In this document: piece by piece, positions 1 through 20,000 of the stretch | Layout of the letters: each line of letters opens with the position of its first letter | Position numbering within the stretch: position 1 is the stretch's first letter | IMG/VR virus record: IMGVR_UViG_3300030060_004020 | Span: 58,325-78,324 of that record | Direction: 5' to 3' (one strand) | Length of the DNA stretch: 20,000 nucleotides | Origin: an uncultured virus (IMG/VR IMGVR_UViG_3300030060_004020) | Taxonomy: Duplodnaviria > Heunggongvirae > Uroviricota > Caudoviricetes | The notes under the pieces: generated by a model | The model's database searches: none | What the model was told of the DNA's origin: nothing | Seen by the model: only the letters and a program-made list of their open reading frames with translations | Program-made: the position numbers and the translations under genes

Positions 1-133
1 TTCTACGAAGTGCAGGTTTAGTATAATTACCCGCTTGATTTACTGTTGATTTTCTCTTAGGCTTTTTTCTTTTTTTACGGGCTTTCTTGCCTCTTCTACC
101 GGATTTTCTTTTCAAAATTTCTTGCCAACTCAT
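1..133 (-). CDS. Small basic protein, truncated by the window edge; W-leader; DUF5872-like motif
   Basis: Manual translation: MSWQEILKRKSGRRGKKARKKRKKPKRKSTVNQAGNYTKPALRR. The VNxAGNYTKPxLR motif is recalled from DUF5872-like phage proteins. Start overlaps the upstream stop (ATGA). Confidence 0.7.
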   Translation of the reverse strand, partial: MSWQEILKRKSGRRGKKARKKRKKPKRKSTVNQAGNYTKPALRR

Positions 134-276
134 ACTTTCATCCCCTTTGGTTTACCCGCTTGCTCCCAACACTTTCTACAAAATCCAAATGGGTGAACAT
201 CTTTAACAGTAAAACATCTACCACAATACTTGAATTGTAGTTTCTGTTTACTAATTACCCATTCTTTTGTATTCAT
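130..276 (-). CDS. 48-aa zinc-finger protein (CxxC...CxxC)
   Basis: Manual translation: MNTKEWVISKQKLQFKYCGRCFTVKDVHPFGFCRKCWEQAGKPKGMKV. Fills the gap between its neighbours. Confidence 0.7.
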   Translation of the reverse strand: MNTKEWVISKQKLQFKYCGRCFTVKDVHPFGFCRKCWEQAGKPKGMKV

Positions 277-280
277 ATTA

Positions 281-2524
281 TCACATCTTGTCTATTAAGT
301 AAGCAACATGGTGGCTTAGTTTATCGTCGGGGTATTCTTTTAATTCATCAATAGTAATCCATTTGTAATCACTATGTTCAAACGATAGAGTGGGATTCCA
401 GTCATCATCTACTTCTATCCTAAAACAATGGTATTTCTTTGGTGGTTTCATATTCCTATCAAAGTGAACGCCTAATTTAGATGAAGGTTTTTTCTTTAAT
501 CCTAACTCTTCACCTGCTTCAATCATACAAACTTTTTCTGCATCGGGAGTTCCATCAGCATTAAACTCATCAAGTTCTTCTACTTTACCTCCGGCAAATT
601 CCCACATACCTATCATAGTATCTTCTTCGGGAGAACGCTGAACAATTAAAACTTTATCTCCTTTGAAAACTGCCGCACCTGCCGCATGTCTAACACCATC
701 TTTATCCAATAAGAATTTCTTTTTGTTGTTTCCTTTAGCATACCAAGAAAGACCCTTATCTTCCATTTCCGACTTTTCAATAGTAGTTCCCGTAATAAAA
801 TCATCAATTGTATAGTTTTTATCAACAGAACCAACGGCTTTTCCGTAGCCTATATTCAACGCTATCTGCATTATCGCTTCAGCAGTTGGTTCTTTTCTTT
901 GCGGTATTCTAACTAGTTGATTATAAAAATGAGAAGGCTTTGCACCATCATCATCAAAATCATCGGACTTATCATCTAAGTTTACCTTGCCATCTTTGAT
1001 AGGGGTTTTCCATTCATAGTTCAGTGGCTCTTTACCAAACTCTTTTTCTATTTTTGGTATTTGCTCATTCCACCATTTTCTACCATCAAAGTCTTTATCT
1101 TGTCTTAAGAAACCTTCAGCATCTTTTTTTAAATCCTCAAACATTTCATCCAATTCATCCATGCTCGCTTTGATAATAACTCCGCCAATGTTTTCCATAC
1201 TATCCATTATAGACATCTTACAGTTATCTTTGTATTTCTGTATGTTATCAAGATATATTCCTTCTTTTAGCCAATCGAAACCTACATGGTCTTTGTGATT
1301 CTCCCACTTCATTAACTTGAATATCTCATCGCATCTTTCTTTATACCAATCTTGTTTTTTGTAAGACTTCTTCATTCGTATAAGTTCCATAAGCAATTTA
1401 GCATTGCCTTTCTTTAGTCTAAAATGAGGAAGGCATTTTTCCAATAAACCATAAACATCATCTTGAGAATAAAAGTTTAATCTTTGAACAGGTCTAGTTT
1501 GTTGAGGAGACTTTTGATTTAGATGTAACTTACCGAAACCTATGCTCTTGTGCATTTCTTCCATGAATGCTCTACCTCTTTCTCCTGTGGCAATAAGTCC
1601 GACTCTAGGGTTGTGGTTTCTATCCATTGTGATATAACCATCCGAATCAATAAAAGCCGCAGTATAAGCCCAAATATTTTTCTTAAGCATTGTTGGTAAT
1701 TTATAATATGCCCCATCAACATTAGCAACATCTAACTTCTTTACCATTTTAGAAATCATATTTGTTGTTGTGCTTTTATGCAAAGTGTTTGGCATTCTAT
1801 CATGTATTTGTTTAGCACCGATAGAAGGACTCTTGATAATTTCACTTTCAATAAATGACATGATTCTTTCTTTCTTGCTCTTAGTGATAGATTGGTCTGT
1901 AATGTTTTTTATCTGTTGCTTGTAGTCTCTTTTAGCAACTCGACATTCTTTTTCTAATTGAGCATATTCTTTAGAGTAAACCATATCTGTTTTCTTTAAG
2001 TCACCCTCCCAATACTTGCATATTGCATCAATAATATTTCTTCTACCATTTACAGAATCAATCTTATTTATTTTCATTAGGTCTTTCTCACTAAAGCCCA
2101 TCTTAAGTATTGCAGGTTTGTATGGTTTAATCCAATAAATAGAATCTATGCATTTGTTGATATGGTCGGAGTAGCCATCAATAACAGTATCAATGGCCTT
2201 AGCCATTCTAGTTCTTTGCTCTCCCTTTAGTTTTCTTCGAGCCTTTCTCATTTTCTTTACGAGGTCGGGTATGTTTTCACCATCAATAGAATATTCACTT
2301 GGGAAAGAACTCAATTGTTTTCTAGCATCACTAGCGTTAATGTTTAGATTCTTAGATAGTAAATTTACTGCTTCATAATCCGACATAATATAATCATTAA
2401 CAGAAGCAAGTTTAGTTCCTAATACTTCTTCCATTTCATCCTTAGTATCTTCTTGTTCTTCTTCGAGTTCAGCGAGCCTAGCCATGTTTTGTGAACCTTG
2501 TCTATACTCTTCTGCTGTTGGCAT
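281..2524 (-). CDS. Multidomain protein: helical N-terminus, possible wHTH, single-motif LAGLIDADG domain, C-terminal Nudix hydrolase
   Basis: WAYTAAFIDSDGYI, FGKL and LPHFRLKK fit LAGLIDADG. AAGAAVF-VLIVQRS-WEFAGGKVE...EAGEELGL-LSFEHSDYKW fits Nudix. AGGTGA SD upstream. Confidence 0.85.
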   Translation of the reverse strand: MPTAEEYRQGSQNMARLAELEEEQEDTKDEMEEVLGTKLASVNDYIMSDYEAVNLLSKNLNINASDARKQLSSFPSEYSIDGENIPDLVKKMRKARRKLKGEQRTRMAKAIDTVIDGYSDHINKCIDSIYWIKPYKPAILKMGFSEKDLMKINKIDSVNGRRNIIDAICKYWEGDLKKTDMVYSKEYAQLEKECRVAKRDYKQQIKNITDQSITKSKKERIMSFIESEIIKSPSIGAKQIHDRMPNTLHKSTTTNMISKMVKKLDVANVDGAYYKLPTMLKKNIWAYTAAFIDSDGYITMDRNHNPRVGLIATGERGRAFMEEMHKSIGFGKLHLNQKSPQQTRPVQRLNFYSQDDVYGLLEKCLPHFRLKKGNAKLLMELIRMKKSYKKQDWYKERCDEIFKLMKWENHKDHVGFDWLKEGIYLDNIQKYKDNCKMSIMDSMENIGGVIIKASMDELDEMFEDLKKDAEGFLRQDKDFDGRKWWNEQIPKIEKEFGKEPLNYEWKTPIKDGKVNLDDKSDDFDDDGAKPSHFYNQLVRIPQRKEPTAEAIMQIALNIGYGKAVGSVDKNYTIDDFITGTTIEKSEMEDKGLSWYAKGNNKKKFLLDKDGVRHAAGAAVFKGDKVLIVQRSPEEDTMIGMWEFAGGKVEELDEFNADGTPDAEKVCMIEAGEELGLKKKPSSKLGVHFDRNMKPPKKYHCFRIEVDDDWNPTLSFEHSDYKWITIDELKEYPDDKLSHHVAYLIDKM

Positions 2525-2534
2525 TTATATCACC

Positions 2535-3965
2535 TTAAAAATTAATTCCCATAACTCCTTGAGAGCGTTTATACTTATTGACCTTTGGCGGGTCAAATAG
2601 TCCCATGTCATCTAAGAGTATGAATGTTTCACTCATTGTATGGGTGGCGGCATTAGCCAATGCTAAACTCATAACCATGTCATCATGCGCTCCTATACCC
2701 TCAAACTTTCCTTTGTCTGTAATAGCAAACATAGATAGTTCTTCAATCAAAGTAGAAGTAACTCGACGGCTTTCTTCATTAGCGTAAGGTAATATTATCT
2801 TACCATTCTCAAAATTCATTTGTAAACTTAGAATAATCTCTTCTTTCTTTTTTCTAGTAGTATTAAAGTCATGAACATTTAAGTCTGTAACATTTCTAAT
2901 CTCTTGTGTAAATGATTTAGCAAATGTATTTGTTTCAAACAATATTGCTTCGGGCTGAAACACTTTACCAATTAATTTCACCTTCTGTATGTTCTCTCTA
3001 AACTCTACATTCTTAGAACGGTCAATAAACACAATAGTTTTATTATCATTTTCATCTACCTCTAATACAGTAATTACATTGTAGTCACCATCAGTAGAGA
3101 TAGCGGGGTCAATGCCAACATAGTATTTGTAGCCCTCTCTACGCATGGGTTTCAAAACATGGTCTTTGCTTTTTGCCGCTTCTAAATATTCGGGATTAAA
3201 TAGAGAAGTTCCCGTAGATATAGGAACACACATATATTCTCTTGTAAACATTAGAGAGCCGACTTCAGCCTTTCTCGCCATAAGAGCATCATAATCCCAT
3301 CTGTTCGGCCATAGCGGTTCATTAAGAGCATTAAGACAGGGGTATGTTCTAAGAGTATATGCAGGGTTTTCAGCGAGTTGTTGGTAAATATCTGTATAAC
3401 TAAATGGAGTTCCAATAACTCTTAGAGAAGCAGTATGGTGAAGTGTTGGTATCATGTCACCATAAAACCAATCTGTAACCTTTTGAATTCCTGTCATACT
3501 AAACTCTTTCAACGGGTCATCAATAATAATCTCTTGAGGGTGAAGACCACGAATCTGTGAGCCAACAGAACGCTCTAAGATTTGATTACCATTAGTAAGT
3601 GTGATATTTCCAATTGCCCAACCCTTTGCCGGTTTGTATTTTTTTAACATTGGATGATTGAATAGTTTATCTATGTCTCTCATGTGAACCAAAGTCTGTT
3701 TTTGGTTAGAGGAAATATATAGCATTTGATATGGTGGTTCTCTAAAGACTAAATTCCATACAACCCAAGCATGCATAAATACTGATTTACCGTGACCTCT
3801 TGAACAAATAATAACAGTCCTTTGTGTATCGTTCATCAAGTCATGCCACTCTTCTTGATGCTTGGCAAACTCCCAACCTAAAACATTTTGAAAGAAATAA
3901 GGAAATGAGTTTTTGGATAGTTCCATATCCATTTGATGCTCAAAGTTAAATGCGTCTATATCCAT
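2535..3965 (-). CDS. terL: Terminase large subunit
   Basis: Walker A SRGHGKS, Walker B IIIDD, coupling motif IGTP, nuclease motifs GIDPA and HDDMVMSLALA. Confidence 0.95.
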   Translation of the reverse strand: MDIDAFNFEHQMDMELSKNSFPYFFQNVLGWEFAKHQEEWHDLMNDTQRTVIICSRGHGKSVFMHAWVVWNLVFREPPYQMLYISSNQKQTLVHMRDIDKLFNHPMLKKYKPAKGWAIGNITLTNGNQILERSVGSQIRGLHPQEIIIDDPLKEFSMTGIQKVTDWFYGDMIPTLHHTASLRVIGTPFSYTDIYQQLAENPAYTLRTYPCLNALNEPLWPNRWDYDALMARKAEVGSLMFTREYMCVPISTGTSLFNPEYLEAAKSKDHVLKPMRREGYKYYVGIDPAISTDGDYNVITVLEVDENDNKTIVFIDRSKNVEFRENIQKVKLIGKVFQPEAILFETNTFAKSFTQEIRNVTDLNVHDFNTTRKKKEEIILSLQMNFENGKIILPYANEESRRVTSTLIEELSMFAITDKGKFEGIGAHDDMVMSLALANAATHTMSETFILLDDMGLFDPPKVNKYKRSQGVMGINF

Positions 3966-3973
3966 AATCCCAC

Positions 3974-4717
3974 CTACTGATATAGTTCTCCCTTTCTTCT
4001 TTGAATAATCTTATTTAGTTCTTCTTTTAGTTGTTTACCATCTCTATATTTATTCTCTATTATATCAACAATTTTTCTAAATAGTTTCATAATATCTTTA
4101 TGTTCAGCACCCTCTCCCATATAGGCAATCGTTTGTATTATATTTGTTATAGCAATCCAATCATGCCCTGCTCCTCTATCTAATCTTCCGTGCATTTCAT
4201 ATATTGAATTTATAAAAACTTGCATCCATTCTTCCATTTCATTTAATGGAGTAAAACTTTTTTTTAATACCATCTGCCATTTCTTTATCCCGAAGTCTTC
4301 TCCATACCTATTTCTAAACTGTTCTATTAATTTAGAGTCTATACCCATTTCATCTTCGGGAGGTATGTCGAAATTATACACTTGTCTATTCTTTTCTTTC
4401 CAAGTTTCATTGGGTATTGTCTTTGCCTTGAATCCTGCAATCTTAGGCTTATCTCCTATTAACTCCAATCTTTTTTCGGACATCGGCCTCCAACTTTTTG
4501 AGTCTTCTTTGGATTTCATTCCGCCCAATATAGCATAAGTTCCCTTATCACTATACCCTGCAATACCAACTACTTTACCATCTACTCTTCTTATAACATA
4601 CTTATCCAAGTCATACCAAACAGGAACACTCCTATTTATTTTATCATCGGGATTATCATTATTCCAAGCACCTTCCGCTTCTGTTTTAGAATGTGGGCCG
4701 GTTACTTCATCAGTCAT
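3974..4717 (-). CDS. Hypothetical protein; possible degenerate GNAT-like N-terminal half; internal W-leader-like motif
   Basis: Start moved to MTDEV, which follows AGGTGATGAT. YVIRRVDGKVVGIAGY...AILGGMKS resembles GNAT strands (weak). Internal KWQMVLKKS. Confidence 0.7.
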   Translation of the reverse strand: MTDEVTGPHSKTEAEGAWNNDNPDDKINRSVPVWYDLDKYVIRRVDGKVVGIAGYSDKGTYAILGGMKSKEDSKSWRPMSEKRLELIGDKPKIAGFKAKTIPNETWKEKNRQVYNFDIPPEDEMGIDSKLIEQFRNRYGEDFGIKKWQMVLKKSFTPLNEMEEWMQVFINSIYEMHGRLDRGAGHDWIAITNIIQTIAYMGEGAEHKDIMKLFRKIVDIIENKYRDGKQLKEELNKIIQRRKGELYQ

Positions 4718-4721
4718 ATCA

Positions 4722-7175
4722 TCACCTAAAGTTAGCCTTAATAAAATACACATGCTCGCTATTTATTCCATATGTCTTACTAATGCTATCAAAAGAATCA
4801 ATCTCATTAACAATACTTACTAATTCACTAGCCGACATATCAACATTATATTTAGTTTCCATTTTTTGTAAGATAGCATCCACATCGTCAAAGTCTTCTT
4901 CATTCCTCTTAGCAAAGAATATCTCTTTTCCTTTGAGTATTCTCAAAGAATCGTGTGCTTCCAATATTCTACTGTAAATAGTGGACTTGGCTATCCTATC
5001 AACTTGCTTCAAAAATTCTAAGGTTTGCTTATACAACGGCTCGTTTTCTGTTTCCAAAACTTTCTGTTTTTCTCTAAGAGTATCTATTAGAATCCTAATA
5101 GGTGTCATTTCATCAACATCATCAATGCCTCGACTTCTAAATGCGTCGGAGGTATCTAATCCCATAAACTTGTCAAGTATTTTTTTACCCGATGACATTG
5201 ATTCTAAGCCGCCAAAAATAGATGCTACATCTTTCTTTATTTGTTGCTTTATGCTAGACTTACCCCTATATATTTCACCAAGAGCATTAACAAAACTCTC
5301 GGCTTTCTTTTCACTTTGTTTTGGGTTTGTGAATATTTCACCGGAGTTTATTGACTCAAGGAAAGGTAGAAGTTTTTTCAATCTTCTTGGTTTAATGAAT
5401 CTACTTTGCGAATCAACAATTTTATCATTCATCGTTCGATAGGCTTGATATTTTTCTCCGGTTATTTGAGTAGAAACTATAATTCTCAAATGACCGTCTT
5501 TCGCAAATGGTAGTGCAACTCCTAATGTATTTTTGGAATGTATTGGCTCTAAAAATAATTCACCTATCATTTCCGATATTTCCTTGAAAAGAGTTTTCAT
5601 ATCTTCTGTTATTTCTTTTGAGGCTCTAACCGTACCTCTTCTTCCCAATGTGGTTTTCATATACTTTTCATACGCTCTATGTTGAAAACCGGAATCCTTT
5701 ACTCCTTTACCTGTCATATCCAAGTATGTTGTAAAGTCAAATAGGGTTTTTTCTTCTTCTAATAATTCAGCAAACAAGCGCAAAAATTCCTGTATGTTTT
5801 CTCTTTTTTCGCTTGCCTTGCTAACTTCCGAACTATACCTTTCTCTTAATGCAGGTTCTTTGAATATTTCAAAAGGTAAAGAAAAAGTGGTTTCGTCTAA
5901 TTTGTCTATTGATTTGATTGTAGCCTTTAGTTTATTTAGAGTAGTTTGTGTATCTTCACCATCTAGTATTTCTTTTACTTCGTCTTTAATTGATAGGAAA
6001 AACTCTTCCACCGTTTCTACAAAATTAACATCATTAAAGGTATCAACTATTCCATCCATTTCGTCTTTCAAATACAAAATAGCCAACGGGTCTAAATCTA
6101 TATCTTCGGGAATTGATTTGGTTTGAGTATTAGAAATAGAGTCTTTGGCAGACATTATATCACTAATCTCTTTCATTTCTTTTTCTTCACCCGTTTCTTT
6201 ATCTTGCACTTTATCGTAGATTAACTCTATATCACTTTCATCAGTTAATGCACTCAACGCTCTAATTTCAGTAAGGAAATTAGTTATCAACCTATCTGCT
6301 CTTTCATATACATCTGCCAACTCATATGTCTTTTTTGTTGAAGTAGATATATAATTTAAAGAGTCTTTATCAAAACCACCTATTAGTTCTACGAAGGCTT
6401 TAGCATCTTCGGCCAAAACTTCATCTTTACTTTCTTGTAGTGGCTCAATCAACTTAGTTAATTCTAATATTTTTGTATGTAAGTCTGCAAACTTAGGAGA
6501 CATATCTTCCCAAAACTGATAAATGTCACCTCTTTTTGATATGTCTTTTAGTTTTTTATTTCCTAGTAAGTAAGCGACATCAATATCTACGATTTTAAAT
6601 TCAAAGAGGCTTTTATCTTCATAAGCACCCTCTATTTCATCTATAATCATCTCTATATTTTTAACAATGGTTTCGTCATCTATTGTGTCTTTTACACCAT
6701 TAAATTTATTCTTCATAATTTTAATATCAAACAAGTCTTCACCATCTTTATCCTTTAGATTTATTGAAGAAGCATCTATGCTCAAATTAGGATTTTCTAA
6801 ATCTCTTTCTAACAAATTACTTCCGTCGGTTTTCTTAATTGTTCTTATGCCTCTACCCTTCTTGAACAATATCTCATCTTTAAAAACTTCAATTGCTGTC
6901 TGTAAGTCGGTGTTATCATCTTCCTCTACTACTCTTCTATCAGCAAGAGTTAGAGTTTTTGCTAGATTTTTCTTAACATACTCAAGAACTGCGTTGTTTA
7001 TATCTCTCTTTACTGCGAACTTAGCACCTTCGGGATATTTTATATTGGCTTTCTTTTTAATTAATTTTTTTAGTTCTTTGTCTCGTTGTTCTAAATTAGA
7101 ATATTCTCTATATATTTCTACGAATTCAGCCTTTATTTCTTGTAAGAATTCTTCGGGGTTGTCTAAGTATTCCAT
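4722..7175 (-). CDS. 817-aa acidic helical protein with HTH-like C-terminus
   Basis: Long ORF with GGAGGAG SD; ends in FDSISKTYGINSEHVYFIKANFR. Confidence 0.8.
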   Translation of the reverse strand: MEYLDNPEEFLQEIKAEFVEIYREYSNLEQRDKELKKLIKKKANIKYPEGAKFAVKRDINNAVLEYVKKNLAKTLTLADRRVVEEDDNTDLQTAIEVFKDEILFKKGRGIRTIKKTDGSNLLERDLENPNLSIDASSINLKDKDGEDLFDIKIMKNKFNGVKDTIDDETIVKNIEMIIDEIEGAYEDKSLFEFKIVDIDVAYLLGNKKLKDISKRGDIYQFWEDMSPKFADLHTKILELTKLIEPLQESKDEVLAEDAKAFVELIGGFDKDSLNYISTSTKKTYELADVYERADRLITNFLTEIRALSALTDESDIELIYDKVQDKETGEEKEMKEISDIMSAKDSISNTQTKSIPEDIDLDPLAILYLKDEMDGIVDTFNDVNFVETVEEFFLSIKDEVKEILDGEDTQTTLNKLKATIKSIDKLDETTFSLPFEIFKEPALRERYSSEVSKASEKRENIQEFLRLFAELLEEEKTLFDFTTYLDMTGKGVKDSGFQHRAYEKYMKTTLGRRGTVRASKEITEDMKTLFKEISEMIGELFLEPIHSKNTLGVALPFAKDGHLRIIVSTQITGEKYQAYRTMNDKIVDSQSRFIKPRRLKKLLPFLESINSGEIFTNPKQSEKKAESFVNALGEIYRGKSSIKQQIKKDVASIFGGLESMSSGKKILDKFMGLDTSDAFRSRGIDDVDEMTPIRILIDTLREKQKVLETENEPLYKQTLEFLKQVDRIAKSTIYSRILEAHDSLRILKGKEIFFAKRNEEDFDDVDAILQKMETKYNVDMSASELVSIVNEIDSFDSISKTYGINSEHVYFIKANFR

Positions 7176-9487
7176 TATTTCTCCTCCTTGAATAGTTTTC
7201 CGTCTATCATTTGTCTTAGCAAGTTCTCATCATAGTATAATGTCTTATAGTTCTCCGGCCTATTTGCTATGTCTTCTAATTTCTTCTTTAAAGATTTCTT
7301 AAACAATTCCCTTATTTTGTTTAAATCTTCATTAACTTTATTGGCGAGTTCTTCTATGGCTTCTTTAAGAGATTCATTTTCTAGTGAAAGATTTTCTCTA
7401 GCAATGTCACCGACTATCTCTTTCAAAGGTTTATTTGCTTCAACGGTTATTTCGTTTTCTTCGGCATCTAAGTCCTTTACTTCTACTTTCTTTTTGTATT
7501 CAGCCGCAGGGAATAGAAGTTCTGCCGTGTATAGGGCGACAGCAAAGGCTTGAGACTTATCCATTTTTTTAGACAGTAAATTTTCTATATTAGACTTTGA
7601 TATGACCTTACCTAATGTTTGGTCTTTTGGTAAAGAAACTAATAACTCATAAAACGCCTTAGCAATCTCATTAGAAAAATCATCGGCTGTTATTGGTTCT
7701 AGGTCTTCTAGTTCATCAATAAATTCACCAAGTTTTTCATCATCTTCATCCCACGATTCTTCTTCTTGCATTGTTTCTCTTACAAGGGGTTCTAGTCTTT
7801 TAATGAAGTCTCCTAACTCTTTATTGGTTGTAATGTATTTATTTCCTGCTCTTATCAAGTATTTACTCTTATCATCTGTGTTTTGAGTATCTAGGTTTTG
7901 AGTTCTAAACTTTCCATAAAGGTCTTCAAAGGTATCATCCTCTAAATTTTCTTTACTAAACAGCCATTTTATTACTTCTGCGTCAAACTCTTCAAAGTTT
8001 TCATCTCCGACTAATTCGTTGTATTCTTTTTCTGCTTCTGCTAATTCTTTATCACTTAACTCCGATGTCTTCTTATTTAATGCCCTAGCGACTGTTGCTT
8101 TAGCAGAATCTAACGAATATTTTGCAGTTCTTTTTGATAATCCCTTACTTGCTTCAAAAAAGGCATCCGAACCACTAGTAGTTAGCAATTGTTCAAAAAA
8201 TGGGTGAATTTCTAACTTTCTTGCCCCTCTAGCACCTTTTTGGAACATAAGATTATCAATTTTTTCATTATTTATCTTGAAAAGTAGAGGAGTTTTGTCT
8301 AATTGTCGCTTTGCTCTCTTTTCTCCACGAACTTTTATGCCAAATTGCATTTTGCTTGCTCCTAAGACATTCAAATATGTCTCTACTTGTTTTTCTCCGA
8401 CATTTTCAGCAATCAACTTAGTCAATTCAGCATCTTCCATAGCATAGCCGCCAATTTTTGTTTTATTTTGCAGTTTTTCATCCGAACTCACTAACAATTC
8501 ATACAATTCGGGATAATCAACATAAAAAAGGATTCTTGCTTTCTCATTTGCTCTCATTTTAGCGGCTCTTTGTGAATATTTAGCCGGTTTTAGGTCTTTT
8601 TGCTCTATATCCTTAAATGATTTTTTGCCACCAAGAATAATTCTTTTCTTTGTCCTTGCTTCAGCCGTAAATCCTTGTCTAAATGTCAAACGAACACCAT
8701 CTTTATCAACAAATTTAGATAAAAATTCTTCTTGTTCAATTTTTTTCCTTACGGGGATGTCTACAACCTTACCATAAAGCGTAAGATTTTCGTTTATCTT
8801 GTTTTTTGACTTAAATTTGTTGCTATTTGCTGTAAATTTTTTGAAATCTCCTACCTTTTTAGCATAAACTATACCTTCGATGTTTTCAATTCCAATCACA
8901 ATCAAGGCTTTGTTGAAAATAACACGGTCTTTGAAGAAATCTTGAACACTTACATTACTATCCTTGATACTGTTTTTCAAAACAACGGTCAATTTTTTTA
9001 GATTTTGTTGCCCTATTACCTTTCTTAGTCTATCTTTGCCTCCACCGGACAAATTTTTCTTTTGTTCTTCTAGTGAATTTCTCAAGTCTTGTAGTTGGTT
9101 TGAATTTAGCGTTTCTAAATTAGCATATTTGTTTATTTTTTCTATAAAACTTAAAGACTCAACAACTCTTTTTTCTTTACTATAATCTCTTTTAGTGGCC
9201 ATGTGTTTTTCCATAACCTTTGTGAATCTTTCGTAGACTTCCTCTAGCCTGTCTTTGTATTTTCTGTATGCCTCATTGAAATTTCTACGAAAAATATTTT
9301 TAAATTCTGTAACATTTGAGTAAAAATATTCTACTGAACCGGAAGAAGTAGTTTTTCCAAACTTAGACAGAACTTCTCTTTTAGCATCCTTTTTGTTTTC
9401 TGTTTTCTTATCAGAAAGCATGTCTTGATAAGTAGAATCACCCATCAAAAAATCCCAAAAGAAAGAAGCAGGAAAAGGAAATACCAC
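7175..9487 (-). CDS. 770-aa hypothetical protein (basic N-terminal half, acidic C-terminal half)
   Basis: Long ORF; GTG start after AGGTGG; stop overlaps the next start. Confidence 0.8.
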   Translation of the reverse strand: MVFPFPASFFWDFLMGDSTYQDMLSDKKTENKKDAKREVLSKFGKTTSSGSVEYFYSNVTEFKNIFRRNFNEAYRKYKDRLEEVYERFTKVMEKHMATKRDYSKEKRVVESLSFIEKINKYANLETLNSNQLQDLRNSLEEQKKNLSGGGKDRLRKVIGQQNLKKLTVVLKNSIKDSNVSVQDFFKDRVIFNKALIVIGIENIEGIVYAKKVGDFKKFTANSNKFKSKNKINENLTLYGKVVDIPVRKKIEQEEFLSKFVDKDGVRLTFRQGFTAEARTKKRIILGGKKSFKDIEQKDLKPAKYSQRAAKMRANEKARILFYVDYPELYELLVSSDEKLQNKTKIGGYAMEDAELTKLIAENVGEKQVETYLNVLGASKMQFGIKVRGEKRAKRQLDKTPLLFKINNEKIDNLMFQKGARGARKLEIHPFFEQLLTTSGSDAFFEASKGLSKRTAKYSLDSAKATVARALNKKTSELSDKELAEAEKEYNELVGDENFEEFDAEVIKWLFSKENLEDDTFEDLYGKFRTQNLDTQNTDDKSKYLIRAGNKYITTNKELGDFIKRLEPLVRETMQEEESWDEDDEKLGEFIDELEDLEPITADDFSNEIAKAFYELLVSLPKDQTLGKVISKSNIENLLSKKMDKSQAFAVALYTAELLFPAAEYKKKVEVKDLDAEENEITVEANKPLKEIVGDIARENLSLENESLKEAIEELANKVNEDLNKIRELFKKSLKKKLEDIANRPENYKTLYYDENLLRQMIDGKLFKEEK

Positions 9488-9495
9488 TAAACCAC

Positions 9496-9639
9496 CTACT
9501 TCATAGCATATCTTTCTATTTCATCTATTGCTGTCTTAACATACTTAGGGGCTGACTTCATACTATCTCTTAGTGTTGCTAAGGCTTGAGCAATCATAGC
9601 CTCATCCATATCTTCTTTAATTATATCTTGCCAATTCAT
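9496..9639 (-). CDS. 47-aa W-leader protein
   Basis: Manual translation: MNWQDIIKEDMDEAMIAQALATLRDSMKSAPKYVKTAIDEIERYAMK. ATGA overlap. Confidence 0.75.
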   Translation of the reverse strand: MNWQDIIKEDMDEAMIAQALATLRDSMKSAPKYVKTAIDEIERYAMK

Positions 9640-9905
9640 TGTAATTTCTCCTGCATTTTTCTAGTTATCATAACCATTTCATTATAGAAATCCCTCGCTT
9701 CATCTCTATTTTTTGCATTTTTTATTTTATCATAATATATTTTATATGTTTCAACAAAATCGTTCTGTTTCTTTTTCCAAAATTTATTTGTGATAAAAGG
9801 TCTAATATTGGTTTCCATGTTTTCTATTTGGTTTTGAATCCATTGGTAGTCGGGGTTTGATGCTCTTTCCCTAATGCTAAGTTTAACAATTTTTTCCCAA
9901 CTCAT
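9636..9905 (-). CDS. 89-aa W-leader protein
   Basis: Starts MSWEKIVK; ATGA overlaps on both sides. Confidence 0.8.
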   Translation of the reverse strand: MSWEKIVKLSIRERASNPDYQWIQNQIENMETNIRPFITNKFWKKKQNDFVETYKIYYDKIKNAKNRDEARDFYNEMVMITRKMQEKLQ

Positions 9906-9923
9906 TGTAATTTCTCCTGCATT
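9636..9923. repeat. 22-bp exact direct repeat flanking the 89-aa gene
   Basis: TCATTGTAATTTCTCCTGCATT at 9636-9657 and 9902-9923; both genes end MQEKLQ*. Confidence 0.9.
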
Positions 9924-10558
9924 CTTTTCTTAATGTCTAACCAAATTTCGGGATTGTTTTCAGCAAGCACTTCTTGAACAATTTGCATCTGTGCAAATAT
10001 AATTGTGTCCTGTCTCTTATGTATAAGTTTGCCCTTAAACTCCATGAGATATTTTAGCGACTCTCTAACTTCTTTCGCAAGTTTAGTTAGGCTATCTATC
10101 TCTCTAGGCTCTAAATCAACTGCACCAAACAAGTCATCTAACTTGCTATCCAGTCTTTGTATGTTATTACTTAGCAAATCAATTTCATTAACTTCTTTCT
10201 TTGCTATCATTACTGCGGCTGACTCTTGAACAATCGGTGCTAGATGGTGTTTCATATGTCGTTGCACTTGTTCTTTAGTAGTGTCTAATGCTTCGGCAAT
10301 TGCTTCAGCACTTATCTCACCATTGGCTAAGTTTTCTTCGTAGTGTTTTCTCATTGGGTCTGTGCATAATACACACTTAGGATTACTACTATTGACATAA
10401 TCTCCCATGTGGTTTCTTTGGTGTTGTGCCGCAGTTCCACTTCTCCAATCGTGTCTTGAATCTAAATCATCACAAGAAACCTCACCGGCTTCCAACATTC
10501 TTTCGAGTTCTTCTCTATCTTCATGTTGGCAAAAACCACAACGCTTTCTTGTTACCAT
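9902..10558 (-). CDS. Tandem CxxC-HTH-HxxxH protein with coiled coil; candidate terminase small subunit or DNA-binding protein
   Basis: CGFC...HQRNH and CVLC...HMKHH units followed by a helical tail; AGGTGA SD. The TerS role is inference. Confidence 0.7.
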   Translation of the reverse strand: MVTRKRCGFCQHEDREELERMLEAGEVSCDDLDSRHDWRSGTAAQHQRNHMGDYVNSSNPKCVLCTDPMRKHYEENLANGEISAEAIAEALDTTKEQVQRHMKHHLAPIVQESAAVMIAKKEVNEIDLLSNNIQRLDSKLDDLFGAVDLEPREIDSLTKLAKEVRESLKYLMEFKGKLIHKRQDTIIFAQMQIVQEVLAENNPEIWLDIKKRMQEKLQ

Positions 10559-10568
10559 TTTAAATCAC

Positions 10569-10910
10569 CTATTCGCTCCAAAGAACATCATATCTATTGT
10601 CGGAATATCTTACAATATCTACAGGAGAAACCTTAGAATGAAGTATTTTATCTGGGTCTACATCGTTAATTCCACTACCCTCTATGTCTATGTCTAATTC
10701 TTCTCCTGTATCATTAAAAACAACTTTATTGATACTCACTCCCATATCCCTAAACATAGATTTTCTAACTCCAAATTCCATACTCCAAAAAACTGTCACT
10801 TCTCTATCTTCTAAATATTTTCCATCCCGTTTTTCTGTATCTGTAAATGTAACATTATCCGTTTCAAATTCAAAATACTGTTGCGATTTTTTCAGTTCGT
10901 TTTTCCACAT
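10569..10910 (-). CDS. Beta-rich acidic W-leader protein
   Basis: Start moved to MWKNELKKS, which follows GGAGTTGA. Confidence 0.75.
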   Translation of the reverse strand: MWKNELKKSQQYFEFETDNVTFTDTEKRDGKYLEDREVTVFWSMEFGVRKSMFRDMGVSINKVVFNDTGEELDIDIEGSGINDVDPDKILHSKVSPVDIVRYSDNRYDVLWSE

Positions 10911-10914
10911 TTTA

Positions 10915-12033
10915 TCAACTCCATAAATATTCATGCCATGACTTTTGTATGTCATCCTTTGGAACTTTTAATCCTTTTAGATTTAGATGCTCGCCCCATG
11001 CTAACTTCTTTGACTTACCCTTTCCAACAACCGCTACGATAAGTGATGACATAGCAGTTGCTTTGAAAGGCTTTAATGAAAATGTTTTGATTTGACCCGC
11101 AGGTGGTTCTATACCTGCTATCTTTGAAAGTGCCTCTTTACTTGTTTTTTTGTTATCTAATGTAAACTTCATACCCGAAAAAGTGCTTGCCATTTCTGCC
11201 AACTTAGGAACTCCATTTTTCTTAAACAAGGTTTTTCTTTTTAGTAATCCCAATACATGCTTTCTAACAGGTGGGAAAATTGCTAACTTAGAAGGTAACT
11301 TAACCTGCAAGTGCATATTCTCAATTGCTTTATTTGATTCTGCCAAAGCAATCTTCAATATATCTTTTAATCCAACTTTAATCAAATCACCCCTACCGAA
11401 AAGGGCTTGAGCCAAAGGTGGGTTAGCCGTATTTGGTGTATCACTATACCATGTTGGAGGTGCTTTCTTTCCATATTTTTTCTTATACCACTCATTTGCA
11501 TAGTGGCCGTAAACTTTGTCTTTCTCTTTACCTATGGCATTACCATCAGCATCCGACTTTGCAGGAAAATTAAATACAGTATTTTTAGGATTTAAGGTGC
11601 TTGTTGCTTCTTCAAAACCTTCAATAGCATCTTGGAATTCTTGTAGTTTTTTTACATGGCTTACTAACAGAATCTTATCTTCTTTGAATTCTTCCATAAA
11701 TTCTTCTATGTCATCTAATAGAGTAAATGCTCCTGTGCTTCCCCTATTTGGCGACCTATCCCTTCTATATCCGCTAGTTACATGCTCTTTCAATTGTAAA
11801 TATAGATTAGCAGGGTGAGGCTGTCCACTCTTAGTATCTATTTGTCCAACCTTCTTTCCCTCTCTAGGTTTTCTAATTCTTCTACCTTCACTAAGTAATT
11901 TTTTCCTACCTATGCCTTGACACTTCTTAACCCAAGCCTCATACTCATCAATAAACTTGAATGAACCTCTAACTTCAATATCAGTGCTTCCAACCTTAAT
12001 CACGGACTTTTTCTTCTCGTCTTTTCTTACCAC
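10915..12033 (-). CDS. Basic hypothetical protein (~372 aa)
   Basis: Long ORF; likely GTG start at 12033 after GGAGGTG. Confidence 0.75.
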   Translation of the reverse strand: MVRKDEKKKSVIKVGSTDIEVRGSFKFIDEYEAWVKKCQGIGRKKLLSEGRRIRKPREGKKVGQIDTKSGQPHPANLYLQLKEHVTSGYRRDRSPNRGSTGAFTLLDDIEEFMEEFKEDKILLVSHVKKLQEFQDAIEGFEEATSTLNPKNTVFNFPAKSDADGNAIGKEKDKVYGHYANEWYKKKYGKKAPPTWYSDTPNTANPPLAQALFGRGDLIKVGLKDILKIALAESNKAIENMHLQVKLPSKLAIFPPVRKHVLGLLKRKTLFKKNGVPKLAEMASTFSGMKFTLDNKKTSKEALSKIAGIEPPAGQIKTFSLKPFKATAMSSLIVAVVGKGKSKKLAWGEHLNLKGLKVPKDDIQKSWHEYLWS

Positions 12034-12487
12034 GCTTTCCACCTCCGTATTTTATATTGAATAGTTCGGGGTTAGCCCCATGACTACCAAAAGAATATCC
12101 CCCTGCTTTTTTTTCAAAAGTATCTCCATCAGTTTTTTTAGTCCTTTCAATCAGTTTGTCTAAATCCTGTTCTATTGGATAAAGGGCATCATTAGCGTGA
12201 TATTGCTCAATGCGAGGCAAATCCTCGATTAGTTTTTTTAGTTCTTCAATTCGATTCTTTAATTTGTCTGCTCGCTGTTTAAAGTTAATGGGTTCTCTTT
12301 TAGGCTTAAATTGTTTTCCACTAGGTTGTTTTCGTTGTGACTTTGGTGTAGTTGGAAAAGCCTTTGGTTTTTCTTTACTTTCCTTTTGGGCAGGTCTTGA
12401 ATAAAATTTACTAGTGTCTATTTCACCACGCTTTTTCCTTTTAGGAATTTTTATTTCTCTATTCTTTACTATATTTTGCCAACTCAT
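11996..12487 (-). CDS. 163-aa basic W-leader protein
   Basis: Starts MSWQNIVK. Confidence 0.8.
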   Translation of the reverse strand: MSWQNIVKNREIKIPKRKKRGEIDTSKFYSRPAQKESKEKPKAFPTTPKSQRKQPSGKQFKPKREPINFKQRADKLKNRIEELKKLIEDLPRIEQYHANDALYPIEQDLDKLIERTKKTDGDTFEKKAGGYSFGSHGANPELFNIKYGGGKRGKKRREEKVRD

Positions 12488-12499
12488 GTCAAACCCTCT

Positions 12500-12799
12500 T
12501 TAATCATCTAAAGCAATAGTCATTATTTTTTCTATTTGTTTTTCAAGTCCTTCTATCGTTTTATTCATTGACTCTCTTTTTTCAGCATCAAAATCTTTAC
12601 TCATCGTTTGTAATTTCTTGATTGTTTTCTTTAGTTCATCCACTCTTTTCAAAAAGTAACTCATGTCTCTTTTATCTTGACCTCTAATTGCTTTGCCCTT
12701 TAGTCTTCTTCTTTCCAAAGCCCTTTGCTTTCTTCTGTCAATTTTATCTTTCTCTCGTTCAAAACGACTATCTTCTTTAATTATATTTTCCCAACTCAT
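12500..12799 (-). CDS. 99-aa W-leader coiled-coil protein
   Basis: Starts MSWENIIK. Confidence 0.8.
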   Translation of the reverse strand: MSWENIIKEDSRFEREKDKIDRRKQRALERRRLKGKAIRGQDKRDMSYFLKRVDELKKTIKKLQTMSKDFDAEKRESMNKTIEGLEKQIEKIMTIALDD

Positions 12800-12800
12800 A

Positions 12801-13028
12801 TCAAGCCCTCGCTAAACTTCCAATTATTCTCTTAATGCTATCCATAGTAGTCTTATGCAATCTATGATATTCTCCGGCAATATCTTCAAATTCATCAGCA
12901 TCAATCATTTCTTCACCTTGATACTGCCTAACAATCTCATCCAACTCTTTCAAAACATCTCTTTGTTTGCCAAAGTTATCAATGGCATTTTGCGTAGTGT
13001 TACGCTTTAGAATACTTTGCCATGTCAT
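12801..13028 (-). CDS. 75-aa W-leader protein
   Basis: Starts MTWQSILK. Confidence 0.8.
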   Translation of the reverse strand: MTWQSILKRNTTQNAIDNFGKQRDVLKELDEIVRQYQGEEMIDADEFEDIAGEYHRLHKTTMDSIKRIIGSLARA

Positions 13029-13291
13029 TTCTTACCACCCTTTCTTTCTATTCTATTTATGTAGTATTCAAGAGTTTTAAGGCTATCTTTATCTCCTGTT
13101 TCTAAGTATTCTTCTTCTTCCATTCTAACAACCATATCTTCATTTTTATTATCTATTGGCAGTAGTGCTTCTAATCTTCTTTTTAAATTAACATATTCTG
13201 GATTTGAAGCATACATATCTTTCGGTGCATATTTTCTACCAAGCCTTCTTGCTTCTCTTATGTCTATTTTAAGAATAGTTTGCCAAGTCAT
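13025..13291 (-). CDS. 88-aa W-leader protein
   Basis: Starts MTWQTILK; AGGTG SD. Confidence 0.8.
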   Translation of the reverse strand: MTWQTILKIDIREARRLGRKYAPKDMYASNPEYVNLKRRLEALLPIDNKNEDMVVRMEEEEYLETGDKDSLKTLEYYINRIERKGGKK

Positions 13292-13301
13292 TTTAAAACA
13301 C

Positions 13302-13535
13302 CTACTTTCTTTTTGCTTTTAATTCGTTGAATAGTTTAACAATATATTCCGACAACTCATTTAATCTTTCAACAACTTCTTCTACTTCTTCGTAGTGTTC
13401 ACCAAGTTCCATAATGTTCATCGGTAACTGACCCTTTTCTTTTAGTTTCTCTAAGTAGTCCATAAACTCTTCATGTTCTTTTATGGCTTCTAATAATTCA
13501 GCCTCATTGCCTTTTAGAACATCTTGCCAAGCCAT
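13302..13535 (-). CDS. 77-aa acidic W-leader protein
   Basis: Start moved to MAWQDVLK. Confidence 0.75.
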   Translation of the reverse strand: MAWQDVLKGNEAELLEAIKEHEEFMDYLEKLKEKGQLPMNIMELGEHYEEVEEVVERLNELSEYIVKLFNELKAKRK

Positions 13536-13536
13536 A

Positions 13537-13809
13537 TTAATCATCTCTTTTAAACGGATTAAATGGCACATCTCTTCTTCTTCTTCTTCTATCCTTTCTT
13601 CCGATAGTTGCCTTTCTTTTTTTATCTTCTTGAATTATTCTAGCCATTTCTTCTTTTGTAGGTAGTGGCTTTGGCTCCTTTACCTTTGTTGGTTTAGGCT
13701 CTTTAGGAATAAACTCCCTTTCGCTTTCACTGTCTATTTTCCGTTGTTGTGCTTCTCTAACTTTTTTAGAATCTCTAGGATTCCTCTTTACTATATCTTT
13801 CCAACTCAT
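13537..13809 (-). CDS. 90-aa basic W-leader protein
   Basis: Starts MSWKDIVK; AGGTGA SD. Confidence 0.8.
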   Translation of the reverse strand: MSWKDIVKRNPRDSKKVREAQQRKIDSESEREFIPKEPKPTKVKEPKPLPTKEEMARIIQEDKKRKATIGRKDRRRRRRDVPFNPFKRDD

Positions 13810-13821
13810 TTCTTATCACCT

Positions 13822-14172
13822 TTAATTATATATCTCACTTGCTATTTTCTTCATTCGTTCATCAAGTTCTTTAGTGGCTTTTTCGTATTCTTGCCTTATT
13901 TTCTTTTGATTTTCTTCATATTGTTTATTATCAAAATCGTCATTACCACCATATTTTGAATAATCTCCGTGATATTTCCTTTTCAATCCCATTTTTATAT
14001 TTCTCATTTCTTCGGATATTTTTTCCATCTCGATTTCGCCAGCCTTTATTCTAGCATTCACCGCCCTGTCTTCTTGTTTTTTCTTTTTAGCCTCTCTTTT
14101 GAGTTCTTTTTTATGTCGTTTTGTTCGTCTATCAGTATAGTAACTACTTTTCAATACATCTTCCCAACTCAT
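13822..14172 (-). CDS. 116-aa W-leader protein
   Basis: Starts MSWEDVLK; AGGTGG SD. Confidence 0.8.
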   Translation of the reverse strand: MSWEDVLKSSYYTDRRTKRHKKELKREAKKKKQEDRAVNARIKAGEIEMEKISEEMRNIKMGLKRKYHGDYSKYGGNDDFDNKQYEENQKKIRQEYEKATKELDERMKKIASEIYN

Positions 14173-14276
14173 TTCTTACCACCTGTAATAAAATCTTTCT
14201 TGGTTTTCTTTTCTGTTTCATCAATCTTCTTTGACTGAACATCAAACCAAGCATCTAAGTTATTGCACCTTGTCAT
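14169..14276 (-). CDS. 35-aa small protein
   Basis: Manual translation: MTRCNNLDAWFDVQSKKIDETEKKTKKDFITGGKK. AGGTGA SD; ATGA overlap. Confidence 0.65.
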   Translation of the reverse strand: MTRCNNLDAWFDVQSKKIDETEKKTKKDFITGGKK

Positions 14277-14285
14277 ATTTTTCAC

Positions 14286-14717
14286 CTACTCAAATGTAAT
14301 AGCAATATTATCTAATGTCAATCCATCTCCGTCTTTTACCAATTCAGCATCTATGTAAGGAATTAAAGTCATAGGTAATTCCTTAGTGTTAAAATTCATA
14401 TCTACTTGAAAATCATCTACTACAACATCTTTATCTTGTATGTCCCATTCCTCATTAGCCGCATCAAAATCCTTATCAAAAGAAGCATCTACTCCTACTA
14501 CAGTAATTTTGTCAATATTCGGCTCTTGAATATATACTGAATCATCACTATGCTCAAGAGTCAAACTCCAATTAATTATTACTCTTTCATAATCAGTTTC
14601 ATAGACACCTTTTCCACCAGTAATAGAATGCAATCTACCATCTTTACGCTTCTCAAGTTCAGTAGTATATGTAAAGTCTTGAACTCTCGCTTTACGAATA
14701 GCGTTTTTCCATGTCAT
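14286..14717 (-). CDS. Beta-rich acidic W-leader protein
   Basis: Start moved to MTWKNAIRK, which follows AGGTGAATAAT. Confidence 0.8.
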   Translation of the reverse strand: MTWKNAIRKARVQDFTYTTELEKRKDGRLHSITGGKGVYETDYERVIINWSLTLEHSDDSVYIQEPNIDKITVVGVDASFDKDFDAANEEWDIQDKDVVVDDFQVDMNFNTKELPMTLIPYIDAELVKDGDGLTLDNIAITFE

Positions 14718-14726
14718 ATTATTCAC

Positions 14727-14990
14727 CTATATACTTTCTTCAAGAGGGGTTTTATCTTCATATACTTTAGTCGCATAAAAAAGCGGGTCGTCGCCTTCCC
14801 TTTCTAAATCCATCAAATAATCGTCAAATGTTCTTGATTTATCCCTAAGTTCCATTATTCTATCAACCATTTCATTAGCCTCTTTTAGAGTTAATGTTCC
14901 TCTATCCATACCTTCTTCTAATTTATCTAACAATTCAAAACCCTCTTTCATCGTAGCACTTGTTCTTTTTAGTATATCTTCCCATGTCAT
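14727..14990 (-). CDS. 87-aa W-leader protein
   Basis: Start moved to MTWEDILK, which follows AGGTGAATAAT. Confidence 0.8.
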   Translation of the reverse strand: MTWEDILKRTSATMKEGFELLDKLEEGMDRGTLTLKEANEMVDRIMELRDKSRTFDDYLMDLEREGDDPLFYATKVYEDKTPLEESI

Positions 14991-15044
14991 ATTATTCACC
15001 TTTTATTTTAGACGACTTTTTCAAAAATTTTTCTAGGAATTTTT

Positions 15045-15275
15045 TTAACTCCTACTATATCCGGTTTTTGAAACGCTAATCTTAGCACCGTTTACATCTG
15101 CGTATGTTAGTGGCGTTCCGCTTTTTTGTTGAGCGATTCTATTCAATTCATATTCAAAATCATTTTGAACTTGTTTATTAGGCAAACCTTGCATATCTGC
15201 TAATGTTTTTCTATAAAACTGTTCAGCATCGTTTTCATATCTTATGTTTTTTCTAATCATATCTTTCCAATTCAT
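15045..15275 (-). CDS. 76-aa W-leader protein
   Basis: Starts MNWKDMIRK. Confidence 0.75.
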   Translation of the reverse strand: MNWKDMIRKNIRYENDAEQFYRKTLADMQGLPNKQVQNDFEYELNRIAQQKSGTPLTYADVNGAKISVSKTGYSRS

Positions 15276-15393
15276 TTAATTTCAACTCTTTTTTTAAAAA
15301 TGTGGCGGATTTTGTTTGTCACTAGCGTAAAAATTTTTTTTATAACTATTGTATTTCCAGAATAAAAGTTATACTATTCATCATTAACTATAC

Positions 15394-15645
15394 TTAATTA
15401 AAATCAAATAAACTAGTATTCTTAGTATCTTTAACCTTACCTTGCATAGTCATTTTATTCTTAGCCTTAATGTCTCTAATGTATCTTAGTAGTGTATTTA
15501 ACTTAGTTTTAATGTCTTTTAACTCATCATCTAACTCTTCAGTATAACTACCACTCTTAGTTTTAGTCTCATTAAGTATTTCCTTAAGTTTTTGTGATAT
15601 TGTATTTAACCTAGAAACTAAGCCAAATTCAATATCTTGACTAAT
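15394..15645 (-). CDS. Possible coiled-coil protein with ATT start, or pseudogene
   Basis: GGAGGT lies 6 nt before an in-frame ATT; the frame reads (M)SQDIEFGLVSRLNTISQKLKEIL... Confidence 0.4.
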   Translation of the reverse strand: MSQDIEFGLVSRLNTISQKLKEILNETKTKSGSYTEELDDELKDIKTKLNTLLRYIRDIKAKNKMTMQGKVKDTKNTSLFDFN

Positions 15646-15800
15646 GCAACAACCTCCTTTAACAGGTCGTAGTAAGATAAGGGTAATAAATGTAGTAGTT
15701 TTATGGGTTAATATGTTATACACAGTAGTTAATAGGTCAAAATTAACGATGAATGCTTATATTATTCAAATTAATAAAGAATAAAAAATTTTGGAACAAA

Positions 15801-15865
15801 GCCATATGGTTGTAGAGCAACCGATTAACAAGCATATGGTTCACTTTGAGAACACGAATTATATA
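15801..15865 (+). promoter_or_regulatory. Cassette element 1 (atypical, two CATATGGTT copies) plus TATA
   Basis: GCCATATGGTTG at 15801, AGCATATGGTTCACTTTGAGAAC at 15831, ATTATATA at 15858-15865. Confidence 0.8.
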
Positions 15866-15901
15866 TTATATCTATATTAAAGGGTAGAAAGAGTGATTAA
15901 A

Positions 15902-16324
15902 ATGGTATGTGAAGAATGCGGAAAAGCGAGTGAATATAATTTGTGTGTTGAATGTGTTAGAGACTTAGACGAAGATGACAGATTTGAACGCTTTATGCAA
16001 GCAGAAGAAATGGTAATGCCAAAAGACCCAAGAGAAAGGCAAGAATATCAATGCCCTAAGTGCAATGGCTTAGACTGTATCTATGGCGATTTTGTTTTGA
16101 ATGACTGGGAAGAGTTTAAACCTAAATTAACACCGACTGATAATGATATGTGGTGCCAATACTCGTATAACGGTGAAATAGTACAAGGTAATACCTTACT
16201 TGATGAAATTCAAGAGTTATCTTTCGCTTGTACTAAATGCGGCTATAATTTCAATGGTGATGATGAGGAACTCAATGAGAACATAGTTACTGTCATAGAG
16301 GCTTATAGGTGGGATGATGAATGA
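15902..16324 (+). CDS. Acidic zinc-finger protein (4 CxxC)
   Basis: CEEC, CVEC, CPKC, CTKC; ATG after GAGTGA. Confidence 0.8.
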   Translation: MVCEECGKASEYNLCVECVRDLDEDDRFERFMQAEEMVMPKDPRERQEYQCPKCNGLDCIYGDFVLNDWEEFKPKLTPTDNDMWCQYSYNGEIVQGNTLLDEIQELSFACTKCGYNFNGDDEELNENIVTVIEAYRWDDE

Positions 16325-16515
16325 TAGGAATTAAAGGTTGGGCAGTTTGGAATAATGAGGCTTGGTGTGTGGAATATGAAAACCTATACCGCACAAAAGA
16401 AGAGGCTATGAAGGCGGCTAAAAAGCACTATAGTTACATTGGAGACACTGAAGAAGACTATGGCGACCACATGGTGTGTGAAATTAAAATAACAGTTCAT
16501 TTTTCTTTATTTTGA
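16321..16515 (+). CDS. 64-aa hypothetical protein
   Basis: ATGA overlap with the upstream gene; followed by a terminator. Confidence 0.7.
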   Translation: MIGIKGWAVWNNEAWCVEYENLYRTKEEAMKAAKKHYSYIGDTEEDYGDHMVCEIKITVHFSLF

Positions 16516-16526
16516 TTTAAGCGGTT

Positions 16527-16572
16527 AAAAAACAACCCTGTATTTAGGTGCAGGGTTGTTTTTCCTTTTTTT
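16527..16572 (+). terminator. Hairpin plus T-tract, identical to 17007-17052
   Basis: AAAAACAACCCTG/CAGGGTTGTTTTT stem followed by CCTTTTTTT. Confidence 0.85.
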
Positions 16573-16575
16573 CGA

Positions 16576-16654
16576 GGTTTGGTGTCGTTATATATTATAA
16601 CGGTGATTGTGACACCAAACCATATGGTTTACTTTGGAATACCCGTTTCATATA
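16576..16654 (+). promoter_or_regulatory. Cassette element 2: hairpin, palindrome, TATA
   Basis: GGTTTGGTGTC-N24-GACACCAAACC, then ATATGGTTTACTTTGGAATAC, then TTCATATA. Confidence 0.85.
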
Positions 16655-16674
16655 GTTATATAGAGATAGTATGC

Positions 16675-16992
16675 ATGTCAAGCGTAATAGACAAATTTGA
16701 GCAAGAATTAAAGGACAACAATGTAGTTAAGTATGTACAATCAACAAATCAAAATATCAATCCTAAAAAAATAACTGAAATGTTAAATCGTAGGACTACA
16801 CTACATAAAATAATTAATGTTATGAAACAAATGAATTTGAGTGAGTCAATTTGGAATAAATTTAATCATGAAGAAATTGAAGAAATAGCAACAGCATTTC
16901 ACGCTGTTATAGATGAATTCAAGGAAGATAGTGAGGCACTATTCCAAACTGTCCAAGATTGGGAAGATTGGGCAGATAGGCGACCTTATTGA
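16675..16992 (+). CDS. 105-aa helical protein, probably leaderless
   Basis: Start moved to MSSVIDK, 21 nt after the TATA end. The ORF-track extension runs through the promoter element. Confidence 0.75.
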   Translation: MSSVIDKFEQELKDNNVVKYVQSTNQNINPKKITEMLNRRTTLHKIINVMKQMNLSESIWNKFNHEEIEEIATAFHAVIDEFKEDSEALFQTVQDWEDWADRRPY

Positions 16993-17006
16993 GGTCAAAA
17001 CGGTCA

Positions 17007-17052
17007 AAAAAACAACCCTGTATTTAGGTGCAGGGTTGTTTTTCCTTTTTTT
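17007..17052 (+). terminator. Hairpin plus T-tract, identical to 16527-16572
   Basis: 46-bp exact copy, 480 bp downstream. Confidence 0.85.
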
Positions 17053-17057
17053 ATTGA

Positions 17058-17135
17058 GGTTTGAGGTCGTTTTTATTAACTTACAAGATAGTAACCTCAA
17101 ACCATATGGTTCACTTTGAGAACTCAGTTCTTATA
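17058..17135 (+). promoter_or_regulatory. Cassette element 3
   Basis: GGTTTGAGGT-N26-ACCTCAAACC, then ATATGGTTCACTTTGAGAAC, then TTCTTATA. Confidence 0.85.
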
Positions 17136-17197
17136 CCAAACCATAGATAGGAGGTGCTTCAAGGGGTTGAAGTGTAATTATCATTGAGGTGAAAATT

Positions 17198-17674
17198 ATG
17201 AATTTGGAAAAACTAGAAACTAATAGAAATAACATACGAACATGGATGAAAGAAAATGAAAGCCCGCTTAATGATGCTTTAGAGGGTCTACTCACAGCAT
17301 CGGAGTTGGCTAAAACTGATGATGAAGCGGTCAAGTATTGGTCGTCAATTCGTTCACTTTGTGGCAACATGAGTCCTTCTCCTGTTAGAAAAGGTGTGCA
17401 ATCAAAATACTCTACTGAGGTTTTGGCAGTATTAGACGCTATTGGAACAGAAGTTGATGAGGCTTCAGTTCGCTACCATAACGACGGTATTATGTCTAAG
17501 GTATTGTTTTCTCACGGTAAATCCGGCGGAAAACAAATGCTAGCAGAAGTATTTGGAAAGACTATGAGAAACATGACCATTGGAAAACTTAAGAAAAAGT
17601 TGGATGATGGTATATGGGATGGAACTCTAGCCGGTTTAGACTCCTTGACCGAAATAACGGAGGATAATGAGTGA
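17198..17674 (+). CDS. Hypothetical protein, paralog of 18962-19471
   Basis: Shared YWxSIRxxCGNxxxSPxRKG and DGxWDGTL; ATG after GAGGTGA. Confidence 0.85.
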   Translation: MNLEKLETNRNNIRTWMKENESPLNDALEGLLTASELAKTDDEAVKYWSSIRSLCGNMSPSPVRKGVQSKYSTEVLAVLDAIGTEVDEASVRYHNDGIMSKVLFSHGKSGGKQMLAEVFGKTMRNMTIGKLKKKLDDGIWDGTLAGLDSLTEITEDNE

Positions 17675-17681
17675 TTAACAT

Positions 17682-17805
17682 TTCAACCCCTTGTTGCCCC
17701 TACTCCCGATTAGGCCGAATAGTGAAACTACTCTTACAGTGCAGTAAATAAGCACTTCTTAAGAGATTTGAAAAAATAGTTTCACTATTCGGTCTAAGTT
17801 TTTTT
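17682..17805 (+). other. Structured 3' UTR / terminator, copy A
   Basis: 17682-17693 pairs with the 5' leader at 17160-17171. A 21-bp stem (17710-17730 / 17777-17797) encloses an inner CTCTTA/TAAGAG stem; T-tract follows. Confidence 0.8.
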
Positions 17806-17811
17806 ATTTAG

Positions 17812-17893
17812 GGTTTGATGCGGCCTACGGCCTAAATGTTTAAAGAACATTTCATCAAACCATATGGTTTACTTTGAGAACCTGATTCATATA
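17812..17893 (+). promoter_or_regulatory. Cassette element 4
   Basis: GGTTTGATG-N32-CATCAAACC, then ATATGGTTTACTTTGAGAAC, then TTCATATA. Confidence 0.85.
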
Positions 17894-17913
17894 TCTATTG
17901 GTATAGAGATAGC

Positions 17914-18273
17914 ATGCGAAAGATAACAAAAGACGCAGTAAGAGCATTTGAACAGCACAAGAAATTTAAGAGAGGAAATACGACGGTTGAAGTTAGTGAA
18001 AGTAAATTATTTGCCGAACTAAAACTACACGGCAACACAATAGCCAAGAGTGGAGTATTTGAGGGCTTAATGATTTCATCAGCCGGTTGGAATACTGTAA
18101 CAACTAAGGAACGCTTGAACGGCCTTGAAGGTGTAAACATCCATCAAAAGGACTTCACATGGTATCTTAACGGCCGTGAGTGGAATGGTGCTTGGGTTGA
18201 TGTTGGAACTTGGAATTTATTAGATAAATTCCCCAATAAAACCTATAATTATTCGATGCACTACCTTAACTAA
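17914..18273 (+). CDS. Phage hypothetical protein, probably leaderless
   Basis: LHGNxIA, GWxTxTTKERLN and QKDFxWY motifs, recalled from phage hypothetical proteins; ATG 21 nt after TATA. Confidence 0.85.
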   Translation: MRKITKDAVRAFEQHKKFKRGNTTVEVSESKLFAELKLHGNTIAKSGVFEGLMISSAGWNTVTTKERLNGLEGVNIHQKDFTWYLNGREWNGAWVDVGTWNLLDKFPNKTYNYSMHYLN

Positions 18274-18305
18274 TTATGAACTAATATAGTCTGAGGACTA
18301 TAACT

Positions 18306-18345
18306 GCCTTCCTTGCCCTTTCGGGGGCAGGGTTGGCTTTTTTTT
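18306..18345 (+). terminator. GC-rich hairpin with TTCG loop plus T8
   Basis: TGCCCT-TTCG-GGGGCA followed by TTTTTTTT. A further TATAGTC/GACTATA hairpin lies at 18285-18302. Confidence 0.8.
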
Positions 18346-18347
18346 GG

Positions 18348-18428
18348 GGTTGTGAGTAATGTATTTTATAATACTAGGAGAGTATTACTCACAACCATAT
18401 GGTTCACTTTCGGAATACAGATTATATA
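18348..18428 (+). promoter_or_regulatory. Cassette element 5
   Basis: GGTTGTGAGTAAT-N23-ATTACTCACAACC, then ATATGGTTCACTTTCGGAATAC, then ATTATATA. Confidence 0.85.
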
Positions 18429-18448
18429 CCAAACAACAAGGAGGTTAA

Positions 18449-18813
18449 TGTAGGGCGACACCTTCGGGTGGTGCGGTCTTATGAAACATGAGCGAGGCGA
18501 CTGTGCATAGTCGCTACTCTTTGAGTGTAATTAAAACACGATGAACTGTGTTCGCAATAAGGTGAATTAGACCTATCTTTATGTTGAGGTGACGACCTCT
18601 TAACCTGCACGATATTCCAATGGCTATTAGTGGCCATAACACCATTGAGAAACAAAGGCGAAAGTCAAAGTTGAAAATGTAAGACGGCAGGATATAGAAA
18701 GAGATTGTAAGTCATACCAATACTAGTTGGGACTAGTATGACCTCTCATCAAACATGCTAAGTATCACGCATTCCCTTGCTTTGAACGAGTAGCCGGAGT
18801 TTCTCATTTTTTT
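18449..18813 (+). ncRNA. Putative ~360-nt structured non-coding RNA, family unrecognised
   Basis: Has its own promoter element and T-tract, no ORF in the track, and many hairpins (UUCG and GAAA loops). A long-range helix pairs 18646-18653 with 18799-18806. Confidence 0.7.
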
Positions 18814-18818
18814 ATTGA

Positions 18819-18895
18819 GGTTTGGCATCGTTATTATTACTTTACTGGTAGTAATGCCAAACCATATGGTTCACTTTGAGAACTTGAATTATATA
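18819..18895 (+). promoter_or_regulatory. Cassette element 6
   Basis: GGTTTGGCAT-N25-ATGCCAAACC, then ATATGGTTCACTTTGAGAAC, then ATTATATA. Confidence 0.85.
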
Positions 18896-18961
18896 CTATT
18901 AGACAAAGAGAAGTTGCTTCACAGGGTATGAAGTGAACTTACAAACATCGGAGAGATAAAT

Positions 18962-19471
18962 ATGATGGAATATAGTAAATTAATTAGCAAAACAGACGAT
19001 ATATTGACATGGCTTGATGTTAATGATGCAGGTGCTTTAGATAGTGCCATTCGAGGCATCATTGCAGTTGCTAGAGTCGAAGGACAAACAGAAAAACAAT
19101 ACGGTAACTATTGGGGTAGTATTCGCCAAATGTGCGGAAACCTCCCAAACTCACCAATCCGCAAAGGAACACAACCGTCGCTACCTGTAGAAGCACAAGC
19201 AGTTGTGGATTCTGTAATGACTCAAGTGCAAACTGCCTTTGCGGGTATTACTGAAAACACTGACCTACTTCTTGAAGTAGTGCTACCTTTTAGAAATACA
19301 ACTGGTAAAGGATTTGAGTCTATGGATGACCTAGCCGCATATTTGGCGGGTCGAGCCAAAGATGCTTTAGTCAAGGCTCACAAAGATGGTCGTTGGGATG
19401 GTACTCTTAACGATGGACTAACAGGTATGACTCCCCCTCAACCTGCATCAAAGAAGGAGGATAGCGAGTAA
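18962..19471 (+). CDS. Hypothetical protein, paralog of 17198-17674
   Basis: Shared YWxSIRxxCGNxxxSPxRKG and DGxWDGTL. Confidence 0.85.
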   Translation: MMEYSKLISKTDDILTWLDVNDAGALDSAIRGIIAVARVEGQTEKQYGNYWGSIRQMCGNLPNSPIRKGTQPSLPVEAQAVVDSVMTQVQTAFAGITENTDLLLEVVLPFRNTTGKGFESMDDLAAYLAGRAKDALVKAHKDGRWDGTLNDGLTGMTPPQPASKKEDSE

Positions 19472-19482
19472 GGCTAACTGAT

Positions 19483-19622
19483 TACCCTGTGTTGCCCCTC
19501 TACTAAATAAATTCGACAAATTAGCACCCAAAGGACATTACAACTCATACAGTCAAGAGAGTTCACGACTTCTTATGAGATAGTAAAAAATAAAGTGTCC
19601 TTTGGGTGTCTATGCTTTTTTT
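19483..19622 (+). other. Structured 3' UTR / terminator, copy B
   Basis: 19483-19491 pairs with the 5' leader at 18920-18928. Stem 19525-19537 / 19596-19608 encloses an inner CTCATA/TATGAG stem; T-tract follows. Confidence 0.8.
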
Positions 19623-19628
19623 ATGCAG

Positions 19629-19707
19629 GGTTTGAGGCGTAGAATAATATTCAACAAAAGAATGTGCCTCAAACCATATGGTTCACTTTCGGAACACAAT
19701 TGATATA
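19629..19707 (+). promoter_or_regulatory. Cassette element 7
   Basis: GGTTTGAGGC-N27-GCCTCAAACC, then ATATGGTTCACTTTCGGAAC, then TTGATATA. Confidence 0.85.
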
Positions 19708-19727
19708 GGCTATGACATGAAGATACC

Positions 19728-20000
19728 ATGACAGTAATAGATTGGCATGCAGAAGTTAAAGAATATAAAAAACACTATGATGATGATGATGGAATTCATG
19801 AATATGTAGACGGGTTACTCCCTGTATATTTTGGTGACATCAATCAAACATATCATGATGAGATAGGAACACCTCTCACCATTGAGATTGAACATCATCA
19901 TGTCGGCCTTGAGTTTTGGCGTATAATGGTAGGTCATATATTCGAGGCATATCTTGAGAAATTCGTAGAGGCTTGGAATGAATTAGAACAGGAGGAAGAA
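19728..20000 (+). CDS. Ocr-like (T7 gp0.3-like) acidic DNA-mimic protein, truncated by the window edge
   Basis: Manual translation: MTVIDWHAEVKEYKKHYDDDDGIHEYVDGLLPVYFGDINQTYHDEIGTPLTIEIEHHHVGLEFWRIMVGHIFEAYLEKFVEAWNELEQEEE. ATG lies 21 nt after TATA. Confidence 0.65.
   Translation, partial: MTVIDWHAEVKEYKKHYDDDDGIHEYVDGLLPVYFGDINQTYHDEIGTPLTIEIEHHHVGLEFWRIMVGHIFEAYLEKFVEAWNELEQEEE

Follow-up and report, generated by a model that had tools for sequence, protein, structure and literature searches.

The final 4.2 kb of this viral contig is the hyperplastic head of its rightward (replication-side) gene arm, in which seven small plus-strand units are each headed by a composite joint. In our judgement the array is probably an archaeal counterpart of the PeSL (promoter-early stem-loop) cassettes of T4-type phages, combining co-regulation through a palindromic operator with use of the joints as recombination homology. 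The parts of a joint follow one another as terminator, inverted repeat, the 10-bp palindrome ACCATATGGT, a BRE-like RGAAC, a TATA box and a start; the start is predicted ~21 nt past TATA, either at a leaderless ATG (on its A) or at a GCTTC leader (on its G). The features are as follows, in coordinates of the window, the 20,000-nt stretch that we analysed.

9902–10558, minus: 218-aa protein; two CxxC/HTH-like repeats, coiled-coil tail (weak matches).
15800–15811, no strand assigned: palindrome copy AGCCATATGGTT at the point where two gene arms diverge (motif scan).
15800–15822, no strand assigned: left-border element, AGCCATATGGTT plus a mini hairpin; six related arrays have the same border.
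15830–15886, plus: joint 1; one-mismatch palindrome 15830–15841, GAGAAC 15848–15853, ATATA 15861–15865, start predicted at ~15886.
15902–16515, plus: unit 1 cargo (ORFs); 140-aa protein with CxxC pairs, 15902–16324 (weak zinc-ribbon matches only, Pfam), and 64-aa ORF, 16321–16515 (ORF list).
16528–16675, plus: joint 2; terminator stem 16528–16563, T-run 16566–16572, inverted repeat 16576–16621 (46 nt), palindrome 16618–16629, TATA 16650–16654, start/ATG 16675.
16675–16992, plus: unit 2 cargo; apparently leaderless 105-aa ORF, without a match in family searches.
17008–17156, plus: joint 3; terminator stem 17008–17043, T-run 17046–17052, inverted repeat 17058–17103 (46 nt), palindrome 17100–17111, TATA 17131–17135, predicted start G 17156.
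17156–17805, plus: unit 3; GCTTC leader 17156–17197, 158-aa ORF 17198–17674, structured 3' UTR, T-run 17799–17805.
17812–17914, plus: joint 4; inverted repeat 17812–17861 (50 nt), palindrome 17858–17869, TATA 17889–17893, ATG 17914.
17914–18273, plus: unit 4 cargo; 119-aa protein of a family of unknown function, Kyano_Gp96 (PF23790) and phrog_554 (E 1.6e-22; E 1.1e-17, 64.6 bits, cutoff 27).
18311–18449, plus: joint 5; terminator stem 18311–18332, T-run 18338–18345, inverted repeat 18348–18396 (49 nt), palindrome 18393–18404, TATA 18424–18428, start predicted at ~18449–18452.
18449–18813, plus: unit 5; no ORF above 30 aa past the predicted start.
18819–18916, plus: joint 6; inverted repeat 18819–18863 (45 nt), palindrome 18860–18871, TATA 18891–18895, predicted start G 18916.
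18916–19622, plus: unit 6; GCTTC leader, 169-aa ORF 18962–19471 (a paralogue of the unit 3 protein), 3' UTR, T-run 19616–19622.
19629–19728, plus: joint 7; inverted repeat 19629–19675 (47 nt), palindrome 19672–19683, TATA 19703–19707, ATG 19728.
19728–20000, plus: unit 7 cargo; ORF open at the contig end (ORF list).

The mini hairpin of the left border (GGTTG-tagag-CAACC, 15808–15822) begins with the GGTT of the AGCCATATGGTT copy. Read on the minus strand, this copy is followed by CTTTGTTCC and then by a T/A-rich stretch, so it faces the opposite arm and probably serves that leftward arm.

Searching for the 12-mer AACCATATGGTT with up to two mismatches returned eight matches, six exact and two with one mismatch (15800 and 15830), where dinucleotide shuffles led us to expect 1.14 and none of 200 reached eight. 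An 18-mer containing Y (at most one mismatch) matched the whole 78,324-bp record seven times forward and never in reverse, always on the plus strand within window positions 15830–19689 and thus only in the record's final 4.2 kb; a control pattern had no match in the record. The seven copies listed in the initial annotation stand, except that unit 1 has AAG rather than AAC before CATATG and that the list lacked the copy at 15800. A recount gave the same CATATG starts (15833, 16621, 17103, 17861, 18396, 18863 and 19675) and unit lengths (788, 482, 758, 535, 467 and 812). The TATA phase described there is also borne out, as offsets 28–32 from the C of CATATG read ATATA or TTATA in six of seven copies, with the unit 2 box shifted by one. 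The same is true of a start ~21 nt past TATA, which coincides with the ORF's ATG in units 4 and 7 (offset 53) and unit 2 (offset 54, in frame, 16675), and with the G of GCTTC in units 3 and 6 (offset 53). Complete units had further been said to end in a hairpin plus T-tract: a run of 7–8 T closes all six, and a simple terminator scan recognised the stem in only three, missing the others because their loops are long.

This geometry recurs in related contigs. Among 64 distinct canonical elements, ATG lies at offset 52–54 in 25 and GCTTC at offset 53–55 in 22, and in the remaining 17 a Shine-Dalgarno-like GGTGA or GGAGG sits in a short leader. Five related records (three complete) contain ACCATATGGT 6, 8, 5, 12 and 11 times, in a single 3–5 kb cluster per record with none outside it, and the backwards control of ACCATATGGT was absent from all five. 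The single-cluster rule extends even to G003 and G004, whose capsid protein is 50–51% identical. In G002 the palindrome-to-TATA spacing is off by 1–3 nt while the GAAC-to-TATA and TATA-to-ATG spacings are unchanged; as the shift is confined to the palindrome side, operator and core promoter appear to be separable.

Cassette sets and orders differ among the seven related arrays compared, in line with the earlier suggestion that cargo and order vary. With cassettes as letters, the window reads I C B G O A W7; G001 reads H E V I J B G A W7, where the counterpart of unit 7 is the final motif-bearing unit; and the CEWG, Ga0160423 and Ga0098043 contigs read P H E C B R J A W7, S H E C J B G A and P H E C B T L A W7, respectively. 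G002, with a capsid protein 99% identical, has W7-like, W6-like, gp96-like and W3-like units in that order, and a contig from run X1, possibly the source sample, runs from the end of unit 2 straight into unit 4, skipping unit 3. Homology ends concentrate at the joints: counting non-independent pairwise BLAST ends from seven arrays, 80 of 174 fall within −75 to +35 of a CATATG start (20% expected) and 130 of 174 within −140 to +75 (39% expected).

Our analysis also supports the archaeal-virus reading of the initial annotation, the virus appearing to be a magrovirus-like, archaeal-type tailed virus of marine archaea. The capsid protein matches 11 records, every one of them an archaeal tailed virus, and the replication genes are of archaeo-eukaryotic type, with RFC, an ERCC4/XPF protein with HhH, a split family-B polymerase and ATP-dependent ligases; a Cas4-like nuclease is encoded as well. 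Cyanophages too are numerous among the matches of the polymerase (931 records), which, like the terminase matches given below, counts against our main reading. The two closest relatives, G001 and G002, encode a TFB/TFIIB homologue downstream on the same strand, in which Pfam finds a zinc ribbon and HTH; its best profile match in the PDB is archaeal TFB (1D3U/1AIS, E 4e-4), and Foldseek ranks 1–39 go without exception to TFIIB, TFB or Brf proteins (best E 3.8e-7). No TFB homologue occurs in the 78 kb of this incomplete contig (CheckV completeness 84%). TFB functions in monomeric form and would not be expected to recognise a palindrome, which counts against it as the palindrome binder. The statement that the window contains no recognisable regulator needs qualifying: a TFB homologue exists in the clade, though outside this contig, and the window does hold a candidate DNA-binding protein in the weakly matching zinc-ribbon/HTH-like 218-aa product, which is conserved in G001–G004 and could equally be a small terminase.

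In units 3 and 6, the 5' end of the predicted mRNA would pair with the stop-codon region. The 5' arm of unit 3 (17156–17187) pairs with 17664–17697, across the stop codon and with GTTGC at its end, and that of unit 6 (18916–18943) with 19467–19495. This GCTTC-leader/stop-codon helix is 20–30 nt long, its first base being offset 53. Over 17 distinct cassettes, cognate pairs average −30.2 kcal/mol against −14.3 ± 4.2 kcal/mol for non-cognate pairs (n=234), and at positions 7, 8 and 11–13 the pairs are of several types. RNA-library contigs are identical to 17429–17663, inside the unit 3 ORF, and to 18997–19165, inside the unit 6 ORF; DNA carry-over is possible in both cases, and the matches do not prove transcription. 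Only contigs within these two ORFs came from the RNA runs, and no transcript 5' end was seen, which counts against the promoter reading. Unit 5, by its lack of an ORF above 30 aa, is a non-coding RNA or else a cassette that has decayed. A conserved ~200-nt module makes up its 3' half (18613–18813) and trails different cargo in relatives; the unit has no match in Rfam, and its fold z-score of −1.69 is not significant.

Because the TATA-to-ATG distance is fixed and the covarying helix starts exactly at offset 53, a promoter role for the joints is plausible. Host RNA polymerase with TBP and a TFB of host or virus would start at each TATA box, and a dimeric protein on the palindrome, one fixed distance upstream, could switch all units together, on or off. 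The near-identical joints, 40–200 bp long and recurring every 0.5–0.8 kb, would offer homology to the virus's general recombination machinery, by which whole promoter-gene-terminator units may be gained, lost or moved with their neighbours intact. Three further features count against this cassette model. A start at offset 53 puts the TATA centre near −24/−25, about 2 nt closer than the usual archaeal position of −26/−27; GGAG-like letters stand 3–6 nt before the ATG of several apparently leaderless units and could be the ribosome-binding site of a transcript started further upstream; and the covarying inverted repeat is left without explanation.

That repeat, GGTT(T)G...C(A)AACC, keeps its pairing while the inner sequence changes and its span stays near 46 nt (45–50 nt in the window's copies). 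All 25 distinct arm pairs keep positions 1–8 paired, with 3–4 pair types at positions 6–8, and at positions 6–12 pairing is found in 135 of 175 cells, where shuffles give 77.7 ± 6.2. Such persistence would suit an integron-like site-specific system, in which repeat and palindrome fold into an attC-like site used by a dedicated or structure-specific enzyme and cassettes leave as excised circles. Integron arrays likewise consist of small same-strand cassettes with a structured, imperfect inverted repeat at their ends; the conserved ends, variable middle and ~46-nt span recall attC, mismatches without strand bias (13 G-T, 13 A-C) fit a DNA-level structure, the repeat mostly moves with its upstream cassette in related arrays, and the ERCC4/XPF-type and Cas4-like nucleases are at hand. 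We nonetheless regard this explanation as improbable. The initial annotation saw no integrase in the window, and none, nor any resolvase or match to PF00589 or PF00239 (tyrosine and serine recombinases), was found in G000–G004 (five records, three complete). The single crossover at the palindrome that it entertained also conflicts with homology ends at several places, at least four, spread over ~200 nt of joint, and with a promoter and terminator in every cassette, unlike integron cassettes. On the Ga0160423 contig the repeat exchanged partners on both sides; its conserved ends, GTT...AAC, reverse the AAC...GTT order of attC; and no circle junctions were seen, 'goes back' joints being explained by relatives with other orders.

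It is very unlikely that the palindromes form a replication origin or packaging-related iteron field lying beside promoters by coincidence. They do cluster where two gene arms diverge, and G004 has 11 exact sites and one variant in a 3.6-kb stretch with few long ORFs, but every copy in the lineage shares an orientation-specific right flank and a fixed distance to TATA box and gene start, and the copies are distributed one per gene across 4 kb, not grouped about an AT-rich unwinding region. The joints might also be RNA processing signals, with polymerase reading through the whole array and the hairpin and palindrome marking where the long transcript is cleaved into RNAs of unit length; this we hold to be highly improbable. 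The hairpins are conserved as structures and archaeal termination at T-runs can be leaky, yet strong T7–8 runs precede each hairpin, and the hairpin arms show no preference between G-U and A-C, whereas one-by-one mismatches in the helix of units 3 and 6 do favour G-T (49 against 2 A-C, a count that includes some chance matches from GC-rich contigs). Bacterial-phage sigma-70 promoters (TTCACT/TTTACT as −35, TATAnn as −10 and a 12-nt leader with a GGAG ribosome site) are hardly credible, for although a scan lists TTCACT or TTTACT with a 16–17 nt spacer and TATATT, TATAGT or TATACT at units 1, 2 and 6, GGAG-like letters precede several ATGs and the large terminase finds its nearest matches in a phage collection among bacteriophages (22–28% identity), promoter-like sites are not enriched (17 versus 14.8 ± 3.9 in shuffles), the sixth base of the supposed −10, where a conserved T is expected, varies between C, G and T, the capsid protein matches archaeal viruses only, the clade's TFB homologue would have no role beside a bacterial polymerase, and the RNA helix of units 3 and 6 begins at offset 53 instead of ~41.

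The PeSL-like reading can be set against several published systems. PeSLs, as presented by Arbiol et al. (2010, PMC2839356) and Comeau et al. (2014, PMC4122927), combine terminator and promoter in a small motif that recurs between non-essential small genes of a hyperplastic region; near relatives differ by whole-unit insertion, deletion or replacement at the motifs, and no dedicated recombinase is known. The model proposed there for T4-type phages has units exchanged via motif homology, less than 50 bp being thought sufficient. The joints share these traits but have archaeal TATA-type instead of sigma-70-type promoters of bacterial phages, an invariant 10-bp palindrome at fixed phase, and a second inverted repeat that is separate from the terminator, covaries and spans 46 nt; moreover, mini-circles were shown for PeSLs.

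Three archaeal analogues in print were not mentioned in the initial annotation. The haloarchaeal myovirus HGTV-1, a tailed virus with a high G+C genome, has a conserved intergenic motif (Sencilo et al. 2013, as cited in PMC3950731) that has been compared with PeSLs and places TATA-like boxes and an inverted repeat before most small ORFs of one arm. Inspecting 29 of its upstream regions (KC292026) by eye, with no formal count, we saw these elements in most, followed by a BRE/TATA-like CGAAAG-CTTAATAC ~25–30 nt before the ATG; the motif has no sequence similarity to the joint, ACCATATGGT is absent from the regions inspected, and the inverted repeat is conserved in sequence (CTCCTCG...CGAGGAG), not covarying. 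Class I and II repeats of HF2, another archaeal tailed virus (Russ, Pfeiffer and Dyall-Smith 2021, PMC8707807), are likewise confined to intergenic sites (58 bp, 7 copies, motifs nowhere else in the genome), and cloned repeats had promoter activity in nine of nine cases. They are genome-wide, however, with positions conserved among relatives rather than heading a reshuffled array, and the abstract and section 3.1 of that paper describe no palindrome or covarying hairpin. In SIRV2 and other crenarchaeal viruses, a consensus regulatory sequence, thought to bind the viral regulator Aca8, precedes early/anti-defence genes whose expression sets in immediately upon infection (Bhoobalan-Chitty et al. 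2024, PMC11065993). There too, a BRE+TATA promoter and a regulator-type site are common to numerous small single genes of one region that are unrelated to each other, and this system is the published form of the co-regulated early/anti-defence idea, although the viruses are rod-shaped, infect Sulfolobales and use another motif, and their timing and anti-defence activity were measured.

For units 3 and 6 only, the nearest parallel is the B. subtilis hbs mRNA, whose 5'/3'-UTR pairing modulates ribonuclease access (Braun, Durand and Condon 2017, PMC5737220). Both are long-range pairings, but that of hbs, as reported, is 14 bp in a bacterial mRNA, whereas the viral one is 20–30 nt, runs from the predicted first base of the RNA over the stop codon, and belongs to a multi-copy viral family. 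Across this lineage, relatives have their small genes reshuffled at the joints; the promoter cassettes of T4-type phages and of salt-lake archaeal viruses present much the same picture.

Seven joints lie within 4.2 kb of the window; each combines a T-run terminator and an inverted repeat with a promoter-like segment, and together they head units 1–7 on the + strand. The array is as the initial annotation had described it in copies, coordinates, unit lengths, TATA position and start offset: CATATG recurs at 15833, 16621, 17103, 17861, 18396, 18863 and 19675, giving complete units of 788, 482, 758, 535, 467 and 812 nt. With up to two mismatches, AACCATATGGTT matches eight times against 1.14 expected, a count reached by none of 200 shuffles, and across the whole record an 18-mer search allowing one mismatch returned seven forward hits, every one inside the array, and none in reverse. 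An extra palindrome copy at 15800 faces the leftward arm. Alignment of the window with related arrays gives one order for the joint: terminator stem and T-run, then an inverted repeat of the form GGTT(T)G...C(A)AACC, then the palindrome, which shares its first AACC with the end of that repeat. To the right of the palindrome follow (C/T)ACTTT, RGAAC, five or six variable bases, (T)T-N-ATATA, about 20 bases and the start. Counted from the C of CATATG, TATA occupies offsets 28–32 (shifted by one in unit 2) and the predicted start falls at offset 53 (54 in unit 2). All six complete units end in a run of seven or eight Ts, preceded in three of the six by a stem detectable in a simple terminator scan.

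The same geometry recurs among 64 distinct canonical elements from related contigs, counted among the matches listed: 46 carry ATATA at offsets 28–32, 25 have ATG at offsets 52–54 and 22 have GCTTC at offsets 53–55, so that one or the other stands at offsets 52–55 in 47, and the other 17 have a short leader with GGTGA/GGAGG. RGAAC, a candidate BRE, sits 8–9 nt before TATA, a distance kept where the palindrome spacing changes; in the related record G002 the stretch from palindrome to GAAC differs and is 1–3 nt longer, with the GAAC–TATA and TATA–ATG distances unchanged. Since spacing changes only between palindrome and GAAC, operator and core promoter appear to be separable modules. Read from sequence, this architecture fits a predicted archaeal TATA/BRE promoter. 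Sigma-70-like sites are not enriched (17 versus 14.8), and the joints do not appear to share the sigma-70-like early promoter of PeSLs, the promoter/terminator motifs of T4-type phages. A looser core-promoter pattern run across the genome gave nothing informative. Two of the 21 sequencing runs listed are RNA runs, containing 0.09 and 0.06 of the sampled words, and they yielded four short contigs within or adjoining cargo and no transcript ends.

Further support for an archaeal setting came from the closest relatives, G001 and G002, whose capsid proteins are 98% and 99% identical to that of this virus. Downstream of the array and on its strand, both encode a TFB/TFIIB homologue of 278–283 aa.

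TFB homologues in the closest relatives
G002:C1:47177–48025 (L207:3177–4025), minus strand: zinc ribbon and two cyclin folds
G001:C1:71848–72681, same strand as array: zinc ribbon and two cyclin folds

In Pfam, Zn_Ribbon_TF fell short of its cutoff of 29 with 24.2 bits, and HTH_11 scored 27.4. Profile comparison with the PDB placed archaeal TFB first (1D3U_B/1AIS_B, E 4e-4) over the whole core, with the zinc ribbon matching 1PFT at E 0.0066. In the structural model (mean pLDDT 71.7; core 76–95), every Foldseek match in ranks 1–39 was to TFIIB, TFB or Brf (E 3.8e-7 at best), and the domain layout of an N-terminal zinc ribbon followed by two cyclin-fold domains was present. The family comprises 41 clusters, some on 83–92 kb contigs. 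It was not found in the 78 kb of this contig, probably because the gene sits in the missing part. A virus with a TFB homologue makes use of archaeal transcription machinery.

The window is the final 20 kb of a linear 78,324-bp record (G+C 34%; CheckV completeness 84%). In record coordinates, rightward genes at 1–17.7 kb form a replication module, leftward genes at 18–74 kb form a structural module, and rightward genes resume at 74.1 kb and run to the contig end. Because gene directions switch at window ~15,750–15,830, the array begins where the arms diverge; it is the head of a rightward arm whose continuation is absent from the contig. All 11 matches of the capsid protein in a phage collection are archaeal tailed viruses (21–25% identity) with hosts in Haloarcula, Methanomassiliicoccales and Methanofastidiosa. 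This agrees with magroviruses, for which the available text of PMC5434244 describes capsid, portal and protease resembling only haloarchaeal tailed virus counterparts, along with a near-complete archaeal-type replication module (DNAP B, clamp loader, ligase, nucleases, a RadA-like protein, MCM, primase and clamp) and, in one subgroup, split polymerases. Here we recognised a split family-B polymerase, RFC and two ATP-dependent ligases, as well as a Sak4/RadA-like ATPase and two nucleases, one Cas4-like and one of ERCC4/XPF type with HhH; no MCM, primase or PCNA was recognised in the 78 kb of this 84% complete contig. Counting against an archaeal-type reading, the nearest matches of the large terminase are bacteriophages (22–28% identity), and the polymerase too matches hundreds of cyanophage records, although its best 15 matches are haloviruses. 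Judged against the published description of magroviruses, these features fit a magrovirus-like virus. The earlier reading of an archaeal virus is thus borne out by the capsid matches and by the TFB homologue in the closest relatives.

Several observations on these genomes stand apart. In one locus (L056) the family-B polymerase is split into two ORFs, 7411–9075 and 10864–11769, and the gap of about 1.8 kb contains small ORFs. Record G000 has a 2865-aa ORF among its tail genes (G000:C1:21478–30075, L057:2478–11075, minus strand) with no PHROG or Pfam match, and likewise none for its ORFs of 1174, 817 and 770 aa. The array had no blastn match in the phage collection, a search for relatives via a 109-aa flank gene found none, and a search via the unit 3 protein recovered G001 alone.

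We then considered the palindrome across five related records, G000–G004, three of them complete. A scan of the whole contig and these relatives, as the initial annotation had advised, found it in a single region per genome. ACCATATGGT occurs 6, 8, 5, 12 and 11 times in G000–G004, in every record confined to one cluster of 3–5 kb, and its backwards control occurs in none of the five. Another clade is represented by G003 and G004, whose capsid proteins are 50–51% identical; there the consensus is a longer palindrome, cTTACCATATGGTAAGg. The 12 sites of G003 fall within 3.9 kb, and those of G004 are as follows.

L208 2727–6332 = G004:C1:68727–72332: 12 CCATATGG palindromes (11 exact and one variant), spread over 3.6 kb in which long ORFs are few

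Conservation of ACCATATGGT confined to one regulatory region looks like that of a putative operator for a dimeric protein. A conserved 218-aa Zn/HTH-like protein of the window is, at most, a candidate binder.

We asked how cargo is distributed among such joints. An exact 18-mer scan of metagenomes returned at least 147 stretches, many of them on marine contigs with arrays. From 80 among the matches listed, we kept 39 loci on 22 contigs with hairpin and TATA context, setting aside a second marine class and GC-rich contigs in which the 18-mer starts a coding sequence. In those GC-rich contigs (L061, L075, L076, L083 and similar loci) it forms the first codons, ATG GTT YAC TTT, shortly downstream of a promoter-like pair, TTGAC...TACT, and we rejected these matches as array elements and ascribed them to chance. 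Clustering cargo by blastn over 24 stretches (the 22 metagenome contigs, the window and G001) allowed arrays to be compared as strings of cassettes.

Cassette orders in the window and related arrays (letters name cargo clusters)
Window: I C B G O A W7
Contig near-identical to the window: I C B G O
G001: H E V I J B G A W7
CEWG01023017.1: P H E C B R J A W7
Ga0160423_10011667: S H E C J B G A
Ga0098043_1002204: P H E C B T L A W7
G002: W7-like, W6-like, gp96-like, W3-like, same strand

Units B, gp96-like, A and W7 are shared and keep their relative order, and units I, J, O/L, H, P/S and V are present, absent or moved from one array to another. The units of G002 share only 70–80% DNA identity despite the 99% identical capsid protein. 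In seven arrays with three or more elements, 80 of 174 internal BLAST homology ends lie within −75 to +35 of the CATATG start (20% expected) and 130 of 174 within −140 to +75 (39% expected), the ends not being independent; they pile up at about −134, −72 to −54, −3, +14 to +33 and +55 to +71. As with PeSLs, relatives therefore differ by unit indels and replacements with junctions in the motif, and the suggestion that cargo content and order vary with breakpoints at the element held up. In run X1, possibly the source sample, one contig joins 16837–17052 to 17913–18184, passing from the end of unit 2 to unit 4 and skipping unit 3; this variant is 85–90% alike to the window and suggests that cassette content varies within one sample. 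Joints in runs X1 and X2 that go back to an earlier unit were considered as excised circles and rejected, as relatives such as G002 carry the units in other order.

Because orders differ, homology ends are spread, a unit-3-less variant exists and neither PF00589 nor PF00239 proteins are encoded in G000–G004, recombination within the repeated homologous joints, as in PeSLs, fits the sequences better than a single-site recombinase. We weighed a second route, integrase-free cassette exchange in archaeal viruses in which the repeat of ~46-nt span, welded to the palindrome, acts as a DNA-level folded site (cruciform or single-strand hairpin). The virus's own structure-specific nucleases and annealing proteins (XPF/ERCC4-type, Cas4-like and RadA/Sak4-like) would then excise and insert promoter–gene–terminator units, and a palindrome-binding protein would serve as both expression switch and synapsis factor; we regard this route as improbable. 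The inverted repeat on which it turns was collected in 57 distinct copies, reducing to 25 distinct arm pairs. Positions 1–8 are paired in all 25, positions 6–8 showing three or four pair types, and positions 6–12 are paired in 135 of 175 cells versus 77.7 ± 6.2 (maximum 99) when arms were shuffled among repeats. Measured from GGTT to AACC, the repeat covers 40–72 nt, with a median of 46 nt. Mismatches comprise 13 G-T and 13 A-C, an equality that gives no sign of one selected RNA strand. The repeat is mostly kept with the upstream cassette, with partners changed on both sides in one array, and so behaves as a semi-independent module.

The integron-like part of the initial interpretation was not supported: a control search found PF00589 in 14 of 14 reference genomes, no tyrosine-recombinase integrase of that family lies next to the array in any of G000–G004, the cassettes are not promoterless (each has its own joint and terminator), homology ends at several places, and likeness of the inverted repeat to attC is limited to its being a covarying imperfect palindrome. 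What stands of that interpretation is an archaeal virus, cassettes predicted to be headed by promoters, and shuffling at joints.

Units 3 and 6, whose cargo proteins are paralogous, have a further feature in their predicted transcripts.

End pairings, predicted mRNA start with stop-codon region
17156–17187 with 17664–17697, + strand: unit 3
18916–18943 with 19467–19495, + strand: unit 6

In these units and their relatives, the GCTTC leader at offset 53 pairs with a segment running from the stop codon as far as a conserved GTTGC, enclosing the ORF as a loop; the helix opens with two G-C pairs, which a UU/UU internal loop separates from 10–25 more pairs. Cognate duplexes average −30.2 kcal/mol over 17 distinct cassettes, one of them doubtful (L106, + strand, −19.4 kcal/mol), versus −14.3 ± 4.2 kcal/mol for 234 non-cognate combinations. 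Positions 7, 8 and 11–13 show three to five pair types and are paired in 16–17 of the 17, and one-by-one mismatches are G-T in 49 cases versus A-C in 2, a count that includes chance matches from GC-rich contigs. The pattern fits a predicted RNA helix on the + strand. As it begins at the predicted start base, the helix lends indirect support to that start and hence to the TATA assignment. Pairing of 5′ and 3′ UTRs has a bacterial precedent in hbs mRNA, as described in the available text of PMC5737220.

The proteins themselves gave few clues. The unit 3/6 family has 33 distinct members in the loci examined, among the matches listed, with several copies per genome, and 68 database clusters drawn from metagenomes only, all lacking a Pfam domain and named 'hypothetical protein' apart from one automatic 'DnaJ-domain-containing protein 1' label. 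Searches of Pfam and PHROG returned no match. The model is helical and confident (pLDDT 87) and had no significant Foldseek match (best E 1.5); a VIA-align match at Z 7.7 was discarded, as it covers the first 60 residues only and lies in the common range for helical models. Paralogues also occur past the last palindrome (L054 14362–14832 and L055 287–757), without GCTTC leader or end pairing. Unit 4 matches Pfam Kyano_Gp96 and phrog_554, and the best ESM Atlas score for the unit 1 protein was 0.88, below a quotable level. Unit 5 has no ORF longer than 30 aa after the predicted start, and its 3′ half is a module of its own.

18613–18813, + strand: ~200-nt module, invariant at its 5′ and 3′ ends and variable in between

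It is closed by TGAGAAAC/GTTTCTCA just ahead of the T-run and trails different cargo in ten contexts among the matches listed; we saw no compensatory pairs in it, and Rfam returned nothing for it. A 51-nt fragment of the module occurs with other flanks in a contig from an RNA-library run. Over the array, Rfam gave nothing above threshold (Thr-leader and rimP-like hits were sub-threshold, on two identical terminators), and five loci with the second class of motif had no match either.

Comparable systems are described in the available portions of several papers. In T4-type phages, hyperplastic regions carry the PeSLs, which combine promoter and terminator in one motif; indels between close relatives sit at these motifs, mini-circles are formed, and no dedicated recombinase is known (PMC2839356, PMC4122927). 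An archaeal counterpart has been noted in HGTV-1 (PMC3950731). Inspecting that record by eye, we found in most of 29 upstream regions a common motif that has TATA-like boxes, a conserved inverted repeat and a BRE/TATA-like box ~25–30 nt before ATG. Promoter activity has been measured for HF2 intergenic repeats (PMC8707807), and in SIRV2 the small early genes have in common a BRE/TATA promoter and a putative regulator site, a feature used in predicting anti-defence genes (PMC11065993). The present array differs from its analogues in its clade-wide palindrome, in its covarying fixed-span repeat and in belonging to an abundant uncultured virus group. A literature search for PeSL together with archaeal returned a halovirus review alone. 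We found no mention of magrovirus gene regulation (promoter, TATA, palindrom-, inverted repeat) in the available text of PMC5434244, PMC10160649 and PMC11706807, and the words intergenic and hypervariable do not appear in that of the latter two.

Magroviruses, tailed viruses assigned to Poseidoniales, are described in PMC5434244 as abundant and uncultured, infecting an archaeal group that is among the commonest in surface oceans. The joint offers a sequence handle for finding their accessory, probably host-interaction, genes, for predicting transcript starts and for fishing out the putative regulator that would bind ACCATATGGT. The PeSL idea, that repeated regulatory joints serve as recombination linkers, has until now concerned bacterial T4-type phages and one haloarchaeal virus; it would here reach a third, ecologically important lineage, with the covarying repeat as an added feature worth experimental attention.

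Follow-up and report, generated by a model that had tools for sequence, protein, structure and literature searches.

Covarying hairpins around a conserved palindrome at the gene-unit junctions of a magrovirus-like genome: possible DNA-level cassette boundaries

A hairpin that keeps its pairing while its letters change raises the question of what is being preserved, all the more so when six of them lie in succession, each between the end of one gene unit and the promoter of the next. This is the arrangement in a 20,000-nucleotide stretch of DNA from an uncultured virus (IMGVR_UViG_3300030060_004020:58325-78324; hereafter the window), in which six hairpins had been predicted from sequence and likened to integron attC sites and to the hairpin promoters of phage N4. 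An inverted-repeat scan recovered all six arm pairs at the predicted positions. They are referred to here as hairpins A, and each entry below is based on inverted-repeat coordinates, DNA folding and a covariance-model match.

16576..16621, no strand: hairpin A, copy 1 (I10), arms 16576-16586 and 16611-16621, GGTTTGGTGTC/GACACCAAACC
17058..17103, no strand: hairpin A, copy 2 (I17), arms 17058-17067 and 17094-17103, GGTTTGAGGT/ACCTCAAACC
17812..17861, no strand: hairpin A, copy 3 (I11), arms 17812-17820 and 17853-17861, containing GGTTTGATG/CATCAAACC
18348..18396, no strand: hairpin A, copy 4 (I6), arms 18348-18360 and 18384-18396, GGTTGTGAGTAAT/ATTACTCACAACC
18819..18863, no strand: hairpin A, copy 5 (I19), arms 18819-18828 and 18854-18863, GGTTTGGCAT/ATGCCAAACC
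19629..19675, no strand: hairpin A, copy 6 (I18), arms 19629-19638 and 19666-19675, GGTTTGAGGC/GCCTCAAACC

The copies measure 46, 46, 50, 49, 45 and 47 nt in turn, in agreement with the predicted span of 45-50 nt, and have stems of 9-13 uninterrupted pairs closing loops of 23-32 nt. The 24-nt loop of copy 1 holds an inner palindrome and the loop of copy 3 carries two inner hairpins. DNA folding gave energies of -7.2 to -14.5 kcal/mol for the plus strands and -7.6 to -14.9 kcal/mol for the minus strands (copy 1, -12.5 kcal/mol on each), with Z-scores of -3.4 to -6.8 and none of 200 shuffles as good in each of the 12 folds. Perfect inverted repeats of the same size class number 22 in the contig as against 5-18 in five shuffled genomes, and six of the 22 are the hairpins A, clustered inside 3.1 kb. 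These six places were also the only matches of a hairpin covariance model in the 78.4 kb contig. In the alignment fitted to this model, which is biased towards structure and includes both strands of some hairpins, paired cells made up 93.2% as against 75.1% in shuffles (0 of 500 reached 93.2%) and 53 cells had changed on both sides as against 14.6. The covariation supports the original prediction that pairing is kept while the stem letters vary; the six hairpins are real and are maintained through compensating changes. A further claim, that in five of six copies the stem continues into GT opposite GT, holds directly for copies 1, 4 and 6; in copies 2 and 5 the GT/GT comes after a C/A mismatch and copy 3 has none.

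The contig looks like that of a magrovirus-like tailed virus, judging by its genes: a split PolB, an RFC-type clamp loader, two ATP-dependent ligases, a RadA/Sak4-like ATPase and an ERCC4+HhH nuclease, with a chaperonin in all four complete relatives (92-97 kb). Gene content and chaperonin match the description of magroviruses in passages of PMC5434244. These are tailed-virus genomes of 65-100 kb with, as here, a PolB with an inserted gene, RFC, ligases, a RadA-like ATPase, nucleases and often a chaperonin; they are further marked by an MCM helicase, an archaeo-eukaryotic primase and a link to marine group II archaea as hosts. For MCM there were matches in three of five genomes, all below the cut-off, and none in the window's contig, which is 84% complete and in which no primase was found either. 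The host of this ocean virus is most likely archaeal, a setting that had been missed before. The other features of the array are listed below.

15797..15866, plus strand: first junction of the array, with an ACAAAG-CCATATGG-TTGTA marker, a 5-bp hairpin GGTTG/CAACC, a second half-core GCATATGGTTCACTTTGAGAAC and a TATA octamer
16559..16572, plus strand: T-tract 3' of the unit ending at 16515, with a terminator stem at 16528-16563
17039-17052, 17799-17809, 18338-18345, 18807-18813 and 19616-19622, plus strand: equivalent T-runs
16618..16629, 17100-17111, 17858-17869, 18393-18404, 18860-18871 and 19672-19683, no strand: core palindrome AACCATATGGTT
17108..17124, plus strand: decayed hairpin B, GGTTC-ACTTTGA-GAACT, carrying a CTTTG motif
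16626-16643, 17866-17882, 18401-18416, 18868-18884 and 19680-19695, plus strand: equivalents of hairpin B
16647..16654, plus strand: TATA octamer TTCATATA; equivalents begin at 17128, 17886, 18421, 18888 and 19700
16675..16992, plus strand: gene of unit 1, 105 aa, apparently leaderless
17198-17674, 17914-18273 (Kyano_Gp96-like), 18962-19471 and from 19728 onwards, plus strand: genes of other units
18450..18813, plus strand: unit 4, from about 25 nt past the TATA octamer at 18421 to a T7 run

On the gene strand each junction reads putative oligo-T terminator, hairpin A, ACC-ATAT-GGT, hairpin B, A/T-rich TATA box and, some 28 nt on, the start. Archaeal TATA boxes are A/T-rich and keep a constant spacing, about 25 nt, ahead of the start, and leaderless mRNAs are common. 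Such a promoter is suggested here by the distance from the start of the octamer to the ATG, which is 28 nt in three of six units (copies 1, 3 and 6, predicted starts), 70 nt in copy 2 and 74 nt in copy 5. SD-like leaders, which count against an archaeal host, precede two of the six units. A lenient sigma70 scan passed three of seven junction promoters without any excess in the region (19 found, 17.7 expected). The T-runs we take to be archaeal oligo-T terminators. Every unit in the window has a TATA octamer and T-tract of its own, including unit 4, in which no convincing ORF was found and which may be a non-coding RNA unit. Hairpin A begins 2-6 nt past the T-run, and some 25 nt separate its end from the A/T-rich octamer, so that in all six copies the coordinates agree with the predicted placement downstream of the T-tract and upstream of the TATA box; the hairpins therefore fall outside the transcripts that these two signals predict. 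Two marine RNA runs yielded only short contigs within coding parts and no RNA contig over any hairpin, a result that is uninformative in either direction. The first junction lacks a hairpin A, and on the plus strand no unit lies upstream of it. Hairpin A does not have the form of a bacterial intrinsic terminator or RNA 3' stem, in which a U-run comes directly after the stem: a T-run precedes each hairpin, and ATATGGTT comes after it.

The palindrome AACCATATGGTT occurs six times in the contig, always at these junctions, and is composed of the final bases of hairpin A, ATAT and the opening bases of hairpin B. The latter is a second hairpin, across the ATAT from hairpin A, which had gone unnoticed in the original prediction; in the window its decayed form makes a 4-bp mini-stem in four of six copies. 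The AACC of the palindrome closes the right arm of each hairpin A. The palindrome's own hairpin amounts to only -0.8 kcal/mol, and the relevant competitor is therefore the duplex palindrome or the second hairpin; the exclusive alternatives are hairpins and duplex palindrome, a point not previously made.

The wider form of the element was seen in related viruses. A search with the first junction's 19-nt marker brought up 39 loci, spread over 38 viral contigs, all with clusters of CCATATGG junctions. On these contigs the element is a twin hairpin made up of hairpin A, ACC-ATAT-GGT, hairpin B and a TATA box, with both stems covarying across the family (5-13 bp in the case of hairpin B) and the palindrome nearly invariant. 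At least five uninterrupted Watson-Crick pairs from the GGT/ACC base were present in 243 of 562 distinct half-junctions as against 23.0 when shuffled, and at least eight in 55, whose stem positions 4-8 hold 23 different 5-mers, as against 0.2. Family-wide there are 277 distinct sites with the exact core octamer (flanking A in 236, flanking T in 266) and 105 with a one-mismatch variant, a number that we estimate arithmetically to be near chance; a hairpin of 6 bp or more flanks 129 of the exact sites as against 11 of the variants. Between the end of hairpin B, which abuts the box, and the ATG lie 26-31 nt in 23 of 64 units, again as for an archaeal TATA-box promoter, and 63-77 nt in 22. Junctions lie between plus genes (58), between minus genes (75) and in divergent (35) and convergent (31) positions. 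Compared with the family, this virus has a decayed hairpin B and an enlarged hairpin A, the pattern of its clade, in which hairpin A has 9-13 bp, long loops and no CAAAG, and long T-tracts come before it.

With RNA parameters the two hairpins differ in strand. The sense strand of hairpin B is the more stable in 47 of 63 cases (antisense in 12), with GT wobbles outnumbering AC by 14 to 3, while the antisense strand of hairpin A is the more stable in 45 of 70 (sense in 17), with 9 GT and 17 AC. The hairpins A of the window reverse this bias, the plus strand being better in three of six copies by 1.6-3.9 kcal/mol. The family-wide bias agrees better with a single functional strand in each hairpin than with a symmetric cruciform, but it could alternatively originate in sequence-constrained inner arms.

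Evidence that junctions are also places of exchange came from a relative in which a neighbouring gene is 97% identical to that of the window. Between the two, the left flank (terminator and hairpin A) and the right flank (TATA and gene) have re-assorted at copies 2 and 5, and at copy 4 the left flank matches the relative and the right flank is without a close match. The switch point lies inside a 20-24-bp core. Across the family 23 distinct pairs of junctions combine a half that is at least 90% identical with one that is no more than 45% identical; in 13 of these pairs the boundary lies 2-5 nt to the left of the centre. At junctions the window is matched by DNA contigs of relatives, which differ from it in the DNA between. 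To judge from these alignments, hairpin A is inherited together with the upstream unit. The core is the only sequence common to the junctions, and exchange there is therefore expected under any recombination and is no proof that the hairpins serve it.

We tentatively read the hairpins A as the upstream-unit halves of twin-hairpin junctions that act at the DNA level, bounding transcription units and marking the place of exchange in the small-gene array of a magrovirus-like virus, a reading with a substantial chance of being right, if short of probable. The hairpins would frame the invariant palindrome as DNA-level signals; they are read in this way because they lie outside the predicted transcripts and because either DNA strand folds equally. 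The junction would on the one hand bound and insulate adjacent transcription units, with hairpin A on the terminator side and hairpin B on the promoter side, and on the other be the site at which related viruses exchange, lose or flip units. Loops of 23-32 nt disfavour cruciform extrusion from duplex DNA. No published description of this twin-hairpin element was found in the literature searched.

A purely transcriptional role is unlikely, if far from negligible. A dimeric regulator of viral or host origin would then use the palindrome as its operator and co-switch the promoters of the array, the repeats would tune access or insulate, and exchange would be a by-product. The persistence of 10 bp amid variable surroundings would suit an operator, as would the position of the element before most array genes, the TATA on both sides in divergent gene pairs and the direct abutment of hairpin B on the TATA box in relatives (T at post-stem position 2 in 53 of 72, A at position 3 in 56 of 72). 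A dimer that binds duplex DNA does not, however, explain why the variable arms are complementary; the spacing between palindrome and TATA changes as stems and loops differ in length (16-67 nt among the hairpins listed), some junctions precede the end of a converging gene and have no TATA (L071 c=3167, a single example read by eye), and no candidate regulator was identified.

It is less probable that the junction works by an attC-like mechanism, in which an unrecognised viral or host enzyme would bind the folded hairpins, cut or exchange at ACC-ATAT-GGT and so move cassettes. The fixed outer bases, free inner stems and conserved core recall attC as described in PMC2727003 and PMC3053210, and the core at which exchange boundaries lie measures only about 10 bp in distant clades. 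Arrays contain units of either orientation, the junction as a whole is dyad-symmetric (CAAAG on the left, CTTTG on the right) and the virus encodes ERCC4/HhH and Cas4-like nucleases. Against this, an IntI-type tyrosine recombinase (PF00589) was found in none of five genomes, the virus's own contig and four complete relatives (the control matched 14 of 14 genomes), no Y1 transposase was found above the cut-off, the stems are without conserved extrahelical bases, and identical boundaries would be expected from microhomology or copy-choice recombination.

We give a small chance to an element that works as RNA, whereby polymerase would pass the T-tract and hairpin A of the nascent transcript would form a back-stop pause or a stem protecting the 3' end. 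The position of hairpin A just past the T-run, its inheritance with the upstream unit and its absence from the first junction would all be accommodated, and in the window G-T pairs lengthen the stems on the plus strand only, the strand favoured by RNA energies in half of the copies. No T-run comes after hairpin A, though, its antisense strand is the stabler one in the family, and the GT/GT extension is limited to paralogous copies with common loop ends and is absent from relatives G002-G004.

Pairing might also arise with no selected function if template switching during replication copied the change in one arm into the other. This 'quasipalindrome correction' is known in bacteria and would mimic compensatory change, but it is a very improbable source of the constant position, the invariant GGT/ACC base and core, the loop motifs and the persistence over 38 contigs, in which stems are of 5-13 bp and loops reach more than 50 nt. 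Least probable, and already disfavoured, is an N4-type hairpin promoter used by a virion or viral RNA polymerase: stem identity is free provided that pairing holds, as in N4 (passages of PMC4496689), and in one relative with terminal repeats the array begins about 1 kb from the genome end, but PF00940 matched 0 of 1 and 0 of 5 genomes in searches whose controls also gave no match, and the hairpin, with its large loop, is far upstream of a predicted start whose distance is set by the TATA box.

For the comparison with N4 made in the original prediction, membership is not supported: there is no hairpin at -11, and the PF00940 searches, with their silent controls, gave no match to a T7/N4-type polymerase. 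The N4 early promoter hairpin is small and centred at -11 on the template strand, where a giant virion RNA polymerase of the T7-like superfamily reads it together with gyrase and SSB (passages of PMC4496689), whereas the centre of the present hairpin is some 75-80 nt upstream of the predicted start (the ATG, in leaderless-type units) and its loop is of 23-32 nt. Both are DNA inverted repeats beside a promoter in which non-conserved stem bases are free if paired, and in at least one relative the arrays lie near the genome end. A 2865-aa protein encoded among the tail genes matched nothing in Pfam or PHROG; its single PDB match, to a decoration protein, was weak (E 0.066).

The attC-like logic of the original prediction stands and membership does not. 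In PMC2727003, PMC3053210 and PMC5027507 attC is the hairpin at the 3' end of each unit, conserved in structure and not in sequence, with fixed outer bases. Here too structure is conserved and sequence variable, the crossover adjoins the hairpin at a conserved core, and unit order varies as does that of cassettes. The attC hairpin, however, is imperfect: it has an unpaired central spacer, its extrahelical bases are conserved, and it is recognised on one strand. Here the stems are perfect and unbulged, DNA energies are equal on both strands, and the bias seen with RNA parameters is inconsistent between window and family. Integron cassettes are promoterless and depend on one platform promoter, while each unit here has its TATA octamer and T-tract, and the junction has two hairpins and a palindromic core. 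On these grounds, and for want of a tyrosine recombinase in the five genomes, membership of the integron attC class was rejected.

The PeSL cassettes of T4-type phages are small accessory ORFs fenced by a terminator-plus-promoter motif (PMC2839356 and PMC4122927). In both systems the units are transcriptionally independent and the motifs are conserved linkers for insertion, deletion and swapping between close relatives. PeSL has a sigma70-type promoter and a single stem-loop that serves as terminator, whereas this archaeal-type virus, which is not a T4-like myovirus, has a T-tract terminator, a TATA-box-type promoter and two extra covarying hairpins around an invariant 10-bp palindrome. Nor does the spacing recall a sigma70-type promoter, since in relatives the distance from core to TATA varies and that from TATA to ATG is fixed at 26-31 nt, and hairpin A follows the T-tract. 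By analogy, then, the junction resembles both the T4 PeSL cassettes and integron attC in logic and is a member of neither, and if our reading is true it lets related viruses swap small self-contained gene units.

Six inverted repeats had been predicted between 16576 and 19675 of the window and these were found at exactly those coordinates, with spans of 45-50 nt. The repeats, referred to here as hairpin A, lie one at each of six junctions (copies 1-6, at 16576, 17058, 17812, 18348, 18819 and 19629). Folded with DNA parameters, the copies reach -7.2 to -14.9 kcal/mol on either strand, with Z-scores of -3.4 to -6.8, and in all 12 folds none of 200 shuffles did as well. Perfect inverted repeats in this size range number 22 across the whole contig, while five shuffles gave 5-18, and six of the 22 are the reported hairpins, packed within 3.1 kb. 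The covariance model that the original prediction had proposed as a check was built from 19 hairpins of the window's clade and, when run on the 78.4-kb contig, matched at the six hairpin sites only. In each copy hairpin A starts 2-6 nt after a T-run and, as had been stated, the AACC of its right arm is part of AACCATATGGTT. This 12-mer occurs six times in the contig, at the hairpins and nowhere else, and is followed by YACTTTSRGAAY and then, approximately 25 nt after the hairpin, by an A/T-rich octamer that ends in TATA. The proposal of two mutually exclusive folds stands only in altered form; the 12-mer's own hairpin amounts to just -0.8 kcal/mol, and the real alternatives are therefore the duplex palindrome and the flanking hairpins. 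An extension of the stem into GT opposite GT, claimed for five of the six copies, is direct in copies 1, 4 and 6 only; in copies 2 and 5 a C/A mismatch comes first, and copy 3 lacks the extension. These letters lie in loop ends (CGT...GTA) common to the paralogous copies and are not found in more distant relatives, and on that comparison they are taken as a mark of shared descent, not as evidence of pairing. Small palindromes such as GTTATATATTATAAC and GGCCTACGGCC lie inside the loops (window 16587-16603, 17822-17832, 17834-17852 and 18360-18373), so that copies 1, 3 and 4 fold into branched or stacked forms. A classification as MITEs was rejected, as the copies have no inverted ends in common apart from GGT(T)/(A)ACC and inspection by eye showed no target duplication; a reading as replication origin or primase site was also considered.

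The window forms the final 20 kb of a 78,324-bp viral contig (34% G+C; estimated completeness 84%) and is divided as follows.

1-15,700, minus strand: large terminase, Nudix fusion and large proteins of unknown function
From 15,800 onward, plus strand: row of small units

A search for close DNA relatives among cultured phages found none, and no record shares more than 28% identity with the TerL. The contig encodes a split family-B polymerase, whose two ORFs (7411-9075 and 10852-11769 of locus L008) are separated by about 1.8 kb containing other ORFs, together with an RFC-type clamp loader, two ATP-dependent ligases, a RadA/Sak4-like ATPase, a Cas4-like nuclease, an ERCC4+HhH (XPF-type) nuclease in the replication arm (L008 14580-15326), a DnaQ-like exonuclease and an HK97-type head module. 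A chaperonin is encoded in all four complete relatives (92-97 kb), and matches to MCM were all below the cut-off. The magrovirus gene set, as given in part of PMC5434244, matches that seen on the contig and its relatives. In a 747-aa protein (281-2524, minus strand) a C-terminal Nudix domain is joined to an HNH-like and an acidic DDFDDD stretch, and the adjoining 817-aa and 770-aa proteins had no match in Pfam or PHROGs and no usable match in the ESM Atlas. A crAss-like or phiKZ-like polymerase was rejected because a DFDxD-type motif occurs only in the acidic stretch of the 747-aa protein, and a motif-B-like pattern match in a 2865-aa protein was taken as chance. In the close relative G001 an extra element of the hairpin A type (L057 6780-6829) lies past the point that matches the end of the window contig and, going by this element, the array probably continues beyond that end. 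The complete relative G008 (L066; 92,240 bp) has direct terminal repeats and carries the array marker at 955-973, and its array thus begins about 1 kb from the genome end.

The core was located by pattern scans of IMG/VR, both in G001 and in relatives further removed. A 19-nt marker from the first junction (15797..15866, plus strand), at which the array starts, led to 39 loci on 38 contigs (approximately 30-97 kb, plus one of 185 kb with two markers), and at every one of these loci a cluster of CCATATGG sites lies between small genes. On the gene strand the general junction is built as follows.

Part 1: 3' end of the previous gene, often with a GC hairpin or T-run
Part 2: hairpin A, GGT...ACC, with CAAAG at the 3' end of the loop
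Part 3: ATAT
Part 4: hairpin B, GGT...ACC, with CTTTG at the 5' end of the loop
Part 5: Y-T-A-T/A (TATA-like)

On this layout the palindrome ACCATATGGT consists of the foot of hairpin A, then ATAT and then the foot of hairpin B; the junction as a whole shows dyad symmetry. In the window's clade hairpin A has 9-13 bp and loops of 23-32 nt, with CAAAG mostly lost and long T-runs ahead of it, and hairpin B has shrunk to GGTTC-ACTTTGA-GAAC, which has a 4-bp mini-stem in four of the six copies. The same palindrome also occurs, in a different context, on a separate group of viral contigs (L061 of the 6.5-kb contig G005, L012, L014, L015, L024, L031 and L048), with 15-16 copies of (T)TACCATATGGTA(A) in 5 kb, interspersed with GGGAGGGYGGG boxes, and a single CCATATGGTTCACTTTGGGAAT after which comes an A/T run; the palindrome therefore extends beyond the family under study. 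The reading that we tentatively favour, at a little below an even chance, is that the hairpins are DNA-level parts of a cassette junction that bound transcription units and mark the point of crossover.

The orientation of junctions was taken from a codon-usage score, because orientation by ORF length was noisy. The score oriented 133 of 243 junctions and agreed with ORF context in 75 of 76; the other 110 were left out of oriented counts. From the end of hairpin B to the ATG the distance was 26-31 nt in 23 of 64 units and 63-77 nt in 22. Within the window, copies 1, 3 and 6 lack an SD and their TATA octamer begins 28 nt ahead of the ATG; copies 2 and 5 have an SD and a stem-loop leader, and there the octamer begins 70 and 74 nt ahead. 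The archaeal TATA box lies at a fixed distance of approximately 25 nt from a leaderless start, and the predicted promoter geometry is archaeal on grounds separate from the gene set. A sigma70 promoter (-35 TTYACT, -10 TATAYY) fits the window by eye, but only three of seven junctions pass a scan and the reading fails in relatives, where the distance from core to TATA varies and there is no constant -35; Bacteroidetes-type and sigma54-type promoters were weighed by eye and dropped. The T-runs of the array presumably fit archaeal oligo-T terminators. Under such signals both hairpins would fall outside the units' own predicted transcripts, and the earlier placement of the hairpins between T-tract and TATA, outside transcripts, holds on these predictions. 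That the hairpins are purely operators or insulators is the first of the alternatives and is considered unlikely.

Individual units have features of their own. One of the small proteins of the array, at 15893-16324, is a zinc-ribbon protein. Unit 4 (18421-18813) has its own TATA octamer and a T7 run at its end and is without a convincing ORF. Contigs from two marine RNA runs include a 51-nt piece of it (18613-18663), and parts of the unit are also conserved in G001. Its fold z-score is only -1.8. It may be a viral non-coding RNA; Rfam gave only sub-threshold terminator-like matches, none of them on unit 4 or on the hairpins. The paralogous genes 17198-17674 and 18962-19471 have a common leader stem-loop (GCTTCAAGGGGTTGAAG / GCTTCACAGGGTATGAAG; 17156-17197 and 18916-18961) and a common 3' region (17680-17809 and 19480-19622) with CCYTGTTGCCCCT and then a long hairpin before the T-run, the arms of which are as follows.

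17710-17738/17769-17797: long 3' hairpin of the first paralogue
19525-19537/19596-19608: long 3' hairpin of the second paralogue

Evidence on inheritance of the units came from comparison with G001, in which the neighbouring 375-aa gene is 97% identical to that of the window. The left flank of copy 5 (terminator and hairpin A) resembles G001 junction 4084 (0.88) and its right flank junction 5364 (0.90). For copy 2 the left flank resembles junctions 3496 and 2734 and the right flank 4084 (0.95); copy 4 retains its own left partner and has a different right side, and copies 3 and 6 are concordant on both flanks. The switch falls within the shared core of 20-24 bp. It follows that hairpin A passes on together with the unit upstream of it, and that the TATA and leader stay with the unit downstream. 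The first junction, which is not preceded by a unit, contains the core and hairpin B but no hairpin A. In distant clades junctions have little in common beyond the 10-bp palindrome, and 23 distinct pairs of junctions from different contigs are at least 90% identical in one half and at most 45% in the other. In 13 of these pairs the identity begins 2-5 nt to the left of the centre, and in the remaining 10 it begins 9-24 nt to the left. Relatives' DNA contigs from public runs match the window at the junctions and differ between them. By codon score 58 junctions lie between plus-strand genes, 75 between minus-strand genes, 35 are divergent and 31 convergent, and in some genomes the array is inverted relative to the marker. 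The core is the only sequence that the junctions share, and any form of recombination would therefore be expected to give exchange there. It is conceivable, if unlikely, that the twin-hairpin palindrome serves as recombination site in a cassette exchange of archaeal viruses, integron-like but with no known integrase, in which an unrecognised enzyme or the viral replisome (through strand switching stalled at hairpins) would read folded DNA and join units exactly at ACC-ATAT-GGT. That the junction is a dedicated structure-specific recombination site is distinctly unlikely; tyrosine integrase was found in none of five genomes and no Y1 transposase scored over the cut-off. The long loops argue against simple cruciform extrusion in the window's clade.

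The hairpins might alternatively act in RNA, as elements of transcript 3' ends. With DNA parameters the strands of hairpin A are equal in energy. With RNA parameters hairpin B is stabler on the sense strand (47 versus 12 of 63; p ~3e-6) and hairpin A on the antisense strand (45 versus 17 of 70; p ~7e-5), p-values that overstate the evidence because the rows are related. Internal wobbles are GT 14 versus AC 3 in hairpin B and GT 9 versus AC 17 in hairpin A. Given the symmetry of the junction both biases are one statement, that the CTTTG-loop version of each hairpin is the better. Hairpin A of the window leans opposite to the family's antisense bias, with the GT letters making the plus strand stabler in three of six copies by 1.6-3.9 kcal/mol. 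There could be one functional strand per hairpin, or the inner arms could simply be more constrained than the outer, and we draw no firm conclusion. In two marine metatranscriptome runs the only contigs are short ones inside genes (17429-17663 and 18997-19165) and the 51-nt piece of unit 4; they leave the hairpins uncovered, which bears on neither side. Overall an RNA 3' element seems improbable.

The original prediction held that the letters of the stems vary while pairing is kept, and this was upheld by an excess of pairing over shuffles both in the window's clade and in the wider family. Stems were counted in registers anchored at the GGT/ACC foot with Watson-Crick pairs only, because a count permitting wobbles has a high chance background. 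At least five uninterrupted pairs were present in 243 of 562 distinct half-junctions (23.0 in shuffles), at least seven in 91 (1.9) and at least eight in 55 (0.2), and stem positions 4-8 of the 55 longest stems comprise 23 different 5-mers. MAFFT alignments were out of register (left arms in A1, right arms of five rows in A2), and pairs were therefore counted on the model-fitted alignment A3 and on the base-anchored registers. In the model-fitted alignment, which is biased towards structure, contains several hairpins on both strands and takes in eight weak matches from other loci, 93.2% of cells are paired against 75.1% in shuffles (0/500 reach the observed value) and at most 58.6% in slid registers, with change on both sides in five of nine pairs. 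The core octamer has 277 distinct exact sites in 260.5 kb against 105 one-mismatch variants, the latter being at about the estimated chance level for 24 variants, and a flanking hairpin of at least 6 bp accompanies 129 of the 277 but only 11 of the 105. Its flanks, which lay outside the search word, are A in 236 and T in 266 of the 277. A near-invariant core beside freely varying paired arms indicates that two constraints coexist, on the sequence of the core and on the structure of the arms. Neutral maintenance of quasipalindromes, which would account for the pairing without selection, is very improbable.

Magroviruses belong to the archaeal viruses that are most abundant in the surface ocean, and to our knowledge nothing is known of the control or exchange of their accessory genes. 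The magrovirus literature in the portions of main text covered, which include PMC5434244, makes no mention of promoter, TATA, palindrome or hairpin, and part of it likewise none of stem-loop or intergenic. A full-text search for the octamer with phage gave only primer-type matches among the best 10 of 539. The 10-bp palindrome with its stems provides a sequence handle for finding accessory arrays, and the junction offers a testable model of promoter and terminator for an uncultured, probably archaeal system, as well as what would be a clear case of DNA-level selection on pairing beside a recombination hot spot.

With regard to known systems, a hairpin promoter of the N4 type is scarcely credible, as position and size, and apparently the polymerase, do not fit and the only likeness is the free identity of the stem. 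The comparison with integron attC sites is apt for the logic of the window junctions but not for membership, given perfect stems, units with their own promoters and the absence of an integrase from all five genomes. If the hairpins are read as folded DNA they would represent a second, independent invention of attC-like logic, outside bacteria, and were the recombination-site reading true, abundant ocean viruses would trade and flip genes that are ready to express. If the hairpins only insulate promoters, they would provide a useful annotation rule and an archaeal counterpart of the PeSLs of T4. These linkers of terminator plus promoter, described in the portions covered of PMC2839356 and PMC4122927 as mediating modular shuffling, are closest to the window junction in role, although they have another type of promoter and are without the twin hairpins and palindrome.

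Follow-up and report, generated by a model that had tools for sequence, protein, structure and literature searches.

A covarying 5'-3' RNA helix encloses the genes of an accessory family in a magrovirus-like virus

The two gene cassettes and the virus that carries them

The window, a stretch of 20,000 nucleotides from an uncultured virus (IMG/VR record IMGVR_UViG_3300030060_004020), contains two single-gene cassettes, here called A and B (Table 1). Every gene copy stands alone, being equipped with its own TATA promoter of archaeal type and a terminator that consists of a T run. The two genes are paralogous, as the initial annotation had proposed, with 49 of 158 residues identical (31%, E 1e-21), and their products are members of a multi-copy family of small acidic helical proteins with a median pI of 4.86 and a net charge of −9. 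Neither ORF has a significant match to a Pfam, PHROG, NCBIfam, PADLOC or PDB family, the ESM Atlas yielded no usable match for the protein, and DNA and protein searches of cultured phages with the region and with ORF B yielded no match. A predicted structure searched with Foldseek, a check that had been suggested beforehand, gave a best PDB match with an E of 0.5, and VIA-align retrieved only generic three-helix bundles that cover residues 1-66 with a Z of at most 8.2. No known RNA-binding fold was matched in these structure searches.

Table 1. Positions of the features of cassettes A and B in the window.
Feature	Position	Strand	Details
Promoter A	17102..17135	+	Palindromic box CCATATGGTTCACTTT 17102-17117; TATA box TTCTTATA 17128-17135
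Alternative local hairpin A	17156-17173	+	GCUUCAA/UUGAAGU in the leader folded alone
5' arm of P1, mRNA A	17156..17186	+	MFE fold; outermost pair at the conserved G; TATA end +21 = 17156
SD and ORF A	17186..17674	+	SD GAGGTG 17186-17191; ATG 17198, stop 17672-17674; 158 aa
3' arm of P1, mRNA A	17666..17697	+	Covers the last codons and the stop; ends in GUUGC (17693-17697)
3' hairpin A	17709..17806	+	Inner motif CUCUUA-C-AGUGC...GCACU-UCU-UAAGAG 17731-17765; A-rich bulge; T run 17799-17805
Promoter B	18862..18895	+	Box 18862-18877; TATA box ATTATATA 18888-18895
Alternative local hairpin B	18916-18934	+	GCUUCA/UGAAGU
5' arm of P1, mRNA B	18916..18942	+	Starts at the predicted first base G18916; fold
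SD and ORF B	18950..19471	+	SD GGAGAG 18950-18955; ORF 18962-19471; 169 aa; paralogue of A
3' arm of P1, mRNA B	19469..19495	+	Stop codon to GUUGC (19491-19495); fold
3' hairpin B	19523..19622	+	Inner motif CUCAUA-C-AGUC...GACU-UCU-UAUGAG 19545-19579; A-rich bulge; T run 19616-19622

The palindromic promoter box occurs seven times in the window, compared with an expected 0.07 occurrences. The TATA profile, TTYATATA, is located at −28 to −21 in 57 distinct relatives, and a T at −1 followed by a G at 0 was found in 56 of the 57. Judged from their sequence, the promoters are of archaeal type. The geometry of the TATA, BRE and Inr elements agrees with the parts of PMC2699501 to which it was compared, and in that comparison the TATA box is about 2 nt nearer the start than in Methanocaldococcus. 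Three neighbouring cassettes have the A of their ATG exactly 21 nt past the end of the TATA box and are therefore taken to be leaderless, and in cassettes A and B this position is occupied by the G of GCUUC. From this promoter geometry, transcription is predicted to start at G17156 and G18916, respectively, and the A/B family would thus have leaders of 42-64 nt next to leaderless neighbours. The cassette order differs from that in a relative, with the joints located at the promoter boxes (window positions 17038, 18395-18410 and 18860-18883). Hairpin-plus-promoter units are repeated at the cassette borders, and the rearrangements occur at these units.

The virus most likely infects archaea. The record encodes a caudoviral morphogenetic module and archaeal-type replisome genes, with a split PolB and an RFC-like clamp loader, as well as an ERCC4+HhH nuclease, and an ATP ligase is located in the structural module, between the protease and portal genes. 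The split PolB, clamp loader, nuclease and ligase placement match the description of group B of the magroviruses, which are viruses of Marine Group II archaea, in the available portion of PMC5434244, and by its gene content the virus looks like a member of this group, in particular with regard to the split PolB, the clamp loader and the ligase. The nearest cultured PolB homologs belong to haloarchaeal tailed viruses, while the terminase only has matches of 22-28% to Bacteroides and other phages. The window thus looks like the accessory-gene end of a magrovirus-like tailed virus of marine archaea. The TATA/BRE geometry, the leaderless genes and the relationship of the PolB to haloarchaeal viruses are indirect hints that the uncultured host may belong to the Poseidoniales.

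Pieces of both genes are present in RNA libraries. A marine sample (X15, the same as X16) contains contig pieces identical to 17429-17663 of ORF A and 18997-19165 of ORF B, the oligo-dT library X18 contains 17709-17859 with one difference, and run X17, which is labelled freshwater, contains a relative of both ORFs with about 94% identity. These matches are contigs, which show presence in the libraries rather than transcription, ends or strand, and the parts that they do not cover are uninformative.

The 5'-3' helix and its covariation

The initial annotation had described ORF A and ORF B as each being enclosed by an RNA structure in which the core of the leader pairs with sequence just past the stop codon, and all of its sequence statements hold. 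The motif GCTTCA..TGAAGTG is present at 17156-17174 in cassette A and at 18916-18935 in cassette B. In cassette A, CAAGGGGTTGAA (17160-17171) is complementary to TTCAACCCCTTG (17682-17693), and in cassette B, CACAGGGTA (18920-18928) is complementary to TACCCTGTG (19483-19491). The 3' complement is directly followed by TTGCCCCT in both cassettes (17694-17701 and 19492-19499). The predicted folds contain a helix, here called P1, with 27 paired nucleotides in A (MFE fold) and with 9 bp plus inner pairs that reach the stop codon in B; both helices exceed the length first noticed. In A, P1 extends from an innermost pair 9 nt short of the end of the stop codon to an outermost pair 23 nt beyond that point. 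The whole-transcript folds have z-scores of −6.49 for A and −4.25 for B, relative to 20 shuffles each. The leader/trailer duplex energies of the 93 ORFs in the 78-kb record have a mean of −16.8 and a standard deviation of 6.1 kcal/mol, and on this scale ORF A ranks first (−44.0 kcal/mol) and ORF B fourth (−31.0 kcal/mol).

The geometry of P1 is fixed in the family. Among 65 distinct sequences, a set that leaves out the distant family members P0056 and P0109, the helix is 11-35 bp long with a median of 25 bp. The outermost paired base is the conserved G of GCUUC in 64 of the 65 relatives, and its partner is the C of GUUGC, which is found about 20-30 nt past the stop codon. In 63 of the 65, the start of the 3' arm falls between −12 and +6 nt relative to the end of the stop codon, and in 51 the 5' arm terminates 19-25 nt upstream of the AUG. 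On one side P1 stops some 20 nt short of the AUG and on the other it reaches the stop codon, so that the entire ORF forms a loop that is closed by P1. In 55 of the 65 relatives, a 2x2 pyrimidine loop comes after the two terminal pairs. At this base of the helix, the sequence itself (GCUUC/GUUGC) is conserved beyond the pairing, although both terminal pairs are weak and may have been conserved on account of the promoter and initiator instead of pairing. In the L009/L010 subgroup, the pairing extends to the GGA..GG of the SD region and the UCC..UCC of the last codons.

Alignment of the flanks of the homologs, which had been named as the way to look for covariation, revealed compensatory changes across the 65 distinct relatives. 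In the MAFFT alignment (A3, 65 distinct sequences and 24 pairs), which is poor between subgroups and consists of the same sequences from which the structure was derived, 81.8% of the cells were paired, compared with 34.0-46.3% when the partner was slid. Double changes were observed in 19 of the 24 pairs, and 165 cells contained a double change as opposed to 66.4±6.4 in shuffled alignments, with the observed value being reached in 0 of 500 shuffles. Leaders and their cognate trailers form duplexes with a mean energy of −44.0 kcal/mol, compared with −29.1 kcal/mol for non-cognate combinations and −26.3 kcal/mol for combinations between groups, and the cognate trailer was the best partner in nine of ten leader groups. 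Taken together, the duplex energies, double changes and fixed geometry bear out the earlier claim that the RNA architecture is retained and covaries while the proteins diverge.

The pairs also reveal the strand on which the helix is formed. The column pairs 30-664, 44-652 and 40-655 contain 26, 28 and 19 G·U or U·G pairs, respectively, and the helix was therefore assigned to the sense RNA, as the other strand would contain A·C mismatches at these sites. This bears on the earlier suggestion that the arms are the ends of a small mobile unit, that is, terminal inverted repeats or a recombination site that acts at the level of the DNA. While inverted repeats do surround one gene, and cassettes are reshuffled in this region, the joints between relatives are located at the promoter boxes rather than at the arms, the many G·U pairs are strand-specific, the positions of the arms follow the predicted start of transcription and the stop codon, and neither a transposase nor an integrase gene is found next to them. 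We consider a DNA-level element extremely improbable, and the suggestion is not supported.

Competing structures and the probable role of the helix

When the leaders were folded alone, 38 of 45 distinct leaders paired at least four of their first six nucleotides in a local hairpin, the stem of which varies between groups (CUUCA/UGAAG, CUCAA/UUGAG or UUCC/GGAA). P1 is far more stable than this hairpin, with energies of −27 to −55 as opposed to −3.5 to −18.6 kcal/mol. The local 5' hairpin and P1 are mutually exclusive, which makes a two-state RNA plausible. A different alternative proposed at the outset, between the 3' ACTTC and the 5' GAAGT, comprises 5 bp, and its partners are absent from the large L007 group.

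Two competing states would be expected of a hok-like switch, in which the full-length RNA is locked by the end pairing and translated only when it is nascent or has been processed at its 3' end, and the extension of the L009/L010 pairing into the SD region also agrees with such a switch. However, in the 15 representatives that were folded, the predicted accessibility of the SD and AUG was 0.43-0.74 in the full-length RNA and 0.35-0.90 in the nascent RNA, with no consistent direction. The 3' arm thus makes little difference to the accessibility, and the predictions give no indication that initiation is affected. Furthermore, 25-140 nt follow the 3' arm, and the 3' partner is hence not terminal. 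The product is an acidic, soluble, helical protein of 158-169 amino acids rather than a small membrane toxin, and no antisense partner was seen in a search that was not systematic. The conformational switch envisaged in the initial annotation is thus plausible with respect to the competing 5' hairpin, while the hok-like lock on the SD and AUG finds no support in the accessibility, the non-terminal 3' partner and the nature of the protein, and we regard it as quite unlikely.

Downstream of P1, both transcripts contain the long hairpin that had been described as unrelated outer sequence around a shared inner motif, CTC(T/A)TA-C-AGT...ACT-TCT-TA(A/T)GAG, and this description was confirmed. The initial annotation further expected homologs to keep both the flank pairing and the inner motif: the pairing was kept in the 65 distinct relatives, but the exact inner motif was found in only 11 of 114 loci, which belong to close relatives and to a single additional paralogue. 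In the record, the + strand contains GTTGCCCC at both genes and at one further site (G000 43287); the latter is inside a coding region on the opposite strand and is attributed to chance. No Rfam family fits the region, where the only matches were sub-threshold ones to Thr_leader and rimP on the repeated terminators at 16527-17103.

The restriction of GTTGCCCC to these sites, together with the conserved sequence of the helix base and of the 3' motif, the latter within outer stems that are unrelated, might indicate feedback control in which the encoded protein, or a different protein of the virus or its host, binds to the helix base (GCUUC/GUUGC with its 2x2 pyrimidine loop) or to the inner 3' motif. 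However, the family is acidic and matches no known RNA-binding fold, and the earlier proposal of a protein with its cognate RNA has no support. The promoter and initiator explain the conservation at the 5' base equally well, and most relatives lack the 3' motif. A role as a protein platform is in our view very unlikely.

The long and near-perfect helices (median 25 bp), with conserved bases at their outer end, could alternatively be substrates for a double-strand-specific or splicing endonuclease that would release or circularise the ORF and free the structured 3' RNA, as in the flanks of rRNA genes, and the inner motif of the 3' hairpin could then act as a separate RNA. Against this, an RNase III-like gene was not found among the 35 large ORFs that were scanned, and RNase III is rare in archaea. 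The bulge-helix-bulge geometry (two 3-nt bulges on opposite strands, 4 bp apart) was present in 0 of the 65 helices, and a tRNA-intron-type cut site is not supported. No joint that links the arms or runs backward was seen in the RNA-library contigs, although such a joint could be missed because the data are contigs. The sole joint listed (19252 to 19380, in X15/X16) skips an internal part of ORF B, which is replaced by 121 other letters. The probability that P1 is a processing stem is accordingly low.

We favour, with somewhat better than even confidence, the interpretation that P1 acts as a clamp on the ends of the message, which would protect it and link its fate to the ribosomes that terminate on it. 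During transcription, the 5' end would be held in the local hairpin with the SD free, and once the 3' arm has been made, the far more stable P1 would form. P1 would then bury the 5' triphosphate end beside the 3' hairpin and shield the message from decay that depends on the 5' end. The retention of P1 by matching mutations in the relatives suggests that the helix probably shields the message. A ribosome that arrives at the stop codon would have to melt the inner part of P1, and the state of the clamp, the lifetime of the message and renewed initiation would thereby be coupled to translation. One subfamily, which is divergent, lives without P1, and this argues against the clamp. Members of this subfamily retain a GC hairpin at the predicted 5' end, which suggests that sealing of the 5' end is a common need, and one of them appears to be leaderless.

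The same geometry could serve translation more directly. P1 might bring the stop codon near the SD and AUG, so that ribosomes re-initiate and the yield per mRNA increases. Termination-reinitiation is known in archaea, the SD remains accessible in the predicted closed form, and both distances are tight, at the stop codon in 63 of 65 relatives and before the AUG in 51 of 65. However, what speaks for this reading is modelled geometry, a ribosome at the stop codon would have to melt much of the helix that is meant to hold the two sites together, and one subfamily has no P1. We consider such closed-loop translation unlikely. A broader possibility, to which we give some credence although it is doubtful, is that the transcripts are panhandle mRNAs of an archaeal virus, in which the 5' triphosphate end is paired from the first nucleotide to the stop-codon region in a closed loop that needs no protein. 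The terminating ribosome would then briefly open the clamp and be handed back to the start site. If so, prokaryotes would have, in the panhandle, an equivalent of the closed-loop mRNA of eukaryotes, and it could hide viral 5' ends from 5'-to-3' decay or end-sensing defence in the host.

Relation to known mRNA end pairings

A few individual prokaryotic genes are known (hbs, icaR and hok) in which the two untranslated regions of the mRNA pair with each other, as was proven by mutagenesis. In hok, the extreme 5' end (tac) pairs with a distant 3' segment (fbi), and a metastable local 5' hairpin forms first. The fbi element forms the 3' terminus, from which it is trimmed off, and the gene encodes a small membrane toxin that has an antisense RNA partner. 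The family described here shares with hok the end pairing and the competing local 5' hairpin, which was seen in 38 of 45 leaders, while its 3' partner is not terminal, its product is not a small membrane toxin, and no antisense partner was seen in the non-systematic search.

A resemblance in position is provided by hbs of Bacillus subtilis, in which a 14-bp pairing of the 5'-UTR with the 3'-UTR restrains cleavage of the leader, stabilises the primary transcript and modulates the access of ribonucleases (Braun, Durand, Condon 2017, PMC5737220, as far as the consulted portion describes it). As in hbs, part of the leader is complementary to a stretch of the same mRNA that lies past the stop codon but ahead of the terminator. 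However, according to the same portion of PMC5737220, the 14 bp in hbs are placed inside a long structured leader of one bacterial gene and the compensatory proof comes from mutagenesis, whereas the helix described here comprises 11-35 bp, is predicted to extend from the first base to the stop codon, and shows natural covariation in a whole viral family with a probable archaeal host.

The icaR mRNA of Staphylococcus aureus similarly forms a long duplex between a C-rich 3'-UTR motif (UCCCCUG, comparable to the CCCCU/CCCUG-type cores in our sequences) and a G-rich 5' segment, but in that mRNA the 3' motif pairs with the SD itself, which blocks translation, and the duplex is cleaved by RNase III (PMC3868564, in the part available). 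In the viral family, the G-rich partner is located about 20-40 nt upstream of the SD, which is accessible in the predictions, and pairing of the 3' UTR with the SD region is seen only in L009/L010.

The cassettes also resemble the PeSL cassettes of T4-type phages, which are single-gene units with a hairpin and a conserved promoter that are reshuffled at repeats (PMC4122927). They differ from these in having an archaeal TATA-type promoter with the CCATATGG palindrome and in the 5'-3' mRNA pairing, which the consulted sections of PMC4122927 do not describe. In haloarchaeal translational control, the 5' and 3' UTRs have to act together, but the portion of the study available defines no base-paired helix (Brenneis and Soppa 2009, PMC2636863), whereas here the pairing is explicit and its effect putative. 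Literature searches, which extended to journals outside subscription, did not find such a helix described in phage or archaeal-virus mRNAs.

The control of mRNA decay and translation in archaea is poorly known, and P1 is a short, defined and portable element (the leader plus about 30 nt past the stop codon) with which message stabilisation or ribosome recycling could be tested. The accessory cassettes of magrovirus-like viruses mix leaderless messages with clamped, SD-led ones. Compared with the single genes known so far, what is new is a whole viral gene family with such a helix, natural covariation in 65 distinct sequences, and, in what is probably an archaeal system, a helix whose two arms keep a set position relative to the predicted start of transcription and to the stop codon.

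A long-range helix around two paralogous genes

ORF A and ORF B are paralogous, with identity at 49 of 158 positions (E 1e-21), and the initial annotation placed each of them within a conserved, covarying 5'-3' RNA structure; every sequence motif that it listed was found at the position reported. In the minimum free energy folds of the presumed transcripts, the leader pairs with the region of the stop codon in a helix that closes the ORF, with fold z-scores of -6.49 for A and -4.25 for B (20 shuffles each). When leader/trailer duplex energies were calculated for 93 ORFs (≥50 amino acids, non-overlapping) from the 78-kb record that contains the window (mean -16.8 kcal/mol, sd 6.1), ORF A ranked first (-44.0 kcal/mol) and ORF B fourth (-31.0 kcal/mol). 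The ORF ranked second is flanked on both sides by the same palindromic terminator. These two near-identical copies account for the high score of the ORF between them, and also for sub-threshold Rfam matches to Thr_leader and rimP.

The encoded protein has 35 word-indexed homologues, and a profile search returned 175 clusters (50% identity) at E ≤0.001, including 85 at ≤1e-10. We retrieved 13 viral loci and 80 from metagenomes, from which L011, L019, L065 and L080 (duplicates of a retained locus, by record or by sequence) and L024 and L095 (gene cut at the 5' end) were excluded by hand. The resulting 87 loci were entered together with the two window copies; two without a stop codon in the locus and six with too-short flanks were dropped, which left 81 sequences, 65 of them distinct in leader plus trailer.

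Across these 65 sequences, the main closing helix, here called P1, has a median length of 25 bp (range 11-35). Its outermost pair uses the conserved G of the GCUUC start in 64 sequences, relative to the end of the stop codon its 3' arm starts at -12 to +6 nt in 63 and at +12 in the remaining two, and its 5' arm ends 19-25 nt upstream of the AUG in 51. In 55 sequences, two pairs (G-C, C-G) form the outer end and are succeeded by a 2x2 pyrimidine loop, of the form UU/UU in 45 cases and UU/UC in 10. A bulge-helix-bulge geometry occurs in none of the 65 helices.

The mean duplex energy was -44.0 kcal/mol for cognate leaders and trailers, compared to -29.1 for non-cognate combinations and -26.3 for pairings across the 10 leader groups, and z-scores against shuffled trailers ranged from -3.0 to -6.0. 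The cognate trailer was the best partner in nine of the 10 groups, the exception being ORF B (-31.0 versus -32.1). The 65 whole transcripts were aligned with MAFFT, and a structure of 24 pairs was voted from single-sequence duplexes. Standard pairs occupied 81.8% of 1477 cells, as against 34.0-46.3% when the 3' partner was slid by 1-3 columns, and both-sided changes occurred in 19 of the 24 pairs. Double changes were seen in 165 cells, compared to 66.4±6.4 after shuffling, and none of 500 shuffles reached the observed value, in a test where the structure came from the same, related sequences and the alignment of subgroups is imperfect. G·U pairs are frequent (26 at columns 30-664, 28 at 44-652 and 19 at 40-655), which places the helix on the sense strand, that is, in the RNA. 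The long-range helix is real and selected, and the alignment of homologue flanks bears out the covarying structure first proposed.

Predicted transcription start and the cassette array

The upstream DNA of 57 distinct relatives, aligned on the conserved G of GCUUC (position 0), contains TTYATATA at -28 to -21, C at -20 and WTAGTATT at -8 to -1, with T-1/G0 in 56 of them. This layout corresponds to the archaeal TATA, proximal and initiator elements described in PMC2699501, with the TATA box about 2 nt closer than in Methanocaldococcus. In three neighbouring cassettes, the A of the ATG falls exactly 21 nt past the TATA box, and these genes are therefore predicted to be leaderless. Leaderless genes are common in archaea. 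The same position in cassettes A and B is a G, so transcription is predicted to begin with the base that opens the helix. Leaders of 42-49 nt with a Shine-Dalgarno (SD) sequence occur in the same array as predicted leaderless genes. Minimal upstream reading frames lie within the 5' arms of A (GUG-UAA) and B (AUG-AAG-UGA); the close relatives L006 and L020-L023 have AUG-AAG-UAA in place of the B frame, and frames of 3-8 codons that start with UUG are present in other subgroups. Conservation of these upstream frames is not uniform.

Coordinates of features in the window and, for the polymerase halves, in the whole record
Feature	Position	Strand	Remark
ORF A	17198-17674	+	158 aa, in one array unit
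ORF B	18962-19471	+	169 aa, in one array unit
Predicted leaderless neighbour, TATA to ATG	16647-16675	+	A of ATG at 16675, 21 nt after TATA box
Predicted leaderless neighbour, TATA to ATG	17886-17914	+	A of ATG at 17914, 21 nt after TATA box
Predicted leaderless neighbour, TATA to ATG	19700-19728	+	A of ATG at 19728, 21 nt after TATA box
Predicted first bases, A and B	G17156, G18916		TATA box +21
Upstream frame, A	17172-17177		GUG-UAA
Upstream frame, B	18928-18936		AUG-AAG-UGA
ORF second in duplex energy	16624-16992		
Palindromic terminators	16527-16560, 17005-17044		
ORF between the terminator pair	16675-16992		
Kyano_Gp96-like gene	17914-18273		between A and B
RNA cassette	18395-18883		predicted start near 18449
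Conserved 3' part of RNA cassette	18613-18883		
Piece in RNA-library contigs	18613-18663		51 nt
HNH/NUDIX ORF	281-2524	-	747 aa
PolB halves	G000:C1:7411-9075, 10864-11769		outside window, about 1.8 kb apart

From about 15.8 kb to the window end, single-gene units follow one another on the plus strand, each with a variable hairpin and the box CCATATGGTT(C/T)ACTTT in front of it; the box has seven copies in the window versus 0.07 expected by chance. Between A and B is a gene with matches to Pfam Kyano_Gp96 (E 1.1e-17) and phrog_554. T4-like cyanophages are known to carry this family, which is found here in a probable archaeal virus. Another cassette has a box and a TATA box and contains no ORF of at least 60 amino acids; it likely specifies a non-coding RNA of roughly 360 nt, for which there was no Rfam match and a fold z-score of only -1.77. 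A relative has the 3' part of the cassette in conserved form, RNA-library contigs contain a 51-nt piece, and in other viruses (L008, L070) a stretch of the cassette (CCAATGG..ATTAGTGGCCATAACACC) comes immediately after the 3' arm of family genes.

The cassette order is A, gp96-like, RNA cassette and B in the window, and RNA cassette, A, gp96-like and B in the close relative IMGVR_UViG_3300025853_008930. The joints between the two lie at shared boxes and not at helix arms, which argues against the suggestion that the helix marks the ends of a small mobile unit. In their location at boxes, they resemble the PeSL shuffling outlined in PMC4122927.

Two arrangements occur downstream of P1: a compact terminator hairpin at a distance of 0-3 nt, for example in the L009 group, or a structured tail of 100-140 nt. 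The tails of A, B, their close relatives and the paralogue L110 contain the motif CUCWUA-Y-AGUNC...GNACU-UCU-UAWGAG with an A-rich bulge, placed inside outer stems of unrelated sequence, and a variant of the motif occurs in the L007 group.

Alternative folds, the encoded protein and the role of the helix

Leaders folded alone pair at least four of their first six nucleotides locally in 38 of 45 distinct cases, through a stem that differs by group (CUUCA/UGAAG, CUCAA/UUGAG, UUCC/GGAA). Since the 5' arm is common to both, this hairpin and P1 are mutually exclusive, with P1 by far the more stable (-27 to -55 kcal/mol). A hok-like switch was among the initial proposals. The predicted unpaired probability from SD to AUG in 15 representatives was 0.43-0.74 when the RNA was complete and 0.35-0.90 when it was cut off 200 nt into the ORF, with no consistent direction of change, and a block of the ribosome site, as in a hok-like lock, is therefore not predicted.

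The A/B protein had no family in Pfam, PHROG, NCBIfam or PADLOC. Its AlphaFold model is confident and all-helical (pLDDT 91.2, pTM 0.75). Foldseek gave no match to solved folds (best E 0.5), VIA-align only generic three-helix bundles over residues 1-66 (Z ≤8.2), and BFVD two unnamed viral models. The family is acidic (median pI 4.86, net charge -9; 69 members), which disfavours the further proposal of a protein that binds its own, cognate RNA.

Family copies are clustered, with 2-4 in each of four related virus records. The paralogues L104, L105 and L110 contain P1, while the divergent L106, L108 and L109 lack it and have leaders of 25-34 nt that open with a GC-rich local hairpin of varying sequence (GCCC/GGGC, CCCCG/CGGGG). 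The predicted 5' end is thus inside a helix in all copies examined except L107, which looks leaderless, and it is mainly for this reason that end protection is favoured as the core function. We infer that the helix acts as an end clamp tying message stability and translation together.

Virus setting and known pairings between untranslated regions

No close cultured phage was found. The record encodes a family B DNA polymerase divided between two ORFs, an RFC-like clamp loader, an ERCC4 nuclease with HhH, a PD-(D/E)XK nuclease, and an ATP-dependent ligase between the prohead protease and portal genes. According to Philosof et al. (PMC5434244), a split polymerase is unique to group B magroviruses and a ligase embedded in the structural module is found in groups A and B; the record has both, as in the group B magroviruses described there. 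The nearest cultured polymerases are those of haloarchaeal tailed viruses (about 26% identity, E 2e-25), and the host setting is probably archaeal. Next to the terminase, a 747-aa ORF contains an HNH-endonuclease-like stretch (residues 286-404) and a C-terminal NUDIX domain (residues 613-733).

A limited literature search found no paper describing the present helix. In icaR, the 3' UTR pairs with the SD sequence and creates an RNase III site, as presented in PMC3868564. The interaction between the hbs 5' and 3' UTRs, as presented in PMC5737220, comprises 14 bp, was confirmed by compensatory mutation, restrains leader cleavage and stabilises the primary transcript. The present element would work most like hbs. 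It differs from the hbs pairing described there in that the helix is of another length, starts at the predicted first base and abuts the stop codon, and in that it is kept across a viral gene family in a probable archaeal setting.
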